Shown here in pieces: positions 1-64,000 of a DNA stretch of 64,000 bases. Both the position numbers and the translations under genes were made by a program. The notes beneath the pieces were generated by a model, which did no database searches, was not told the origin of the DNA, and saw nothing but the letters and a program-made list of their open reading frames with translations. Numbering within the stretch: the first letter of the stretch is position 1; the number at the start of each line of letters is the position of its first letter. Source of the DNA: Solirubrobacterales bacterium (GTDB taxonomy: Bacteria > Actinomycetota > Thermoleophilia > Solirubrobacterales > 70-9); the NCBI GenBank assembly GCA_035765335.1, contig DASTXV010000054.1, positions 1,260-65,259 of the forward strand, written 5' to 3'.

Positions 1-1
1 C

Positions 2-334
2 ACTCGCAGCGATGCGGAGGCGGCGCCGATCCCCGAGAGCTGGGACAGCTGCTCCGAGGGGGATTTCTGCCTCGGCTGCAGGCGACGGAGGGTGGGCGAG
101 GCTGCCGTCGAGTCCGCGCCGGAGGACTGCAACAGGGACAAGCGCGCCAAGCTTCGCCGCGCCGCGCTCCTGGAGTTCGAGGTGCGGCGCGATCCCGACC
201 GGACGAACGGCTCGATCGCGAAAGCCTGCCGCTCCTCGATCGCGGCGGTTGCCGCCGCGCGCCAGAAACTGGACGCCCCCGCGCCGCCGCCGACCCCGAG
301 CCGCTATCAGCCCCGCTCGGCAGCCCAGCGCTAG
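2..334 (+). CDS. hypothetical protein, C-terminal part (5' end outside window)
   Basis: Frame is open from the window edge to TAG at 332-334. Strong G/C third-position bias. Tail NGSIAKACRSSIAAVAAARQKL looks HTH-like. No family recognised. Confidence 0.4.
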   Translation, partial: TRSDAEAAPIPESWDSCSEGDFCLGCRRRRVGEAAVESAPEDCNRDKRAKLRRAALLEFEVRRDPDRTNGSIAKACRSSIAAVAAARQKLDAPAPPPTPSRYQPRSAAQR

Positions 335-345
335 CAGGCCCAGGG

Positions 346-1227
346 ATGGGCTCCGTCGAGATCGGGATCGGGCTGGCGCTGGTGGCTGCCGTGGCGACCA
401 ACCTCGCCTCGCTGCTCAAGCACCAGGGCTGCCAGCGGGTGGAGCGGATCGAGATCCGGGCGCCGCTGCAAAGCGCCCGCCGCCTCGCCCGGTCGCGATG
501 GTTCGCGGCGGGCTGGGGCCTTGCGGCCGCCGCCTGGCTGATCCACGTGGCGGCCCTCTCGATGGCGCCGATCTCCCTCGTCCAGGCGGTCCTCGCCGGC
601 GGCGCGGTCACCCTCGCCGTCCTCTCCCAGCGGCTCTTCGGCGATGCCGTCGAACGCCGCCAGTGGCTGGCGCTGCTGCTGGGCGGCTCCGGGTTGGCGC
701 TGCTGGCGCTGACCCTGCCGAGCTTCGACGGCAGCCACTCCGAGTTCGCCCTCACCGCGATCCTCGGCTTCGAGGGCGGCCTGGCGCTGCTTGCCGCCGG
801 CCTCGCCCTGGGCCATCGCAGCGAGCGCCTCGCCGCCCGCCGGGGCGCCCTCCTCGCCGCCATCGCCGGCACCCTGATCGCGCTCGCGGGGGTGGCGATC
901 AAGGCGCTGACCGGGGAGAGCGGCATCGCCATCGCCCTGCTGGTGCCGTGGGTGGCGCTGATCGTCCTCTGCGGAGTCCTGGCTCAGTACTCGACCGTGG
1001 CCGCCCTCCAGAGCGGCGGCGCGATCGAGACGATCGGGCTGATGGGCCTGGTCGCCAACGTCACCCAGATCCTCGGCGGAATCCTCGTCTTCGGCGACCC
1101 GATCGCCTCCGGACCGCTCGGGATCAGCCTGCAGGCGACGGCTTTTGCGCTTGTCTGCGTTTCCGCTCTACTGCTGCCGTCTCGGGAGCCGCAGCAGCCT
1201 CCCGCATTGCAGCCAGCCCCCGCCTGA
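346..1227 (+). CDS. polytopic membrane protein (DMT/NIPA-like transporter fold)
   Basis: ATG start. About 9 hydrophobic segments. N-terminus GIGLALVAAVATNLASLLKHQG resembles NIPA/EamA-type carriers. Confidence 0.6.
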   Translation: MGSVEIGIGLALVAAVATNLASLLKHQGCQRVERIEIRAPLQSARRLARSRWFAAGWGLAAAAWLIHVAALSMAPISLVQAVLAGGAVTLAVLSQRLFGDAVERRQWLALLLGGSGLALLALTLPSFDGSHSEFALTAILGFEGGLALLAAGLALGHRSERLAARRGALLAAIAGTLIALAGVAIKALTGESGIAIALLVPWVALIVLCGVLAQYSTVAALQSGGAIETIGLMGLVANVTQILGGILVFGDPIASGPLGISLQATAFALVCVSALLLPSREPQQPPALQPAPA

Positions 1228-2437
1228 GCCGGTCGACGTCGGTGGCGCCCGGGGGCACGGGCACGGCTCGAAAGGTCGACGCCGGCAGGTGGAGGCGGAA
1301 GGCGATCCGGCCCTCGCGGTCGAAGCCGGTGACCAAGGGGTTGTCGCCCCAGCTGACGATCCAGCCCCCGCCCGGCAGCTCTCGGGCCGAGCCGCAGCAG
1401 TGGCTCTCGGTCACCTCCGGGTCGTTCAGCTGCCCGCGATAGATCGCCCTGCCCCGCTCCAGGTCGAGCCGGTAGAAGACGACGCGGGGAAGGCGCGGGC
1501 GGTCCTTGCCGTTGTCGAAGATGGTGAGGCGACCGCGGCTGTCGACGCGAGCGTCGTGCTGCCCCCCCAGCAGCTTCGTCGCCGGGTCCCCCACGACCCG
1601 CAGCGACTTCCCGGTCGGGGTCCCGCCCAGCTTCCAGTTGATCTCCCCGCTCGCGCGGTCGATCCCGTAGACGGCATCGGTATGGCGCGTGGAGATGATG
1701 ATTTCGTCCCGGCCTCGGGGCTCGATCGAGTTGATGTGGACGGGGTCGAAGGTCTGCCGGCCCTGCAGCCGCCGGCGCGAGTTGCTGAGCACGTTGCGCC
1801 ACCAGCGACCGGTCTCGCGGAGGCCGATGTGCCCGCGCGAGCTCCAGCGCCAGAGCACCCGCCCGGCCCGATCCACTTCCTGCACTTCCGCGGAGACGAT
1901 CGCCGCCCGCTTCGGGCCTCCGACGCGCCGCAGATCTGCCGTTTCGGGCACGTAGGTGTCGAGCAGGGCATTGCCGTTGGCCAGTTCGAGGAACTCGTGG
2001 CCGTCGACGATCGAGCCCTTCGTCCGGACCAGGCGCACGAGCTTTCCCGACTCCGAGCGGACCTCGTGCGCCATCCGCGGATCGAGCCCGTACCCATTGC
2101 CGAAGGACCTCGCCCAGACCAGGTTGCCGTCGCTGAGGATCTGCCCCCCGAAGGCCCTGGTGCCGGGGTTGAACCACCAGCGTGGCTTTCCCTCGTGGTC
2201 GAAGACGATGACCCAGGGGCGACCGTCCTCGGGGTTGCTGAAGGTGACGACGAAGAGTCCGGGCGGGACCGCCCTGATCGACTCGAAGCGCCAGCGGGGG
2301 AAGTCGTCCGGCAGGCCGGTCGCCCGCGGCGACGATCGCCCAGGGGCCGAGGTAGAGACGTCGCCCTCGCCGCAGCCGGCGAAGAGCGCACCCGGACCGA
2401 GCGCGAAGACGATGGCGAGGAGCGCGAGGCGCTTCAC
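1124..2437 (-). CDS. arylsulfotransferase (ASST)-family lipoprotein
   Basis: Lipobox signal MKRLALLAIVFALGPGALFAGC. Blocks HINSIE and ISTRHTDAVYGIDRASGEINWKLGG are typical of the ASST beta-propeller family. The 3' end overlaps the convergent membrane-protein gene. Confidence 0.7.
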   Translation of the reverse strand: MKRLALLAIVFALGPGALFAGCGEGDVSTSAPGRSSPRATGLPDDFPRWRFESIRAVPPGLFVVTFSNPEDGRPWVIVFDHEGKPRWWFNPGTRAFGGQILSDGNLVWARSFGNGYGLDPRMAHEVRSESGKLVRLVRTKGSIVDGHEFLELANGNALLDTYVPETADLRRVGGPKRAAIVSAEVQEVDRAGRVLWRWSSRGHIGLRETGRWWRNVLSNSRRRLQGRQTFDPVHINSIEPRGRDEIIISTRHTDAVYGIDRASGEINWKLGGTPTGKSLRVVGDPATKLLGGQHDARVDSRGRLTIFDNGKDRPRLPRVVFYRLDLERGRAIYRGQLNDPEVTESHCCGSARELPGGGWIVSWGDNPLVTGFDREGRIAFRLHLPASTFRAVPVPPGATDVDRLRRGLAAMREAAAAPETAAVERKRRQAQKPSPAG

Positions 2438-2477
2438 GGTCGAGGCGACGAAGGGAACACCGACCCAGTCTCGCAGC

Positions 2478-3110
2478 CTACGTCCCCAACGCCTTGTCGA
2501 TGAAGGGGCCGAGCAGCTTGGCCGCCGCCCTCGCCGCCTCCTCGGCGGACTCGCCGGGCGTGGTCACGTAGCTGATCGAGAGCCGCACCAGGCTCTCGGC
2601 GAGGACCTGGACGTCGGCTGCGGCCGCCTCGGGCCAGCCCTCTTCGATCACCGCGGTCAGCCGCCCGGTCGCCCACTGGACCACGGGTAGCCCCTGGGTG
2701 GTGACGAAGGGGAGCATGCCGCCGGTGCCGTCGTCGCTGAGCAGGATGCTGATCAGCGGGTCGTCGCCGGCGGTGCGGAGGAAGTGCTCGAGCGCCGCCA
2801 GGATCGCCGCCCGCGGGTCGTCGCGATGGGAGCGAACCTCCTCCTCGACGTCGTCCATGAAGCGTTCGGCCTCGTGGATGACGAAGGCGAAGCCGAACTC
2901 GTTGCGGTTGCCGAACTCGTTGTAGAGGGTCTGGCGGCTGACGCCGGCGCCGCTGGCGATGTCCGCCATCGTTATCTCCGACCAGGGCTGCCGCCCCAGC
3001 TGGTCGCGGGCGGCGTCGAAGACGGTCTTGCGCAGCAGCTCCCGCGCCGCCTCCTGGTAGGGGGTCCTGCCGCTCGCCATGCCCCCTATCGTGGCAAGGG
3101 GGACGGTCAA
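2478..3110 (-). CDS. TetR-family transcriptional regulator (AlkU-like position downstream of alkB-rubredoxin)
   Basis: TetR HTH ITMADIASGAGVSRQTLYNEFGNRNEF. TTG at 3110 forms a TTGA overlap with the rubredoxin stop. Alternative ATG start at 3080. Confidence 0.85.
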   Translation of the reverse strand: MTVPLATIGGMASGRTPYQEAARELLRKTVFDAARDQLGRQPWSEITMADIASGAGVSRQTLYNEFGNRNEFGFAFVIHEAERFMDDVEEEVRSHRDDPRAAILAALEHFLRTAGDDPLISILLSDDGTGGMLPFVTTQGLPVVQWATGRLTAVIEEGWPEAAAADVQVLAESLVRLSISYVTTPGESAEEAARAAAKLLGPFIDKALGT

Positions 3111-3289
3111 GCGTCGGGCGCGACCGACTCCGCCGGTTCGAAGTCGACCTTGTCGCGGACCCCGCAGTCCGGGCAGGGCCAGTCGTCGGGAACCTCGCTC
3201 CAGGGGGTCCCGGGCGGGAAGCCCTCGCGGGGATGGCCCGCCTCCTCGTCGTAGACGTAGCCGCAGCTGGGGCAGGCCCAGGCGCTCAC
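3107..3289 (-). CDS. rubredoxin
   Basis: 60 codons with two CxxC knuckles (CPSCGY and CPDCG) and the WxxxPDDWxCPxC signature. The GTG start overlaps the alkB TGA (GTGA). In the ORF track it is hidden at the end of the 464-aa shadow ORF 3107..4501. Confidence 0.9.
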   Translation of the reverse strand: MSAWACPSCGYVYDEEAGHPREGFPPGTPWSEVPDDWPCPDCGVRDKVDFEPAESVAPDA

Positions 3290-4485
3290 GCGGTCCTCCC
3301 GTAGCGCTCCAGAACTCGGTTCAGCTTGCGCGGCTGGATGTTGGCCCGGGTGACGTCGCCGCCGTAGTGCTCGAGCAGGCGCGGGTCCATCACCCGCCGC
3401 CAGAGCGGCGGGAACCAGGCGAGGACGATCATCCCCGCGTAGCCGGTCGGCAGCTGCGGCGCCTCGTCGACGTGGCGCAGCGCCTGGTAGCGGCGGGTCG
3501 GGTTGGCGTGGTGGTCCGAGTGCCGCTGCAGGTGGTAGAGGAGGACGTTGGAGGCGACGTTGTTGCTGTTCCAGCTGTGCTCGGGGAGGCAGCGCTCGTA
3601 GCGGCCGTCCTCGCGCTTCTGGCGCAGCAGGCCGTAGTGCTCGAGGTAGTTGACGACCTCCAGCAGCGAGAACCCGATCACCGCCTGGACCAGCAGGTAG
3701 GGCAGGACGACCGGGCCGAAGGCGACGGCGAGGGCGCCGAAGAGGACGACGGTCATCGCCCAGGCGCTCAAGACGTCGTTGTGGAGGCTGAAGCGCGACT
3801 TGCCGAGGCGGTCGAGCCGGGCCGCCTCGATCCCCCAGGCCGAGCGCAGGCTGCCGGCAACGGTGCGCGGCAGGAAGGCCCAGAAGCTCTCCCCCAGCCG
3901 CGAGCTGGCGGGGTCCTCGGGGGTCGCGACTTTGACGTGGTGGCCGCGGTTGTGCTCGATGAAGAAGTGGCCGTAGCCGGTCTGGGCGAGGGCGACGCGG
4001 CTGAGCCACTTCTCGGAGCTGGCGCGCTTGTGGCCGAGCTCGTGCGCGGTGTTGATCGCGATCCCGCCGACCACGCCCATCGTCAGCGCCAAGCCGATGT
4101 TTTCGATCAGCGTCAGCTCCCCGCTCCCCCACATCCAGCAGGCGAAGACGAGCCCGGCGTACTGGATCGGGATGAAGAGGTAGGTGCACCAGCGGTAGTA
4201 GCGGTCCTGCTCGAGGAACTTGAGGACGCTGTCGGGCGGGTTGGTCGAGTCCATCCCGATCGCCATGTCGAGCAGCGGGAAGATGACGAAGACGAGGAAC
4301 GGGCCGATGAACCACATCCCCCCGAAGTCGGTCAGCGACCAGTAGAGCCAGGCGAAGAAGGGCGAGAGCGGGACGACGATCCCCAGCAGCCACGCATAGC
4401 GCTTCCCGTCCGTCCACTCCGCCGGATTGACCTCCACGTCGTCGTGGTGGTGATGGTGATGCAGGTGCTCCGCGTGTGCCTCCAC
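3286..4485 (-). CDS. alkB: alkane 1-monooxygenase (integral-membrane di-iron hydroxylase)
   Basis: His boxes HELGHK, EHNRGHH and LQRHSDHH. GTG start preceded by AAGGAGGG. N-terminus contains HLHHHHHH. Confidence 0.95.
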   Translation of the reverse strand: MEAHAEHLHHHHHHDDVEVNPAEWTDGKRYAWLLGIVVPLSPFFAWLYWSLTDFGGMWFIGPFLVFVIFPLLDMAIGMDSTNPPDSVLKFLEQDRYYRWCTYLFIPIQYAGLVFACWMWGSGELTLIENIGLALTMGVVGGIAINTAHELGHKRASSEKWLSRVALAQTGYGHFFIEHNRGHHVKVATPEDPASSRLGESFWAFLPRTVAGSLRSAWGIEAARLDRLGKSRFSLHNDVLSAWAMTVVLFGALAVAFGPVVLPYLLVQAVIGFSLLEVVNYLEHYGLLRQKREDGRYERCLPEHSWNSNNVASNVLLYHLQRHSDHHANPTRRYQALRHVDEAPQLPTGYAGMIVLAWFPPLWRRVMDPRLLEHYGGDVTRANIQPRKLNRVLERYGRTA

Positions 4486-4560
4486 AAACCCTCCTTGTCA
4501 TTCGCCCCCAGTTCGTCGCCTAGCTTTACATAGATGTTGAATTTGTCAAGAGGCGATACA
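4486..4560 (-). promoter_or_regulatory. putative alkB promoter/operator region with SD
   Basis: AT-rich patch in GC-rich DNA. Minus strand reads CTCTTGACAAATTCAACATCTATGTAAAGCT, with TTGACA, small palindromes TTGA-N5-TCAA and ACAT-CT-ATGT, then AAGGAGGG before the GTG start. Confidence 0.3.
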
Positions 4561-4657
4561 AGAGACGCGTAGCTGTCGCGAGTTCCGAAGCCGCAGCAAG
4601 CGACGAAAAAGCAGCGGGTAGGGGGTGAGACCGTGGCCCTGTCGCCTTTGTCTCCCT

Positions 4658-5473
4658 ATGAAGGACAAAAGCGACACGGTTGACCAGCGGATCGATGAGA
4701 TAGCTGCTCGCCAGCACGGAGCGATCACGTTGCGCCAACTCGAAGACGTGGGTGTGGGGGGGAGACGAGGGGCGGCGAAACGGGCGAAGAGGGGCCGGCT
4801 GCACCGGGTCCACCAGGGCGTCTACGCCGTCGGCCACCGAGGGCTGAGCCTCCACGGGTGCTTCATGGCCGCGGTGCTCGCCTGCGGCGAGGGAGCGGTG
4901 CTCAGCCACGGCTCCGCCACTGTCCTTTGGGGGCTCCTTAAACCGCTCGATGGTCCCGTCCACGTCTCCGTCCCAACCACCTCGGGCCGCAAGAGGCGTC
5001 CCGGCATCCACCTCCATCGCTGCCAAGGGCTCCTGACCACCCGGCGCGACAACATCCCCGTGACCACGGTGGCGCGCACCATCGAGGACCTCCGTCGCAC
5101 TCCGCTCCCCTCGCGCCTCGTGCGCCGCGCGATACGGCAGGCGGAGCTCGCTGGCCACCGCCTCGATGGCCTCGAAAGCGACCGCACCCGCTCGGACCTC
5201 GAGACCTACTTCCTCGACCTCTGTCGCCGCCACCGCCTCCCTGCGCCCGAGGTCAACGTGAAGCTGCGGACTCGAGACCTCGGTTCAAGGAGCCCCGGGG
5301 GAGGGTCTCCGGGTACTCAGCATGGAGCCGAGCCGAAAGCCTTCGAGGCGCCAGCCGATTACGTAGCTCTCGGCGGAGGTGCTCCCGGGGACCCTCCCCC
5401 GGGGCTCCCCGACCGGCAGCTAGAAGAAGAGCCCGGGCGCGTCGCGGCGGACGTCGCCCGCGCTCTGGCCTAG
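4658..5473 (+). pseudogene. AbiEi_4/DUF559-family gene with its endonuclease core replaced by a palindromic element
   Basis: The N-terminal 200 aa look like the family (IDEIAARQHGAITLRQL, GVYAVGH, TRSDLETYFLDLCRRHRLPAPEVNVKL). The expected EVDF..VVE.DG..H core is absent. The frame runs through the inverted-repeat element at 5289-5408. A family-like tail RVAADVARALA follows. Confidence 0.6.
5289..5408. repeat. 120-bp element with 25-bp terminal inverted repeats (element A)
   Basis: GGAGCCCCGGGGGAGGGTCTCCGGG at 5289-5313 and CCCGGGGACCCTCCCCCGGGGCTCC at 5384-5408 are complementary at 24 of 25 positions. The interior is partly self-complementary (GCCGAG/CTCGGC). Confidence 0.8.
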
Positions 5474-5697
5474 ATCTTCAGCAGCAGGAAGGTGTTCAGC
5501 GCGAAGAGAACGGCGACGATGACCGTCGCGCGGTCCAGGTTCTTCTCGACCATCGAGCCGCCGCCGATGCCGCTGCCGCCGGCGCCGCCGACGCCGAAGG
5601 CGCCGGAGAGGCCCGCGTCTTTCCCCGAGTGAAGGAGGATGAGGAAGATCAGGGCGACGGCGAGGATCACCTGGATGAGACTGAAGAACGTGAACAT
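5470..5697 (-). CDS. secG: preprotein translocase subunit SecG
   Basis: 75 aa with two TM helices and a Gly-rich loop: LLHSGKDAGLSGAFGVGGAGGSG. Confidence 0.9.
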   Translation of the reverse strand: MFTFFSLIQVILAVALIFLILLHSGKDAGLSGAFGVGGAGGSGIGGGSMVEKNLDRATVIVAVLFALNTFLLLKI

Positions 5698-5718
5698 GAG
5701 CGGGAAAGTCTAGGCGAT

Positions 5719-8134
<2,416 letters not shown>

Positions 8135-8145
<11 letters not shown>

Positions 8146-8304
8146 TGGCGAAACCCGCGTGTGCGGCTGGCGAGCCCCGGACCAAGCGGGGCAAGGACGC
8201 AGGGAGGCCGAATAGCAGAGCTATTTGGCCGACCGAGGACGCCGCACCGCGCAGTGTGTCCGGGGGCGCCAGACGTGCGCGGGGGTTTCGCCAATGCCCC
8301 CTAG
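8135..8304. repeat. 170-bp palindromic element with perfect 22-bp terminal inverted repeats (element D)
   Basis: CTAGGGGGCATTGGCGAAACCC at 8135-8156 is the exact reverse complement of 8283-8304. The interior is an imperfect long hairpin centred on GGCCGAATAGC-AGA-GCTATTTGGCC. Confidence 0.85.
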
Positions 8305-8708
8305 GCATCAGACTTGGTCGTGAACTTCGACGGGCACTTCGTGATCAGGGTGTCCGGCTCGCCGACGAAGGTGCCGTTCTCGATCGCGCCGGTGAGGATG
8401 ATCTCGCGGCCGCCGCGGAACGGGTCGGGGACGGTGCCGTCGTAGCTCACCGGCAGGCTCTTGCCGCTGCCGTCGCGGTCGACGACGCGGAAGGTGATGC
8501 CGTCGCCCCCGCGCCGGACCGAGCCCTTGACGACGCGGCCGGTCATCTCGTAGCTGGTGCCGGGAGCGGCGTTGAGCAGCTGCGAGGGCTCCTTCGCCTC
8601 GGTCGAGGCCGAGAAGGAGGTGTAGATGAGGGCCACCGCCAAGAGCACCGCGGTGCTGAGCGCGACGACGAGCCGGATCTTCCGCTTCCGCTGAGGGTCC
8701 ACAGGCAA
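8301..8708 (-). CDS. ccmE: cytochrome c maturation heme chaperone CcmE (Cys-variant)
   Basis: N-terminal TM anchor plus an OB-fold body. The C-terminal motif is KCPSKF where the canonical motif is H-x3-Y. Confidence 0.85.
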   Translation of the reverse strand: MPVDPQRKRKIRLVVALSTAVLLAVALIYTSFSASTEAKEPSQLLNAAPGTSYEMTGRVVKGSVRRGGDGITFRVVDRDGSGKSLPVSYDGTVPDPFRGGREIILTGAIENGTFVGEPDTLITKCPSKFTTKSDA

Positions 8709-8749
8709 CTGGGATTATCGCAAGACGGCGACCTGGGAGAATCAAGGGC

Positions 8750-9454
8750 ATGGCAGATGACCCCGTCCTGCTGATCACCGGCGCCAGCAGCGGCATCGGC
8801 GCCGCCACCGCCCGGGCCGCGGCCTCCGGCTACCGGCTGGTGCTGGCGGCGCGGCGCGAGGAGGAGCTGCAGGAGCTGGCAGAGAAGCTGGGTGGTGGGG
8901 AGCGGGCGCTGGCGGTCCGCTGCGACGTCACCGAGTGGGACCAGGTCGAGGCGATGGCCGCGGCGGCCCTGGAGCGGTTCGGCCGCATCGACGCGGTCTT
9001 CGCCAACGCCGGCTTCGGCGCCGCCCGCGGCTTCCTCGAGGAGTCGCCCGAGCATTGGCGCTCGATGGTCCTCACCAACGTCTACGGGGTGGCGCTGACG
9101 ATCCGCGCCACCCTCCCCCACCTGCTCGAGCGCGGCGACGGCCACTTCCTCGTCACCAGCTCGATCGCCGGCCGCCGGGTGCTGCCCGGCTCGCTCTACT
9201 CGGCGACGAAGTGGGCGGCGACGGCGATCGGCGAGGCGCTGCGCCAGGAACTGCGCCAGATGCACGAGAACCACGGGATCAAGGTGACGCTGATCGAGCC
9301 GGGGATGGTCGACACCCCCTTCTTCGACAACCGGCCGGGCGACGCGGCGCTGAGCGACGACGACATCGCCCGCGCGGTGATGTACGCGCTGGAGCAGCCG
9401 CCGGGCGTCGACGTCAACGAGATCCTGATCCGGCCGATCACCCAGTCGAACTAA
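8750..9454 (+). CDS. SDR-family oxidoreductase
   Basis: TGASSGIG cofactor motif and YSATK catalytic motif. Confidence 0.9.
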   Translation: MADDPVLLITGASSGIGAATARAAASGYRLVLAARREEELQELAEKLGGGERALAVRCDVTEWDQVEAMAAAALERFGRIDAVFANAGFGAARGFLEESPEHWRSMVLTNVYGVALTIRATLPHLLERGDGHFLVTSSIAGRRVLPGSLYSATKWAATAIGEALRQELRQMHENHGIKVTLIEPGMVDTPFFDNRPGDAALSDDDIARAVMYALEQPPGVDVNEILIRPITQSN

Positions 9455-10473
9455 CGCAGCGCCAGGCGCACGAGGCGCCAGTAGCCGCGCAGCGCCAGGC
9501 GCGCTGGCCGGGAGCGGGCCAGCGGCGAGATCAGGTCGGAGTCGAGGTCCGGGGTGAGCCAGGCGGCGAACTCGGCGGCGGAGACGACGCGCCGGGCCTG
9601 CACCTGGCGGCGCTCGCGCAGCAGCCGCGGCAGCCAGCGGAGGAATTCGAGGTTCGCCCGCAGCTTCTGCCTCCCCCAGCCGCCCGTCGCCGAGACCAGC
9701 AGCAGGGCGAGCTCGGTGGCGAGCAGGGCCGGGGCGAGCAGGGCCAGCAGGGTCCCGGGGTAGGTACGGACGAGGAAGGCGAGCCGGTTGCGCTCGAGCC
9801 AGCGCCACTTGTCCTCGCTGGCGGCGAACTCGTAGTCGTGGGCGACGACCGCCGCCGGCTCGATCCCGACCGGGTGCCCGGCCGAGCGCAGCCGGACCGA
9901 GATGTCGACGTCCTCGTGGTACATGAAGAACTCGGCGGGGAAGCCGCCGACCTCGCGCCAGCGCGCCAGCGGGATCGCCAGGCAGGCGCCGGAGGCCGCG
10001 GTGACCTCGCCCGCGGGCGGCGCCTCGGCGAGCGGTCGCCCGTGGCCGCCGGCCCAGACGATGCCGGTGAAGTGGACCGGGTTGCCGGCGGAGTTGATGA
10101 GGGCGCCCTCGCCGTCGGCGACCAGGGCCTGCCAGGCTCCCCAGCCCCGGTCCTCGAGCCAGGGCCGGCGGATCGCCTCGCCGAAGCCGGGCTGCGGCGC
10201 GGCGTCGGGATTGAGGATCACCAGCAGGTCGCCGCCCGCCACCTCGGCCCCGGCGTTGCAGCCGCCGGCGAAGCCGGTGTTCCCCCCCGGTTGCACGATC
10301 CGCGCCGCCGGTGCCAGCTCCCGCGCGACCTCGACACTGCCGTCGCCGGGCTTGTTGTCGACGACGATCAGCTCGTCGCCGTCGCCCAGCTCAGGGAGCA
10401 GGGCGGGAAGGGTCTTGGTGAGATCGTCGCGGCTGTCGTAAGCGACGATCAGGGCTGAGAGCGTCGGGCGCAC
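9451..10473 (-). CDS. family-2 glycosyltransferase
   Basis: ALIVAYDSRDD, VVDNKPGDGS, GGNTGFAGGCNAG and HEDVDISVRL blocks. Same strand as paralog 1 and 65 nt downstream of it. Confidence 0.85.
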   Translation of the reverse strand: MRPTLSALIVAYDSRDDLTKTLPALLPELGDGDELIVVDNKPGDGSVEVARELAPAARIVQPGGNTGFAGGCNAGAEVAGGDLLVILNPDAAPQPGFGEAIRRPWLEDRGWGAWQALVADGEGALINSAGNPVHFTGIVWAGGHGRPLAEAPPAGEVTAASGACLAIPLARWREVGGFPAEFFMYHEDVDISVRLRSAGHPVGIEPAAVVAHDYEFAASEDKWRWLERNRLAFLVRTYPGTLLALLAPALLATELALLLVSATGGWGRQKLRANLEFLRWLPRLLRERRQVQARRVVSAAEFAAWLTPDLDSDLISPLARSRPARLALRGYWRLVRLALR

Positions 10474-10508
10474 CGACGCGGAGGCTATTCGGCCATCCGC
10501 GCCGGTGC
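10470..10508. repeat. 13-bp-stem hairpin with GGCTATTCGGCC loop (element E)
   Basis: GCACCGACGCGGA at 10470-10482 pairs with TCCGCGCCGGTGC at 10496-10508 at 12 of 13 positions. The loop carries the reverse complement of the GGCCGAATAGC core seen in element D. The GT2 GTG start (10473) lies in the stem. Confidence 0.6.
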
Positions 10509-10537
10509 GATCGACTCGCTTGCTGGAACTGCTCCTA

Positions 10538-13500
10538 CTACTTCTTGCCCTTCTTCTTCTTGCCGCAGGAGACGATGTTCAGCTTCTGCCGGTTGTTGTT
10601 CTTCTTCTTGCCGTTCTGGCCCTTCATCTTCACGATCGCGCGCTGCGGCTTGGCGCAGGTGTTCTGTGAGTTGACGAGCAGGCTCTTTTTGCCGCCCTTC
10701 ATGTTGAGGACGAACTTGCTCACCGGCACGTCGGGGACCTTCCTGAAGACCGTCTTCAGGCCCCCGGTGCTGCCACTACTGATCACGCCGCGCAGGTGGA
10801 TGTCCACCTGGCCACGCAGATCGACCAGCAGGTCCGGCAACTCGTTGTTGGAGGAGACGAGGTACACCTTCCCCGCCAGCTTCTTGCTGAGCAACGGCGA
10901 CTTCGCCCATGCCTTCCCGTAGACCGAGGCCTTCGGGCACTGGTGGGCCGCCAGCTGCGGCCGGGTGCAGACGGTGCCGATGTGACCCTGTTCGAGGAAC
11001 AGGGAGCGCGGCATCGTCACCGCCGTGCGGGCCATGTTGGCATCGGCCTTACGCGCGGTCAGGGTCGCCTTCAGGCGCGGGTACTTGTTCCGCGTCGTGC
11101 CGCCGAAGAGCTGGATCTTCAGCTTCGGCTTGAAGGCGAGCTTGTTGCATTGGGTCGCCTGGAACGGGTCGCTGACGGCGTAGGAGCTGAACGCGGCCGG
11201 ATTGGTCGGGTCGGCACCTCCACCGTTGATCGTCCCCGCCGTCGCCTGCGCTTTGCAGTTCGTCGGGTTGAGCATGAACCCGCCACGGTCGACGTTGAGG
11301 TCGATCAAGCGGATATCGAGCTTCGCCCCGCCGAAGACGTCGGGGATGACATCCGAGACGGCTCGGATCTGGGCGGTTTCCGGGTTGACGTTCAGCGCCA
11401 CCCGGACGACCACGGTGCCGAGGTCGAACGGACCCGCCACTGCCGGGGTGATGGTCACCATCGACAGCGGTGCGCCTTTGTACGGGCCGGCGAGGTAGGC
11501 GATCCCGCTCAGCTGGAGCGGGTTAGACCCGGTGCCGGACTGGGTGGTCACTGTACCGATGTAGCTGTCACTCGAACAGCTCGGATTTGACTTCTCTGCC
11601 TGGCCGCTCTTGCCGATCGCCGCCGCGATGGCCGGCTCAGGGCAGTAGGGGATGCCGGCGAGTTTGCCGGTCAGGCCCTTCGGCAGGGTGACGTCGACCA
11701 CCTTCAGCTCCTGCTGGCCGTCGGTGCGCCCGATGCGGACGCGGAACGGCGAGTAGGCGCGGGCTTTGGTGCTGTTGGTCCTCGCGGTGTAAGACGGCGC
11801 GAACTTCCGCTCCGCCATCGTCGCCGGACAGGCACCGCCACCCGGGTCGCTCGAGAGCGTGACTTTCGATTTCGTTTTCACGTTCGTGTCGGGACGCGCC
11901 CACGGTTCGAACGTGCTTTCGCCTTCGGTCGAGCAGATCGGCGGGCTCGAGAGGACGTCTTTCGAGCCTTTGAGATGGAGCCTGATCTCCTCGAAGGGAA
12001 CCTGCGGCAGACCCACGGGCTGATCGGTGAACTGCCCTTGGAGGTCGTCGTAGATTTCCGCGGTCAGCTGACCGGTCGTTTTGTTGGCCTTGACCCGGCC
12101 GACGAGACGAGCGGCGATGCCCTCGTTCTCGTTCTTGGCTTCGATCAGGATCCGGTACAGGTCGCCCGATTCCGGATCGCTGCTCTTCTGTTCGCCGACG
12201 TAGACGTCGCCGGTGAGCAGTTCCGCCAGCGGCGGCGAGTCAACTTCGACCGTGCCGATCTTGGACTCGGCCGGGCACTCGTTCGTGTAGGTCCGCTCGC
12301 CCTTGTTGAACTGGGCGTCGGTGCAGGCGACAAGGCCCTGAGCCCCGGCGGGGTTCAAGCCCATGCCGGCCGGCATCTGGACTTCGGCTTTGCGAACGTG
12401 GGACTGCGAGATCCCTTCGGTGCCGCCATTCCTGACTTCCCCGCCTTCTTTCGCGGGATCGAAGGGCAACCTCGTCGTCACCGTCACCGGCGCCGGGGAA
12501 TCGACGGCGCTGGTGCCGGGGTTGACCTCAACCGTCGGATCGAACGGAACCAGGTCACACCCGGTCGCCTGCATGCCTTCCGGCAGTTTCGCCTCCCAGG
12601 GAGTGGAACCAGCCGGGAAGGTGGCGTTCGGTTCGCCCCAGGACTCCGCTCGGAACCAGGTCGAGTAGAGGGTCGGGAGCTGATCCGGATCGAAGCAGGT
12701 GGTCGGATTGGTGATGTAGGTGCCGTCACCGGCGGTCCCGGTTTTCTGGTTCCCCGCTTCCTGGCCGAAGTTCACCAAGCGGCTTTTCAGGGTCGAGAAC
12801 GGAACCGACGGTTCGGGGAGACGGATCGTGAAGCTCTCGTGGAAGTCGTTCTCCCACGCCACTTCGGTCTCCAGGAAGACAACTCGCTGGAAGGCGATCA
12901 CGAAACCGAAACGGGCGGGTTCGCCCGGCTCCGGCTCGATGTTGTAGACCGGGACTTTCGTTCCCTGGGCGGGATTCGGTTTGATCACGAACCCTTTCGG
13001 CAGGAAGGTTCCCGGCGGAGCGGGCGGCGGAGCAGGCACGGCGCCTGCGGTGTTGACCACGAGCCACACTTCCTCTTCGCCGACGATCGACCCGTCCGGA
13101 CAGTTGGGCACTTGCGCGAATTTGCCCGGTTCGGTTTCGACTTTGGTTTCGAACGCGGCCCTGGAGCACTTTTCCGTCGCCTGAGGGTTGACGGTCAGCC
13201 CCGGCGGTAGATCGACGCGCAGGGTCTTGATCGTCCGGTTGGCAATCGGCTCTTCGATCGGTTCAAGCGTCCCGAACGGAGTCGGGCCGACTACGTCATG
13301 CCGGACGATGTATTGCGTGAACCCGATCGGCGGGTGTCCGCCGGCCTGGGTGAAGAACAGGCCCGGCGTTTCCGCTGAGCAGAACTCTTTCGCCGGATCT
13401 TCTTCTTCACTGTTTTCGGTACAGGTCCCGGCTTGGAAGCCGTTTTCTTTCTCGAGCGGCTCTTCCTGAGACTCGACGATGTTGCCGGTGTCGGCCTGAG

Positions 13501-13567
13501 CCAGCACGGGCATCGCCATCAAGGCCCCGAGACACATGAGAAGCAGCGCAAGCGAGCGCTTTGCCAT
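10538..13567 (-). CDS. large secreted Cys-rich protein, paralog 1 of 3 (unknown family)
   Basis: ATG preceded by GGAGGG. Signal peptide MAKRSLALLLMCLGALMAMPVLAQA. Collinear conserved blocks with the two upstream ORFs. Ends CGKKKKGKK. Confidence 0.85.
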   Translation of the reverse strand: MAKRSLALLLMCLGALMAMPVLAQADTGNIVESQEEPLEKENGFQAGTCTENSEEEDPAKEFCSAETPGLFFTQAGGHPPIGFTQYIVRHDVVGPTPFGTLEPIEEPIANRTIKTLRVDLPPGLTVNPQATEKCSRAAFETKVETEPGKFAQVPNCPDGSIVGEEEVWLVVNTAGAVPAPPPAPPGTFLPKGFVIKPNPAQGTKVPVYNIEPEPGEPARFGFVIAFQRVVFLETEVAWENDFHESFTIRLPEPSVPFSTLKSRLVNFGQEAGNQKTGTAGDGTYITNPTTCFDPDQLPTLYSTWFRAESWGEPNATFPAGSTPWEAKLPEGMQATGCDLVPFDPTVEVNPGTSAVDSPAPVTVTTRLPFDPAKEGGEVRNGGTEGISQSHVRKAEVQMPAGMGLNPAGAQGLVACTDAQFNKGERTYTNECPAESKIGTVEVDSPPLAELLTGDVYVGEQKSSDPESGDLYRILIEAKNENEGIAARLVGRVKANKTTGQLTAEIYDDLQGQFTDQPVGLPQVPFEEIRLHLKGSKDVLSSPPICSTEGESTFEPWARPDTNVKTKSKVTLSSDPGGGACPATMAERKFAPSYTARTNSTKARAYSPFRVRIGRTDGQQELKVVDVTLPKGLTGKLAGIPYCPEPAIAAAIGKSGQAEKSNPSCSSDSYIGTVTTQSGTGSNPLQLSGIAYLAGPYKGAPLSMVTITPAVAGPFDLGTVVVRVALNVNPETAQIRAVSDVIPDVFGGAKLDIRLIDLNVDRGGFMLNPTNCKAQATAGTINGGGADPTNPAAFSSYAVSDPFQATQCNKLAFKPKLKIQLFGGTTRNKYPRLKATLTARKADANMARTAVTMPRSLFLEQGHIGTVCTRPQLAAHQCPKASVYGKAWAKSPLLSKKLAGKVYLVSSNNELPDLLVDLRGQVDIHLRGVISSGSTGGLKTVFRKVPDVPVSKFVLNMKGGKKSLLVNSQNTCAKPQRAIVKMKGQNGKKKNNNRQKLNIVSCGKKKKGKK

Positions 13568-13652
13568 TGATTCCCTCCTCGTTTTTACCTAACGAGGACG
13601 CCCCCTGAAGCGCCCATGAACTTCCCTCCCGCACTAATAAACATACAGGGCC

Positions 13653-13680
13653 GGGCGGGTCTTTCAAGTAATACCCGCCC
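13653..13680 (-). terminator. possible intrinsic terminator after paralog 2
   Basis: GGGCGGGT-N12-ACCCGCCC. On the minus strand it is followed by GGCCCTGTATGTTTATTAGT, which is only moderately T-rich. Confidence 0.4.
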
Positions 13681-13755
13681 TCACCACTGTGTAACCGTGT
13701 CACCGATTTGTGACATGACACTTTTCGGTGACTAGGTCACCCTGCTTGGGGAACC

Positions 13756-16692
13756 CTAGGTTCCCTTCTTCTTCCCGCAGGGAGTGCGCAGCTTCGGCTT
13801 GCTGTTCGCCCGCTTCCCGTTCTGGGCTTTGATCTTGATGATCGCTTTGACCGGCTTCGCGCAGAGGTTCACGGAGTTGACCAGGAGGCCCTTTTTGCCG
13901 CCGGGCAGAGTCATCACGAACTTGCTCACCGGGACGTCGGGGACTTTCCCGAAGGTGGTGCGGAGGCCGCCGCGGAAGCTGTCGATGCGGCCGACCAGAT
14001 CGATCGTCACCTGCCCCTCGAGGTGGGCGACCAGATCCGGCAGCGTGTTGTTGGAAGAGCGCAGATATACGGGCCCCTCCAACGGCTTGCCGAGCAGCGG
14101 CGTGAACGCCCGCGCCCGACCGTAGATCGACCGCTTCGGGCATTTGTCAGCGGCAAACTGGACCCGGGTGCAGACCGTGGCGAGGCTCGCCTGGTCGAGG
14201 AAGAGCGCCCGCGGCAGCGCCACCGAGGCCCGGCGGATGTTGGCGTCCTTGCCGCGCGCCCGCAGCACCGCGCGCAGTTTCGGGTGCTTGGCCCGCTGGG
14301 TCTTGCCGAAGAGGCGGATCTTCAGCTTCGGGCGGAATTTGAGCTTGCGGCAACCGCTCGCCTGGAAGGGCTCGGCGACTTTGAAGGGGGCGAATGCGTT
14401 CGGGTTCAGCGGGTTCGCGCCGCCGCCGTAGATCGCCCCCACCGTCTCACCTTTGCGGCAGTTGGTGCCGTTGAGGGTGAAGTCCTTGCGGTTGACGTTG
14501 AGGAAGATCGAGCGGATGTCGAGCTTGGTGCCGCCGAAGACGTCGGGGATCTCGTCGGTCTTCGGGTGGATCCGGGCCGTCTCCGAGGCGAGGAAGAGCG
14601 GCACCCGGACGACCACGTTGCCGAGGTCGAACGGACCGGCGATCGCCGGCGTCACGACGACGATCGAGAGCGGCGCTCCTTTGTGGCGGCCGGCGAGGTA
14701 GGCGTCGCCCTCGATCTCCAGGGGCGAGGGGCCGGTGCCGGCCTGCACTTTGGCGATCCCGATCTTGCTGCCGTCCGGGCAGCTGGCGTTTTTCCTCTCC
14801 GCCCGGCCGGAGCGCTCTTCGGCGCCGGCGATCGCTTTCGGCGGGCAGTAGGGAACGCCTTTCAGCTTCGCCGTCGCCCCCGGCGGCAGCAGGATGTCGA
14901 TCCCTTTCAGCTCCTGCTGTCCCGGCGGGCGGGTGATGTTGGTCGAGAACGGGGTGAAGGTCTTCGCCCGGTCGCTTTTCGGCTTGGCGTTGAAGCCGGG
15001 CGCGAAGGGGCGCTGGCCCATCGTTTTCGGGCAGGGCCCGCCACCGGGGAGCGAGGCGAGGTCGAATTTGCTCGAGGGAGTCGCCGGGCCTTTGCCGGAG
15101 AACTGCGCCGACCACGGGGTCAGCTGGGTGCTGGTGGTGTTCGGCCCGCAGGTCGGGGGGCTACTGAGAGCGGCTTTGGCGCCGTCGTCGATATCGATCT
15201 TGAAGCTGGTGAAGGGAACCTGCGGCAGCCCATTCGGCAGGTTGTCGGAGTTGCCGCCCCGCAGCACGTTCTTGGGCGGGTCGTCGAAGACCGCGGTCAG
15301 CTGCCCGGTCTTCGCGTTGGCGATGACGTTGCCGACCAGCCGCAGGTCGACGCCGTAGCGGTCGGAGAAGGCGTGGACGAGGATCCGGTACTCCTCCCCG
15401 GATTCCGGGTCGCGGCTCTTCTGCTCGCCGACGTAGACGTTGCCGGTCAGCGGCCCCTCCGGCAGCGGCGGCGTCGCCACCGTCACCGTCCCGACCTTCG
15501 AAGCCGGCGGGCAGGCGACCGGGTTGCGGGTCCCCTTGCCGAACTGGGCGTCGGTGCAGGCGGCGAGCCCGTTGGCAGCGGAGGGGTTGAGCCCCATCCC
15601 CTGCGGCAGCGTCACCCGCGCCGTCCTCATCGTCGAGGTTTCCTGGCCGGTGGCGCTCGGTTCGACCGGCAGCTTCACCTCGGTGACCGCCCCGGCGGGA
15701 GAGTCGACCTGTTTGGTTCCGGGATCGACCTCGATCGAGGGGTTGAAGGGGATCGAGGCGCAGTCTTTCGGGCTCGTCCCCGGCGGCAGCTTCGACTCGA
15801 CGAAGGGCGAGCCGTTGGGGAAGCTCGGGTCGGTGTTTTCGATCGAGTCGGCCCGCGCGTAGGTCGAGTAGGTGTGTTCGTGGGCGGGCTGCGTCGGGTC
15901 GAAGCAGGTGCTGGGGGCGCTGATGAAGTAGCCGACCCCCGGATCGACATGGGCGCGACCGTTGAAGATGAGCCGGTTCTGGAGCAGTTTCACGTCGGGG
16001 ACCTTGGGCACCTGGATCGTGAAGCCCTCGTGGAAGTCGGACTCCCAGGCGACGTCCGCCTCCAGGTAGATGTCGCTCGGCGGCAGCAGCGGCAGGTCCG
16101 GGACCGGTTCGACCGTGAAGCCGAAGCGGGCGGGCTGGCCCGGTTTCGGTTTCAGGTTGTAGACCGAGGCGGTGATCGGCACCGGCGGCAGCAGCGGCGC
16201 TTCCGGCGAGGCGAGGACGACGCTTTCGCCGACTTTGGTGTTCGGCGGGCAGTCCCGCGGCCGTTCCGCCTCGCACTGCGGGGTCGCGCCCGGGTTGACG
16301 CTGAGCCCGACCGGCAGGTCGACCCGCAGCGTCTTCATGTTCACTTCCGGCTCTTTGTGCGTGAGTTCCGTTTTGTGCCGGACGATGAACTGGGTAATCC
16401 CGAACGGCGGGTGGCCGGCGGCCGTTTCGTAGAACTCGACTTTCGGGCTGTCAGGAGCGCAGGTCGGCGTGTTGCAGGTCCCCGCCTGCCACCCGTCTTC
16501 GGAGTTCGGCGGGTTGTTCTGCGGCTCGAAGACGACTTCCCCGGCCTGCGCCGCGGGAGCGAGCAGGGCCGCAAAGACGGCCGCGAGCAAAATGGTCTGG
16601 ACGACTGGCTTCCTCACCTGCCAGGTCCGTACCCATCTCACCCAGGACTTAATCGCGACGGGCAGAGGGGGCGGGGTACCTCCTCCAGACAC
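13756..16692 (-). CDS. large secreted Cys-rich protein, paralog 2 of 3 (unknown family)
   Basis: Maximal ORF. The real start is probably an internal GTG (about 16617-16641) giving signal peptide VRKPVVQTILLAAVFAALLAPAAQA. Ends PCGKKKGT. Confidence 0.8.
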   Translation of the reverse strand: MSGGGTPPPLPVAIKSWVRWVRTWQVRKPVVQTILLAAVFAALLAPAAQAGEVVFEPQNNPPNSEDGWQAGTCNTPTCAPDSPKVEFYETAAGHPPFGITQFIVRHKTELTHKEPEVNMKTLRVDLPVGLSVNPGATPQCEAERPRDCPPNTKVGESVVLASPEAPLLPPVPITASVYNLKPKPGQPARFGFTVEPVPDLPLLPPSDIYLEADVAWESDFHEGFTIQVPKVPDVKLLQNRLIFNGRAHVDPGVGYFISAPSTCFDPTQPAHEHTYSTYARADSIENTDPSFPNGSPFVESKLPPGTSPKDCASIPFNPSIEVDPGTKQVDSPAGAVTEVKLPVEPSATGQETSTMRTARVTLPQGMGLNPSAANGLAACTDAQFGKGTRNPVACPPASKVGTVTVATPPLPEGPLTGNVYVGEQKSRDPESGEEYRILVHAFSDRYGVDLRLVGNVIANAKTGQLTAVFDDPPKNVLRGGNSDNLPNGLPQVPFTSFKIDIDDGAKAALSSPPTCGPNTTSTQLTPWSAQFSGKGPATPSSKFDLASLPGGGPCPKTMGQRPFAPGFNAKPKSDRAKTFTPFSTNITRPPGQQELKGIDILLPPGATAKLKGVPYCPPKAIAGAEERSGRAERKNASCPDGSKIGIAKVQAGTGPSPLEIEGDAYLAGRHKGAPLSIVVVTPAIAGPFDLGNVVVRVPLFLASETARIHPKTDEIPDVFGGTKLDIRSIFLNVNRKDFTLNGTNCRKGETVGAIYGGGANPLNPNAFAPFKVAEPFQASGCRKLKFRPKLKIRLFGKTQRAKHPKLRAVLRARGKDANIRRASVALPRALFLDQASLATVCTRVQFAADKCPKRSIYGRARAFTPLLGKPLEGPVYLRSSNNTLPDLVAHLEGQVTIDLVGRIDSFRGGLRTTFGKVPDVPVSKFVMTLPGGKKGLLVNSVNLCAKPVKAIIKIKAQNGKRANSKPKLRTPCGKKKGT

Positions 16693-16741
16693 TCAACATC
16701 GAGCCATAGCGAGATGTGTCTGGAGGGGGTGCCCCGCCCCC
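16667..16741. repeat. 75-bp hairpin with 25-bp arms between paralog 3 and paralog 2 (element C)
   Basis: GGGGGCGGGGTACCTCCTCCAGACA at 16667-16691 pairs with TGTCTGGAGGGGGTGCCCCGCCCCC at 16717-16741 at 23 of 25 positions. Confidence 0.75.
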
Positions 16742-16744
16742 TCC

Positions 16745-19639
16745 CTACCGCCGAGTCTTGGTCCGCTTGCCCGCTTTGCCCTTGCAGCCGGGCGTCCGCA
16801 GCGGCAGCTTCTTCACCCGCAGTTTCTTGCCGTTCTGAGCCTTGAACTTGAGGATCGAGTGGTTCTTGCGGCCGCAGAGGTTTTGCGAGTTGACCAGCAG
16901 GCCTTTCTTGCCGCCCTTCATCCGCAGCACGAACTTGCTCACCGGCACGTCGGGGACACTGGCGAAGACGGTCCGCATCCTTCGTTTCCGGGAGTCGATG
17001 ACGCCGCGGAGCCGCGCGTTCACCTGCCCCTTGAGGTCGGCCAGGAGGTCCGGCAGTTCGTTGTCGGATGAGGTCAGGTAGACGGGGCCGGCCACTTTCT
17101 CGTCCAGCAGCGGACTCTCGGCCCAGGCGTATCCATATATAGAGCGACGCGGGCAGGCCGAGGCGGCGAGCTGGACGCGGGTGCAGATCGTGCCGATGTG
17201 GCCCTGGTCGAGGAACTGGGAGCGCGGCAGCGTCAGCGCCGCCCGCTTGATGTTGGCGTCGCCTTTGCGGGCGACCAGCACCGCCTGGAAGGCCGGGTGC
17301 CCGTTGCGCCGCATTTTCTTGCGGTTGCCGATCAGCTTCGTGAACAGCTTCGGGCGGAATTTCAGCGCCCCGCAATCGCTCGCCCGGAAGGGGGCGTTGA
17401 CGCCGAAGGCGCTGAAGGCGGCCGGGTTGTTGGGGTCACCGCCGCCGCCGTTGAGGGCGCCGGTGGTGGCGAGGGGCTCGCAGCTGGTCGGGTTGAGGGT
17501 GAAATCGGGTCGGTCCATCTTCAGGTCGACCGAGCGGACGCTGAGCAGGGTGCCGCCGAAGACGTGCGGGATCGGGTCGGAGAGAGCCCGGATCTGCGCC
17601 GTCTCGGGATCGACGAACAGGGCCACCCTCACCACGACCGTGCCGAGATCAAACGGCCCGGCCGTGGCGGGGGTGACCACTGCCAGGGAGAGAGGGGCCC
17701 CGTTGTAGGGGCCTGAGAGGAAGACCTTGCCATCGATGCTAAGCGGGGCGGAGCCGGTGCCGGCGGCGACGGTGGCGCTGCCGACCTGGCTGGCGGCGGG
17801 ACAGCTGGAGCTCGCTTTCTCCTCCTCGCCGGACCTACCGGCCGCGGCGGCGAGCGCCTCCTCCGGGCAGTAGGGGATGCCGCGCAGGCTGCCGGTCATC
17901 CCCGGCGGCAGGACGATGTCCGTCCCTTTCAGCTCCTGCTGGCCGTCGCCGCGGTTGATCTGGATCGAGAGGGGGCTGAAGGCGCCGGCTTTCGAGCTCG
18001 CGGGCGCGGCCCCGAAGGCGGGCGAGAACGGACGCTCGGCCATCGTTTTCGGGCACGGGCCGCCGCCCGGGAGGCTGGCGAGCGTGAACTCGCCGCCGGG
18101 GGTGGCGGGCGCGTTGCCCGACCACGGCGTCATCACGGCGCCGCTCTGATTGGGTCCGCAGGTCGGCGGGCTGCTGAGAGCCGCCTGCGCCCCGCCGTCC
18201 AGCTTCACCTCGAAGCTCTCGACTTGGGACTGCGGCGTGTCGGAGATGGTGGTGGTCAACTGACCCGTCTGCGGATCGGCGCTGACCTTGCCGATCAGGC
18301 GGACGTCGATCCCGTAGCGAGGCGACACCGCGTTGATGAAGATCCGGTACAGGTCCCCGGAGAGGGGGTCGCGGCTGAGCTGCTTGCCGACGTAGACGGG
18401 TCCCTTGAGCGCCGGGCCTTCTTCGTTCTCTTCCGGCAGCGCCGGGGAGTCGATGACCACCGAGCCGACCCGCGAATCCTCCGGGCAGGCGACCGGGTTC
18501 CTCGTGCCCTTGCCGAACTGCTCGTCGGTGCAGACCTGCAGGCCGTTGGCGGCCGAGGGGTTGAGGCCCATCCCCAGCGGCAGCGTCACCTTCGATTCCC
18601 TCGTCGTCGAAGTCTGCTGTTCGCTCTCCGCCAGGGTCAGGTGCGGAATGTCGATGTCGACCGTTGCCCCGGCCGGCGAGTTCACCTCCGCGGTGCCGGG
18701 CTCGACGGCGAGCGAGGGGTCGTAGGGAATCGAGTCGCATTCTTTGGGCGAGGTGCCCGGGGGGATGGGCGATTCGAGCGGCGGTTCGGCGCTCTGCGGC
18801 CAGACGTAGTCCTCGTAGGGCGCTTTCTGTTCGAGCTGCGGGTAGGAAGCGGCGAGCAGGTAGGTGGAGTAGACACTGCCGGATTCGGTGAAGGCTTCGC
18901 CGAGGCAGGTGCTGGGGGTGGTGATGAAGGTGCCGTCCCCGGCGCGGCCGTTGAAGACCAGGCGGTTTTTGAGGACGAACCCTTCGAGGGCGGCGGGCAG
19001 CACTTTGGGGACCTCAATCGTGAAGCCCTCGTGGTAGTTGCCGGACCAGTCGGCGTCTCCCTCCAGGTAGACGTTGTTGTCCGCGAGCCTGAGTCCGAAC
19101 CGCGCGCTCTCCCCTTCGACCGGAACGACGTTGTAGACCTCGGCGTGGAGGGGAGCCGACCCCCCGAGCAGCGGGTCGCCGGCGGTGACGTAGCTGTCGC
19201 CGACGTGAGATCCCGGCGGGCAGGTGGTGGGGTCGGCCTCGAAGGTGGCGAGCGGGCAGCGCGGGGTCGCGCCCGGGTTGACGTTGAGGCCGACCGGCAG
19301 GTCGACCCGGACCCGGGCCAGTTCCGCTTCCGGTTTCGGCCCCAGGGTGCCGTCGCTGTGCTTGACGATGAACTGGGTGAAGCCCCAGTGGGGGTGGCCG
19401 GCGGCCTGTTCGAAGAACCATTCCGGCGTTTCAACCGAGCAGACTTCCGCCCCCGGCGCCCCCGGGTTGGGGGCTTCGGTGTCGCAGGTCCCCGCCTGCC
19501 AGCCGGAGTCGACTTTGGGGTTATGCGGATCGCTGGGGGCAATGATTTCTTCGGTGCCGCCGGCGAACGCCGTCGATGCCAGCCCGAGCACGAGCGCTGC
19601 GCATAGAGAAAGAACCGAGCCGATAAGTCGTCCCCGCAT
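16745..19639 (-). CDS. large secreted Cys-rich protein, paralog 3 of 3 (unknown family)
   Basis: ATG at 19639 is preceded by TAGGAGGAG. The ORF track's 19666 start lacks an SD. Signal peptide MRGRLIGSVLSLCAALVLGLASTAFA. Ends GCKGKAGKRTKTRR. Confidence 0.85.
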   Translation of the reverse strand: MRGRLIGSVLSLCAALVLGLASTAFAGGTEEIIAPSDPHNPKVDSGWQAGTCDTEAPNPGAPGAEVCSVETPEWFFEQAAGHPHWGFTQFIVKHSDGTLGPKPEAELARVRVDLPVGLNVNPGATPRCPLATFEADPTTCPPGSHVGDSYVTAGDPLLGGSAPLHAEVYNVVPVEGESARFGLRLADNNVYLEGDADWSGNYHEGFTIEVPKVLPAALEGFVLKNRLVFNGRAGDGTFITTPSTCLGEAFTESGSVYSTYLLAASYPQLEQKAPYEDYVWPQSAEPPLESPIPPGTSPKECDSIPYDPSLAVEPGTAEVNSPAGATVDIDIPHLTLAESEQQTSTTRESKVTLPLGMGLNPSAANGLQVCTDEQFGKGTRNPVACPEDSRVGSVVIDSPALPEENEEGPALKGPVYVGKQLSRDPLSGDLYRIFINAVSPRYGIDVRLIGKVSADPQTGQLTTTISDTPQSQVESFEVKLDGGAQAALSSPPTCGPNQSGAVMTPWSGNAPATPGGEFTLASLPGGGPCPKTMAERPFSPAFGAAPASSKAGAFSPLSIQINRGDGQQELKGTDIVLPPGMTGSLRGIPYCPEEALAAAAGRSGEEEKASSSCPAASQVGSATVAAGTGSAPLSIDGKVFLSGPYNGAPLSLAVVTPATAGPFDLGTVVVRVALFVDPETAQIRALSDPIPHVFGGTLLSVRSVDLKMDRPDFTLNPTSCEPLATTGALNGGGGDPNNPAAFSAFGVNAPFRASDCGALKFRPKLFTKLIGNRKKMRRNGHPAFQAVLVARKGDANIKRAALTLPRSQFLDQGHIGTICTRVQLAASACPRRSIYGYAWAESPLLDEKVAGPVYLTSSDNELPDLLADLKGQVNARLRGVIDSRKRRMRTVFASVPDVPVSKFVLRMKGGKKGLLVNSQNLCGRKNHSILKFKAQNGKKLRVKKLPLRTPGCKGKAGKRTKTRR

Positions 19640-19701
19640 TGAATTTCTCCTCCTAAAACTTCCCATTAAGCATTCTCGACGAATAACCTACCCGAAAATC
19701 A

Positions 19702-19730
19702 TGACTTGAGTCAATAATTTTGGGTAATAT
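19702..19730 (+). promoter_or_regulatory. putative operator palindrome and -10 box in the divergent paralog-3/ArsR intergenic region
   Basis: TGACT-TG-AGTCA at 19702-19713. TAATAT at 19725-19730 lies only 6 nt before the ArsR ATG, suggesting a leaderless transcript. Confidence 0.3.
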
Positions 19731-19736
19731 GGCGCC

Positions 19737-20123
19737 ATGCCAACCCAAAACGGACATTCCCCCCACGCTTATTCTGCAAACGGCAACGGCAACGGCTTTT
19801 CCCCGCAAAACGGTCGAAAAGAGGAGTCGGTGCCCGTCAACTGGGAGCGCCTCGCGCGGGCGACCGCGCATCCTTTACGCGTCTCGATCCTCGAAATCCT
19901 CGGAATCGACGGCGGCCGGATCCTCTCCCCCAGCGATCTCAGCCGCGAGCTGCAGATCCCCCTCAGCAACACCAACTACCACGTCACCGAGCTGGCGAAA
20001 GCCGGCCTGATCGAACTGGTGCGGGAGCGACAGGTGCGCGGCGCGACCGAGCACTTCTACCGCCTGCCGGTATCCGAAGGAGCGAGCGCAAAGGAGCGAG
20101 GACACCTCTCAGTTGCAGCCTAA
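19737..20123 (+). CDS. ArsR-family winged-helix transcriptional regulator
   Basis: HPLRVSILEIL...LSPSDLSRELQIPLSNTNYHVTELAKAGLIE is a typical ArsR/SmtB wHTH. Confidence 0.8.
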   Translation: MPTQNGHSPHAYSANGNGNGFSPQNGRKEESVPVNWERLARATAHPLRVSILEILGIDGGRILSPSDLSRELQIPLSNTNYHVTELAKAGLIELVRERQVRGATEHFYRLPVSEGASAKERGHLSVAA

Positions 20124-20149
20124 CCCTCTAGCTGAGATTTAGACTCGGC

Positions 20150-20479
20150 CTACTTCTCGCGCACGATCACCGTGCGGCCGTCGGCGAGCCGGTAGACGGT
20201 GCCCACCGGCTCCCCCCTGCCGACGACGCGCTCGCCCGGCTTCAGCTCGAGCGGCTTCACCTCCTGGTTGCGCTCGGCCACGACCGGCTCCTGCGCGCTC
20301 GCCGCCTGGGCGCGCTCCTTCGCCTGCTCGGTCAGCGCCGAGGTGAGGTCGAGCGAGGAGAGCGCCGCCAGCAGGAAGGCGACCGAGAGGACGATCCCGA
20401 GGTCGAAGAGATTGACGAGGCCGTCGAGCGGATCGCCGGCGCGGTCGTCGCGGCTGCGAGCCCGGGCGGTCACCCTCAC
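20150..20479 (-). CDS. DUF2149-like small membrane protein (usual partner of MotA/TolQ/ExbB channels)
   Basis: GDPLDGLVNLFDLGIVLSVAFLLAAL TM segment plus a C-terminal beta-rich part. The GTG start overlaps the TGA of the upstream ExbB fragment (GTGA). Confidence 0.55.
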   Translation of the reverse strand: MRVTARARSRDDRAGDPLDGLVNLFDLGIVLSVAFLLAALSSLDLTSALTEQAKERAQAASAQEPVVAERNQEVKPLELKPGERVVGRGEPVGTVYRLADGRTVIVREK

Positions 20480-20715
20480 GGCGCCACCGCCCAGTGGCTG
20501 CGCGGGGTGGCGGTGCCAATGGTCGGCGCCGGGGCGAGACGGGCGGCGACGTACTCGACGTCGGAGTAGTCCTGGGCGTAGAGGCGGTCGCGGATGAGGG
20601 AGATCGAGAAGGCGATCGCGCCGACCAGCAGGCCCGCCACGGTCACCCCGAAGGCGACCCGGAGGTTCTCGGTCAGCGTCGCCACGTCGCCGTCGGCGAG
20701 CCCGGCCAGGGCTGT
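20476..20715 (-). pseudogene. C-terminal fragment of a MotA/TolQ/ExbB proton-channel gene
   Basis: TALAGLADGDVATLTENLRVAFGVTVAGLLVGAIAF matches the conserved last TM region of the family. An in-frame TGA at 20716-20718 is immediately followed upstream by low-GC island DNA. The N-terminal TM helices are missing. Confidence 0.65.
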
Positions 20716-20721
20716 TCAGTT

Positions 20722-21075
20722 CTAGCTAGGACTAGCTGAGCCTCTCTCGGAACGCTTTAACTCCCGTTCACAGAGCTTTGCAGCAACATCCCGTGATTCC
20801 CTTGGAATAGCCTTGGTCACACGTTGTACGACAGCCTCCATAGTGGGCTCTACCCCAAGAAGCAGGGAGAGCTGTTTGATGGTTCGACCGCGACACCGAA
20901 GTACTATCCATTCCTTTACTGCGGCCAGATCACCGGCTTCTACAGGTCTGAGTTCTGAGAAGCGCTGAGGTCCTCGGTCTTTTCCCTGGTTCTCAGTCAA
21001 GATAACCCCCATACCAATTAAGCCAAGGATCAATGCCAGCAGAATGAAATTTCTCCACATCCTCATTTGGTGCAT
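20722..21075 (-). CDS. candidate Rhs immunity protein, N-terminally membrane anchored
   Basis: Immediately downstream of rhs. Three in-frame ATGs; the one at 21066 gives an ATGA overlap with the rhs stop. TM WRNFILLALILGLIGMGVILT followed by an ~85-aa soluble domain. Low GC. No family recognised. Confidence 0.5.
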   Translation of the reverse strand: MHQMRMWRNFILLALILGLIGMGVILTENQGKDRGPQRFSELRPVEAGDLAAVKEWIVLRCRGRTIKQLSLLLGVEPTMEAVVQRVTKAIPRESRDVAAKLCERELKRSERGSASPS

Positions 21076-24000
21076 ATTGACCCATAGGTAAAGCTAAACG
21101 AGTCTCGGTAAGTGTGACTGCGACGATTTCCCTTCGGGGTTTCCCAGGAAACCTGGAACAGTACTTCAACTTCTCCGGTCCGGACAACACCGCAAGGCAC
21201 ATTCGACGTGAACGAAGTTGATGCTTCTGCGTGGCATGCAAATTTCGGAGCTACATCGCCACACTCCTCCAATGGGCCTTTTGCCGCCGGAATATATCGC
21301 ATCTTGCCTGACAGGGTTTCGTAAGCACCTCCGGTTATCACAGCCTTGACCTTTACGTTTTTGGGTTTCCCTTTGCAGCGGATCCATGCACTAGCCGATA
21401 CTCGGATTTCCCTTCCCGCTCCACGATGGGGCTTCAGTTTTTGTTCCCGTGGCTTGCAGGGGGGCGCTTCTCCGCTTAGGTCAAATACGTTAATCGGGTC
21501 AGCATTGCTGTAGTCATATGCGGTCGCTGAGCCTCCTCGCACGGGGTCGGGTGACAGGAACCGACCTATCGTCGGCACATAACTCCTTACTCCCATTTGA
21601 ATAACACCCGAAGGAAGTTCGGTTCGGCGCTGCTTCCCACCAAGCCAGCCATAGCGATCGGCGTTGCCAGGGATCGGATTGCCAAACTCGTCGTAGCGGG
21701 TGGTTTTTACTAGACTGGTGACTTCCTGATCGATCGGGGCGGTCGCCACGATGTCGCCGTGGAGGTTCGCCAGCTGCAGCGTCGTCTCATCTTGACCTCC
21801 GGCGCTGGTTTCCTTAAGGGCCACGAGTTCGCCGCCTAAACCCATCATGTTCAGGGTCCGAACCTGTCCGCGCTCGGTCCATGCGGGAGAGTCGGAGGGG
21901 CCGGCGTAGTGAAATATTTCCGTTCCTTCTAAACCACCTGCTTGGTGGCGCGCTCGTTGGCGCAGGGAGGCATCGAGTTCGAACGTGTTGGTGATCCCAC
22001 CCTGGGACTGACTTGCGACCATGTCGGTCGAGAAGTAGCTGGTCGTCAGCTCTTCGTCGCCCGCAAGGTGGCCAGGCAATTTCGTTATCCGGCCGAAGCT
22101 GTCGTAGATCAATTCAGCAGCAACCAGACGGTCTGCCGCATCGTATTCGTAGGTCTTGGTCGTGCCGCCAGTGTTCGCACATGCTCCCTCGATCCCGGGT
22201 GATCGGGTCGTCAACGATTTCCGGTTGGAGTTGAGGTCGTAAACATAGGAGCGGGTGGTGCATTGGCCATCGTCCGGACTTTCCTCTGCGAAGATAAGTC
22301 GACCCGCCTTGTCGTAGCCGTAGCGCTGAGCACCGAGCGTTCCGTTTTCGCTCAGTATCTGACCCTCGATCGAGCGCTCGAGGTCGAAGTCGAGCCAAGT
22401 GCAGCTTTCACCGCAGTAGCTTTCCTTCGTGTAGGTGAGGTGGGTTGATTCACCCACCTCGTTGTAGGACGTGGTAGCGGTGAGACCATTGGGGAGACCC
22501 TGTTCGATCATCTTGCCGTCGGCGTCATAGCGTGCGGTGAAGATGCCGGCTTCGCTTTCCAGCTCGACCGGCACACCGCTAGCTTCGTCGTAGCGAACCA
22601 GCTGCGCCCCAATCCACTGCCCATTCTTTTCGACGTTCATCCAGTAGGGTCGGCCGGCAGCGTCGTACAACGTATTTGCCTTACCCCCATCCGCATCTTC
22701 ATAGCGTTTGACGCGACCGAGAGCGTCGTAGGTAGTCCTAGTTGCCTGACTGTCGAAACCCGTGCAATTGACGGAGCATAGGAATTTCTGCTCTACCGGC
22801 CTGCCATTAGTCGAGCTGTAGAGCGTTTCAACCATCGGCACGGCCTGCCCACCACCTTCAATCTTCTGCGTGCGTGGGCGCCCCGCCATGTCATAGCCCA
22901 GAAGGGTCCTGCGAAGGTTTTCGCTGCCGCCGCCAGGACTTTCGCGAATCTCCGTCGGCTGATCGAGGTTGTTATAGGTCCAGAACGTTTTCACCAGCAG
23001 CTGCGGCAAGCCAGCCGTTCCCGGCTGAGCCGCAGGCATCACCTTGCACGGCAGGCCCGCGTACTGGGGCACTCCACCGCATCCAGGTTGTTCGGAATTG
23101 GCCGTTTGCGAGTAGTAGATCGTCCTGGTGCTCCCGGCCCCTCCGCCTCCGGGATTCGAAGGCTGACGCACTTCCCTTGGCTGGCCGGTAGTGGCGTCGT
23201 AGGCCATCACCGAGCGAATGTTGAGGCCGCCGGGGTCGACAATGGTTTCAATCGGCTTGCGCAGAGTCCAGTCGTAGCGGGTTTCGGTGACGCGCTGATC
23301 GGAGTCGCTGCTCTGGCCTGGGACGGCGGCGCCGGTCGTTTCCTTCGTCGGCAGGCGCGGCGCGGATTCCCCCTCTTTCAGCGCTGGCGCGCCTTCATCG
23401 TATTTGACGGTGGTGTGCTGGCGCGCCTCGACCGTTTCGCCCGATTCGAGTCGCACCTCATGTAGAGGGCCCCAAGACTCGAGCATTTCGGTGCCATCAG
23501 CCGAGTAGACGGAATGGCTGTCCAGCTCGCGGGAGCGACCGACGGAATCGACGGACCCCAGCGCCCGCAGCCGGTTCTGCGCAGAGAGCGAGCGGATGAC
23601 GTTACCGTGATCATCGCTTTCGGTCGTGGTTATCGCCGATCCCGCTACTCCGGGCGGCGCAGCCGAAGCCGTGTTGACCTCATAGCCTTCCGGGTCCAGG
23701 TAGTGGATCCCGGCCCCCGTGTAGTCGCTCGGTCTTGGACTGTCCGGAACGTGACTTGGAGGAAAGATCGCGGTCGCGTCGACGGGGTAATCACTCTGAC
23801 CCCATTTTGCGACGGTTGAGGGGCTCATGTTGTATGGAGCCTCTTCGCCACTGAGCGGCACCTGGTACACGATGGTCGTCTGGGCAGTGGAAGGGCTCTC
23901 GAGCAGAGTCGCCCGCTTGACGCTCTTCAAGCGATTGAAGATCTCCCGATCGCGCCAATGATATTTCGCCACAGGGTCCCAGGGAAATTCAGTCGCTTTG

Positions 24001-27000
24001 TAGTATTCGAATTCCCAAGGCTCCTCTCCCGGTGGAGTCAGAGCAAGCATATCGTTGGAAGGAGAGGACGGGTAGGTGTAGGTCTCTTTCAAGGCGGGTG
24101 AGATCCGCGGATCCCATTGCGCGATCAGGCGGTCCTCCGAGTCGTATTCGTAGCGCGACACCACCTGCGCCTCCGCCGGCTGGCCGGAACTGTTGTAGTA
24201 GGTGATCGACGACAGGCGCCAATGCCCCATGCACTCACAGGACGAGTACTGGAAGGCGAGGGTCCTGCACCCAGGGGTGCTGATCGATCCTTCGACACCG
24301 CAGGTGACGCCCGCTGGGGCTGGCGCGATCATCTTCACCAAGCGATAGGCGGTGGTGCCCGGAACATACTCGTAGACGTGACGCGCAGATTTGGCCGTCG
24401 CCTGCCAGGAGATCGAGTTAGGCCGATACGAGCCCTGCGTCCCGTACTGGTTCTTGATGAAGGTCGTCTGCGCCCCATTGGGGTCGGTGAGCACGAAGGC
24501 TTCGCCTTCCTTGCTGAGGACGAATTCCTTCATGTAGTCGGGCGCCACGTATTGGCCACCGACGATTTCGAAAGGTACGCCGTTGCCTTCGTTGTCGATG
24601 AGTTCGATCCAGTCGGCAGCGGGAATGCCCGCTTCGACTTCGAAGGTTTCGCACTGCAGAGAGCCGCCTTCCCACCAGCATTCTTCTTCGAAGACAGGTG
24701 GGACCGCATCCTCATGGCGTTCCTGCAGCTCCACCCATGCTTCGCCTTGGAATTCCTGCTCCATTGGCCCGGACGGCATCCACTGGCGCCCCAGCGCTTC
24801 CGAGCTGGTGACGTAGCCCGGCCTGGATTGATACGACCGCGCGAATTCCAGGCTGCTCTCCGTCCCCGGCACAGGAATCGAGACATCGATCCTGGTGATC
24901 GTGAAATTGCCGGTGAGGAGGTCCAGGTTGACTGGACCGATCGATTCGGTGGCATCCGTCGGGGCGCCAACGCCCCCAAACTCGTTGAGAAATTCGACCG
25001 CCACCGGCTGGCTTGCGCCTGCCGCGCTCACGCCTCCGTCGAAGACTGCCCTCAACTTGATGTCTTCTTCGTACATCCCCCATTTCATTTCCTTTACAGC
25101 TTCCAGGTAGTTGAAGTACACAGTCTCACTATGACCCGGATTGCTGCTCACCGGCAGCGGCCAGCTCACTGGTTCGCCTTTGGAGTCGAGTACGTAATCG
25201 CTTGGAATCGTCCAAAATTGTTTCCAGCCTGGGATCTTCATCTGGAAGGTGACCCCGGTGACTCCGCCGCTCGTGGGAGCCTCCCCCCACTGGGCCTTCA
25301 GCGTGAAGTAGTGACTACTCTTCTTTCCTTCTTCGGGAGTGGTGACCTTGCTGGTGGTGGGCGCGTCCGGATAGATCGCCGTGTTGAACGTCCATTTCGC
25401 CGGGGTAGCGTCAACATTTCCCGCCGTGTCGGTCGCGACGACGGTAAACGTATGCCAGCCTGAACCAAGGTGGAGGTTCTCAGGAAGGACGTAGGGAGAC
25501 TGACAGCTTTCCAGCTCCCCTCCATCGAAGGAGCATTGGTAGGTCGAGGCCGGCTCGCTCGCCGAGAACTCGACCGACGTCTGCTGTCCGCTCGTGTAGC
25601 TGGGCTGGGAAGACGTGATCTCAGTCTGAGGCGCCTCGGTGTCGACCTCGAAGTTACGCTCGACCGGCGATTCGTCCTGGTTGCCGAAAGCGTCCGTTGC
25701 TCGCACGCGGAAGATATGGACCCCATCGGCAAGGGCCTGATAGGACGAGGGCGAAGCACAGGGGCCGAAGGCCCCTTGGTCCATCGAACATTGGAAGGAG
25801 GTGTTTATCTCCGAAGCCTCAAAGCTGAAACTTGCGTCCGCAATGGCGACAAGTCCCTCGGGACCACCAGTTATGGAGGTGTCCGGGCTTTCCACGTCAG
25901 TCTCGTACCACCGCATCCCCAAGGTCACCATGTCTTCTTCGGCGCTGGCAGGGCGTGATTTGCCCACCGCCGTGCAGACGGTCTGGGAGCTGCAGGAGAC
26001 GCCGGCGAGGGCGCTGAAGTCTTCTTCGGCGGGGTTGGGTGAGCTCTGGACCGCCCATTGGCTGCCGTCCCAGCGCTCGACGAGGGTCTTTTCCTCGGCG
26101 GGTTCCTGAAAGATGCCTTCGCCTTTGACGGCGCTGACGTAGTGGCCGACTGCGAGGCAGCTGGTCGCGGTGGTGCAGGAGACGGAGCGCAGCCGCGGAG
26201 GCCATTTGGCGTCGGCCGGGGTCGCCGTCGCCGCGACCGACCAGGTCACGCCTTCGAGCCGCTCGGAGAAGGGCTTGGCGCCACTGCCGTCGTTGTAGGT
26301 GCCGATCGCCATGCAGCTGGAGGACGAGAAGCAGGAGACGGCCTCCAGGCTGCTCGAGGTCGCGCCGGTTGGGGTGGGGGTCGAGTCGAGCGACCAGCTG
26401 CTGCCGTTCCAGCGGGCGGCCAGGGTCACCTTCCGGTAGGTGGAGCCGGGCGGGCGCGATTCCACGGTGCCGACCGCGGTGCAGGCGGTCCCCGAGGCGC
26501 AGGAGACGCCGGTCAGTTCGGGGAGCCGCGTTTCGCCCGCGGGGGCGGGAAGCGCCTGCGGCGACCAGGAGCTGCCGTTCCAGCGCTCAGCGTGGGCTTT
26601 CCACTCGCCGGTTGCGGCCTGGTAGCGGCCGACCGCGGTGCAGGCGGCGGCCGAGGTGCAGGAGATGTCCACCAGCCTCGTGTTGGTCGCGCCGCTGGGG
26701 ATCGCGGGGGTCTCGGTGGCGACGAACCAGGTGCCTTCACCTGGGGAGAATTCGAACTCCTGCATCCGCCAGGCGCCGTTTTCGTTCTTGGCCACCGTGG
26801 CGCAGAAGGTCGCCGTCGGGCAGGAGACGGCCTTCACCTGGCCGGCGAAGGTGCGCACCATTTTCCATTCGGAGCCTTTCCAGACTTGGGCGAATCCTTT
26901 GCCGAGGTAGTAGTCGTTGCCGATGCCCATGCACATCGACGCGGTCGGGCAGGAGACGTCCTCGAGCTCGCTCTTGTTGAGCGGCGTCGGGTTGGCGGTG

Positions 27001-27131
27001 GGTTGGAGGGACCATTCGGTGGCACCGGCCTGACCGATTGGTCCTACTGAGATCAGAAGAGCGAGGAGCACGCCAAGCAACGAGACCGAAGCGGCGACGC
27101 TTCGCTGATTACACCCTTTTCTCCAATCCAT
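21063..27131 (-). CDS. Sec-signal Rhs/YD-repeat polymorphic toxin (WapA-like)
   Basis: ATG at 27131 is preceded by AGGAAGG (the track's TTG at 27185 is also possible). Signal/TM VAASVSLLGVLLALLISVGPIGQAGA. Seven SC-x5-C-x-A-x-G repeats and two Ig-like modules. Many YD repeats (YDALGRV, YDAAGRP, YDADGKM, YGYDKAGRL, YEYDAADRL). Rhs core end GRFLSPDP...YDYSNADPINVFDLSGE, then a 134-aa unique tail. Confidence 0.9.
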   Translation of the reverse strand: MDWRKGCNQRSVAASVSLLGVLLALLISVGPIGQAGATEWSLQPTANPTPLNKSELEDVSCPTASMCMGIGNDYYLGKGFAQVWKGSEWKMVRTFAGQVKAVSCPTATFCATVAKNENGAWRMQEFEFSPGEGTWFVATETPAIPSGATNTRLVDISCTSAAACTAVGRYQAATGEWKAHAERWNGSSWSPQALPAPAGETRLPELTGVSCASGTACTAVGTVESRPPGSTYRKVTLAARWNGSSWSLDSTPTPTGATSSSLEAVSCFSSSSCMAIGTYNDGSGAKPFSERLEGVTWSVAATATPADAKWPPRLRSVSCTTATSCLAVGHYVSAVKGEGIFQEPAEEKTLVERWDGSQWAVQSSPNPAEEDFSALAGVSCSSQTVCTAVGKSRPASAEEDMVTLGMRWYETDVESPDTSITGGPEGLVAIADASFSFEASEINTSFQCSMDQGAFGPCASPSSYQALADGVHIFRVRATDAFGNQDESPVERNFEVDTEAPQTEITSSQPSYTSGQQTSVEFSASEPASTYQCSFDGGELESCQSPYVLPENLHLGSGWHTFTVVATDTAGNVDATPAKWTFNTAIYPDAPTTSKVTTPEEGKKSSHYFTLKAQWGEAPTSGGVTGVTFQMKIPGWKQFWTIPSDYVLDSKGEPVSWPLPVSSNPGHSETVYFNYLEAVKEMKWGMYEEDIKLRAVFDGGVSAAGASQPVAVEFLNEFGGVGAPTDATESIGPVNLDLLTGNFTITRIDVSIPVPGTESSLEFARSYQSRPGYVTSSEALGRQWMPSGPMEQEFQGEAWVELQERHEDAVPPVFEEECWWEGGSLQCETFEVEAGIPAADWIELIDNEGNGVPFEIVGGQYVAPDYMKEFVLSKEGEAFVLTDPNGAQTTFIKNQYGTQGSYRPNSISWQATAKSARHVYEYVPGTTAYRLVKMIAPAPAGVTCGVEGSISTPGCRTLAFQYSSCECMGHWRLSSITYYNSSGQPAEAQVVSRYEYDSEDRLIAQWDPRISPALKETYTYPSSPSNDMLALTPPGEEPWEFEYYKATEFPWDPVAKYHWRDREIFNRLKSVKRATLLESPSTAQTTIVYQVPLSGEEAPYNMSPSTVAKWGQSDYPVDATAIFPPSHVPDSPRPSDYTGAGIHYLDPEGYEVNTASAAPPGVAGSAITTTESDDHGNVIRSLSAQNRLRALGSVDSVGRSRELDSHSVYSADGTEMLESWGPLHEVRLESGETVEARQHTTVKYDEGAPALKEGESAPRLPTKETTGAAVPGQSSDSDQRVTETRYDWTLRKPIETIVDPGGLNIRSVMAYDATTGQPREVRQPSNPGGGGAGSTRTIYYSQTANSEQPGCGGVPQYAGLPCKVMPAAQPGTAGLPQLLVKTFWTYNNLDQPTEIRESPGGGSENLRRTLLGYDMAGRPRTQKIEGGGQAVPMVETLYSSTNGRPVEQKFLCSVNCTGFDSQATRTTYDALGRVKRYEDADGGKANTLYDAAGRPYWMNVEKNGQWIGAQLVRYDEASGVPVELESEAGIFTARYDADGKMIEQGLPNGLTATTSYNEVGESTHLTYTKESYCGESCTWLDFDLERSIEGQILSENGTLGAQRYGYDKAGRLIFAEESPDDGQCTTRSYVYDLNSNRKSLTTRSPGIEGACANTGGTTKTYEYDAADRLVAAELIYDSFGRITKLPGHLAGDEELTTSYFSTDMVASQSQGGITNTFELDASLRQRARHQAGGLEGTEIFHYAGPSDSPAWTERGQVRTLNMMGLGGELVALKETSAGGQDETTLQLANLHGDIVATAPIDQEVTSLVKTTRYDEFGNPIPGNADRYGWLGGKQRRTELPSGVIQMGVRSYVPTIGRFLSPDPVRGGSATAYDYSNADPINVFDLSGEAPPCKPREQKLKPHRGAGREIRVSASAWIRCKGKPKNVKVKAVITGGAYETLSGKMRYIPAAKGPLEECGDVAPKFACHAEASTSFTSNVPCGVVRTGEVEVLFQVSWETPKGNRRSHTYRDSFSFTYGSICTK

Positions 27132-27485
27132 GCAGCCCCGCCTTCCTACAGGAGTTTTTCCTTGACCGGAGCCGCAAACACTCAATGCGTACCAGTTGGC
27201 GAGGCATCCTGCACAGGAAGGAACGCCAAGTCCATACTAAATTTTTTACTTAATGTTTCCTAGATATGTTTCCTAAACTAGATGCCTTGTCCAAACAGGG
27301 CGTCGACGGCGAGCTTTATCTGACCGACGACAAAGTAACCGCTGGTACTAGACAAGTAGACCAAGAACTGCCAGATGAGCCCTGATGAAAGATCAAACAC
27401 TCCCTGGTCATCCACGCTGCTCAGGCGGCTTATGCGAAAGAAGGTCAACTAGCTCGAGGAACTGTTGCCTGCCTAGAAGATCAAA

Positions 27486-27558
27486 AGCGGACGACGGGGG
27501 TCGAACCCGCGACCTCAAGCTTGGGAAGCTTGCGCTCTACCAACTGAGCTACGTCCGC
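27486..27558 (-). tRNA. tRNA-Gly (anticodon CCC)
   Basis: Minus strand GCGGACGTAGCTCAGTTGGTAGAGCGCAAGCTTCCCAAGCTTGAGGTCGCGGGTTCGACCCCCGTCGTCCGCT folds as a cloverleaf with a 7-bp acceptor, D stem GCTC/GAGC, anticodon stem CAAGC/GCTTG, loop TTCCCAA and a T arm with TTCGACC. CCA is not encoded. Confidence 0.9.
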
Positions 27559-27623
27559 GTGGGGCTCGATTCTAGGGCCTGGGCGGGCTGCCGGGGCGCT
27601 CTGGGATCTAGTCTTCCCGGTCC

Positions 27624-28148
27624 GTGAGCGCTCGCTCTTTCATCGCAGTCCTCGCCGTGCTGGCCATCGTCGGCCTGCTCGTCTTCGGGCTGGTCAACAA
27701 AGGGTCCTCGGGGATCTCGATCGGCGACGCGGCGCCGGTCGAGCCGCTGCCCCGGCTCGAGGGCGGCGGGAGCGAATCGCTGGTCGACTACCGGGGGCGG
27801 TGGGTGCTGGTCAACTTCTGGGCCTCCTGGTGCCTCCCCTGCCGCGAGGAGGCGCCGGCGCTGGAGCGGTTCCAGCGGCAGCACGGCGGGCCAGGGTTCA
27901 CCGTGCTCGGGATCGACAGCCGCGACCTCAGCAGCGACGGGCTCGCCTTCGTCGAGGAATACGGGCTCAGCTACCCGCAGCTGCGCGACGGCGACGGCGA
28001 TGCCGCCAAGGACTACGGCACCACCGGGGTGCCGGAGAACTTCCTCGTCGACCCCCGCGGCAAGGTGCGGCTGCTCGTCCGCGGCCCGATCACCGAGGAG
28101 CAGCTGCGCGAGGAAGTGGCGCCGCTGCTGCCGAAGGCGAGATCGTGA
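27624..28148 (+). CDS. ccmG: thiol:disulfide oxidoreductase CcmG/DsbE (TlpA/ResA family)
   Basis: N-terminal TM anchor and thioredoxin motif FWASWCLPCREEAP. Confidence 0.85.
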   Translation: MSARSFIAVLAVLAIVGLLVFGLVNKGSSGISIGDAAPVEPLPRLEGGGSESLVDYRGRWVLVNFWASWCLPCREEAPALERFQRQHGGPGFTVLGIDSRDLSSDGLAFVEEYGLSYPQLRDGDGDAAKDYGTTGVPENFLVDPRGKVRLLVRGPITEEQLREEVAPLLPKARS

Positions 28149-28609
28149 AGCGGGCGCTGGTTCCCCTGGCGCTGGTCGCGCTGGCCCTCCTCGCGCCGGC
28201 GGCCGCCGCGGAGCAGGCCACGCTGGGGGAGATCGAAGAAGAGGTGATGTGCCCCGTCTGCGGGACCCTGCTGCAGCTGGCCGAAGCGCCGCAGGCGCAG
28301 CAGCAGAAAGCCTTCATCGCGCGCCTGATCGAGGAAGGCAGGAGCGAGGGGGAAATCAAGGACGCGCTGGTCTCCGAGTACGGCGAGGAGGTGCTGGCGC
28401 TGCCCGACGACTCCGGCTTCAGCCTCTCCGCCTACGTGGTGCCGATCGTCGCCTTCCTGATCGCCGCCGTGGCGCTGGCGATCGGGGTGCTGCGCTGGCG
28501 CCGGGCCGGGGGCGGGCCGGACGATCGCGGCGGCCCGGATCGCCCCGGCGGTCCCAGCTCCGCGGACGCCGATCGCCTCGACGCCGACCTCGCCCGCTAC
28601 GACCTCTGA
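28145..28609 (+). CDS. ccmH: cytochrome c maturation protein CcmH/NrfF-like
   Basis: GTG at 28145 overlaps the ccmG TGA (GTGA). Signal peptide, CPVC motif (EVMCPVCG), EGRSEGEIKDALVSEYGEEVL block and a C-terminal TM. Confidence 0.8.
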   Translation: MKRALVPLALVALALLAPAAAAEQATLGEIEEEVMCPVCGTLLQLAEAPQAQQQKAFIARLIEEGRSEGEIKDALVSEYGEEVLALPDDSGFSLSAYVVPIVAFLIAAVALAIGVLRWRRAGGGPDDRGGPDRPGGPSSADADRLDADLARYDL

Positions 28610-28617
28610 GCACAGCG

Positions 28618-28654
28618 GTGCGCCTTTTCGTCGTTATGCGAGGAAAAGGCGCAC
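28618..28654. terminator. bidirectional hairpin between convergent ccmH and the BY-kinase-like gene
   Basis: GTGCGCCTTTTC-N13-GAAAAGGCGCAC is a perfect 12-bp stem with T/A runs on both sides of the stem. Confidence 0.6.
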
Positions 28655-28659
28655 TGACT

Positions 28660-29319
28660 TCAACCCGAGAGCTTGATCGCACCCAGCGCCGGGATCGGCA
28701 GCCGCCGGATCGCGGTCCGCAGCGCCCGGTCGCCCCCATCGGCCGGCAGCGCCGCCACGACCGCGTCAGCCTGCCGCGCGACCGCCAGGCAGGCGCCCGG
28801 TTCGCTCGCGACCGGGGGCGCGAGGACGAGGACTAACTCGTAGGCGCCGCGCAGCTTCGCGAGCATGTGGGCGAAGCTCTGCAGGCCGAGCAGGGTCTCG
28901 GCCTTGGTCGCCGGCCGGCCGCCGCAGATGCAGACGAGCGGCTCGCCGGCACCGGCCGCCGCCGGCCCGGCCAGGACCACCGGTCGCAGCACGTCCGCCG
29001 GTTCCGCCTCCCAGCGCAGGTACTCGTGTAGGCCGGGGGCATCGGGGAGGCCAAGGTGAGCGGCGAGGCGCGGCCGGGCGAGGTCGCAGTCGACGAGAAC
29101 CGCGCGCCGGCCGGTGGCCGTCGAGGCCGTCGCGAGGGCGATCGCCGCCACCGCCGGCTCTTCCCCCTCTCCGGCGACGAGCACGACCCGCTGCTGCTCC
29201 AGCCGCGGCAGCACTCCCTCGAGGCTGGCGAAGTCGCTCCGCCGCAAGGACCAGGCCCGCGCCTCCTCGGCCGGGCCGGTGATCTCCGCCAGCACGGGGA
29301 GCCTGGAGCGGCGCAGCAT
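28660..29319 (-). CDS. BY-kinase/ParA-fold protein with degenerate Walker motifs (pseudo-ATPase)
   Basis: 219 aa. VVLVAGEGEEPAVAAIALATASTATGRRAVLVDCDLARPRL aligns to the CpsD/CapB pattern, but the P-loop GK[ST] is replaced by GEE and Walker B reads VLVLAPP. The ATG overlaps the argS TGA (ATGA). Confidence 0.6.
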   Translation of the reverse strand: MLRRSRLPVLAEITGPAEEARAWSLRRSDFASLEGVLPRLEQQRVVLVAGEGEEPAVAAIALATASTATGRRAVLVDCDLARPRLAAHLGLPDAPGLHEYLRWEAEPADVLRPVVLAGPAAAGAGEPLVCICGGRPATKAETLLGLQSFAHMLAKLRGAYELVLVLAPPVASEPGACLAVARQADAVVAALPADGGDRALRTAIRRLPIPALGAIKLSG

Positions 29320-30950
29320 CACATCCGCTCGGGGGCCGAGATCCCCAGCAGGCCCAGCGCGGCGGCGATCGTCCGCTTCGTCGCCAGGCAGAGCGCCAGC
29401 CGCGAAGCCTCCACCCCCTCGCCCTCGGCGCCGACCACCTGGCAGTCGCGGTAGAAGGCGTGGAAGTCGGCGGCGACCGCGGTCGAGTAGGCGCAGATCC
29501 GGTGTGGCGCCCGCCGCGCCGCCGCCGCCCGCACCTCCTCGGGGAACTCGAGCAGGCGCTTGACCAGCACCCGCTCGCTCTCCTCCAGCGGCGACCGCTC
29601 GGCCGGGACCGCCGGCTCCGCCCCCTCCCCCGCTTTGCGGAGGATGCTGGCGATCCGGGCGTGCGCGTACTGGACGTAGTAGACGGGGTTCTCGCTCGAC
29701 TGGCTGCGGGCCAGCTCGAGGTCGAGGTCGACGGTCGTCTCCTGGCTGCGCCAGAGCATGAACCAGCGGGTCGCGTCGACCCCGATGTCGTCGATCAGCT
29801 CGTCGAGGCTGACGAAGTCCCCCGTGCGCTTGGACATCTGCACCCGCTCGCCGCCTTCGACAACGTGGACGAGGTTCATGATCAGCGCCTCGAAGGCCTG
29901 CGGATCCCCGCCCATCGCCTCGATCGCCGCCCTGACCCGGGCGACGTAGCCGTGGTGGTCGGCGCCGAGGACGTCGATCAGGCGGTCGAAGCCCCGCTGC
30001 AGCTTGTCCCAGTGGTAGGCGACGTCGGCCGCCAGGTAGGTCGGCTCCCCGTTGGCGCGGATCAGGACCCGGTCCTTGTCGTCGCCGAAGTCGGTGGTCC
30101 GCAGCCAAAGCGCGTCTTCGCTGCGGTAGGTGTGGCCGCGCTCGTCCAGATCGGCCAGCGCCGCCTCGACCTCACCCTTGGCGTAGAGGTCGCGCTCGTG
30201 GAACCAGGTGTCGAAGCGGACGCCGAAGCGCTCCAGGGTGCCGCGCACCTCCTCGAGCATCATCTCGATGCCGCGCCTGCCGATCGCCTCCAGCTCGGAT
30301 GGATCGAGCCCCTCGGCCCCGATCCGCTCGGCGAGCTCGGCGACGTACTCGCCGGCGTAGCCGTCCTCGGGCGGGTCCTCGCCCCGCATCCGGGCCGCGA
30401 TCGAGGCCGCGAAGCGGTCGATCTGGGCGCCGGCGTCGTTGACGTAGTACTCGCGCTCGACGCCGTGCCCGGCCGCTTCCAGGAGACGGCTGAGGGCGTC
30501 GCCGTAGGCGGCGTGACGACCGCCGCCGACGTGGAGAGGGCCGGTCGGGTTGGCGGAGACGAACTCGACCAGGACCCTCTCCGGCGCCTCGGTCGGCTCC
30601 GGGCCGAGGTCGTCCCCGGCCGCCAGCAGGTCGCCCAGCGCCCGCAGGTACCAGGAGTCGGCGAGGAAGAAGTTGACGAAGCCGGGACCGGCGACCTCGA
30701 CCCGCTCGAGGTCGGGGGCGAGGCCGGGGTCGGCCTCGAGCTCGGCGCGCAGCCGCTCGGCGACCGCGCGCGGGTTGTCCTGGAGGACACCGGCGAGGAG
30801 CATCGCCGCGTTGGAGCTGTAGTCGCCCAGCTCGGGCTTCGGCGGGCGCTCGAGAGTGGGCCTCTGCTCGGTCGGCTCGCCGTCCCGCAGGGTCCGCGCG
30901 GCACCCTCCACCGCGGCCCGCAGGGCGCTGACTGAATCGGTGGCGGTCAC
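29319..30950 (-). CDS. argS: arginine--tRNA ligase
   Basis: 543 aa from GTG at 30950. Blocks GDYSSNAA, ANPTGPLHVGGGRHAAYGD (HIGH-type) and a DALR-type C-terminus. The track's 811-aa ORF extends antisense into the next gene and was trimmed. Confidence 0.9.
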   Translation of the reverse strand: MTATDSVSALRAAVEGAARTLRDGEPTEQRPTLERPPKPELGDYSSNAAMLLAGVLQDNPRAVAERLRAELEADPGLAPDLERVEVAGPGFVNFFLADSWYLRALGDLLAAGDDLGPEPTEAPERVLVEFVSANPTGPLHVGGGRHAAYGDALSRLLEAAGHGVEREYYVNDAGAQIDRFAASIAARMRGEDPPEDGYAGEYVAELAERIGAEGLDPSELEAIGRRGIEMMLEEVRGTLERFGVRFDTWFHERDLYAKGEVEAALADLDERGHTYRSEDALWLRTTDFGDDKDRVLIRANGEPTYLAADVAYHWDKLQRGFDRLIDVLGADHHGYVARVRAAIEAMGGDPQAFEALIMNLVHVVEGGERVQMSKRTGDFVSLDELIDDIGVDATRWFMLWRSQETTVDLDLELARSQSSENPVYYVQYAHARIASILRKAGEGAEPAVPAERSPLEESERVLVKRLLEFPEEVRAAAARRAPHRICAYSTAVAADFHAFYRDCQVVGAEGEGVEASRLALCLATKRTIAAALGLLGISAPERM

Positions 30951-30995
30951 GGGGCAATCGTATGGACCGCAGCGCCGCCAGGGTACGCTGCCCGC

Positions 30996-31736
30996 TTGCG
31001 CGCAGCCGTCCTCAGCGACATCCACGCCAACCGGCACGCCCTCGAGGCGGTCCTCTCCGCGGTCGACGAGGCCGGGGTCGACCAGGTCTGGTGCCTCGGC
31101 GACATGGTCGGCTACGGGGCCGAGCCCGACGCCTGCACGGCGCTGGTCCGCGAGCGCTGCAGCACCTGCCTGGTCGGCAACCACGACCTGGCGCTGCTGG
31201 GCGCGCTCGACATCTCCACCTTCTCGGAGGCGGCGGCGGCCGCGGTCGAGTGGACGCGGGCGAACGTCAGCGAGGAGACCCTCGAGTTCCTCGGCGACCT
31301 GGAGCCGGCCGCTTCCCAGAACGGGATCGGGCTCTTCCACGCCTCCCCCCGCGACCCGATCTGGGAGTACGTGCTCTCCACCGACCAGGCCGAAGCCGGG
31401 TTCGAAGCCCAGGAGGAGCGGGTGGGGCTGATCGGCCACTCCCACATCGCCCTCTTCTTCGTCCGCGCCCCGGGAGCGCGCCCCGGCTACGCGCAGGGGG
31501 CGCAGGCGATGGACGGGGCCGAGATCGAGATCGCCGAGGGCGACTGGCTGCTCAACCCCGGCAGCGTCGGCCAGCCCCGCGACGGCGATCCCCGCGCCGC
31601 CTGGCTGGAGCTCGACACCGAGCAATGGCTGGCCCGCTACCACCGGGTCCCCTACGACATCGAGGGCGCGGCCGGGGCGATCCTCGCCGCCGGCCTCCCC
31701 AGCGTCCTCGCCGAGCGCCTGCAGGTCGGACGTTGA
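30996..31736 (+). CDS. metallophosphoesterase family protein
   Basis: Motifs SDIHAN, GDMVGYG, GNHD and GHSH. TTG start. Confidence 0.85.
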   Translation: MRAAVLSDIHANRHALEAVLSAVDEAGVDQVWCLGDMVGYGAEPDACTALVRERCSTCLVGNHDLALLGALDISTFSEAAAAAVEWTRANVSEETLEFLGDLEPAASQNGIGLFHASPRDPIWEYVLSTDQAEAGFEAQEERVGLIGHSHIALFFVRAPGARPGYAQGAQAMDGAEIEIAEGDWLLNPGSVGQPRDGDPRAAWLELDTEQWLARYHRVPYDIEGAAGAILAAGLPSVLAERLQVGR

Positions 31737-31788
31737 TCGCAAAATGCAGGGCAAATAGCGGCCCCTGGCCTTTGTCTAGACTCGCACC

Positions 31789-32364
31789 ATGGCCCGCCTG
31801 AGCGCGCTTTTCCTCGCCTTCCTCCTCGGCGCCGCCTGCGCCGTGGCGCTGGCCGCCTGCGGCGGCGGCGAGGAGGCCGACCTGCTGCCCGGGACGACCG
31901 CCGACCAGATCGAAGCGAACCTGAACGAGGTCGAGGAACTGGCCGACGCGGAAGATTGCATCGGCGCCGAAAGCGCCGTCGCCGAGGTGACGGCGCAGGT
32001 CGAAGAACTGCAGGGCGTGGACCAGAGGCTGAAGGCGGCGCTCCAGGAAGGGACCGAAAAGCTGAGCGAAGTCGTCGGCCGCTGCGAAGAAGAGAGCGAA
32101 GAAGAAGCGGAACCATCGGTCGAAACCGATGTTGAACCCGAAGAAGTGGAAGACGAGAAGAAGCCGAAGAAGGAAAAGCCCGACAAGGAAGAGCCCTCGG
32201 AATCGCAGGAAGAACCGGCCGAAGACGAAGGGTCGGAACTGCCGCCGCAGGCGAACGGCAAAGGCGAAGAAAAAAGCGGCGGCGAAGGCGAGCCGCCGAC
32301 CGAACCGCCGGCTGAAGAAACCCCGCCCTCCGGCGGTGTAGGTCCCAGCGTGGGAGTCGAATGA
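31789..32364 (+). CDS. acidic low-complexity lipoprotein
   Basis: Lipobox LAACGG. Long Glu/Pro/Lys-rich C-terminal half. The stop overlaps the kinase start (ATGA). Confidence 0.7.
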   Translation: MARLSALFLAFLLGAACAVALAACGGGEEADLLPGTTADQIEANLNEVEELADAEDCIGAESAVAEVTAQVEELQGVDQRLKAALQEGTEKLSEVVGRCEEESEEEAEPSVETDVEPEEVEDEKKPKKEKPDKEEPSESQEEPAEDEGSELPPQANGKGEEKSGGEGEPPTEPPAEETPPSGGVGPSVGVE

Positions 32365-33599
32365 TGGAGGCCAGCGGAGGCACCCTCTCGGGGCGCTACG
32401 AGACCAGTGAGAAGCTCGGCACCGGCGGGATGTCGAACGTCTACAAGGCCACCGACCGCATCCTCGAGCGGACGGTCGCGGTGAAGGTCCTTGCCGAGCA
32501 CCTCTCCGACGACGAGCGCTTCGTCGAACGCTTCAAACGCGAGGCGCTGGCGGTGGCGAAGCTGATCCACCCCAACATCGTCCAGGTCTACGACACCGGG
32601 GTCGACGAAGGGCGCCGCTACATCGTCATGGAGTACGTCGAGGGCCGCTCCGGCGCGCAGATCCTGCAGCGCCAGGGGCCGGTCGAGCCGGAGATCGCGG
32701 CGGAGATCGGGATCCAGGCCTGCGCCGGGCTCGACTACGCGCACCGGCGCGGAATCATCCACCGCGACGTCAAGCCCGGCAACCTGATGATCGTCGGCGG
32801 CCCGGTCGGCGGCGGCGAGATGATCGTCAAGCTGACCGACTTCGGGATCGCCCGGGCGGTCGAGCAGACCCGGATCACCCAGGTGGGATCGGTGGTCGGC
32901 ACCGCCGCCTACCTGGCCCCCGAGCAGGTGCGCGGCGAGGAGGCGACGCCGGCGACCGACGTCTACGCCCTCGGCGTCGTCCTCTACCAGTTCCTCACCG
33001 GCCGGCTGCCGTACGAGGGCTCCTCGCTGGCCGAGCTAGCGGTGCGCCAGCAGAACGAGAAGCCGCTGCCGCCGGACACCTACAACAGCGAGGTGCCGGA
33101 GACGCTCGGGGCCGCGGTCCTGCGCGCCCTGGAGGGGGATCCGAACCGGCGCTACGCGAGCGCCGACGAGCTCGCCGCGGGGCTGCGACTGGGCCTCGAA
33201 GGCGGCGACGTGACGCTGCCGATGGAAGAGGGGACCTCGGCGACGCGGGTGCTCGGCGGCGACACCGCCGCCACCCGCCACATGAGCCGCGACACCGCCC
33301 AGACCGAGTACCGCCCCCCCTCGCAGACGCGGCGACCGCAACCGCGAGTGGCCCCCGCGCCGCCTCCGGCCGCGGCACCCCCCCGTGCCGCCGCGCCGCG
33401 CCAGCGCGGCGCCTTCTCCCGCTTCGTCCGCTTCGTCATCGCCCTGGTGGCGCTGGTCCTGGTCGCCGCCGTCGTCGCCACCGCGGTGATCGTCACTACC
33501 GACAAAGCGGCGGGGGTGAAGGTCTCCAAGGTCGCCGGGGACACCGTCGACAAGGTCGTCGAAGAAGTCAAAGAGCTGGTCCGGGACAACACGGAATAG
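32361..33599 (+). CDS. Ser/Thr protein kinase, single-pass membrane, minimal ectodomain
   Basis: GTGGMSNVYKA, VAVK, HRDVKPGNLM, DFGIA and APE motifs. Pro/Ala-rich linker, one TM helix, then only about 30 residues. Confidence 0.9.
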   Translation: MMEASGGTLSGRYETSEKLGTGGMSNVYKATDRILERTVAVKVLAEHLSDDERFVERFKREALAVAKLIHPNIVQVYDTGVDEGRRYIVMEYVEGRSGAQILQRQGPVEPEIAAEIGIQACAGLDYAHRRGIIHRDVKPGNLMIVGGPVGGGEMIVKLTDFGIARAVEQTRITQVGSVVGTAAYLAPEQVRGEEATPATDVYALGVVLYQFLTGRLPYEGSSLAELAVRQQNEKPLPPDTYNSEVPETLGAAVLRALEGDPNRRYASADELAAGLRLGLEGGDVTLPMEEGTSATRVLGGDTAATRHMSRDTAQTEYRPPSQTRRPQPRVAPAPPPAAAPPRAAAPRQRGAFSRFVRFVIALVALVLVAAVVATAVIVTTDKAAGVKVSKVAGDTVDKVVEEVKELVRDNTE

Positions 33600-33616
33600 G
33601 GACGGGGCTTGTGGTT

Positions 33617-33729
33617 GGGAGGGGTGGACCCCCTCCTCTCTCAACTTGCTCGGGTGTAGCCGGAATAGGCCGTCCGAGGTGGCTTGTGGCCGAGAAGTAC
33701 AAGCCGTTCGGAGGGGGTCCACCCCTCCC
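33617..33729. repeat. 113-bp element with perfect 20-bp terminal inverted repeats (element B)
   Basis: GGGAGGGGTGGACCCCCTCC at 33617-33636 is the exact reverse complement of 33710-33729. Inner hairpin GGCTTGT-N11-ACAAGCC. Lies between convergent pknB-like and tgt stops. Confidence 0.8.
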
Positions 33730-33732
33730 TTC

Positions 33733-34935
33733 TTAGGCCGCGTCCCAGGGTGCAGATCCTGCGAGGACAGATGCGCGGTAGTTGGCGAAGGTGCCGGCCT
33801 TTATGGCTGCTCGGGCGTGGGTGGTGAGTTGGCGCATGTAGGTGAGGTTGTGGAGGACGATGAGGCGGACGGCGGTCAGCTCCTCGGCGCGGGAGAGGTA
33901 GCTGATGTAGTCGCGGTCGTGGCGCCGGCAGGCGGGGCAGGGGCAGCCGGCGACGATCGGGTCGCGGTCCCCCACCCAGCGGCCCTTGCGCAGGTCGAGC
34001 CGCCAGCGGGTCTCCGGGCTGGGCGCGAGGGCGACGCCGTGGCGGGCGAGCCGGGTCGGCACGGCGCAGTCGAAGACGTCGAGGCCGAGGGCGATGCCGC
34101 CGAGCAGGTCGTCGACCTCGCCGATCCCCAGCAGGTGCTTGGGCGCCTCCTCCGGCAGCAACGGCGCCGTCAGCGCCAGCACGCCCGCCATCTCCTCCTT
34201 GTCGCGGCCGAGGGTGCCGCCGATCGCCAGCCCGTCGACCCCGGCCGCCGAGACCGCCTCGGCCGATTCGCGCCGCAGGTCCTCGTGGGTGCCGCCCTGG
34301 ACGATCCCGAAGACCGCCTGCCGCTCGGGTCCCTCGCGTTCGTGCCAGGCGAGGCAGCGATCGAGCCAGCGGTGGGTGCGCTCGGTCGAGCGGGCGGTGT
34401 ACTCGCGGTCGGCGTGGAAGGGCGTGCACTCGTCGAAGACGAGGGCGATGTCGGAGCCGAGCGCCGCCTGCACGCTCATCGAGACCTCGGGCGAAATGAA
34501 CAGCTCGGCACCGTCGCGCGGCGAGTTGAAGCGGGCGCCCTCCTCGCTGATCTCGACCTTGGAGCCGTGGTCGCCGGAGCGGCCGCTGCCCTTGACCTCG
34601 TTGGCGACGCCGCCGTGGGCCAGCGAAAACACCTGGAAGCCGCCGGAGTCGGTGATGATCGCCCGCTCCCAGTTCATGAAGCCGTGCAGGCCGCCGGCGG
34701 CGGCGATCCGCTCCGGGCCAGGCGAGACGAACAGGTGGTAGGTGTTGCCGAGAATCAGCTGGTAGCCGAGCTCGGCGACCTCGGCCGACTCCAGCCCCCG
34801 CACCGTCCCCTTCGTCGCCAGCGGGATGAAGGCCGGCGTCTCGATCGGGCCGTGGGCGGTATGGATGACGCCCGCGCGGGCGCTGCCGTCGCGGGCGTCG
34901 ATCTCGAACCTGAGTCTGTTCTCGTCTTTCCTCAT
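33733..34935 (-). CDS. tgt: tRNA-guanine transglycosylase (queuine tRNA-ribosyltransferase)
   Basis: 400 aa from ATG at 34935. Blocks GVIHTAHGPIETPAFIPLATKG, ITDSGGFQV and Zn site CPCPAC...H. Confidence 0.9.
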   Translation of the reverse strand: MRKDENRLRFEIDARDGSARAGVIHTAHGPIETPAFIPLATKGTVRGLESAEVAELGYQLILGNTYHLFVSPGPERIAAAGGLHGFMNWERAIITDSGGFQVFSLAHGGVANEVKGSGRSGDHGSKVEISEEGARFNSPRDGAELFISPEVSMSVQAALGSDIALVFDECTPFHADREYTARSTERTHRWLDRCLAWHEREGPERQAVFGIVQGGTHEDLRRESAEAVSAAGVDGLAIGGTLGRDKEEMAGVLALTAPLLPEEAPKHLLGIGEVDDLLGGIALGLDVFDCAVPTRLARHGVALAPSPETRWRLDLRKGRWVGDRDPIVAGCPCPACRRHDRDYISYLSRAEELTAVRLIVLHNLTYMRQLTTHARAAIKAGTFANYRASVLAGSAPWDAA

Positions 34936-34988
34936 CTCGACGTTTGGCGAGTTTGGTCCCCCATAGGGGCCACAACTCGCCAATCGCG

Positions 34989-36506
34989 TTACTCGACCAG
35001 CGAGCGTCCGGTCATCGCCTCCGGCTGGGGGATGCCGAGGAGGTCGAGGGCGGTGGGGGCGACGTCGGCGAGGATGCCGCCGGGGCGGAGGTCGATCCCC
35101 TTGGTGGTGACGATCAGGGGGACCGGGTTGAGCGAGTGGGCGGTGTTGGGGGAGCCGTCGGGCTCGAGCATATGGTCGCAGTTGCCGTGGTCGGCGGTGA
35201 CGATGCAGGTGCCGCCCTTGGCGGTGACCGCCTCCACGACTTTGCCGAGCTCGGCGTCGACGGCTTCGACCGCCTTGACTGCGGCGGGGATGACGCCGGT
35301 GTGCCCGACCATGTCGGGGTTGGCGAAGTTGATGATCCCGAAGCGGTAGGTGCCGCCGTTCCAGCGCTCGACGAAGGCCTCGGCCGCGGCGGCGGCGCTC
35401 ATCTCGGGCTTGTGGTCGTAGGTGGGGACGTCGCGGGGCGATTCGACCAGGCAGTGCTCCTCCCCCTCGAGCTCCTGCTCGCGGCCGCCGTTGAAGAAGT
35501 AGGTGACGTGCGCGTACTTCTCGGTCTCGGCGACGTGGAGCTGGGTCGCGCCCGCGTTGGCGATCGTTTCTGCCAGGGTCACCTGCGGCCGCTGCTCGGG
35601 GAAGGCGACCGGGTAGGGCCAGCCCTTGCGGTACTCGGTCATCGTCGTCAGGTCGAGCGGCGCGGCGCCGGCGCGCGAGAACTCGTCGAACCCGGGCTCT
35701 GAGAGGGCACGGGTCAGCTGCCGGGCGCGGTCGGGGCGGAAGTTGACGAAGATCGCGACGTCGCCTTCGGCGGCGCCGTCGTAGTCGCCGATCACGGTCG
35801 GCTTGATGAACTCGTCGGTCTCCCCCCGCTCGTAGGAGTCGGCGATCGCCGCGGCGGCGCTGGGCGCGCGCAGGCCCTCGGCGTGGACGATCGCGTCGTA
35901 GGCGAGCTTGGTCCGCTCCCAGCGGGTGTCGCGGTCCATCGCGTAGTAGCGGCCGCTGACGGTGGCGACGCGGCCGGCCGCCCGCAGCCAGCGCTCCAGC
36001 TCTTCGAGATAGCCCTTGCCGCCGTGCGGGAGCGTGTCGCGGCCGTCGGTGAAGGCGTGGAAGACGAGGTCCGGCACGCCCTCCTGGGAGGCCAGCTCGA
36101 TTGCCGCCTCGATGTGCTCCCAGCCGGAGTGGACGCCGCCGTCGGAGACGAGGCCGAGCAGGTGCAGGCGTCCGCGCGGGCTCTGGCGGGCGCGCTCGCA
36201 GGCGGCGAGCAGCGCCTCGTTGTCGAAGAAGCTGCCGTCGGCGACGGCGTCGTCGATCCGCGCCAGGTCCTGCTTGACGATCGCCCCGGCGCCGAGGTTG
36301 AGGTGACCGACCTCGGAGTTGCCCATCTGCCCTTCCGGCAGGCCGACGTCCTTGCCCTGGGCGGAGAGCTGGGTGTGGGGGAACTCGCCCCAGAGGCGGT
36401 CGAAGACCGGCGTCTCGGCGAGCGAGATCGCGTTGCCCGGCCCCGGCTCGGCCAGCCCCCAGCCGTCGAGGATGATCAGGGCCAGGGAAGGGACCAGGGG
36501 GCTCAT
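34989..36506 (-). CDS. gpmI: 2,3-bisphosphoglycerate-independent phosphoglycerate mutase
   Basis: Full-length iPGM pattern: LIILDGWG, NSEVGHLNLGAG, VTADHGN. Confidence 0.95.
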   Translation of the reverse strand: MSPLVPSLALIILDGWGLAEPGPGNAISLAETPVFDRLWGEFPHTQLSAQGKDVGLPEGQMGNSEVGHLNLGAGAIVKQDLARIDDAVADGSFFDNEALLAACERARQSPRGRLHLLGLVSDGGVHSGWEHIEAAIELASQEGVPDLVFHAFTDGRDTLPHGGKGYLEELERWLRAAGRVATVSGRYYAMDRDTRWERTKLAYDAIVHAEGLRAPSAAAAIADSYERGETDEFIKPTVIGDYDGAAEGDVAIFVNFRPDRARQLTRALSEPGFDEFSRAGAAPLDLTTMTEYRKGWPYPVAFPEQRPQVTLAETIANAGATQLHVAETEKYAHVTYFFNGGREQELEGEEHCLVESPRDVPTYDHKPEMSAAAAAEAFVERWNGGTYRFGIINFANPDMVGHTGVIPAAVKAVEAVDAELGKVVEAVTAKGGTCIVTADHGNCDHMLEPDGSPNTAHSLNPVPLIVTTKGIDLRPGGILADVAPTALDLLGIPQPEAMTGRSLVE

Positions 36507-36510
36507 CGGT

Positions 36511-37255
36511 TCAGCCGGCGGCCTCGACTATGGCCGCGAAGTCCTCGGCGTCGAGGCTGGCGCCGCCGACCAGGGCGCCGTCGACGTCGGGGAGCGAGAG
36601 CAGCTCGGCGGCGTTGGCGGGCTTGACCGAGCCGCCGTAGAGGATCCGCACCCGGTCGGCGGCGGCGCCGCGCGCCCGCAGCACGTCGCGGATGAAGGCG
36701 CAGACCTCCTGGGCCTGGTCGGGGGTGGCGGTGCGGCCGGTGCCGATCGCCCAGATCGGCTCGTAGGCGATGACGACATTCTCGATCTGCCCCGCCTCGA
36801 GGCCAGCGAGGTCCGCCTGCAGCTGACGCTCCAGGACGTCCTCGGTCTCGCCGGCGTCGCGCGCCTCCTCGCTCTCCCCCACGCAGAGGATCGGCTCCAA
36901 GTCATGGGCGAGGGCGGCCGGCACCTTGCGGGCCAGCGCCTCGTCGGTCTCGTTGAAGTACTGGCGGCGCTCGGAGTGGCCGAGGACGACCGCCTCGACG
37001 TCGAGCTCGACCAGCATCGGCGCCGAGACCTCGCCGGTGAAGGCGCCCGAGTCCTCCTCGTGCATGTTCTGCGCGGCGACCTTGACCGCGGTGCCGTAGC
37101 GCCGCTCGACCACCGCGGTCAGCGCCGTGAACGGCGCGCAGATGACGACGTCTGACTGGGTCGCGGCGATCCGCGGCAGCAGCGCGTCGACGAACTCGGC
37201 CGCCTCGGCGACGGTCTTGTGCATCTTCCAGTTGGCAGCGATGTACGGGGTGCGC

Positions 37256-37263
<8 letters not shown>
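36511..37263 (-). CDS. tpiA: triose-phosphate isomerase
   Basis: AANWKMHKT, GHSERR and AYEPIWAIGTG. ATG at 37263 overlaps the pgk 3' end by 8 nt. Confidence 0.95.
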
Positions 37264-38461
<1,198 letters not shown>

Positions 38462-38480
38462 CGGGTGAGAGACGACTGCC

Positions 38481-39533
<1,053 letters not shown>

Positions 39534-39560
39534 CTATGGACTCGGCGCTTTCGGCTCGCG

Positions 39561-39923
39561 CTAGTCGGAGCCGATGGTGATCTCGATCTCGTACCCGTCC
39601 GGGTCCTTGAGAAAAGCCGAGTAGGAGCCGGAGCCGTGCGAGCGCTGCTCGCCGGGGTCGCTGACGCTGATGCCTCCCGCTTTCACCCCGTTCTCCCAGG
39701 CCGCCTTGACCGCGACGATCCCCAGCGCCGAGAAGCTGAGCAGGCCGAAGCCAGGCGCCGGGTCGTGCTTGCCGGAGACGAAGAAGACGGGTTTGGCGAT
39801 GCCCCAGCCGATCGTCTGGTCCTGCTCGAAATGCCGTCGCCAACCCAGAGGGGCCAGCATCGAGTCGTAGAAGGCGGCGCTGCGGTCGAGATCGCCGACC
39901 TCCAGGAGGACGTGGTGAAGCAT
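39561..39923 (-). CDS. VOC/glyoxalase-family protein
   Basis: HHVLLEVGDLDRSAAFYDSML and the C-terminal DPDGYEIEI pattern. Confidence 0.8.
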   Translation of the reverse strand: MLHHVLLEVGDLDRSAAFYDSMLAPLGWRRHFEQDQTIGWGIAKPVFFVSGKHDPAPGFGLLSFSALGIVAVKAAWENGVKAGGISVSDPGEQRSHGSGSYSAFLKDPDGYEIEITIGSD

Positions 39924-39969
39924 TGAGTGATGGAGGCTATCGGGGCGGTCCCCGGGAAAGTCGGCCGGC

Positions 39970-40731
39970 TCAGCCCGACCTGGGGGTCCAGCGGAAGAAG
40001 CGGATCGCCAGCAGGAGGCCGGCGACGCCCCAGATTGCGACGACGGCGAGGCTGCCCCAGTCGAGGCCGGAGTCCCCGCCGGGCAGGTAGGCGGTGAAGA
40101 AGGCCTGGAAGAAGTCGCGGATCGGAAAGTGGTTGGCGAACTCGATCACCCCGCTCGGGAGCTCGTCGTCGGGGATGAAGATCCCGGAGAGGAAGTAGAG
40201 CGGCAAGAGCAGGGCGTTGACGATCGGGGCGGCGGCGTCCTGGGAGGGGATCACGGCGGTGAGGGCGATGCCGAGGCAGCTGAAGGCGGCGGCGCCGATG
40301 GCAAGCGTGACGAGGATCGCCGGCAGTTCGCTCCAGGGAATCGGGACGTCGTAGAGGACGCGGCCGAGCAGGGCGATCACGGCGAGCATCAGCAGCGCCA
40401 CCACGATCGAGTTGCCGACCCGGCCGGCGATGAAGACCCAGGCCGGCATCGGGGTGCCGCGGCCGCGCTTGAGGCGGCCGTCCTCGCGGGCGATCACCAG
40501 CGACATCGCCAGGCTCTGCATCGTCGCCGAGATCACCGCCAGGGTGATGATCGCCGGCACGTAGTAGGCGGTGATCTCGACCCCGCCGTCGACCTCGATC
40601 GTCTGGCCGTCGAAGACGGTGGCGAAGATCAGCAGCAGGACGACCGGGAAGGCGACGGTGAAGAAGACCGAGGCGGGGTTGCGCCAGAACGCCTTCTGGT
40701 CGTAGCGGAGCTGGTGGAGGACCATGTTCAT
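39970..40731 (-). CDS. ABC-2 type transporter permease
   Basis: Six TM segments. 4-nt overlap with the upstream ATPase gene. Confidence 0.8.
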   Translation of the reverse strand: MNMVLHQLRYDQKAFWRNPASVFFTVAFPVVLLLIFATVFDGQTIEVDGGVEITAYYVPAIITLAVISATMQSLAMSLVIAREDGRLKRGRGTPMPAWVFIAGRVGNSIVVALLMLAVIALLGRVLYDVPIPWSELPAILVTLAIGAAAFSCLGIALTAVIPSQDAAAPIVNALLLPLYFLSGIFIPDDELPSGVIEFANHFPIRDFFQAFFTAYLPGGDSGLDWGSLAVVAIWGVAGLLLAIRFFRWTPRSG

Positions 40732-41627
40732 GCCTGCGGGGCCTCCTCCTTGACCTTGCCGTTGCCGCGGTCGGTCAGCTCCAGGTAGACGTCCTCCAGG
40801 CTCGGCCGCTTCACTTCCAGGCCCTCCAGGGCGAAGCCCTCCGCCAGCGCTTTCCCCGTCAGCTCGTTGAGCGTCTCGACCGGTGTCGTCGTCGCCAGCG
40901 AGACCTCGCCCTGCGGGCCGCGGTAGGTGATCACGGTCGGCTGGTTGTCGCGGTCGCCGAGGTCCTCCGGGGCGCCGCGGGCGACCACCTCGCCCTCGGA
41001 GAGGATCGCCACCCGGTCGGCGAGGTACTGCGCCTCGTCCATGTAGTGCGTGGTGAGGAAGACGGTCTTGCCGAGCTCGCGCAGGCCGGCGATCGTCTCC
41101 CAGGCCTGGCGCCGCGCGCCGGGGTCGAACCCGGTCGTCGGCTCGTCGAGGAAGAGCAGCTCGGGGTCGCCGACCAGCGCCATGCCGACGTCGAGCCGGC
41201 GCTGCTGGCCGCCGGAGAGCCTGCCGGTCCGCTCGTCGGCCTTGTCGCCGAGGCCGACCAGCTCCAGCACCTCCCCGACCGGGCGTGGGCTCGCGTAGTA
41301 GCCGGCGTAGAGCTCGAGCGACTCGCGCGCGGTCAGGTAGGGGTCGAGCCGGCAGCTCTGGAGGACGATCCCGATCCGCTGCCGCCAGGCGCGCTTCGCC
41401 CGCTCCGGGTCCTCGCCCAGCACCGCCACCTCTCCCCCGCTGCGCTTGCGGTAGCCCTCGAGGATCTCCACGGTCGTGGTCTTCCCAGCTCCGTTAGGAC
41501 CCAGGAACGCGAATATCTCCCCGCGGTTCACCTCGAGGTCGATGCCGCGAACGGCCTCCGTCTCGCCGTAGCTCTTGCGGAGGCCCTTGATGGAGATGAC
41601 TGACTCAGCCAAGTAACAGCGATTCAA
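40728..41627 (-). CDS. ABC transporter ATP-binding protein (DrrA/CcmA-like exporter type)
   Basis: Walker A GPNGAGKTT, signature LSGGQQRR and Walker B LLFLDEP. The TTG start overlaps the rapZ stop. Confidence 0.9.
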   Translation of the reverse strand: MNRCYLAESVISIKGLRKSYGETEAVRGIDLEVNRGEIFAFLGPNGAGKTTTVEILEGYRKRSGGEVAVLGEDPERAKRAWRQRIGIVLQSCRLDPYLTARESLELYAGYYASPRPVGEVLELVGLGDKADERTGRLSGGQQRRLDVGMALVGDPELLFLDEPTTGFDPGARRQAWETIAGLRELGKTVFLTTHYMDEAQYLADRVAILSEGEVVARGAPEDLGDRDNQPTVITYRGPQGEVSLATTTPVETLNELTGKALAEGFALEGLEVKRPSLEDVYLELTDRGNGKVKEEAPQA

Positions 41628-42496
41628 CCAAGCTCGACGTCTCGGTGCTTCACCCGGACGATCACGTCCTCGCGCGAGGCGAGGTCGCGGCGGATCCGGT
41701 CGGCGACGGTGATCGAGCGGTGGCGGCCCCCCGTGCAGCCGATCGCGATCGTCAGGTGGCTCTTGCCCTCGGCCACGTAGGCGGGGACGAGGAACTCGAG
41801 CAGCGGCAGCAGGCGGCCGTAGAACTCGCCCGCCTGGGTGCCGGACTCGACGTAGTCGCGGACCTCCTGGTCGAGGCCGGTCATCGGCCGCAGCGCGTCG
41901 TCGTAGTAAGGGTTGGGCAGGAAGCGGACGTCGAGGGTGAGGTCGGCGTCGCGCGGCGGCCCGTTCTTGAAGCCGAAGGTGAGCAGGGTGAGGGCTAGCT
42001 TTCCTCCCCCCTCCTGGCCCAGCAGCTCCTCGGCGATCTGGCGCCGCAGTTCGCCCCCGGTCAGGTCGCTGGTGTCGATCACCTTGTCGGCGCGCTCGCG
42101 CAGCGGCGCCAGCAGCTCGCGCTCGGCCCGGATCCCCTCGACGATCCGGCCCTCCGGCGCCAGCGGGTGGCGGCGGCGGGTCTCCTTGTAGCGGTCGAGC
42201 AGGGTCTCCTCGTCGGCCTCGAGGAAGAGGACCATCGGTCTCAGGCCTTCGGTCTCGAGGTCGTCGAGCACGTGCAGCAGGTCGTCGAAGTACTCGCCGC
42301 CGCGCACGTCGGAGACGACCGCGGCGCGCTCGACCCCGCTGCCCTCGTGGCGGAAGAGCTCGCCGAGGCCGGCGATCATCCGCGGCGGCAGGTTGTCGAC
42401 GCAGAAGTAGCCGCCGTCCTCGAAGGCCGCGATCGCCGCCGACTTCCCCGCTCCCGAGTGGCCGGTGATGACCACCAGCGTCACCTGCTTTGCCAT
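41624..42496 (-). CDS. rapZ: RNase adapter protein RapZ (YvcJ family)
   Basis: VITGHSGAGKS, FCVDNLPP and IGCTGGRHRS motifs. Confidence 0.9.
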   Translation of the reverse strand: MAKQVTLVVITGHSGAGKSAAIAAFEDGGYFCVDNLPPRMIAGLGELFRHEGSGVERAAVVSDVRGGEYFDDLLHVLDDLETEGLRPMVLFLEADEETLLDRYKETRRRHPLAPEGRIVEGIRAERELLAPLRERADKVIDTSDLTGGELRRQIAEELLGQEGGGKLALTLLTFGFKNGPPRDADLTLDVRFLPNPYYDDALRPMTGLDQEVRDYVESGTQAGEFYGRLLPLLEFLVPAYVAEGKSHLTIAIGCTGGRHRSITVADRIRRDLASREDVIVRVKHRDVELG

Positions 42497-42503
42497 CCGC
42501 TCC

Positions 42504-44408
42504 TCAGCTAGTCCGGTTGAGCTGCTCGTGTATCTCGCGGCCTACTTTGCCAGGCAGGCCGGGCACCGCCTCGAGCTCCTCGCGGGTGGCGGCGAGAAAC
42601 CGCTCAGGCGTGCCGAAGTGTTGCAGCAGCGCCCGCTTCCGCGCCGGGCCGACGCCGGGGAGGCTGTCGAGCACCGACCCCGCCAGCATGCCGCGGTCGC
42701 GGCGGCCGCGGTGGTGGTCGATCGCGAACCGGTGCGCCTCGTCGCGGACCCGCTGCAGGAGGCGCGAGGCCTCCGAGTCGGCGGCGAGGTCGAGCGGCTC
42801 GGAGCGGCCGGGGACGTAGACCTCCTCCAGCCGCTTGGCGAGGCTGACGACGGTGACGCCGCGCTCGGTGAACGGCTGCAGCGCCCGCACCCCCGCCGCC
42901 AGCTGCCCTTTGCCGCCGTCGATCAGGATCAGCGAGGGGAGCGAGGCGAAGCTGGCGTCGCGCTTGCCGTCGTGCGGGGAGAGGTCGGCTTGGTCGAGGT
43001 AGCGCGCCATCCGCCGCGAGAGCACCTCCTCCATCGAGGCGAAGTCGTCGGGGCCGCCGTTGCCGACCCCGTCGGCGCGGAGGTCGCCGCGGACCTTGAA
43101 GCGGCGGTAGTCGGACTTCTTCGGCGCCCCGCCCTCGAAGACGACCATCGAGGCGACGGTGTGCTCGCCGCCGATCGTCGAGATGTCGAAGCCCTCGATC
43201 CGCACCGGCAGCTCCTCCATCCCTAGCGCCCGGCCCAGCGCCGCCAGGCTCTCGACCCGCTGCGAGCGGCGGTGCTCGCGCCGCAGCCGGTCCTGGTCGA
43301 GGGCGAGCTGGGCGTTGCGCTCGGCCAGCTCGCGCAACCGCCGTTTGTCGCCGCGCTCGGCGGCGCGCACCTCGACCGGGGCGCCGCGGCGCTCGCTCAG
43401 CGCCTCGGCCAGGACCTCGGCCCGGTCGCGCAGGTAGGGACCGACGATGATCGTCCGCGGCATCGAGGGCGAGGCGGCGTAGTACTGGGAGATGAACTCC
43501 TCGGCGACCTCGGCCGGCTCGCGTTCGCCCTGGTTTTCGAGGTAGAAGCTCTGGCGCTCGGCGAGGATCCCGTCGCGGACCTGGAAGACCTGGGCGTTGG
43601 CGTCGGCGCCCTCGACCGCGACCCCGATCAGGTCCGCGGTCCCGACCGTGCCGCCCGCCACCCGCTGGCGCTCGAACAGCGAGCGGATCGCTTTCAGCCG
43701 GTCGCGGTGGATCGCCGCCCGCTCGAATTCCTGCCCTGAGGCCGCCGCCTTCATCTTCTCCTCCTCCTCGCGCTCGACCTGCCGGTAGCGGCCGGAGAGG
43801 AAGTCGACGATCGCCTCGATGTTGCGGCGGTACTCCTCCTGGGAGATGTACTCGACGCAGGGCGCCCCGCAGCGCTTGATGTAGTAATCGAGGCAGGGGC
43901 TGCCGGAGCGGCGGCCCGGCTCCTTGCCCTCGCAGGTGCGGAACTGGAACAGCTTGCCGAGCAGGTCGAGCGTCTCCCGCACCCGCTTGGCGCTGGAGAA
44001 GGGGCCGAAGTAGGCGCGGCCGGAACGGTGCTTCTCGCGGGTGAAGTAGACGCGCGGGTACTCCTCGTCGAGGCTGACCGCGACGTAGGGGTAGGACTTG
44101 TCGTCGCGGAGGCGGATGTTGAAGCGCGGCCGGTGGCGCTTGACGAAGCTCTGCTCGGTCAGCAGCGCCTCCGCCTCGTTGGCGGTGACCAGCGACTCGA
44201 TGCGGTCGATGCGCGAGGTGAGGCGGGTGTTGCCGCCGGAGAAGTGGGAGGAGATGCGCTTGCGGATCGAGCGCGCCTTGCCGACGTAGAGCAGCTCCCC
44301 CTCGCGGTCGTAGAAGAGGTAGACGCCGGGCTGGTCGGGCAGCGACTTGCGCTGCTGGGCGATCCGCTCGGCGCGGCTGAGAGCGCCGTTGTCCCTGCCT
44401 TTTGCCAT
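42504..44408 (-). CDS. uvrC: excinuclease ABC subunit C
   Basis: GIY-YIG N-terminus (GVYLFYD...LYVGKA), UvrBC domain and C-terminal (HhH)2. Confidence 0.95.
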   Translation of the reverse strand: MAKGRDNGALSRAERIAQQRKSLPDQPGVYLFYDREGELLYVGKARSIRKRISSHFSGGNTRLTSRIDRIESLVTANEAEALLTEQSFVKRHRPRFNIRLRDDKSYPYVAVSLDEEYPRVYFTREKHRSGRAYFGPFSSAKRVRETLDLLGKLFQFRTCEGKEPGRRSGSPCLDYYIKRCGAPCVEYISQEEYRRNIEAIVDFLSGRYRQVEREEEEKMKAAASGQEFERAAIHRDRLKAIRSLFERQRVAGGTVGTADLIGVAVEGADANAQVFQVRDGILAERQSFYLENQGEREPAEVAEEFISQYYAASPSMPRTIIVGPYLRDRAEVLAEALSERRGAPVEVRAAERGDKRRLRELAERNAQLALDQDRLRREHRRSQRVESLAALGRALGMEELPVRIEGFDISTIGGEHTVASMVVFEGGAPKKSDYRRFKVRGDLRADGVGNGGPDDFASMEEVLSRRMARYLDQADLSPHDGKRDASFASLPSLILIDGGKGQLAAGVRALQPFTERGVTVVSLAKRLEEVYVPGRSEPLDLAADSEASRLLQRVRDEAHRFAIDHHRGRRDRGMLAGSVLDSLPGVGPARKRALLQHFGTPERFLAATREELEAVPGLPGKVGREIHEQLNRTS

Positions 44409-44471
44409 CGATCTAAGAGTAGGCTGCTGGCCACTCGGCCAAACCCCGACGCGAATGAGGAGAGCACACGA

Positions 44472-45293
44472 ATGAGCGAGACCATCGACCCGCCGCAGTT
44501 GAACACGATGCGGATCGAGATCGACGGGGAGATCGGCACCCTCACCCTCGACCGCCCCGACGCCTTCAACGCGATGAGCCCGGAGATGATCGGCGAGATG
44601 ACCGTCGCCTTCGGCTGGCTCGCCGACCGGGCGCCGCTGCGGGGGTTGATCGTCACCGGCGCCGGCAAGGCCTTCTGCGCCGGCGGCGACGTCACCTGGT
44701 TTCGCAAAGGGGTCGAGTCGGGGGAGATCGACCTACCCTCCGACGTGCGGCGCGGGGCCGAGGTCCTGCACCAGGCGATCGTCGACCTGCGGCGGATCCC
44801 CTACCCGGTGATCTGCGCCGTCAACGGGCCGGCGGCCGGGGCCGGCTTCTCGCTGGCGCTCGCCTGCGACATCCGGATCGCCGCCAACACCGCCTTCTTC
44901 GCCCCCGCCTACGGGCGGATCGGCGCCTCGCCCGACGGCGGCATGACCTACTTCCTGCCGCGCGTGGTCGGGCCGAGCAAGGCGCTGGAACTGCTGCTCG
45001 AGGACCCGAACCTGAGCGCCGAGGAGGCGCAGGAGCTGGGCCTGGTGAGCGAGGTGGTCGGCGCCGAGGAGCTGATGGCCCGCGCCCAGGTGAAGGCCGG
45101 CGAGCTGGCCAAGAAGGCGCCCCACTACGTGCGAATGGCGAAGCTGCTGTGCGGGGTCAGCATCGAGAACAGCATCCACGACCACCTGCAGCTGGAGCGA
45201 CACGGGATCGCCGACTCGATGGCGACTGAAGACCTCCGCAACGGCGTCGAGACCTTCTTCAGCGGCGGCACCCCGGAGTTCCACGGGCGTTGA
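44472..45293 (+). CDS. enoyl-CoA hydratase/isomerase family protein
   Basis: 273 aa from ATG at 44472. Crotonase blocks LDRPDAFNAM, GAGKAFCAGGD and AVNGPAAGAG. The track ORF's N-terminal extension is antisense to uvrC. Confidence 0.9.
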   Translation: MSETIDPPQLNTMRIEIDGEIGTLTLDRPDAFNAMSPEMIGEMTVAFGWLADRAPLRGLIVTGAGKAFCAGGDVTWFRKGVESGEIDLPSDVRRGAEVLHQAIVDLRRIPYPVICAVNGPAAGAGFSLALACDIRIAANTAFFAPAYGRIGASPDGGMTYFLPRVVGPSKALELLLEDPNLSAEEAQELGLVSEVVGAEELMARAQVKAGELAKKAPHYVRMAKLLCGVSIENSIHDHLQLERHGIADSMATEDLRNGVETFFSGGTPEFHGR

Positions 45294-45363
45294 ACCGGGT
45301 AGCGGCCGGGTACGTATCGCGGCTAGATTCGACCAGACAAGTCCTTCGCGGGAAAGGAATCAG

Positions 45364-45810
45364 ATGAAGAAATACGCAGCCCTGTTCGCCCTCCTCCTGG
45401 CGGCCCTTGCCTTGGTCGCCTGCGGCGGCGGTGACGACACCACCAGCGAGACGACGAGCGAAGCCCCGCCGGCGCAGGAAAACGGCGGCGAAAAAGAAGC
45501 CGAAGGCGGCAGCGAAGGCTCCGGCGCAGCCTTCGACGTCGAAGCCGACCCCAGCGGCGGCCTCGCCTACACCACCGAGGAAGCCACCACCAGCCCCGGC
45601 AACGTGACCGTCAACTTCACCAACTCCTCCCCGGTCCCGCATGACGTCCGGATCGAAGACGCCGGCGGCGAAGACATCGGCGGGACCGAAGTCATCTCCG
45701 AAAGCACCGAATCGACCAAAGTCGACCTGAAACCAGGCGAATACACCTTCTTCTGCTCCGTCCCGGGCCACCGCCAGGGCGGCATGGAAGGCACCCTGAC
45801 GGTCGGATAG
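45364..45810 (+). CDS. cupredoxin (plastocyanin/azurin-like) lipoprotein
   Basis: Lipobox LVACGG. Type-1 Cu ligands H...C-x2-PGH-x4-M (FFCSVPGHRQGGM). Confidence 0.8.
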   Translation: MKKYAALFALLLAALALVACGGGDDTTSETTSEAPPAQENGGEKEAEGGSEGSGAAFDVEADPSGGLAYTTEEATTSPGNVTVNFTNSSPVPHDVRIEDAGGEDIGGTEVISESTESTKVDLKPGEYTFFCSVPGHRQGGMEGTLTVG

Positions 45811-45820
45811 GGCCCGATCG

Positions 45821-46249
45821 ATGAGCCGCTGGGAGACGACGAGCACCCATGAGGGTGCCGTCTCTCCCGCGGCCATCTGGGAGAAGGCCTACGCCGACGC
45901 GGCGGCCTGGCCGCGCTGGAACGACGAGCTGAAGAGCGCGGAACTCGACGGCCCGCTGAGACTGGGAGCCCCCGCGAAGATCGTCTTCAAGACCGGCCTG
46001 CGCCTGCGGTTCAAGGTCGTCGAGTTCGAAGACGGCCGCCTTTTCACCGACGAGGCGCGGCTGCCCGGAGCCCGCATGGGCCACCGACACTTGGTCGAGC
46101 CCACGGCGAGCGGCGGCAGCCGCCTCACCAACACGATCTATATCGAGGGCCCCCTTGCCCCGCTCTGGCGTCGGTTGATGGGACCGCGGGCCGCGAAGGC
46201 GCTGCCCGCGGTCCAGTGTGCGGTGATCGAGCTGATTAAAACCGGCTAA
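45821..46249 (+). CDS. SRPBCC (polyketide cyclase/START-like) family protein
   Basis: Size and N-terminal pattern SPAAIWEKAYADAAAWPRWN. Confidence 0.6.
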   Translation: MSRWETTSTHEGAVSPAAIWEKAYADAAAWPRWNDELKSAELDGPLRLGAPAKIVFKTGLRLRFKVVEFEDGRLFTDEARLPGARMGHRHLVEPTASGGSRLTNTIYIEGPLAPLWRRLMGPRAAKALPAVQCAVIELIKTG

Positions 46250-46270
46250 CGGAGAGGAGGCCCCTCATCC

Positions 46271-47749
46271 TCACGGCCAGGGTTCCGCTTCGACCGGTCC
46301 GCCTTCGCTCGTGATGGCGAATTCACCCGACACCGCCTCGGTCCCAGGGCAGAAGACGGCGTGCCCGCTGAGCTTTTCCATTTTCCCGGTGAGCGTGGGT
46401 TCGAGCGACGCGCCCGCTTCGACGATGTCGGAGATGTTCAGGTTGTATTCGCATTCCGCCAATTTGAGGCCGCCCGTGTAAACCGTGCCGATCAAACGGA
46501 ATTCGGAGGTGGTTTGCACGACGATTTCCCCTGCGGCGTTTGACTGGTATTCGAAGGCGGCTTCTTCGAATTTCTGAATCGCTCTTTTGTATTTGACATT
46601 CAATTCGCCAAACGCGCAGCCGGTTGCTCCACTCTGCAATTTGGCCGTTGTCGCGTTTTGCAGAGCACCCGGATTTTCTTCCACCTCGCCGTTGAATTCC
46701 GCTTCGGTGCAGGGCCGGCCGCCGATGGTCAGGTTGGAGCTGACCGCTTTCATCGGGGCGCTTTCCGCCGCGCTCAGTTCCGCCATCCCCAGCGTGGTGA
46801 ACGTGCTATCGCTGCTGACAACTGTCCCGTCTGAGTTTTCGGCGACGAGACGGTAGTGGTAGAGGGTGTCAGGTGCTAGGCCGACGGTCTCGGAAACGGA
46901 GGCGCTGAGCGTTTCGCCGCTTATTTCTTTCGTCGCCGTTTTTGAGCCATATGACGTGGTTTTGCCGTACTCGAAGAAGTATTTCGTGGCGAGTTCGTGC
47001 GGTTCGACAGTGCCCGAGAGGGTCGCCTTGAACCGCCTGATGTCGGACGCCGGCTGAATCGTCACCCCGGGGACATTCGAGCTCCAGAAGGAGAGCTCGT
47101 TCCCGTCGGCTTCTCCGCTCGAGTTACTGGCGGTGATCCGCCAGTAATATTTCGTCCCTGGTTTCAGCCCGGTGAGTGTGTAGGAGACCATTTTGACGGT
47201 GTAGCCGTTACCCGCCGATTCGCCGGGGATCGGCGCTATCGCCGTATAGGTACCCGGCTGGGTGCCGTATTCGAACTGGTAGGTGGTTTCCAATCCATAG
47301 GGAAGCACCCACGCTTTGAGCGTCGCCCCTTCTCCCGACGCGTGGGGTTCGGAACTCGTGCTGAGCACTTCGGGCGCGCCCACCGTCGTGAAAGCCTGAT
47401 CCGCTCCGAAGCTCGTGCCGGAAGAGTTGGTGGCCACGATCCGATAGTGGTAGGTGGTCCTGTCTTTCAGGCCGCTGATCGGCTGATTTTTTTCCAGCGT
47501 GCTGCTTCCCGAGCCGACGTTGACTTCGGTGGTTTTGGTCCCGTAGCTCGTCGTCGTCCCGTACTCGAAATACATTTTCGTTTCTCCGCCGTTCGGGTTG
47601 ACTTTGCCGTTCAGGGTCGCCCCGGTTTCCCCGATGGAGGAGGCCGGCAGAGTTTCCACCGAAGGGGAAAGCGCCAAGGCCGGCGCAGCGGCGATCCCCG
47701 CTGCGATCACGACGACCAACGACAACAGACCGGCTCGAATCCCCTTCAT
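46271..47749 (-). CDS. secreted protein with three FN3-like repeats and a unique Cys-containing C-terminal domain
   Basis: Signal peptide. Three ~95-aa repeats (ATLNGKVNPNG..T.Y.FEYG.TTSYG...Y.YR.VA.NS.G). 170-aa C-terminal domain with 4 Cys. Clearly lower GC by eye. Confidence 0.75.
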   Translation of the reverse strand: MKGIRAGLLSLVVVIAAGIAAAPALALSPSVETLPASSIGETGATLNGKVNPNGGETKMYFEYGTTTSYGTKTTEVNVGSGSSTLEKNQPISGLKDRTTYHYRIVATNSSGTSFGADQAFTTVGAPEVLSTSSEPHASGEGATLKAWVLPYGLETTYQFEYGTQPGTYTAIAPIPGESAGNGYTVKMVSYTLTGLKPGTKYYWRITASNSSGEADGNELSFWSSNVPGVTIQPASDIRRFKATLSGTVEPHELATKYFFEYGKTTSYGSKTATKEISGETLSASVSETVGLAPDTLYHYRLVAENSDGTVVSSDSTFTTLGMAELSAAESAPMKAVSSNLTIGGRPCTEAEFNGEVEENPGALQNATTAKLQSGATGCAFGELNVKYKRAIQKFEEAAFEYQSNAAGEIVVQTTSEFRLIGTVYTGGLKLAECEYNLNISDIVEAGASLEPTLTGKMEKLSGHAVFCPGTEAVSGEFAITSEGGPVEAEPWP

Positions 47750-47895
47750 GGCATGGCTCCCCTGCTCCCTGTCGCGAGCCCGCCGCCCGCAACTGATTAG
47801 AGAATCTTAAGTATTTAGGGATTCTCGTGCCGAGCCGAGCGCCCGCGCGTCGGCGGACCCCGACGGGGAGCGTTCTCGAACGGCGCCGCGGGTAC

Positions 47896-48366
47896 TCAGG
47901 CGGCCGCCATCACCCGCGTCACCGAGTCGCCCACGAAGCAGGGCTTCTCGCCGCCCTCGACCTCGAGGGTGAAGCGGGTGACGACCTCGTACCAGCCGTT
48001 GCCCTTCTCCTCGACCGAGACGACCTCGGCTTTGGCGCGGATGCGGGAGTCGACGGGGACGGGGGCGGGGAAGCGGATCTTGTTCCAGCCGTAGTTGACG
48101 CCGAGGGCGAAGCCGGTGGAGGAGATCAGCTCGGTGCGGAAGCCGTCAACGGTGGCGAGAGTGAGGTTGCCGTGGGCGATCGTGGTCCCGTAGGGGCTCT
48201 CGCTCTTGGCCCGCTCGACGTCGACGTGGATCCACTGGTGGTCGCCGGAGAGCTCGGCGAAGGCGTCGATGTCCGCCTGGGTGATCGCGCGCCACTCGCT
48301 GGGACCGACCTCCTGGCCGACCAGCGCCTGCATCCCCTCGACTCCCTGTACCTCCGTGGGTGACAT
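47896..48366 (-). CDS. MaoC-like (R)-hydratase hot-dog fold protein
   Basis: 156 aa from ATG at 48366. DIDAFAELSGDHQWIHVD...IAHG motif. Confidence 0.85.
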   Translation of the reverse strand: MSPTEVQGVEGMQALVGQEVGPSEWRAITQADIDAFAELSGDHQWIHVDVERAKSESPYGTTIAHGNLTLATVDGFRTELISSTGFALGVNYGWNKIRFPAPVPVDSRIRAKAEVVSVEEKGNGWYEVVTRFTLEVEGGEKPCFVGDSVTRVMAAA

Positions 48367-48391
48367 CGGCCGGCAGTCTATCCGCGGTCGC

Positions 48392-48781
48392 TCAGTCGCT
48401 CCACCAGCCGGGCTTGATCTCGCCGTCGCCTTCGCGGCTGGGACCGAAGACGAGCACCTCGAGACCCTCGTCGCCGGCCTCGAAGGCGCGCGTGACCTGG
48501 GGCGAGACGCGGATCGCGTCGAGCGTCTCCACCTCGATGATCTCGTCGTCGAGTTTGAACAGACCATCGCCGCGGACGATCACGTAGACCTCCTCGGCCT
48601 CCTCGTGCTGGTGGCCGAACGGCTGCCGCTTGTTCGGCTTCAGGCGGTGGAAGCTGAAGCCGGTGTCCTCGGCATCGAGGTCGTCCTTGGCGAACCGGGC
48701 CTCCATCGCGTCGCCGTGGCCGAAGTCCGCCGCCGAGTCCTTGACCTCGGTCAGTTTCTTATGGGTGAAGGGGTTGCGCAT
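48392..48781 (-). CDS. cupin domain protein
   Basis: 129 aa from ATG at 48781. GHQHEEAEEVYVIVRG cupin motif 1. Confidence 0.75.
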   Translation of the reverse strand: MRNPFTHKKLTEVKDSAADFGHGDAMEARFAKDDLDAEDTGFSFHRLKPNKRQPFGHQHEEAEEVYVIVRGDGLFKLDDEIIEVETLDAIRVSPQVTRAFEAGDEGLEVLVFGPSREGDGEIKPGWWSD

Positions 48782-48839
48782 CTGATCCTCCCGTCGCTGA
48801 CGTCGGGAAGAGGCTACCCGTGCGCAGTAGCCTTGACGC

Positions 48840-50417
48840 GTGCCCCTCCCCACCAGTCGCGTTCTCTCCAACAGTCAGCTCGCGACGCTGGCCAGGCATG
48901 GCGAGGAGCGGACGGCCGAGGTCGGGGAGAAGCTCTTCGAGATCGGCGACGAGACCTACCCGTTCATCGCCATCCTCGAGGGCGAGGCGGCGGTCCTCGA
49001 CTCGACCAGGAACGAGATCGTCCGCCACGGGGCCTCCGGCTTCCTCGGCGAGATGAACCTGCTCTCCGGGCAGACGGTCTTCCTCACCGCCGTCGCCACC
49101 AGGCCGATGCGCTACATCGCGGTCGAGCGCGAAGAGCTGCGCAAGCTGCTGCTGGAGGACGCGCCGCTCTCCGACATCCTCCTCTCCGCCTTCGTGCAGC
49201 GGCGCGAGATGCTGCAGCAGCGGCAGGGGATCGGGATCGAGATCATCGGCTCGCGCGACTCGGAGGCGACGCGGGAGCTGGTCGACTTCGCCAAACGCCA
49301 GCGACTCCCCTTCACCTGGGTGGAGCCGGAGGAAAGCGCGGACGCGGCGCGGGCCTTGGAGGGACTGGACGAGCCGGAGATCCCACTGGTGCGGCTGCCG
49401 GGCGGCGGCGAGCTGCGCGCGCCGAGCGACGGCGAGCTGTCGCGGGCACTGGGAATCGGGCTGGAGCTGAAGTCGCGCGAGGAAGTGGACCTGCTGGTGA
49501 TCGGGGGCGGCCCCGCCGGGCTCGGCGCCGCCGTCTACGGCGCCTCGGAGGGTCTCGACACGCTGGTGGTCGAGAGCACCGTGCTCGGCGGGCAGGCGGG
49601 GACCTCGCGGCGGATCGAGAACTACCTCGGCTTCCCGGCGGGGATCAGCGGCAGCGAACTGACCAGTCGCGCGGTCACCCAGGCTCGCAAGTTCAACGCC
49701 CGCACCGCGACGCCGTACCGGGCGCAGGCGCTGGAGCCGGGCGCGGACCGGCACCTCGTCCGCCTCGAGGAGGGCCACGAGATCTCCGCCCGGGCGGTGG
49801 TGATCGCCACCGGCGCCGAATACCGGCGGCTGCCGGTCGACGACCTCCACGAGTACGAGGGGCTCAGCGTCTTCTACGCGGCCGGCCCGCCGGAGGCGCA
49901 GATCTGCGGCGGCCAGCGGGTCGGCGTCGTCGGCGGCGGCAACTCGGCCGGGCAGGCGGCCGTCTGGCTCGCCCGCGGCGGCGCCCTGGTCACCCTCCTG
50001 CACCGGCGCGCCGACCTCGCCGAGACGATGTCGAGCTACCTGATCGAGGAGCTCGACCGCTACGGCGTCGAGGTCCGCGACCGCAGCGAAATCGCCGAGC
50101 TGCACGGGGCCAACGGCAAGCTCGAGGCGGTGACGCTGACCGACGGCACCCGCCTCCCCTACTCGTTCCTCTTCCTCTTCCTCGGCGCCGCCCCCTGCAC
50201 CGGCTGGCTCGGCGAGACGGTCGCTCGCGACGAGAAGGGCTTCATCCGCACCGGCACCGAAGTCGGCGCCGACGGCCTGCTCGAAACCAGCGTTCCCCGC
50301 GTCTACGCCGCCGGCGACGTCCGCGCCGGCTCGATCAAGCGCTGCGCGATCGCGGTCGGCGAGGGCGCGGCGGTGGTGCGCTTCGTGCACGAGCACCTGG
50401 CGCCGGCGCCGGCCTAG
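48840..50417 (+). CDS. cyclic-nucleotide-binding domain fused to thioredoxin-reductase-like flavoprotein (no CxxC)
   Basis: N-terminal CAP/cNMP fold (GFLGEMNLLSGQ). FAD site VIGGGPAGLGAA and NAD(P) site VVGGGNSAGQAA. The redox CxxC position reads YAAGPPEAQIC. Confidence 0.85.
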   Translation: MPLPTSRVLSNSQLATLARHGEERTAEVGEKLFEIGDETYPFIAILEGEAAVLDSTRNEIVRHGASGFLGEMNLLSGQTVFLTAVATRPMRYIAVEREELRKLLLEDAPLSDILLSAFVQRREMLQQRQGIGIEIIGSRDSEATRELVDFAKRQRLPFTWVEPEESADAARALEGLDEPEIPLVRLPGGGELRAPSDGELSRALGIGLELKSREEVDLLVIGGGPAGLGAAVYGASEGLDTLVVESTVLGGQAGTSRRIENYLGFPAGISGSELTSRAVTQARKFNARTATPYRAQALEPGADRHLVRLEEGHEISARAVVIATGAEYRRLPVDDLHEYEGLSVFYAAGPPEAQICGGQRVGVVGGGNSAGQAAVWLARGGALVTLLHRRADLAETMSSYLIEELDRYGVEVRDRSEIAELHGANGKLEAVTLTDGTRLPYSFLFLFLGAAPCTGWLGETVARDEKGFIRTGTEVGADGLLETSVPRVYAAGDVRAGSIKRCAIAVGEGAAVVRFVHEHLAPAPA

Positions 50418-51175
50418 AGCTGGATCGATTCCACCTGCGAGGAGAGCTCGCCGTCGAGCAGGGCGTGGATCGCGAAGCCCGGCACCGAGACGAAATCGAC
50501 CCCTTCGCTCTCGAAGTCGGGACGCGCCTGCTGGTAGGTGCTGGGGACGGAGAGGACCGGGCAGCCGGCGAGGGCGCCGGCGGCGATGCGGTGGAGGTGG
50601 CCGCCGGTGATCGCCCGCAGCTGCGGGTGCCGCGCCACGACCTCGGCGAGCAGCTCGCGCTGCCCCGGCTCGAGGTTGATCCCGTCCCACTCGCGCACCC
50701 CGGTGGCCAGCGGCGGATGGTGCATCGCCAGCAGGGTCGGCCGCTCGGGTTGAGCCGCAAGCTCGACGTCGAGCCATCCCAGTCGCTGCGGGTCGTACCT
50801 ACCCGGATCCTGACCGGGCACGTTCGAGTCGAAGGCGACGAGCCGCAGCTCCCCCACGTCGACCGAATATTGGATCGGCTCATCCCCCGTTCCAGGCAGG
50901 TCGAACGCCTCCCGCAGAAGAGCGCGGTCGTCGTGGTTGCCGGGCAGAACGTGGAGCGGAGCTTCCAGTCGCTCCAGCAGCTCGCGGGCGAGCCGGAACT
51001 CCTGGGGGCCACCGTCGTGCGTGAGGTCGCCGGAGACGAGGACGGCGTCAACCCGGTTGGGCAACGAGCGCACCGCCTCGACGACCGCTTCCAGGTGCGG
51101 CACCGGATCGACCCCGTTCTCGTTCGCACCGATGTGGAGGTCGCTGAGCTGGGCGAGCAGGGTCGGCGTCGCCAT
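50414..51175 (-). CDS. class III cyclic-nucleotide phosphodiesterase-like metallophosphoesterase (CpdA-like)
   Basis: Motifs SDLHIG, SGDLTHDG, PGNHD and GGHLH. Confidence 0.8.
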   Translation of the reverse strand: MATPTLLAQLSDLHIGANENGVDPVPHLEAVVEAVRSLPNRVDAVLVSGDLTHDGGPQEFRLARELLERLEAPLHVLPGNHDDRALLREAFDLPGTGDEPIQYSVDVGELRLVAFDSNVPGQDPGRYDPQRLGWLDVELAAQPERPTLLAMHHPPLATGVREWDGINLEPGQRELLAEVVARHPQLRAITGGHLHRIAAGALAGCPVLSVPSTYQQARPDFESEGVDFVSVPGFAIHALLDGELSSQVESIQL

Positions 51176-51178
51176 CGC

Positions 51179-51604
51179 TCAGGCCGGGACCGGAATCGTG
51201 ACCACCTCGAGCCCGTCGATGCCTTCGAAGTCCCGGGCATCGCAGGTGTAGACCGGCAGCTCTCTCGCCAGTGCGATCGCCGCGATCATCGCGTCCTTGC
51301 GACGCGCCGAAACCTTGCGGCCCGACGCTCGCAGCGAAGCCGCGACGCTGCCAAAAGCTCTTGCGGCATCGACATCGAACGGAAGAGGATTGAAGCTTGC
51401 CTCTACCTGCTGAAGATGCGCCAGTCGACGAGCACGCTCGACCTCACTCTTCACAGTTAAGGGTCCGACGCTGAGCTCTGCCAACGTGATCGTCGTGATC
51501 AGCGACACCACGGGGAGCAACTCGACCTCCCGATAGCGATTGAACGGGATCAGCGCCGAAGTATCCAAGATCCCTCGCTGGTGCCTGACCTGGGGCGCAT
51601 TCAC
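51179..51604 (-). CDS. vapC: PIN-domain toxin VapC
   Basis: ILDTSALI N-terminal acidic motif. 4-nt overlap with the upstream antitoxin gene. Confidence 0.85.
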   Translation of the reverse strand: MNAPQVRHQRGILDTSALIPFNRYREVELLPVVSLITTITLAELSVGPLTVKSEVERARRLAHLQQVEASFNPLPFDVDAARAFGSVAASLRASGRKVSARRKDAMIAAIALARELPVYTCDARDFEGIDGLEVVTIPVPA

Positions 51605-51834
51605 AGCAGCTCCCCCATGACCTCATCCACGTCGGCCCGAAATTGCTCGTAATCGATGGACGGTAGATGGCGCCACCTCTCAAGAAGAACCTCGGTGGTC
51701 ATCTCCTGGTGCAGGGGATTTAGTTCGGCCACGGGCTTGCCGTCACGGGTAATCGTGATCCGCTCGCCATTCGCGGCCCTGTCCACTATCTCTCCCCCCT
51801 GGTTTCTCAATTCTCTGATGCTCACGTCGCTCAT
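51601..51834 (-). CDS. vapB: Phd/YefM-type antitoxin
   Basis: MSDVSIRELRNQGGEIVDRA...ITITRDGKPVAEL. Confidence 0.85.
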   Translation of the reverse strand: MSDVSIRELRNQGGEIVDRAANGERITITRDGKPVAELNPLHQEMTTEVLLERWRHLPSIDYEQFRADVDEVMGELL

Positions 51835-51872
51835 ACCTCCAATGTATCACCCGTGATACAGGCATATATTCC

Positions 51873-53207
51873 TCATTTGATAAGCCGCACTTCGAAGCTC
51901 GGCATCGCGATCGCGCCGGCGCCGCCGATCAGGGCGAGGATGCGGGTGACGTAGGCCTGGGTCTCGGGGTAGGGCGGGATGCAGTTGCAGGCTTCGACCG
52001 GAGCGGGGCCGGCGTTGTAGGCGGCGAGGGCGAGTTCGGGCGATCCGAACTGGCGCAGGAGGTCGGACATCAGGTGTCCCTGGGCCTCGATGGCGGCCAC
52101 GGGGTCGAAGGGGTTGGTGAGGCCGTAGGCGGCCGCGGTGGAGGGCATGAACTGGGCGATGCCCTGAGCCCCGGCCGAGGAGCCGGCGTTGGGATCGAAG
52201 CCTGACTCGGCCATCAGCTGGCCCGCCATCAGCGCCGGCGGAACACCCCAACGGGCGGCGGAGCGGAGGATCGGCTCCCGGTATTGCGCCGGAACGAACG
52301 AGGGAAGCGCGGTCGAGGAGGCCATCGTGCCTACCCCTCCCCCGCCCTCGGCCACGGCTTCGCCCGCGGGCGAGCAAGGTGCCGGGCCGCTCGCGAAGCC
52401 CCAGTGCCACGGCTCCCACCCGTAACGCAACTGGAAGCCGAAGCGAGCGCCGTTGGCGGCGAGCCAGCCGTAGGCGGAGGAAGGGCCGAGATCGAGCTCG
52501 GTGGCGCAGCGGTGCAGCGACTGGCCTGGCGGTGCGACCCAGGTGGGATCGGGGTTGGCGGCGAACAGCTCGGCCTGCTCGGCATCCGAGCGGAAGCCGG
52601 AGACCACCATCAGCACCACCCCATCGGCGCGGGCGGCCGCCGCCATCTGGTCGTAGGCCGCGGCCACGTCCGGGCGCATGCCCTCGCCGTCCCGGAAGAC
52701 GAGAACTCCCCCGTAACCGCCGCCGCTCGCCATCCCGGTGCCCCCGTCCGATGCCGCTCCGAAGGGAGCGGCCGCTTCGGCGACGGCGCTGGCTTCGACG
52801 CGCTGGCCGTCGCCTTCACGAAGGCCGGCGACGATCGTGGCCTTGGCGCGGACGGGAGCGAACGAGCCGGCGTCCGGGAAGCGGATGCGGACGCGACCAG
52901 GATCGACGTCATTCGCCCGAGCCGCAGCCAGCGCCGCGGTCCGAGCCCGCGCCAGATACTCGGCCTTGGCGAGGTGCTCCGGGTTCGCTCGTCCGTCGGC
53001 GAGCCGCGGCGGCGCGAGCAAGCGCGGCAGGTCGTCGCGCATCGAGCGGACTGCGGAGATCGCGACCAGGTCCGCGGCCCGCTGAGCCCGCCCCTTACCG
53101 GTGACCGCTCCCGCGATCGCCACCAGCGCCAGAGCGGCAGCGAGGATCGCCAGCGATCCGCCCAGGGCGAGGATCAGCGCCTGCCCGGACTCGTCCCTGC
53201 CCCTCAT
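51873..53207 (-). CDS. TadG-like N-terminal anchor fused to M15B (VanY-type) peptidase and SLT lytic transglycosylase domains
   Basis: ESGQALILALGGSLAILAAALALVAIAGAV...AADLVAISA (Tad TadE/G-like). SGFRSDAEQ...PPGQSLHRCATELD...EPWHW (M15B). AESGFDP..AGAQGIAQFMP...AAYNAGP (SLT). Confidence 0.8.
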   Translation of the reverse strand: MRGRDESGQALILALGGSLAILAAALALVAIAGAVTGKGRAQRAADLVAISAVRSMRDDLPRLLAPPRLADGRANPEHLAKAEYLARARTAALAAARANDVDPGRVRIRFPDAGSFAPVRAKATIVAGLREGDGQRVEASAVAEAAAPFGAASDGGTGMASGGGYGGVLVFRDGEGMRPDVAAAYDQMAAAARADGVVLMVVSGFRSDAEQAELFAANPDPTWVAPPGQSLHRCATELDLGPSSAYGWLAANGARFGFQLRYGWEPWHWGFASGPAPCSPAGEAVAEGGGGVGTMASSTALPSFVPAQYREPILRSAARWGVPPALMAGQLMAESGFDPNAGSSAGAQGIAQFMPSTAAAYGLTNPFDPVAAIEAQGHLMSDLLRQFGSPELALAAYNAGPAPVEACNCIPPYPETQAYVTRILALIGGAGAIAMPSFEVRLIK

Positions 53208-53806
53208 TCCGCTCCTCCGATGAGCCGGCGAACCAACCGCTCGGGCAGCTCCCCCGGTGGCAGGACCCCGAAGAGGGCGCGACGCTCGGCGACCCAGTTG
53301 AGCCTGTGCTTGAACACCGCGGCAGGAATCCCCCGCTCGATCAGGTCACGCACCGTCAACGCCACCAGCGCCCGATCGCTCTTCAGGTCGGCGCGCAGCA
53401 GGACTCCCGGCGACCCCAGCCTCGCCCTCTCATCCAGCGCCACCTGCAGCATCCCCGGCGGCAGGTGGATCACTGCGGTCGTCCCGCGAGCGACCGTCAA
53501 CGCCGCGGAGGCGGCGTCGAACCATCCATCGTCGGCCGGAACCGCCAGATGGCAGACCTGCCCGCGCGCAGCGCCCTTCGCTTGTGGCAGGTGAGCGGCC
53601 AACCGCTCCTCCAGCTCCCGGGCCGCCGCCGAGGCGATCAGAGTCGGCCTCGGCGTCCTGCCGCCTACGTCCACCAGCAGCGCCGGGACGTCGGCGTCCG
53701 CGCCGGCGCAAGCAAGTGCCGCCGCCACCCCGCGCGAGCCCTCCGCCTCTCCCACCGCCGTGACCAGAACGGCAGGGCCATCCCCCAATGGATTGACCAG
53801 GCTCAT
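53204..53806 (-). CDS. hypothetical protein (possibly degenerate ParA/TadZ-like fold)
   Basis: 200 aa from ATG at 53806, with ATGA overlap to the upstream TadE gene. AVLVTAVGEAEGSRGVAAALACAG...ALLVDVGG resembles a P-loop fold lacking the Walker A Lys. Confidence 0.5.
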   Translation of the reverse strand: MSLVNPLGDGPAVLVTAVGEAEGSRGVAAALACAGADADVPALLVDVGGRTPRPTLIASAAARELEERLAAHLPQAKGAARGQVCHLAVPADDGWFDAASAALTVARGTTAVIHLPPGMLQVALDERARLGSPGVLLRADLKSDRALVALTVRDLIERGIPAAVFKHRLNWVAERRALFGVLPPGELPERLVRRLIGGAE

Positions 53807-54150
53807 CGCGCTGGCCTCGCCGCCGCGCTGCTGCTGACCTCGAGTCGCTCCGAGAGAGCCTCGATCGGCGATGGCGGTCGCAGGCGCACCGCCACCTCCC
53901 CGCCCTCGACCGCGACCGAGACGTCGTCCTCCGCCCACCCCGGCAGCGCCTCGCGGGCGGCCTCGGTGGCCGAGCCGCCCGAGGCCAGCGCCAGCGCCCC
54001 CGCCTCGGCCGCCCCGTCCGCGAGCGTCATCGCGTACCCGACCGCAAGCAACTGCAGCGCTACCAGCGCCGCCAGCAACAGCACAGGCATAGCCGCCATC
54101 AGCTCCACCGTCGCCTGTCCGCGCTCATCCATCGCCCGGCTCCAACCCAC
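53803..54150 (-). CDS. TadE-like minor pilin/pseudopilin
   Basis: ERGQATVELMAAMPVLLLAALVALQLL. Alternative ATG start at 54132. Confidence 0.7.
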   Translation of the reverse strand: MGWSRAMDERGQATVELMAAMPVLLLAALVALQLLAVGYAMTLADGAAEAGALALASGGSATEAAREALPGWAEDDVSVAVEGGEVAVRLRPPSPIEALSERLEVSSSAAARPAR

Positions 54151-54478
54151 TCCGCGCGCCCACCCGCAGCTCCGGCAGCGGCGGGATCAGCCGCGGCACC
54201 TCGACCCGGACCGAGACCCCCTCCCCCTCCTCCACCTCCGCCCCCTTCCTCATCGAGGGCGGGAGCGCCGAGCGCGCCGCGGCGGCGGCGTCGCCGCCGA
54301 CCAGCGCCGCCCGCGCCCCCGCCCGCGCGGCCACGCTCGCCGACCAGAGCGCCTGGCCGGCGAGCGCGAGCTGCGCCGCCACCAGGATTCCCAGCAGCAG
54401 AAAGGGGACCACAGCGACCAGCTCAACCGAAGCGGTCCCCTTCTCCCCGCGCGCTGCTTTCCCGACTCCCGATGGCAT
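54125..54478 (-). CDS. TadE-like minor pilin/pseudopilin
   Basis: 117 aa from ATG at 54478. EKGTASVELVAVVPFLLLGILVAAQLAL. Confidence 0.7.
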   Translation of the reverse strand: MPSGVGKAARGEKGTASVELVAVVPFLLLGILVAAQLALAGQALWSASVAARAGARAALVGGDAAAAARSALPPSMRKGAEVEEGEGVSVRVEVPRLIPPLPELRVGARSGLEPGDG

Positions 54479-54568
54479 GGGACAACCGTGCCGAGGTAAA
54501 TCGCACGCGTGGCGCGCACTCCGCAAATTCTTTGAGTCAGTTCACGAACGCATTCGTAAACTGAGGGG

Positions 54569-54922
54569 GTGCGCACCGCCCGCAACGTCGCGATCATCAT
54601 GCTGCTGGCGCTTCTCGTCGCCTTCCTGCCAGGCGGCGGCAACCTCGCCGAGGCGCTGATCACGGCCCTCACCATGGGCCTCCTCGCCGGGATCGCCTGG
54701 ATGATCTACACCGTCAGCCGCGAGAGCCAGCTGACGCTGGCGACCCTCAGCGACGGCCGCCGCGCCATCCTCTACGGCGCCGTCGGGATGATCGTGCTGC
54801 TGATCGCCGGCAGCGACAAGATGTTCGACAGCGGCGGCGGCACCCTGCTCTGGATCTTCCTCCTCGCCCTCTCGGTCGCGGCGATCTGGCGGGTGTGGAT
54901 GGAGGCCAACACCCTCAGCTGA
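54569..54922 (+). CDS. hypothetical membrane protein
   Basis: Four hydrophobic segments and good GC3 bias. No family recognised. Confidence 0.55.
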   Translation: MRTARNVAIIMLLALLVAFLPGGGNLAEALITALTMGLLAGIAWMIYTVSRESQLTLATLSDGRRAILYGAVGMIVLLIAGSDKMFDSGGGTLLWIFLLALSVAAIWRVWMEANTLS

Positions 54923-54936
54923 ACCCGCGCGCCGCT

Positions 54937-55176
54937 CTAATTGCGGGTCATCACGACGATGCCGATGATCACCGCGGCGGCAACGCAGGCCAGCGCCAGC
55001 GCGCCGACCACGGCCGCGGCCGTCGCCGCCACCGTCCTGCCGCTGCGGCTCAGCTCGACGAACTGGCTCGCGCCCCAGATCCCGACCGAGAAGACGAAGG
55101 TGACGCCGATCCCGCCCACCGCCGCGGCGGCGATCGTCGAGAGCAGCTCGTCGGTGTGGACGACGGTGGCGATCAC
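54937..55176 (-). CDS. small two-TM membrane protein translationally coupled to pit
   Basis: 79 codons. The GTG at 55176 overlaps the pit TGA (GTGA). Two hydrophobic helices. In the ORF track it is hidden in the 138-aa ORF 54937..55353. Confidence 0.5.
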   Translation of the reverse strand: MIATVVHTDELLSTIAAAAVGGIGVTFVFSVGIWGASQFVELSRSGRTVAATAAAVVGALALACVAAAVIIGIVVMTRN

Positions 55177-56276
55177 GCGGTCGTCCCCTCGACCGGAGCG
55201 CCCTGCCGCGCCCGCCGCGCGAAGGCGAAGGCGATCATCGCCAGCGCGATCACGGTGACGATGACCGGACCGACCGCGCCGGTCCCGAAGATCCGCGTCA
55301 GCCCATAGGTGAGCCCGCCGATCGCGGCCGCCGCCGGCAGGGTCAGCAGCCAAGCCATGAAGATGTTGCCGGCGACGCCCCAGCGCACCGCCGAGAGCCG
55401 CTTGCCCGCGCCCGCGCCCATCACGCCGCCGTTGATCACGTGCGTGGTCGAGAGCGGGAAGCCGTAGTGGGTCGAGGCGAGGATCACGGCCGCCCCCGCC
55501 CCCTGCGCCGAGAACCCCTGCGCCGCGTCCATCTTGATGATCCGGGTGCCGGTCGTCTTGATGATCCGCCAGCCGCCGCTGTAGGTGCCGAGGGCGATCG
55601 CGGTCGCGGCCGAGAAGATCACCCAGAACGGCGGGTCCGCTCCCGCGTCGAGCGTTCCGTTGGCGATCAGCGCCAGGGTGATCACGCCCATCGTCTTCTG
55701 GGCGTCGTTGGTCCCGTGCGCCAGCGCCAGCAGCCCGCCGGAGACGACCTGCCCGTAGCGATAGCCTCGGGTGACGACGCCGGGCCGCTGCTTGCCGACC
55801 ACCCGGTAGGAGATCCCGATCGCGATGCCGGCGACGAGGAAGGCGAGCAGGGGAGCGACGACAGCGGGGATCAGGACCTTGCCGAGGACGCCGTCGGCGA
55901 TCACCGCGTCGAAGCCGACGGCGGCCACGGCGGAACCGACGACGCCGCCGATCAGCGCGTGCGAGGAGCTCGAGGGCAGCCCGAAGTACCAGGTGATCAG
56001 GTTCCAGGCGATCGCCCCGATCAGGCCGGCGAAGACGATCGTCGGCGTGATCACTTCGGCGTCGACCACGTCCGAGGCGACGGTGGCGGCGACGCTGATC
56101 GAGATGAAGGCGCCGACGAAGTTGAGCAGCGCCGCGAAGGTGATCGCCACCTGCGGCCGCGCCGCCCCGGTCGAGATCGAGGTGGCGACGACGTTGGCGG
56201 TGTCGTGGAAGCCGTTGGTGTAGTCGAACGCCAGCGCCGTGGCGACGACGATGACGAGGATGATGTCCGCGCTCAT
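55173..56276 (-). CDS. pit: inorganic phosphate transporter, PiT family
   Basis: FDYTNGFHDTAN and GTNDAQKTMG signature blocks. Polytopic. Confidence 0.9.
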   Translation of the reverse strand: MSADIILVIVVATALAFDYTNGFHDTANVVATSISTGAARPQVAITFAALLNFVGAFISISVAATVASDVVDAEVITPTIVFAGLIGAIAWNLITWYFGLPSSSSHALIGGVVGSAVAAVGFDAVIADGVLGKVLIPAVVAPLLAFLVAGIAIGISYRVVGKQRPGVVTRGYRYGQVVSGGLLALAHGTNDAQKTMGVITLALIANGTLDAGADPPFWVIFSAATAIALGTYSGGWRIIKTTGTRIIKMDAAQGFSAQGAGAAVILASTHYGFPLSTTHVINGGVMGAGAGKRLSAVRWGVAGNIFMAWLLTLPAAAAIGGLTYGLTRIFGTGAVGPVIVTVIALAMIAFAFARRARQGAPVEGTTA

Positions 56277-56292
56277 GGTCGGGTGACCAGGG

Positions 56293-56910
56293 TCACGAGT
56301 TCTTGATGACGATGCCCTCGATGATTTGAGCGGCCGTCTCGGTCGCGTCGATCGCCTCCTCGAGGACGGCGAACATGTCCTTCCAGCGGATCACGACCAT
56401 CGGGTCGATCCCGTTGGAGAAGAGCGAGGCGACGGCATCGCGGGAGACCCGGTCGCCGTCGTTCTCGAGGCGGTGGATCTCGATCCAGTACTTGTCGAGA
56501 TCCTTGAACTGGGGCAGTTGCTCGAGCCCCATCGCCAGCTGCTCGCAGGAGGCGACGAGGATCTTGGTCAGCGCCTGGGCCTGCGCCATCGGCGCCTCGA
56601 TCTTGTAGAGGCCGAGGAAGTCGGCGGCCTCCTCGGTGAAGTCGACGATGTCATCCATCTGCGTCGCCAGGGCGTAGATGTCCTCGCGGTCGATCGGCGT
56701 CACGAAGGTGGAGTTCAGCCGTTTGATGATGTCGTGGGTGATCCGATCACCCTCCTGCTCGGCCTTGAGGATCTCCCGCGAGAGGCCCCCCGCTTCCGGC
56801 CAGGTGTTCATCATCTCGTCCAGCAGGCGGGCGGCGTGCAGGGTGTTTTGCCCCGCCTCGATGAAGAGGTCGAAGAAGGTCCTATCGCGAGGGAGGAGCG
56901 AGAAACGCAC
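56293..56910 (-). CDS. DUF47/PhoU-like Pit accessory protein
   Basis: 205 aa helical protein directly upstream of pit, the typical pairing. EQEGDRITHDI motif. Confidence 0.85.
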   Translation of the reverse strand: MRFSLLPRDRTFFDLFIEAGQNTLHAARLLDEMMNTWPEAGGLSREILKAEQEGDRITHDIIKRLNSTFVTPIDREDIYALATQMDDIVDFTEEAADFLGLYKIEAPMAQAQALTKILVASCEQLAMGLEQLPQFKDLDKYWIEIHRLENDGDRVSRDAVASLFSNGIDPMVVIRWKDMFAVLEEAIDATETAAQIIEGIVIKNS

Positions 56911-56949
56911 TCCTGCGCATCCTAATGAGGACGCGGACGGAGACGCGTC

Positions 56950-59079
56950 CTAGGCGGGTGAGGCGGCCAAATGCTCCGCGGCACGCGCGGAATGTCTCGC
57001 CATCAGCTCCTCCTGGGCGCTGCGCGCTTCGCCGTCCGGCTGCCGCCGCGTCCAGGTGCCCTCGGAGTCGAGCTCCCAGGAGTTGACGTTGTCGGCGAGG
57101 GAGCGCTCCAGCACGTCCAGCAGCTCCGCCTTCAGCGCCGCGTCCTCCACCGGCGCCACCAGCTCGACCCGGCTGTCGAGGTTGCGGGGCATCAGGTCGG
57201 CGGAGCCCATCAGCACCCGCGTCTCCTCGCCGCGGCGGAAGGCGTAGATCCGCGAGTGCTCGAGGAAGCGGCCGACGATCGACCGGACGCTGATGTTGTC
57301 CGAGACCCCCTCCACCCCCGGCCGCAGGCAGCAGATCCCGCGCACGTTGAGGTCGATCCGCACCCCCGCCTGCGAGGCCTCGTACAGCGCCTGGATGCAG
57401 CGGGCGTCGACCAGCGAGTTCATCTTCAGGGCGATCCGCGCCTCCTCCCCCGCCTTCTGCGCCTCGGCGGTGCGCTCGATCTCCTCGATGATCCGGTCCC
57501 GCATCGTCGTCGGCGAGACCAGCACCTTGCGGTACTCGGCGGGGCGACCGTAGCCGGTGAGGAAGTTGAACATCTCGGCCACGTCGGCGCCGATGTCGGG
57601 GTCGGCGGTGAAGAGGCCGAGGTCGGTGTAGAGGCGGGCGGTCGTCGGGTTGTAGTTGCCGGTGCCGACGTGGACGTACTCGCGCACCTGCTCACCCTCG
57701 CGGCGGGCGACGACGATCGCCTTCACGTGCGTCTTCAGGCCGGGAATCCCGTAGACGACGTGGACGCCGGACTCCTCCAGCGACTTCGCCCAGTGGATGT
57801 TCGCCTCCTCGTCGAAGCGGGCTTTCAGCTCGACCATGCAGACCGCCTGCTTGCCGCGTTCGGAGGCGCGGATCAGCGACGGCACCAGCAGCGAGTCGTC
57901 GCTGGTCCGGTACACCGTCTGCTTGATCGCCAGCACGTCGGGGTCGGCGACGGCCTGGGCGACGAAGCGCTCGACCGAGGTCGCGAAGGAGTCGTAGGGA
58001 TGGTGGACGAGGAGGTCGCGCTGGCGGATCTCGGCGAACATGTCGACGGGTTCGTCGTCCTCGCCCTGCAGGCGCGGCTGCGTGACCGGCGTCCAGGGCG
58101 GCCAGCGCAGCTCGGCGTGGCCGGGGACGTCGGCGATCGCGTCGAGGTCGGCGAGGTCGATCAGTCCCTCGACGTCGTAGACCTCGCGGTCTTCCAGCCG
58201 CAGGGCGGCGACCAGCTGCGCCCGCAGCTTCGGGTTCATGCTGGAGGCGACCTCGAGCCGCACCACCTCGCCGAAGCGGCGCCGGCGGAGCTCGTCCTGG
58301 ACCGCCTGCAGGAGGTCGTCGGCCTCGTCGGAGACGGTGAAGTCGGCGTCGCGGGTGACCCGGAAGTAGCCGTGGTCGATCACGTCGATCCCGGGGAAGA
58401 GCTGCTCGAGGTTGGCGGCGATCACCTCCTCCAGGGGGACGAAGGTCTGGCCGTCGTCGCCAAGCGGCAGGAAGCGGCCGAGCAGCTCCTTCGGGACCTT
58501 GACCCGGGCGATGATCTCGTTGCCGCTCTCGGCGTCCCGCAGGAGGACGCCGAGGCTGAGCGAGAGGTTGGAGATGTAGGGGAAGGGGCGGCCGAGGCCG
58601 ATCACCAGCGGCGTCAGCGCCGGGAAGACCTGATGTTTGAAGCGGTCGTCGATCTCGCGCCGCTCCTCCGCGTTCGCCGTCTCCAGGGTGACGATCCGGA
58701 TCCCCCGCTCCTCCAGGGCCGGCCGCAGGTCGCCGCTGAAGCACTCGCAGAGGCGGTCGTCGAGCTCCAGCACGCGGCGCTGGATCGCGTCGATCTGCTC
58801 CTTCGGGGTGAGGCCGTCGGGGCCGCGCGCTTCGATCCCGGCGTCGAGCTGGTCGAAGAGGCCGGCGACGCGGACCATGAAGAACTCGTCGAGGTTGTTG
58901 GCGTAGATCCCGCAGAAGCGGAGCCGCTCGAGCAGCGGCACCTCGGCGTCCTCGGCGAGTTCGAGAACCCGCTGGTTGAAGTCGAGCCAGGAGAGCTCGC
59001 GGTTGAAGTAGAGGGCGGGATCGTCGATGGCTCCATCGTACTGAGGCGCCCCCGGTTGATCGCCGGGTTCAGGCAGCAC
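56950..59079 (-). CDS. ppk1: polyphosphate kinase 1
   Basis: FNRELSWLDFNQRVL N-terminus and two PLD-like HKD-type domains. Start taken at GTG 59079. The maximal ORF reaches 59196, inside the upstream gene. Confidence 0.9.
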   Translation of the reverse strand: MLPEPGDQPGAPQYDGAIDDPALYFNRELSWLDFNQRVLELAEDAEVPLLERLRFCGIYANNLDEFFMVRVAGLFDQLDAGIEARGPDGLTPKEQIDAIQRRVLELDDRLCECFSGDLRPALEERGIRIVTLETANAEERREIDDRFKHQVFPALTPLVIGLGRPFPYISNLSLSLGVLLRDAESGNEIIARVKVPKELLGRFLPLGDDGQTFVPLEEVIAANLEQLFPGIDVIDHGYFRVTRDADFTVSDEADDLLQAVQDELRRRRFGEVVRLEVASSMNPKLRAQLVAALRLEDREVYDVEGLIDLADLDAIADVPGHAELRWPPWTPVTQPRLQGEDDEPVDMFAEIRQRDLLVHHPYDSFATSVERFVAQAVADPDVLAIKQTVYRTSDDSLLVPSLIRASERGKQAVCMVELKARFDEEANIHWAKSLEESGVHVVYGIPGLKTHVKAIVVARREGEQVREYVHVGTGNYNPTTARLYTDLGLFTADPDIGADVAEMFNFLTGYGRPAEYRKVLVSPTTMRDRIIEEIERTAEAQKAGEEARIALKMNSLVDARCIQALYEASQAGVRIDLNVRGICCLRPGVEGVSDNISVRSIVGRFLEHSRIYAFRRGEETRVLMGSADLMPRNLDSRVELVAPVEDAALKAELLDVLERSLADNVNSWELDSEGTWTRRQPDGEARSAQEELMARHSARAAEHLAASPA

Positions 59080-61378
59080 GGGCGAGGGTCTGCGACGGTG
59101 CCGCGGCGGCGCCGTCGAGGGCGCGCCGGTAGCCGGTCGCAAGCTGTCCCATCGAGCGCTCCCAGGAGCGCTCGCGGGCGGCGCGGGCGGCGGCATCGCC
59201 GAGCTGCCTGCGCAGCTGCGGCGAGGAGGCGAGCTGCAGCACCGTGCCGGCGAGGTGGTCGGCGTCGGGACGGCAGAGCAGGCCGGTGTGGCGGTTCTCG
59301 ACCAGCGCCGCCGGGCCGCCCTCGGCGACGGCGACGACCGGTAGCCCGCTCGCCGCCGCCTCGAGAATCACCTGGCCATAAGTGTCGGTGCTGCTGGCGA
59401 AGAGGAAGACGTCGGCGCTGGCGTAGGCGCGCGGCAGCTCCTCGCCCGAGAGCCAGCCTAGGAAGGTGGCGCGGTCGCCGAGGCGCTCGCGCAGCTCGCC
59501 TTCCTCCGGGCCGCCGCCGGCCAGCAGCAGGTGCAGGCGCGGATCGCGCTCGCACGCGCGCAGGAAGCTCTCGGCAAGCAGGTCGACCCCCTTCTCGCGG
59601 GTCAGGCGACCGGCGTAGAGGACCTTGATCTCGCCGGGGAAGGCGCCGCGGTCGGCCTTGGCGGGATCGAAGCGATCGAGGTCGACCCCGCGCTCCCAGC
59701 GGCCGACCCGGGCCGGGTCGGCGCCGAGGGCGATCACCGAGGCGTCGGCGGAGGGGCTCGGCGAGAGGACGGCGGCGGGAGCCGAGTAGAAGGCGCCGAG
59801 GCCGGCGCGGGTCAGCGCCTCCAGGGTGCCGCTCTGGCTGCGCATGCCGGCGTAGGTGGCGATCTCGGTGTGGTAGCTGGCGAGCAGCGGCACGCCGGTG
59901 ATCCGGCTCATCAGGGTGGCGGCGATCCCGGCCGGCCCGGGAGCGGTGACGTGGACGAGGTCGTAGGAGCCCTCGGCGAGGGTCTCGACCAGGTCCGGCA
60001 GGCCGGGAACCCCGAGGCTCATCCCCTCGTAGAAGGGGATCTCGAGCTCGGTCGCGGCCGGCAGGCGGCGGTCGACGCCGGGGTCGGTGCCGACGATGTC
60101 GACGTCGAAGCCAGGGACGCCGCGCTCGCGGATCTGTTCGATCGTGTGGGTGACGCCGTGCATCGAGCCGATCCCGTCGGCGATCACCGCCACCCGCCGG
60201 CGCTCGCCGCGACGGTCGCGCAGCTTCGCTTTCTCGGCCCCGAGGAAGGCGGTCGCCGGCGCGTAGGGCACGGCCGGCACCAACGCCTCGAAGAGGCCGT
60301 TGACGGCGCCCGGGAAGTCACCGTCGGCAACCGCTTTGGCGCCCCCGCCGACTGCGGCACGCAAGCCGCGGTCATGGCGCCGGCGAGCGCGGCGGTAGAG
60401 GTCGGCGTGGGAGAAGCCGTCGGCCTGCAGGTAGGCGATCAGCTCCTCACCCCTCACTTCGAGCCCAACCCCGTCGAGCCAGGCCTCCAGCAGTGCCCGA
60501 GCGTCATCCGGCCCTACATCAGCCGCGATCTTCCCTCCCCGAGCTGCGCCCTCTCGAATAACCCTTTCGGCCATCTTCAGGACAGCGCTCGGTTGGACGG
60601 AGGGGAGTCCCTCGCCGGACCCTCCCCTCAGTTGTCCGCCGAGGGACTCCCCTCCGTCCCCCACCACGAACGCCCGGGTCGCCAAGGCCATAGCCGCATG
60701 AGCCCACTTGGCGGCGCTGCCCTGCTCCCCACCCGCTTCGGCGTCCCCGCGGAGCAGGTGAGCGAGAAACTCTTCCGGCGTCGCGGCCGCGGGCGCCTCG
60801 GTGAAGGTGCGGCCGATGTCGACGCCGGCATGGTCGTCGGAACCGCCGATGCCGATGCCGCCGCGCGTCTCGACGTAGACGGCGGCGGGCATGTTCAGCT
60901 CGGCGGCCCGAGAGCCGTTGCGGACCTCCCAGACGGGGAAGAGCTCCGCCAGTCGCCGCCGGTGGCGCCGGGTCAGCGGCGCGGCGACGTTGAAGAAGGG
61001 ATGCGCCAGGGCGCAGGCGATCCCGTTTTCGCGCAGGTACGCGGCGCAGGCCTCGACGTCGCCGGAGTGCGCCTGCAGCCACTCGTGGTCTCCGGGGGTG
61101 ATCCCGTAACAGAGGACGTGCACCGCCTGGGGCTCACCGGCGAAGCGGGCGGTCAGCTCCTCGGAGACGAAGCAATCGGGACGATCGGCCAGCTGCAGGC
61201 AGCCGTCGATCGTGTCGTGGTCGGTGATCGTGACGAAGTCCATCCCCCGCCGCTTGGCCAGCTCGTAGACCTCCTCCGGCGGAGTCGCGCACTCCGGCAG
61301 CCCCAGCGAGCGCTGGACGCCCAGCTTCGAGAACTGCGAGGCCGTCGAGTGGCAATGCATGTCAACACGGGAAGTCAT
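59069..61378 (-). CDS. PHP-domain phosphoesterase fused to GT4 (GT-B) glycosyltransferase
   Basis: N-terminus VDMHCHSTAS...VTITDHDTIDG...GGSDDHAG (PHP metal ligands). C-terminal half VAVIADGIGSMHGVTH...DTYGQVILEAAASGLPVVA (GT4 E-x7-E type). Confidence 0.8.
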   Translation of the reverse strand: MTSRVDMHCHSTASQFSKLGVQRSLGLPECATPPEEVYELAKRRGMDFVTITDHDTIDGCLQLADRPDCFVSEELTARFAGEPQAVHVLCYGITPGDHEWLQAHSGDVEACAAYLRENGIACALAHPFFNVAAPLTRRHRRRLAELFPVWEVRNGSRAAELNMPAAVYVETRGGIGIGGSDDHAGVDIGRTFTEAPAAATPEEFLAHLLRGDAEAGGEQGSAAKWAHAAMALATRAFVVGDGGESLGGQLRGGSGEGLPSVQPSAVLKMAERVIREGAARGGKIAADVGPDDARALLEAWLDGVGLEVRGEELIAYLQADGFSHADLYRRARRRHDRGLRAAVGGGAKAVADGDFPGAVNGLFEALVPAVPYAPATAFLGAEKAKLRDRRGERRRVAVIADGIGSMHGVTHTIEQIRERGVPGFDVDIVGTDPGVDRRLPAATELEIPFYEGMSLGVPGLPDLVETLAEGSYDLVHVTAPGPAGIAATLMSRITGVPLLASYHTEIATYAGMRSQSGTLEALTRAGLGAFYSAPAAVLSPSPSADASVIALGADPARVGRWERGVDLDRFDPAKADRGAFPGEIKVLYAGRLTREKGVDLLAESFLRACERDPRLHLLLAGGGPEEGELRERLGDRATFLGWLSGEELPRAYASADVFLFASSTDTYGQVILEAAASGLPVVAVAEGGPAALVENRHTGLLCRPDADHLAGTVLQLASSPQLRRQLGDAAARAARERSWERSMGQLATGYRRALDGAAAAPSQTLARAA

Positions 61379-61497
61379 CGGTGCTCTCCCTCTCTTTGAT
61401 CCGTCTTTCGCAAGCAGAATTCGCTATGAGCGGAGAGAAGATGTGAAAAAGGGGAGAACGCGGGGGTGAATTTCGCGCGCTGCGAGCTTGGCCAGGC

Positions 61498-61896
61498 ATG
61501 GCAGGACGAACAGAGCGAACCCTCGTCCGGATCCTCATCGGCGCCGCCCTTTGCGTTGCGCTTCTAGCGTTCGCCTTCGCGCCGATCCCACAAGAGGCGA
61601 ATGGCGATCCCTCCCTACCGGCGGCTGCCCTTGGGCAGGTCGGTCTTTATCGACCAGAGGTGGCCCTACTGACCTTCTACGGCGCGCTGCTGTTGGTGAC
61701 CCCTGTCTTTTCTGGATTGGCTCGGGGCAGATTGCCGACCGAGATCTCAGCCCGGGGTGCGAGGTTCGCAGAGGAAACCGCTCAATCCGACGAGCTGGCA
61801 GAGGAGGCAATCGAACAGCTTCGACAAAGCGTCAACCGTCTCGCCGACCGCGTAACCGCAGCAGAGACCATGATCGATGCTCAGCAGAAGAGGTGA
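61498..61896 (+). CDS. hypothetical membrane-anchored coiled-coil protein
   Basis: Two hydrophobic segments, then helical tail EEAIEQLRQSVNRLADRVTAAETMI. Lower GC than neighbours. Confidence 0.5.
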   Translation: MAGRTERTLVRILIGAALCVALLAFAFAPIPQEANGDPSLPAAALGQVGLYRPEVALLTFYGALLLVTPVFSGLARGRLPTEISARGARFAEETAQSDELAEEAIEQLRQSVNRLADRVTAAETMIDAQQKR

Positions 61897-61928
61897 CAAC
61901 AGGTGACCGACAGTAGATTCGCGACACG

Positions 61929-62135
61929 ATGAACGAGCAGGAACAGATAGACCTGGCTAAGCGCATTGCCGACGTTTCAGATGTTCTTGACTTCGAGACT
62001 GCGTTCAAAATCGTCCGGTTTGATCCGGCTCGGGCGGAAGAGCTGATTCGCAACCGGGAGGAAGAAAAAAGGTGGAAAGAAGAATTCGCTCGCGTTCGTG
62101 AGGGGCGGCGGCGAGCCCTGCTCGAACTCCGCTAA
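61929..62135 (+). CDS. hypothetical small charged helical protein
   Basis: 68 aa, Glu/Arg/Lys-rich, ATG start. The 3' end overlaps the ppx 3' end by 4 nt. Lower GC. Confidence 0.4.
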   Translation: MNEQEQIDLAKRIADVSDVLDFETAFKIVRFDPARAEELIRNREEEKRWKEEFARVREGRRRALLELR

Positions 62136-63040
62136 GCCGCGACCCGCGCCGGCGAGCCGTTGATGCTGCCGTTGAGGAGGTCGAGGATGACGCCCTCGCG
62201 GAGGCCGCCCTTGCCGATCTGGAGGGGCTGGCCGAGGAGGTCGGAGAGCTTCTCGAGCAGGAGGACGCCGGTCGGGAGGATGCGGACCCGGGTGGGGTCG
62301 AGCTCGAAGCGACGGCCGACCTCGGCGGCGGGGTCGCCGGAGAGGACGCGGATGCCGCGCTCCAGGGTCTCGTACTCGAGCACGGCACCGACGAGGCGGC
62401 GCAGCGAGGTGGCGGAGCCGCCGACGGCGACAGCCTGCGCCGGGCGCTCGATCTCGACCCCCTCGAAGATGTCGTCGATGCGGTCGCGGGTGCGGCGGAT
62501 TTCCGCCGCCGAGGGCGGGTCGGAGGAGAGCAGCTCGTCGGCGAGGTTGCCGGAGCCGACCGGCCAGGAGCGGACGCTCTGGACGCCGTCGGAGACGGTG
62601 CCGAGGATCACCTCGGTCGAGCCGCCGCCGATGTCGACGACGCCGATCAGGCCCTCGGCGGGATGCCCCAGGGTCTTGGTGGCGCCGAGGAAGGAGAGGC
62701 GGCCCTCCTCCTCCTCGGGAAGGATCTCGATCGGGACGCCCGCGGCAGCGGCGACTGCCTCGGCCACCTCCTCGCCGTTGCGCGCCTCGCGCACGGCGGC
62801 GGTGGCGACGGCGCGGATCTCCTCCGCGCCCAGCTCGCGCGCCAGCCGCACCTGAGTGGCGACGACCTCGCCGACTTCCTCGGTTTTCTCCGCCGTGATC
62901 CGCCCCTTGCCGTCAACCGCCTTGCCGATCCGCGTGTAGGCCCGCTGCTCCATCACCTTCTTCAACTGCCCCTCCACAGGCTCCGCCACGAGCAAGCGCG
63001 TGGTGTTCGAACCGATATCTATGGCGGCGCAGAGAGACAT
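62132..63040 (-). CDS. ppx: Ppx/GppA-family phosphatase (exopolyphosphatase N-terminal domains only)
   Basis: AAIDIGSNTTRLLVAE and DIGGGSTE actin-like ATPase motifs. 302 aa. Confidence 0.85.
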   Translation of the reverse strand: MSLCAAIDIGSNTTRLLVAEPVEGQLKKVMEQRAYTRIGKAVDGKGRITAEKTEEVGEVVATQVRLARELGAEEIRAVATAAVREARNGEEVAEAVAAAAGVPIEILPEEEEGRLSFLGATKTLGHPAEGLIGVVDIGGGSTEVILGTVSDGVQSVRSWPVGSGNLADELLSSDPPSAAEIRRTRDRIDDIFEGVEIERPAQAVAVGGSATSLRRLVGAVLEYETLERGIRVLSGDPAAEVGRRFELDPTRVRILPTGVLLLEKLSDLLGQPLQIGKGGLREGVILDLLNGSINGSPARVAA

Positions 63041-63087
63041 AGGCGTAGACCCCGCATGTTCCCAGGGCCGCCGGATCTCAACCGGGA

Positions 63088-63771
63088 CTACGACGGATGC
63101 GAGGCGTCCTCGAACTCCCGGAAGAGCCCGGTGACGACGAAGGCGACCTGCTCGCCGATGTCCACCGCGTTGTCAGCGATCCGCTCGATCGCCCGCGCCG
63201 CCAGCAGCATCGTCATAGCCCACTCGCGCTTGTCGGCATCGTCGCCGATCTCCAGCGCCAGGTGGAAGCATTCGCGGTTGAGGTTGTCGACGACGTCGTC
63301 GCGGCGGACGAGATCGCGCGCCATCTCCACGTTGCGTTCCTCGAAGGCCCGCTTCGACTGGGTGATCAGGGTCCGCGTGTGCCCGCCCATCGTCAGGATC
63401 AGCTTCACCATCTCCGGGTCGGCCGGCGCCTCGGTCCCGGAGAGCGGGATCACCTTGCAGACGTTGACGCACTGGTCCCCCATCCGCTCGATGCTCTTCA
63501 GCACGTGCAGCAGCGAGGAGATCAGGCGCAGGTCGGTCGCCACCGGCGACTGCGTCGCCAGCAGGGTGATCAGGCTCTGGTGCACCTCGAGGTAGCGGCC
63601 GTCGATGCGGTCGTCGTCGTTGATCACGACCTGGGCCAGCTCGACGTCCTGATGCTCGACCGCTTCCATCGTGCGGCCGAGGGCCACGTTGACCATGTCG
63701 AGGCCGCCGAGGGCGCTCGCCTCGAGCCTCTCCAACTCCTCCTGGTAGTGCACGCGGACGCTGTCGGGCAT
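63088..63771 (-). CDS. phoU: phosphate signalling complex protein PhoU
   Basis: Two PhoU repeats with E/D-x3-D motifs. The ATG overlaps the pstB TGA (ATGA). Confidence 0.9.
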   Translation of the reverse strand: MPDSVRVHYQEELERLEASALGGLDMVNVALGRTMEAVEHQDVELAQVVINDDDRIDGRYLEVHQSLITLLATQSPVATDLRLISSLLHVLKSIERMGDQCVNVCKVIPLSGTEAPADPEMVKLILTMGGHTRTLITQSKRAFEERNVEMARDLVRRDDVVDNLNRECFHLALEIGDDADKREWAMTMLLAARAIERIADNAVDIGEQVAFVVTGLFREFEDASHPS

Positions 63772-64000
63772 CAGCCCACTTTCCCGGAGACGTAGTCCTC
63801 GGTGCGCTTGTCGGCGGGGTTGGTGAAGATCTTCTCGGTCACGTCGTACTCGACCAGCCGGCCCCAGCGGTTGTGCTCCTCGGAGTCGAGCTCGACCATC
63901 AGGAACGCGGTCCGGTCGGAGACCCGCGCCGCCTGCTGCATGTTGTGAGTGACGATGACGATCGAGTACTGATCTTTCAGCTCGATCATCAGGTCCTCGA
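63771..64000 (-). CDS. pstB: phosphate ABC transporter ATP-binding protein PstB, C-terminal part (5' end outside window)
   Basis: [16 protein letters not shown]...[18 protein letters not shown] is the canonical PstB C-terminus. Confidence 0.9.

Follow-up and report, generated by a model that had tools for sequence, protein, structure and literature searches.

Among the described systems, sortase-anchored multi-Ig proteins and pilins (MSCRAMM/SpaA-type) resemble in several respects the three proteins analyzed here, P3, P2 and P1, which are encoded in a 64,000-nt stretch of DNA from a Solirubrobacterales bacterium (hereafter the window). Common to both groups are a Sec signal peptide, tandem Ig-like β-sandwich domains, an actinobacterial host and genes clustered as two or three paralogues, and the structure 3lso from Corynebacterium diphtheriae is among the Foldseek matches (prob 0.98), however with a TM-score of only 0.10-0.20. 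The window proteins differ in lacking LPXTG, the hydrophobic sorting signal and the Cna_B/pilin Pfam domains, no sortase gene is found within the cassette or its flanks, and stabilization would be provided by ~9 disulfides, while isopeptide-bond motifs were not recognized. S-layer (glyco)proteins with SLH/CWB2 anchors and Corynebacterium PS2 are likewise large, secreted and non-enzymatic, sometimes form paralogous sets, are often encoded beside glycosyltransferase genes, and dock to the wall by a terminal segment, with the opposite end variable and exposed. In S-layer genes, promoters and Shine-Dalgarno sequences are strong and 5' leaders are structured, features to which those of the window genes can be likened. 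Classical S-layer proteins are, however, usually devoid of cysteine, whereas the window proteins are Cys-rich and have only a 6-12-residue basic tail as a presumed anchor; no SLH (PF00395), CWB2 (PF04122) or other known anchoring domain was found in the Pfam and NCBIfam searches.

The Saf pilus (5y9h, SafDAA-dsc), a chain of Ig-like domains, had the lowest E-value (3.6e-8) of all Foldseek matches to the full-length model, and the conserved N-terminal strand of the window proteins could in principle serve as a donor strand. However, the match has TMq of 0.11, TMt of 0.19 and 10% identity, chaperone and usher genes are absent from the cassette both in the window and in one related locus (L001), the lineage is of the Gram-positive type, and the window subunits are ~5 times larger. 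BslA, the biofilm hydrophobin of Bacillus subtilis (4bhu), a secreted Ig-type sandwich that coats surfaces, is the Foldseek match with the highest probability when R2 is searched as a single repeat (prob 0.98-0.99, TMt 0.53-0.61), but with E-values of only 0.013-0.037, TMq of 0.32-0.34 and 8-10% identity, and for an R2 model with pLDDT of only 70.5; moreover, the repeat is ~100 residues larger, contains two predicted disulfides and has no evident hydrophobic cap, and a PDB sequence search revealed no similarity to BslA. The DUF11/TIGR01451 giants are also repetitive extracellular β-sandwich proteins of up to thousands of residues, but the repeat unit of the family described here is ~2 times as long and disulfide-stapled. 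A DUF11 protein is the top match in the BFVD search and one relative is annotated as a TIGR01451 family member; the window proteins themselves matched neither PF01345 nor TIGR01451 at any threshold used.

A cassette with fixed order and genomic position

P3, P2 and P1 occupy exactly the positions and strand given in the preliminary description of this DNA (Table 1), and P3 and P1 are identical to the NCBI hypothetical proteins VFT79_09295 and VFT79_09285, respectively. Their similarity is far above chance (hmmsearch: 1369-1663 bits) and spans the full length in a single collinear alignment with 49-55% pairwise identity; hmmsearch detected no further family members among the window ORFs. All 16 motif blocks previously listed as shared were located by regular expressions at equivalent positions of the paralogues, with LPQVPF indeed confined to P1 and P2.

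Table 1. Features of the array and its neighbors (residues of the P3 repeats are counted from ATG 19666)
Feature	Position	Strand	Remarks
Winged-helix (wHTH) regulator	19737-20123	+	128 aa; HTH_20 / MarR_2 / ArsR-like; divergent from P3
Palindrome TGACT-NN-AGTCA	19702-19713	+	overlaps the -35 box of the P3 promoter
P3 promoter	19685-19714	-	-35 TTGACT (19714 to 19709), 18-nt spacer, -10 TAGGTT (19690 to 19685)
P3	16745-19666	-	first gene of the array; longest ORF 973 aa
P3 repeat R1	18725-19354	-	residues 105-314; Cys pairs 137/149, 254/310
P3 repeat R2	18032-18724	-	residues 315-545; Cys pairs 379/394, 503/538
P3 repeat R3	17357-18031	-	residues 546-770; Cys pairs 600/622, 729/765
P3 repeat R4	16772-17356	-	residues 771-965; Cys pairs 828/838, 931/961
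P3 polybasic tail	16748-16783	-	KGKAGKRTKTRR; after the last Cys
Long hairpin, ~30 bp	16663-16745	-	directly 3' of the P3 stop codon; MFE -69 kcal/mol, z -7.1
P2	13756-16692	-	second gene of the array; longest ORF 978 aa
P2 basic tail	13759-13776	-	GKKKGT; equivalent of the P3 tail
P2-P1 intergenic region	13568-13755	-	more conserved than coding DNA (alignment of 14 loci)
P1	10538-13567	-	third gene of the array; 1009 aa; ATG 13567
P1 basic tail	10541-10564	-	GKKKKGKK; equivalent of the P3 tail
GT2 glycosyltransferase	9451-10473	-	340 aa; PF00535/PF13641; last gene of the cassette

Perfect Shine-Dalgarno sequences lie upstream of P3 (GGAGGAGAA with a 5-nt spacer before ATG 19639) and P1 (GAGGAGGG, 5 nt before its ATG). 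ATG 19639 is the most likely start of P3 and fits the length of 964 aa given earlier. GTG 16692 of P2 falls within the long hairpin, and the true start is probably GTG 16614 (952 aa, with MRKPVVQTILLAAVFAALLAPAAQA preceding GE) or GTG 16641. This hairpin is present as a single copy in the window and is lineage-specific, being absent in 6 of the 8 relatives checked. The P3 promoter is conserved in an alignment of 25 loci, and the palindrome overlapping it is presumed to be the operator of the wHTH protein. The region between P2 and P1 contains TGTCAC/GTGACA repeats and a promoter reported by the promoter scan (-35 TTGAAA, -10 TATGTT). In its 5' leader, a hairpin, CCUCGUU-N7-AACGAGG, pairs half of the Shine-Dalgarno sequence (fold z -2.3).

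The association of the array with a GT2 on the same strand and a divergent ArsR/MarR-type regulator, reported previously, was borne out. The GT2 begins 64 bp past P1 and follows it in essentially every complete locus; it comprises a GT-A domain and one hydrophobic segment (~residues 237-262), and against NCBIfam it exhibits weak similarity to MftF and EpsD-type GT2s, well under the cut-offs. The wHTH regulator is found beside P3, in divergent orientation, in all 81 loci fetched, nearly all of them from species-level Solirubrobacterales genomes. The order wHTH, P3-P2-P1-GT2 and then CcmE-CcmF is kept in 70 of the 81 loci, and the cassette, in the window and in the relatives alike, has CcmH/CcmG-like genes on one side and CcmE/CcmF on the other (flanks in the window: SDR, CcmE/F, DUF2149, RHS). 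Throughout Solirubrobacterales, the three paralogues make up, with a divergent wHTH gene and a GT2 gene, a cassette whose gene order and genomic location are fixed. Since distinct orthologues of P3, P2 and P1 occur in these 70 loci, the triplication predates the Solirubrobacterales radiation, which agrees with the old duplication proposed before. The remaining loci are mostly cut by contig ends. Three genomes get by with two copies, a point against co-assembly of the three paralogues.

The lower GC content attributed to the array was confirmed, but the difference from the flanking genes is only modest (0.64-0.69 vs 0.71-0.75; GC3: 0.84-0.91 vs 0.96). Decay of the genes, envisaged in the preliminary description, was not seen: the ORFs are intact in the relatives, dN/dS is 0.20-0.44, and the cassette is under purifying selection. 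The paralogues evolve ~2 times faster than the neighboring genes, their N-terminal halves fastest (mean identity to the window: paralogues 62-66%, GT2 78%, CcmF 83%).

Family, four-fold repeat and basic tail

The family comprises 7,925 representative clusters (at 50% identity, E-value ≤ 1e-3), 2,882 of them with E-value ≤ 1e-30; every named relative comes from an uncultured metagenome-assembled genome (MAG). It was initially considered to be of an unrecognized kind, and we found no match to it in Pfam, NCBIfam, PHROGs or PADLOC; a Pfam search of 36 members with E-values up to 1 yielded no matches, including Cna_B and pilin domains, and of the two PDB sequence searches one gave a single chance-level match (E-value 1.9) and the other none. 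It is a real, uncharacterized family of bacterial multi-β-sandwich proteins, probably located at the cell surface.

Each paralogue consists of an N-terminal cap and four homologous β-sandwich repeats of ~200-240 aa, with two conserved Cys pairs per repeat. The repeat HMMs cross-match one another (hhalign probabilities: R1-R2 93%, R2-R3 93%, R2-R4 97%). The AlphaFold model of full-length P3 is almost all-β (pLDDT 88.2, pTM 0.79), and each paralogue is predicted to be a rigid all-β stack; neither this model nor the Pfam and NCBIfam profile searches revealed a catalytic domain. Foldseek reported only generic multi-Ig matches for the full-length model (TM ≤ 0.2) and nothing better than an E-value of 0.0096 for a single repeat. 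The four-fold repeat, the polybasic tail and the order-wide synteny are additions to the preliminary description.

All three proteins exhibit a Sec-type signal peptide with an A-x-A site, the mature part following MRGRLIGSVLSLCAALVLGLASTAFA with GG in P3, LLAAVFAALLAPAAQA (the end of the peptide) with GE in P2, and MAKRSLALLLMCLGALMAMPVLAQA with DT in P1. Directly after the site a short hydrophobic strand motif is found family-wide, its sequence being FG(I/L) among distant members and, in the window proteins, E-I-I, E-V-V or N-I-V; in the monomer model this segment is little packed (pLDDT 65-83). The absence of LPXTG and of a C-terminal transmembrane segment, as described before, was corroborated by regular expressions and a hydropathy scan: beyond residue 60 there is no transmembrane-like stretch in the three paralogues (the maximal KD19, 1.46-1.72, belongs to the conserved AGPFDLG..VVVRV β region), and no hydrophobic segment at the C-terminus, only the basic tail.

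The claim of conserved paired cysteines was likewise substantiated: each mature paralogue contains 18 Cys, and in an alignment of 36 distant relatives eight pairs show little or no variation. The two residues of the ninth pair, which belongs to the N-cap, come and go together (both residues in 9 sequences, neither in 26, one in 1), and even Cys counts (16, 18 or 20) are found in 34 of the 36. Apart from structural G, P and C, few residues are invariant. Immediately past the last Cys, each paralogue ends with a short Lys/Arg-rich tail of 6-12 residues, encoded by AT-rich Lys codons despite the 72%-GC genome, and nearly all of the 36 distant members have a K/R/H-rich tail past the last invariant Cys; signal peptide, four repeats and the eight Cys pairs likewise characterize the family. 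Among distant members, conservation is lower over the N-cap, R1 and R2 (24-38%) than over R3 and R4 (50-51%). Some relatives carry N-terminal fn3 or Ig extensions, a giant one of 7,167 aa is encoded within a LytR/Wzy/Wzx/GT2/GT4/Bac_transf envelope-glycan cluster, and distant members are co-encoded with secreted NHL-repeat and collagen-like proteins bearing similar basic tails.

A proposed envelope role and alternatives

The secreted or surface role suggested in the preliminary description is supported by the signal peptides, the paired Cys, the fn3/Ig extensions and the genomic context of the giant homologue. We propose that P1, P2 and P3 have a structural, non-enzymatic function in the cell envelope of Solirubrobacterales, being held at the wall by the basic tail, and we give this explanation about an even chance. 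The Cys pairs would oxidize to disulfides after export, and the conserved basic C-terminal end would dock on anionic polymers of the wall or membrane, so that the variable N-terminal half becomes exposed outward. The three paralogues would act jointly as a coat, sheath or short fiber and not as redundant copies, the membrane-associated GT2 could glycosylate them indirectly or make the polymer they sit on, and the wHTH protein may repress the P3 promoter, and possibly that of P1, via the conserved palindromes. A point against the envelope role is the absence of known wall-binding modules (SLH, CWB2, LysM, LPXTG), and the basic tail alone would be a weak anchor, its anchoring role being conjectural. 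The GT2 is a generic representative of its family and shares only 25% identity with the nearest counterpart at the locus of the giant homologue, so that a glycan link is suggested by synteny alone. Finally, the generic Ig-like Foldseek matches would be equally compatible with many functions. We also advance, tentatively and with considerable doubt, a more specific version, in which the terminal disulfide and the short polybasic tail constitute a general sortase-independent retention signal, present also on the unrelated, co-encoded NHL-repeat and collagen-like proteins of Thermoleophilia, and the paralogues form a hetero-oligomeric, disulfide-stapled outermost coat of Solirubrobacterales; this would be an undescribed mode of assembling and anchoring surfaces of the Gram-positive type.

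Secretion, disulfides and the lack of a recognized wall anchor are equally expected of freely released binding proteins, acting for example as adhesins or scavengers towards polymers, minerals or other cells in soil. Their basic tail would then attach to a target such as clay, humic or anionic polysaccharide or eDNA instead of the producer's wall. The fast-evolving N-terminal half would also fit ligand diversification, and fn3/Ig extensions are common in binding proteins. However, the strict three-gene stoichiometry with a GT2 partner is more like that of a built structure, the pTM of the P3 model indicates a rigid multi-domain body rather than a flexible binder, and the giant relative belongs to an envelope-glycan cluster; we regard release as unlikely. 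Fibers or pili polymerized by donor-strand exchange (chaperone-usher, type V, TasA-like), with P3, P2 and P1 as major and minor subunits, seem improbable. The loosely packed strand after the cleavage site would be the donor, three tandem paralogues recall pilin gene sets, and the top Foldseek match of the full model is a donor-strand-complemented construct (prob 1.0), but the TM-scores to Saf are those of generic Ig stacking, the cassette lacks a chaperone, usher, sortase and dedicated signal peptidase or assembly gene, four-domain subunits of ~100 kDa are atypical for donor-strand pilins, and the basic tail is left unexplained.

The genomic context could also be taken to indicate partners of cytochrome c maturation (Ccm), such as periplasm-equivalent redox or heme-handling scaffolds or components of extracellular electron transfer. 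Against the position of the cassette among the ccm genes stand the absence of CXXCH (none in P1, P2 or P3) or another heme motif, the scarcity of invariant residues other than structural ones and the occurrence of distant members in unrelated contexts without ccm genes; a single ancient insertion followed by vertical inheritance could explain the synteny, and such a role appears very improbable. Hardly any credence can be given to a mobile or conflict system (RHS-linked toxin delivery, a tail or receptor-binding module of phage origin, or defense), to which the RHS/YD toxin island ~1 kb past the regulator, the slightly reduced GC content and the phage tail proteins among the generic BFVD matches might point. 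RHS repeats and the DUF6531/RHS core are confined to the ORF 21063-27185 and absent from P1, P2 and P3, the RHS island has a far more extreme GC3 (0.725) than the array, and RHS is found near the cassette in only ~6 of the 81 loci, while the cassette itself keeps its core-genome position, has no PHROGs or PADLOC matches and yields viral Foldseek TM-scores of at most 0.14.

Significance for Solirubrobacterales

Solirubrobacterales are abundant soil Actinomycetota and among the least understood actinobacterial orders of soil; a full-text literature search on their cell surface found no relevant work. Here, three large genes, all without annotation, occupy the same place in most of the related loci, and they belong to a family of ~7,900 clusters, with giants of ~7,000 residues, that is undetected by the current Pfam, NCBIfam and PDB. 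At minimum, the analysis provides a clean domain definition (a ~220-aa repeat with two predicted disulfides) as a basis for a new family model. With its basic-tail motif the family could reveal a new signal for surface retention, usable to predict other surface proteins of Solirubrobacterales, and if P1, P2 and P3 do form a cell coat, they would determine adhesion, desiccation resistance and phage recognition in soil.

Three paralogous genes and their products

The three consecutive minus-strand genes that the preliminary description had placed at 10538-19666 were located exactly there, and among the ORFs of the window the family HMM matches only their products, named P3, P2 and P1 in the order of transcription (1369-1663 bits). 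The end-to-end alignment of the three paralogs confirms that they are collinear and about half identical, as had been judged by eye for their C-terminal halves (pairwise identity 49-55%), and each of the sequence blocks listed as shared occurs at equivalent positions. The Sec signal peptides noticed earlier are of the n-h-c type with an A-x-A end in all three proteins (cleavage motifs AQA↓D in P1, AQA↓G in P2 and AFA↓G in P3), and the reported lack of a sorting signal and of a C-terminal transmembrane segment also holds, with no later hydrophobic segment in any paralog. Searches for the CXXCH, CGEQ (thioester) and LPXTG motifs in P1, P2 and P3 found none, and the possibilities of a haem-binding, thioester or LPXTG-anchored protein were rejected on this basis.

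ATG 19639 of P3 is preceded by a perfect GGAGGAGAA with a 5-nt spacer, and the predicted start of this gene can be refined to that codon (964 aa). The longest-ORF start of P2, GTG 16692, falls within a very stable hairpin; GTG 16614, with the N-terminus MRKPVVQTILL...AQA↓GE, appears the more likely start. The GC content of the array, described as visibly lower than that of the flanking genes, is indeed lower, but only modestly (0.64-0.69 vs 0.71-0.75; GC3 0.84-0.91 vs ~0.96).

Features of the window discussed in the text (empty cells: not specified)
Feature	Position	Strand	Remarks
P3, transcribed first	16745-19666	-	ORF up to 973 aa
P2	13756-16692	-	ORF up to 978 aa
P1	10538-13567	-	1009 aa ORF
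GT2	9451-10473	-	same strand as array
ArsR/MarR-type wHTH gene	19737-20123		divergent from array
CcmF	5719-8145
CcmE	8301-8708
CcmG-like thioredoxin	27624-28148
Predicted P3 promoter			wHTH-P3 spacer; -35 TTGACT, 18-nt spacer, -10 TAGGTT (actinobacterial-type)
Palindrome TGACT-NN-AGTCA	19702-19713		overlies P3 -35
TAATAT box			wHTH-P3 spacer; 6 nt ahead of the regulator's own ATG
P1 leader hairpin	13568-13640	-	position is that of the P1 5' leader; hairpin CCUCGUU-N7-AACGAGG within it
Post-P3 hairpin	16663-16745	-	stem ~30 bp; MFE -69 kcal/mol, z -7.1
DUF2149 protein	20150-20479
117-aa ORF	20722-21075
RHS/YD-repeat protein	21063-27185	-	2,040 aa; RHS_repeat, DUF6531, Big_13
fn3 / PhoD_N / Big_10-type Ig domain protein	46271-47749	-	492 aa

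Repeat architecture, predicted fold and family

The Cys pattern of P3 is periodic (numbering from ATG 19666), with the pair 61/76 in the N-terminal cap followed by 137/149 and 254/310 (R1), 379/394 and 503/538 (R2), 600/622 and 729/765 (R3), and 828/838 and 931/961 (R4). The family alignment was split into repeats at the positions set by this periodicity. The repeats recognize each other in hhalign (probabilities: R1-R2, 93%; R2-R3, 93%; R2-R4, 97%) and single-repeat HMMs match the other repeats too, in P1, P2 and P3; each protein thus consists of the cap and four homologous repeats of ~200-240 aa with two Cys pairs each. The four-fold repeat, the Cys periodicity and the polybasic tail had been overlooked in the preliminary description. 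Its observation that cysteines are conserved in pairs extends to 36 distant relatives, in which all eight repeat pairs show complete or almost complete conservation, the two cap cysteines occur or are missing together (both in 9, neither in 26, a single one in 1) and the total number of Cys residues is even in 34. This combination of paired conservation and even totals is a signature of predicted disulfides, the specific pairing of which we infer from adjacency and periodicity.

Immediately past the last Cys, the C-terminal tails are Lys/Arg-rich: CGKKKKGKK in P1, CGKKKGT in P2 and CKGKAGKRTKTRR in P3. A K/R/H-rich tail at this place is also found in nearly all distant family members, and no comparable basic tail was found in the other genuine ORFs of the window. 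Without selection, a run of AAG/AAA codons would probably be lost from a genome of 72% GC.

The AlphaFold model of P3 (alignment of 107 sequences; pLDDT 88.2, pTM 0.79) is almost entirely β, and a pTM of this value over 973 residues suggests that the domains have a fixed mutual arrangement rather than that of beads on a string. Foldseek comparison of the full model with PDB retrieved SafDAA, integrin alpha-V, alpha-2-macroglobulin, complement, 3lso and Als9, each a generic stack of Ig-like or MG domains (TM-scores 0.06-0.20), and comparison with BFVD retrieved DUF11, fn3 and phage tail proteins (TM ≤0.14). For a separate model of R2 (pLDDT 70.5) the most probable PDB matches were BslA and p53-like sandwiches (TMq ≤0.36), with no E-value better than 0.0096. 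The predicted fold class is the β-sandwich, and a specific relative is absent from the libraries searched. The view that the family is an unrecognized one was upheld also at the sequence level: P1-P3 match nothing in Pfam-A, NCBIfam, PHROGs or PADLOC; Pfam searches with 36 diverse members at E-values up to 1 gave nothing recurrent (best: He_PIG, 3/36, E-value 0.047); and profile searches of PDB sequences gave one chance match with the 3-sequence profile (E-value 1.9) and none with the 36-sequence profile. Within the scope of these searches, the family is not a known one.

The exhaustive HMMER search over 1.84 billion cluster representatives identified 7,925 members at E≤1e-3, 2,882 of them at E≤1e-30. 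They comprise single-unit proteins (900-1,000 aa), proteins with N-terminal extensions of 200-800 aa containing fn3 or Ig domains, and giants of 3,400-7,200 aa that match over 7-16 stretches. Cluster look-ups and homolog searches were aimed at a cultured or named representative, and all relatives retrieved are "hypothetical proteins" from MAGs of Solirubrobacterales, Thermoleophilia or Actinomycetota; a search of the literature on the surface or S-layer of Solirubrobacterales, Thermoleophilia and Conexibacter found nothing relevant. A 7,167-aa member is encoded within an envelope polysaccharide cluster (LytR_C, Wzy_C, a Wzx-type flippase, GT2, GT4, Bac_transf). The GT2 beside it is only 25% identical to that of the window, and a long-range partnership of the family with this GT2 subfamily is unsupported. 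At three other loci (L084, 5787-18700; L085, 4830-21979; L086, 4551-13304) members are found in operons of large secreted proteins, together with NHL-repeat proteins (1,385-1,817 aa), collagen-like / Flg_new_2 proteins and a second family member; these operons may represent a separate, uncharacterized surface apparatus. That of L085 is inserted within the ribosomal-protein/secY/adk/map region. Several of the NHL-repeat and collagen-like partners, unrelated in sequence, likewise end in a K/R/H-rich stretch, and tails common to unrelated co-encoded proteins are the main ground on which we suspect a shared localization signal.

The conserved cassette, its predicted regulation and its divergence

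The phyletic distribution and copy number, the mapping of which had been suggested, were obtained by scanning one genome per GTDB species. At least 564 relatives were found, and gene order was compared in the best 80 of their loci together with one further relative's locus, L001. The usual order in these 81 loci is the divergent wHTH gene, P3-P2-P1-GT2 and later CcmE and CcmF, with an SDR gene observed between GT2 and CcmE in the window and L001. In the window, the GT2 on the array strand and the divergent ArsR-type regulator are where they had been described. Three intact family ORFs, each of at least 600 aa, are present in 70 loci; eight of the remaining 11 are truncated at contig ends and three (L032, L056, L069) carry two copies followed by GT2. 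Decay of the genes, considered earlier, is seen neither here nor in the Nei-Gojobori dN/dS values of 0.20-0.44 for P1, P2 and P3 (against six relatives), and the three genes are functional, although fast-evolving. In the relatives, every paralog most resembles the window gene at the same position, hence the triplication, already regarded as old, took place before these genomes radiated.

The cassette lies within the cytochrome c maturation (Ccm) cluster, with CcmH and the CcmG-like thioredoxin on one flank and CcmE/CcmF on the other. The Ccm gene set is interrupted by it in L001 as well. With the cassette fixed at this core-genome position, recent horizontal transfer is an unlikely source of the lower GC, and we rejected this explanation given the single locus order-wide and a GC3 far from that of the adjacent island.

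The wHTH-P3 spacer (97 bp) is conserved over 25 aligned loci, even at 60-65% protein identity. The position of its TAATAT box suggests that the wHTH gene is transcribed as a leaderless mRNA, and the wHTH protein would bind the palindromes and act as a repressor. The P2-P1 spacer (188 bp), strongly conserved over 14 loci, contains TGTCAC/GTGACA repeats, a promoter-like site TTGAAA-16-TATGTT and the P1 leader hairpin, which pairs half of the Shine-Dalgarno sequence GAGGAGG, its 3' arm belonging to it. The hairpin is identical in all 14 loci, hence no covariation can be read, and matches no Rfam family; it may be an element of translational control or mRNA stability. The elements of these spacers give P3 and P1 each a predicted promoter and an ideal ribosome-binding site of its own, neither of which was found for GT2, a pattern that would fit abundant structural products and a low-level enzyme. 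The post-P3 hairpin begins at the P3 stop codon, spans the longest-ORF start of P2 and gives sub-threshold, miRNA-precursor-like Rfam matches on both strands. It was ruled out as a conserved regulatory element (absent in 6/8 relatives) and as a dispersed repeat (single copy in the window), and could in this lineage be a 3' mRNA stabilizer or an attenuator setting the P3:P2 ratio.

Averaged over 63 complete loci, P3, P2 and P1 share 66%, 65% and 62% identity with their counterparts in the window (with a wide spread for P2 and P1, sd 9-10), GT2 78% and CcmF 83%. While GT2 and CcmF remain steady across the relatives (L002-L081), the divergence of P3/P2/P1 is discordant between genomes (identities of 83/65/64% in L004, 70/85/75% in L009, 80/84/87% in L007), a pattern that is also seen for surface antigens and suggests that the cassette recombines internally or exists in allele classes. 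Conservation increases from the N- to the C-terminus (24-38% identity in the cap, R1 and R2 and 50-51% in R3 and R4 among distant members), and the same gradient is repeated between the three paralogs.

Possible function

The evidence points to a structural, non-enzymatic role of P1-P3 in the cell envelope. We base this prediction on the Sec signal peptides, about nine predicted disulfides per chain, the rigid all-β body of the model and the absence of a catalytic domain; on the strong expression signals, the variable N-terminal vs conserved C-terminal half and the basic tail; and on the GT2 partner, the fn3/Ig-extended relatives and the relatives within glycan clusters. As the most likely mechanism we propose that P1-P3 are exported and then folded oxidatively, that their basic C-terminal ends attach to anionic polymers of the wall or membrane by electrostatic attraction, and that the three proteins jointly form a coat, sheath or short fiber with the N-terminal half exposed; the GT2 would presumably act in the same system. 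What the analysis establishes is the anatomy of the sequences with their repeats, their conservation and selection, and the lack of known domains, while localization, retention by the tail, co-assembly and the parts played by GT2 and by the wHTH protein as repressor are inferred from these.

Instead of remaining at the envelope, P1-P3 could be released binding proteins, which we consider unlikely, and assembly into donor-strand fibers appears more doubtful still. A role linked to Ccm, in the genes of which the cassette is embedded, is very improbable. We give even less credence to a mobile or conflict system involving the adjacent RHS toxin, as RHS-like sequence is found near the cassette in only ~6 of the 81 loci. 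The RHS gene, a low-GC island (GC 0.61, GC3 0.725), lies between the wHTH regulator and the CcmG-like gene, a slot occupied in L001 by a GGDEF gene. The downstream end of the RHS gene is overlapped by the 117-aa ORF, which could be its immunity gene. GC is also lower (0.62) in a second stretch, that of the 492-aa protein, which is probably secreted and is unrelated to the P1-P3 family.

As envelope proteins, P1-P3 would in kind be like many bacterial multi-β-sandwich surface proteins. The family is real, large, well conserved and missed by current family and structure libraries, and what it adds is a clearly defined new domain, along with a C-terminus of an unusual kind.

Follow-up and report, generated by a model that had tools for sequence, protein, structure and literature searches.

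A polymorphic Rhs tail and its membrane-anchored downstream partner as a putative toxin/immunity module of a new family in a Solirubrobacterales bacterium

The last 134 residues of an Rhs protein and the 117-aa open reading frame (ORF) that follows its gene make up, as judged from the sequence, a polymorphic putative toxin/immunity module that is new as a family and familiar in kind, and the pair is probably directed against rival cells, on which it would act from outside. Both were found in a window of 64,000 nt (the whole stretch of DNA that was analysed) from a soil actinobacterium of the order Solirubrobacterales. The module is recognised by its architecture, motif geometry, core family, linkage, co-divergence, tail polymorphism and step in base composition. 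Rhs toxin/immunity modules are understood as a class and the type of system is not new; the tail and its immunity partner belong to families without a name, a profile or a structural relative, and the tail family is very rare, with 11 loci across searches of billions of proteins.

The rhs ORF opens with a TTG, and the ATG at 27131 (Met19) is likely its true start. The encoded protein displayed, from the N-terminus, a predicted Sec-type signal, Cys-pair repeats, Ig-like domains, a DUF6531 plug, a YD/RHS shell, the core end and the tail. RHS/YD repeats were detected with Pfam (PF05593, RHS_repeat, E = 1.6e-9, in four stretches) and with NCBIfam (TIGR01643, YD repeat, E = 7e-10), and further Pfam matches corresponded to Big_13 and DUF6531. 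Profile searches found neither PAAR nor LXG domains in the Rhs protein (Pfam and NCBIfam), nor NHL repeats (Pfam); NHL repeats and TEN_YD-shell matches were present in two relatives with the same tail type (P0003 and P0005). The signal, MDWRKGCNQRSVAASVSLLGVLLALLISVGPIGQAGA with TEW after the cut, was read by eye from a basic n-region, a hydrophobic core and small residues at -3/-1. The features of the gene were the following:

21063..27185, reverse strand: rhs, ORF of 2040 aa with a TTG start
27021..27131, reverse strand: predicted Sec signal peptide, aa 19-55
21471..21695, reverse strand: Rhs-associated core domain (C-terminal plug / aspartyl autoprotease; TIGR03696), aa 1831-1905
21468..21548, reverse strand: paired cleavage motifs DPVRG-(17 aa)-DLSGE, aa 1880-1906, assigned from the sequence and the Rhs1 geometry
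21066..21467, reverse strand: putative toxin tail of 134 aa, aa 1907-2040, with the stop codon at 21063-21065

The end of the Rhs core, which an earlier note on this DNA had placed at the usual autoproteolysis motif, was indeed located there. The match to TIGR03696 (43.3 bits vs. a cut-off of 32.5) covered profile positions 1-75 of 76 and ended at aa 1905; the core closes with ...GRFLSPDPVRGGSATAYDYSNADPINVFDLSGE and the tail then runs APPCKPREQKLKPH...SFSFTYGSICTK. In Rhs1, where cleavage was mapped experimentally, 17 aa separate two DPLGL motifs, with D1338 as the catalytic residue and A1343 as the first residue of the toxin (PMC8636562). The spacing of the DPVRG/DLSGE pair is exactly that of the cleaved Rhs1, an Ala comes next, and the cut in the Rhs protein of the window is predicted between E1906 and A1907. 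The second motif is a variant, DLSGE and not DPxGL, kept as D[LI]xG[EK] in all relatives, and the pair as such is conserved in all of them.

The description of the tail as a Lys/Cys-rich, beta-rich segment of 134 aa held for its composition (6 Cys, 13 Lys and 10 Arg; pI 9.7) and for its predicted all-beta structure; the pI varied from 9.1 to 9.9 across all tails of the family. Among 10 sequences with 28-65% identity, five Cys were invariant and the sixth was kept in 9 of the 10, with none of the conserved Cys in CxxC spacing. Of D, E, H, K, R and S, none was invariant in the same 10 sequences, although the tail may still be an enzyme. An alignment-based AlphaFold model built from seven sequences only (pLDDT 87) presented an eight-stranded beta sandwich with long hairpins of 11-15 residues, and the model obtained from the single sequence reached a pLDDT of 68. 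No known toxin was matched by the window tail or by any of the 7 members in Pfam, NCBIfam, PADLOC or PDB sequences, in line with the earlier note, which had recognised no toxin motif; the profile and fold comparison of tail and ORF proposed there likewise gave no match to a known toxin/immunity pair. Foldseek searches, against PDB with both models and also against BFVD, returned generic Ig-like sandwiches only (TM <=0.51), and YkuD, NlpC/P60 and other envelope-enzyme folds were absent from the matches to the tail models. The NPC2/ML domain, a three-disulfide lipid-binding sandwich, appeared at TM ~0.3 with the weaker model (pLDDT 68) only, and it was kept as a lead and not as a match.

Directly downstream of the tail, in the window and in most of its relatives, lies the candidate immunity gene, with these features:

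20722..21075, reverse strand: candidate immunity gene, 117 aa, overlapping the rhs end by 13 nt
20995..21051, reverse strand: N-terminal membrane helix / signal anchor, aa 9-27
20725..20958, reverse strand: conserved immunity domain of ~75 aa, aa 40-117, delimited from alignments

The ORF had been reported to overlap the rhs stop as ATGA and to encode 117 aa. The overlap stood, whereas the two details did not go together: the 117-aa reading starts at ATG 21075, and the ATGA fits the in-frame Met4 (ATG 21064-21066), which would give 114 aa. Met1 is favoured as the start because, in three divergent loci (the window, L003 and L034), its ATG is embedded where the last conserved Cys of the toxin is encoded (..A TGC..). 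The N-terminal transmembrane (TM) helix already pointed out in the sequence corresponds to the hydrophobic residues 9-27 (NFILLALILGLIGMGVILT; mean Kyte-Doolittle 2.43). From hydropathy and charge count, an N-in/C-out topology is predicted, since the net charge was +3 in the N-flank vs. 0 in the C-flank. Net charges of +2 to +5 were found in the N-flank of the five TM-bearing homologues scored (the window, L003, L002, L004 and L035), the N-termini of P0008, P0010 and P0011 carried 3-4 Lys/Arg by inspection, and the homologue of L034 had a signal/lipoprotein-like N-terminus in place of the helix.

Within the immunity domain D49, W56, G63 and C102 were invariant and C61 occurred in 15 of 16 sequences. 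The ectodomain of the window protein is basic (pI 9.8), as is the tail, so that no simple charge complementarity links the two. No described immunity family was found for the 117-aa ORF in Pfam, NCBIfam or PDB, where only scattered sub-threshold matches of single members appeared; a reading as HTH regulator was discarded, the match being sub-threshold (E = 0.13), confined to one member and not family-wide. Second immunity paralogues with neither membrane helix nor signal were present in L002, L004, L036 and L037-41, and a stand-alone copy in L008. If functional, these paralogues would be cytoplasmic, which does not fit a purely extracytoplasmic model.

Exhaustive phmmer searching with the tail (1.84 billion representatives) gave six true matches (E = 3.5e-20 to 1.3e-8), all C-terminal and all after the same core-end motif; P0007, a eukaryote-like repeat protein from the same search, was spurious. 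Four additional tail loci were reached via the immunity gene, whose domain was searched as a single-sequence query, and in all 11 loci of the family the tail stood behind the same Rhs core-end motif. A word-indexed tail search of 5.8 billion proteins gave no match and its profile form recovered two known members only; no match was obtained by scanning genome contigs with the tail, by scanning metagenome contigs with tail and immunity sub-alignments, or by tblastn of the tail against plasmid and phage collections. More members are probably hidden by clustering on the long Rhs core. Homologues of the tail and the ORF (28-81% identity) kept the same arrangement in independent contigs, which indicated that both ORFs are genuine genes and not the product of chance. 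In 10 of the 11 loci the tail was followed directly by an immunity homologue, which was not detected in the other (L001), and it was missing in 28 of 29 related Rhs loci with other tails, the exception being the orphan copy of L008. Pairwise identities of tail and immunity protein co-varied (Mantel r = 0.83, p = 1e-4). Behind a full Rhs, L004 carried an orphan set of core end, tail and immunity gene, and in L042 a 48-aa tail remnant remained beside an intact immunity gene.

Core identity ranged from 39 to 68% in the 29 loci, which displayed about a dozen unrelated tail types; at 56-68% core identity, too, the number was about a dozen, with tails of 126-161 aa. Such combinations of related Rhs cores and unrelated tails occurred in Solirubrobacterales and Streptomyces. 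Tails of the Rhs clade were small, mostly with Cys near each end and with no known domain, and 31 of the 33 had an even, non-zero Cys count. Across the clade, these small even-Cys payloads suggest that soil Thermoleophilia and Streptomyces contain a wider, untapped range of antibacterial proteins with an extracellular role. Three sister tails (L004 upstream, L005 and L021) resembled glycine-zipper membrane peptides. In hhalign comparisons with three further families of beta- and Cys-rich tails in the clade, the tail was rejected at the sequence level as a divergent member of L008/11/15/20, L010/12/17/18 or Streptomyces-type tails (probability <1%). Two of the three sister families were related to each other (hhalign 96%).

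This distribution bears on whether the tail is a payload at all, as it might instead serve as an Ig-like module for structure, adhesion or ligand binding, followed by an unrelated small membrane protein or regulator. The Foldseek matches, consisting of Ig-like, adhesin and carbohydrate-binding sandwiches only, and the lack of a catalytic motif agree with such a role, and metazoan teneurins show that the C-termini of YD shells can be repurposed (PMC13018210). Against it, every characterised Rhs has its payload just behind the autoprotease motif, the same core carries swapped unrelated tails, the downstream ORF tracks the tail and not the core and diverges along with it, and the orphan cassettes together with the L042 remnant with its retained immunity gene are hallmarks of toxin/immunity modules. 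We consider a structural or adhesive tail very improbable.

As for the way in which the putative toxin/immunity module would work, we propose that the 134-aa tail sits inside the Rhs shell and that the aspartyl autoprotease plug (DPVRG-17-DLSGE) would cut at E1906/A1907, freeing a small basic beta-sandwich protein, probably with three disulfides, that would harm neighbouring Gram-positive cells outside the cytoplasmic membrane. The overlapping, translationally coupled 117-aa gene would encode the cognate immunity protein; its signal-anchor helix would keep the ~75-aa domain, with two conserved Cys probably joined in a disulfide, on the outer face of the producer membrane, where it would bind and neutralise the incoming tail. 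What we infer here comprises the cleavage of the protein, the toxicity of the tail and its neutralisation, as well as the disulfides, the topology in the membrane and the site of action, and the model as a whole (Sec-exported Rhs, released tail, outside action and outward-facing, membrane-anchored immunity) appears moderately probable to us. Envelope action, at which the earlier note had hinted, is indirectly suggested by the basic tail with its six conserved Cys and no invariant catalytic-type residue, by the two conserved Cys in the predicted outward domain of the ORF and by the signal-anchor of the latter with its positive-inside topology. In aerobic Actinobacteria, proteins that are exported tend to have even Cys numbers and disulfides (PMC2823432). 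Precedents for action from outside are TelC with its immunity protein TipC and the C-terminal domain of BiTLP, both compared with the locus below.

A tail acting in the cytoplasm, as an enzyme of unrecognised fold whose immunity protein would stand on the cytoplasmic side with the helix as a tether, seems unlikely to us. Among the Rhs/WapA tails characterised so far, cytoplasmic nucleases and NAD-targeting enzymes predominate (PMC8636562), immunity paralogues without a TM helix recur in five locus types, and the immunity domain of the window gave the weak, single-member HTH-like match mentioned above (E = 0.13). Such an enzyme would have to be reconciled with D, E, H, K, R and S never being invariant in the tail, with the six conserved Cys of the tail, none in CxxC spacing, and the two of the partner, with even Cys counts clade-wide, with the positive N-flank of all TM-bearing homologues examined, from which C-out is predicted, and with the export signal that replaces the helix in L034.

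Killing from outside could also proceed through a beta pore or another disruption of the membrane, no specific envelope target being bound. The basic character of the tail (pI 9.1-9.9) and its long beta hairpins (11-15 residues) would suit this, as would the glycine-zipper-like peptides among the sister tails and the precedents for membrane-active payloads, namely Tse5, reportedly a membrane-active Rhs payload, and the C-terminal domain of BiTLP (Bacillus inaquosorum teneurin-like protein). Three putative disulfides, however, would block the refolding needed by beta pore-formers, and the tail has neither an amphipathic Ser/Thr-flanked hairpin nor a hydrophobic stretch. Pore formers are usually countered by a polytopic membrane protein, unlike the small soluble ectodomain predicted here, and a pore is in our opinion improbable.

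For the envelope-directed tail that we prefer, binding or perturbation of an envelope component would be more likely than catalysis, because catalytic-type conservation of residues is absent. If the tail acts outside without catalysis, it would represent a new mode of action for monoderm Rhs cargo and would reveal an accessible envelope target in actinobacteria. We put forward as a tentative, somewhat doubtful proposal that the tail is a non-enzymatic, triple-disulfide beta-sandwich binder that blocks or sequesters some part of the envelope on which the cell depends, such as a lipid-linked precursor of the wall or a membrane protein exposed at the surface, within a wider arsenal of extracellular Rhs payloads in which the Sec-exported Rhs of Thermoleophilia and Streptomyces may deliver folded extracellular protein antibiotics and not cytoplasmic enzymes.

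The locus was compared with known systems. It shares with WapA/WapI of Bacillus subtilis, a Sec-dependent Rhs system of a Gram-positive host, the YD/RHS shell, a core-end motif, a polymorphic tail and a small immunity gene directly downstream; the N-terminal Sec-type signal of WapA may have its counterpart in the signal read here by eye, and no T6SS/T7SS adaptor domain was matched in Pfam or NCBIfam. WapA tails are tRNases with a cytoplasmic site of action, and WapI itself is soluble and cytoplasmic. In contrast, the tail described here is modelled as a Cys-rich beta sandwich without a nuclease signature, the immunity protein is predicted to be membrane-anchored with its domain outward, the N-terminal region of the Rhs protein consists of Cys-pair repeats and Big_13, and the host is an actinobacterium. 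BiTLP has in common with the locus the YD shell, a C-terminal domain and a small downstream immunity gene. In teneurin-like proteins (TLPs) the C-terminal domain is released autoproteolytically from the YD shell and diverse immunity genes lie downstream; the C-terminal domain of BiTLP, a hydrophobic domain in which a TM segment is predicted, permeabilises membranes and is toxic only with a signal peptide, which indicates outside action (PMC13018210). The tail of the window differs in being hydrophilic, basic and predicted disulfide-rich, and its Rhs protein, without an NHL match, lacks the TLP superfold (NHL beta-propeller, FN-plug and YD shell).

TelC of Streptococcus intermedius acts from outside on lipid II, and TipC is exported by an N-terminal signal (PMC5555719). 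The analogy is functional only, an outside-acting toxin with an exported immunity protein: delivery is by LXG/T7SS in TelC and by Sec/Rhs here, the active site of TelC, an enzyme dependent on Ca, is rich in Asp while the tail has no invariant acidic residue, and TelC/TipC show no sequence or fold similarity to the pair. T6SS Rhs effectors (Rhs1/Tre23 of Photorhabdus, RhsA and Tse5) and TcC of Tc toxins possess the same shell with a C-terminal plug, along with the two-motif spacing, an encapsulated payload and a tail GC below that of the shell. Unlike the T6SS Rhs effectors, the protein of the window has no PAAR, prePAAR or VgrG-binding N-terminus, and it comes from a monoderm, with predicted Sec export and a payload of an unrelated family.

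Base composition changed stepwise along the locus. GC3 was 0.51 in the tail and 0.49 in the downstream ORF, the minimum of the locus, where the lowest GC had been noted before; it rose to 0.54 in the core end, 0.72 in the YD shell and 0.84 in the N-terminal repeats, and reached 0.96-0.97 in the genes just outside the module. The only comparably low GC (0.52) corresponded to the non-coding positions 27000-27400, upstream of the rhs start. This step in GC3 between module, shell and flanks supports the view, already held in the earlier note, of a swapped toxin/immunity module, and the 10/11 linkage, the swapped tails and the orphan cassettes point the same way. Recombination from a donor of lower GC would have brought in the tail and the immunity gene jointly with the final ~75 core codons. 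The surroundings of the module and of the rhs gene included:

20476..20712, reverse strand: module edge, a 5'-truncated ORF fragment of host-like composition (GC3 0.96-0.97) that starts right after the immunity stop
20150..20479, reverse strand: DUF2149 gene (E = 1e-14; GC3 0.96-0.97), next after the truncated fragment
27486..27558, reverse strand: tRNA-Gly(CCC), predicted with ARAGORN

The truncated fragment, without a profile match in Pfam or NCBIfam, may be the C-terminus of a MotA/ExbB-like gene, an assignment that neither database supports. A direct repeat of the tRNA-Gly end, as an integration scar, was absent from the rest of the window; the tRNA gene itself lies 300 nt upstream of the rhs start and may represent the context of an insertion site.

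The Rhs protein carried RHS/YD repeats and an Ig-like Big_13 domain, both recognised in Pfam and NCBIfam scans, as well as the TIGR03696 Rhs-associated core domain (aa 1831-1905; 43.3 bits, cut-off 32.5) and a DUF6531 plug scoring just under its gathering threshold (22.8 vs. 24.1 bits); PAAR, LXG and NHL gave no match in the two collections. Read from the sequence, the N-terminus is Sec-signal-like from Met19 (MDWRKGCNQRSVAASVSLLGVLLALLISVGPIGQAGA|TEW). The core ended in ...SPDPVRG-GSATAYDYSNADPINVF-DLSGE, with two DPxGL-type motifs and 17 residues between them. An identical arrangement precedes the mapped cleavage site of Photorhabdus Rhs1, where the second-motif Asp acts as the catalytic residue and the following Ala is the first residue of the toxin (PMC8636562). 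By homology with Rhs1, the tail, i.e., the C-terminal putative toxin, therefore starts at A1907, which bears out the 134-aa boundary drawn in the earlier note. The module thus delimited comprises:

27185 to 21063, minus strand: rhs ORF, 2040 aa
21066..21467, minus strand: tail, 134 aa
20722..21075, minus strand: candidate immunity ORF (partner), 117 aa

At least five repeats ending 'SCxxxxxCxA[VI]G', spaced by about 52-61 aa, were present in the N-terminal region (25806..27017, minus strand; aa ~57-460), for which neither Pfam nor NCBIfam gave a match; this Cys-pair region may be a propeller-like surface or target-binding domain.

The window tail had no match in Pfam, NCBIfam or PADLOC, nor among PDB sequences by phmmer or profile, in agreement with the earlier note, which had recognised no toxin motif in it; plasmid and phage collections searched by tblastn returned nothing, and seven members of the tail family were without a match in Pfam. 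AlphaFold2 reached a pLDDT of 68 on the single sequence and of 87 (pTM 0.79) on the seven-sequence alignment, and the latter model had eight beta strands, 4-15 residues long and in six cases at least 11, as anticipated from the beta-rich look of the sequence. The Foldseek comparison suggested earlier for the tail was run against PDB and BFVD and retrieved only generic Ig-like, arrestin-like, adhesin or carbohydrate-binding sandwiches (best TM-score 0.51; E-values ~1e-3), with no known toxin fold. A word-indexed search of 5.8 billion proteins with the tail yielded nothing; exhaustive phmmer on 1.84 billion cluster representatives yielded six true relatives with E-values from 3.5e-20 to 1.3e-8, all of them C-terminal in Rhs proteins or fragments, immediately after D[PL]xNxxD[LI]xG[EK]. 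Four further loci with closer tails (53-65% identity) were reached with the immunity domain as query; they were presumably missed by the tail search owing to clustering, since the representatives of 2000-aa Rhs clusters bear other tails. The tail is a real but rare family. In the partner family (16 members) D49, W56, G63 and C102 were invariant and C61 was found in 15, and no consistent match appeared in Pfam or PDB. Neither tail nor partner could be placed in a described toxin or immunity family; both the payload and the immunity families are new and rare.

With the last 207 core residues as query, 29 loci were obtained from species-representative genomes. The best matches (56-68% identity) came from metagenome-assembled Solirubrobacterales, Conexibacteraceae and Thermoleophilia genomes, followed by Streptomyces and Knoellia (39-44%). 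On this basis a Solirubrobacterales-type actinobacterium is the most likely source of the window. The tails that follow the shared motif in these loci measured 126-161 aa and fell into about a dozen unrelated types; ten representative sister tails had no Pfam match, and hhalign found no relation between the window tail and three sister families. Two Cys-rich, beta-looking families (L008/L011/L015/L020 and L010/L012/L017/L018, L numbers denoting fetched loci) were mutually related (hhalign 96%, E = 3.6e-9), neither of them being related to the window tail by hhalign. The tails of the upstream Rhs of L004 and of L005, L021 and L006 had a Gly/Ala-rich, glycine-zipper-like end (..GLATVWIPGVGETxxLVGGGxDLAGVAADL..C), which suggests membrane-inserting payloads in these sister loci. 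Judged by its sequence, the window system belongs to the Rhs/YD polymorphic toxins and is of an ordinary type: it has the repeats and the core domain, the motif geometry, the polymorphic tails and an immunity gene linked to the tail. It appears closest in working to WapA/WapI and to bacterial teneurin-like proteins, cleavage and toxicity being predicted here; the latter possess an NHL propeller, absent from the window Rhs although present in relatives with the same tail.

Partners were sought with a profile of the conserved domain of the ORF in six-frame translations of all fetched loci, and a homologue immediately followed the tail in 10 of 11 tail loci (window, L002, L003, L004, L034, L035, L037-41 as one locus type, L042, L043, and L044). 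In L001 (tail at 5922..6404) alone no immunity homologue was detected; its rhs end is overlapped by a 65-aa ORF (5912..6109) that includes a hydrophobic segment and may be a replacement partner, or noise. In the 29 loci with a related core and other tails, the partner ORF occurred only once (L008), as an orphan behind another tail and the downstream ORF of that tail. L042 had a different Rhs tail and a multi-TM ORF, followed by a 48-aa remnant of the window-type tail and an intact partner gene; in L004 a full-length Rhs bearing another tail was followed by a full orphan cassette of core end, tail and partner, and L036 contained three orphan partner copies. Pairwise identities of tails and partners co-varied over nine paired loci (Spearman 0.79; Mantel r = 0.83, p = 1e-4). 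Linkage, orphan cassettes and co-variation are what a cognate toxin/immunity cassette would be expected to show, and tail and partner very probably form such a module, as the earlier note had proposed; against this background it is highly improbable that the tail is not a toxin at all.

A strongly hydrophobic segment (aa 9-27) corresponded to the N-terminal TM helix previously read in the partner. The ATGA overlap with the rhs stop described before does exist, but it belongs to Met4, whereas the first ATG (Met1) shares 13 nt with rhs. The immunity ATG of three loci (window, L003 and L034) sits inside the codons of the last conserved Cys of the toxin (..A TGC..), an arrangement in favour of Met1 that also indicates coupled translation. 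The five TM-bearing partners scored (window, L003, L002, L004, and L035) had a hydrophobic 19-mer with mean Kyte-Doolittle values >2.1 and a net charge of +2 to +5 on the N-flank vs. 0 to +2 on the C-flank (+2 on both flanks in L035), which predicts an N-in/C-out topology; by inspection, the proteins P0008, P0010, and P0011 from the searches also had 3-4 Lys/Arg ahead of the helix. The L034 partner displayed a signal/lipoprotein-like N-terminus, MRRVSRNYRSTLTVIACMMASIALMSQGIAC, in place of the helix. Second or orphan immunity copies without helix or signal recurred in L002 (9813..10139), L004 (7249..7488), L036 (3169..3402, 3515..3691, and 3636..3965) and L037-41 (L039, 1240..1521), with a single one, standing alone, in L008 (2111..2434); most of them retain both conserved Cys.

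Ten aligned tails, 28-65% identical to the window tail, shared C4, C31, V38, Y49, I59, G64, P65, C69, G70, C78, C92, W108, T110, and G113, and C132 was present in nine, the exception being a frameshifted orphan; no Asp, Glu, His, Lys, Arg or Ser was invariant. All tails were basic (pI 9.1-9.9). The conserved Cys numbered six in the tail, without CxxC spacing, and two in the partner. Across the Rhs clade (Thermoleophilia and Streptomyces) the number of Cys was even and non-zero in 31 of 33 tails; 26 tails had their first Cys ≤15 residues from the cleavage site and their last ≤8 from the C-terminus. In aerobic Actinobacteria, which possess oxidising machinery, exported proteins are biased to even Cys counts and disulfides (PMC2823432). 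TelC exerts its toxicity from outside, and a signal sequence is present on its immunity protein, TipC (PMC5555719); the window module resembles this pair in its proposed site of action, as an analogy only. Toxicity of the C-terminal domain of BiTLP (Bacillus teneurin-like protein) requires a signal peptide (PMC13018210). Conserved Cys in both partners, the N-in/C-out prediction and the export-like N-terminus of L034 lend indirect support to the idea of an envelope-acting toxin, and the tail probably acts from outside.

In the mechanism that we propose, the Rhs cocoon would first be exported by Sec and fold, and aspartyl autoproteolysis at DLSGE|A would then release a basic, triple-disulfide beta sandwich that harms neighbouring Gram-positive cells at the envelope. 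Because the Rhs protein is predicted to be Sec-exported in a monoderm, the payload would reach the membrane surface of the neighbour without an import step. There it would bind or block an envelope component, which is likelier than catalysis given that no catalytic-type residue is conserved; a non-enzymatic tail is, nonetheless, a tentative proposal. The producer would be shielded by the outward-facing, membrane-tethered partner domain of ~75 aa. Taken as a whole this scheme, with its proposed outside-acting, possibly non-catalytic mechanism, is just about probable. Purely extracytoplasmic immunity leaves the copies without helix or signal unexplained, and the window partner domain is itself basic (pI 9.8), so that simple charge complementarity does not account for its pairing with the tail. 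A cytoplasmic enzyme of unknown fold, which those copies would favour and the lack of invariant catalytic-type residues speaks against, is unlikely, and a membrane permeabiliser, comparable to the payloads suggested for the glycine-zipper-like sister tails, is somewhat more doubtful still.

GC3 dropped stepwise along rhs, from 0.84 in the N-terminal repeats to 0.72 in the Ig-like domains and shell, 0.54 at the core end and 0.51 in the tail; with 0.49 in the downstream ORF, tail and ORF were the lowest of the segments compared, as had been stated for their GC. The flanking features were:

27486..27558, minus strand: tRNA-Gly(CCC), 300 nt upstream of the rhs start
27190..27480: non-coding stretch of low GC (0.52) between tRNA-Gly and rhs
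20476..20712, minus strand: ORF fragment directly after the immunity stop, starting abruptly with no upstream start (GC3 0.96)
20150..20479, minus strand: DUF2149 gene, next after the fragment (E = 1e-14; GC3 0.97)

Given this GC3 step, tail, ORF and the last ~75 core codons look like a cassette recently recombined from a lower-GC donor. The module boundary lay at ~20713-20722, and the fragment, which may be the C-terminus of a MotA/ExbB-type protein, an identity unconfirmed by any profile, looks like a gene truncated when the rhs module inserted. The position of tRNA-Gly across the low-GC stretch suggests a tRNA-linked insertion; a search of the window for a direct repeat of the tRNA end detected none elsewhere.

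Beyond these features, the following genes adjoin the module:

19737..20123, plus strand: ArsR/HTH_20-type regulator, close to the Rhs module
16745..19666, 13756..16692 and 10538..13567, all minus strand: three tandem paralogues of ~1000 aa each

HTH_20 proteins also adjoin related Rhs loci (L002, 1..614; L004, 8561..9229). The paralogues had no match in Pfam or NCBIfam; they shared 46-52% mutual identity, a signal-like N-terminus, 18-19 Cys each and GC3 values of 0.84-0.91, and are predicted to be a large secreted protein family.
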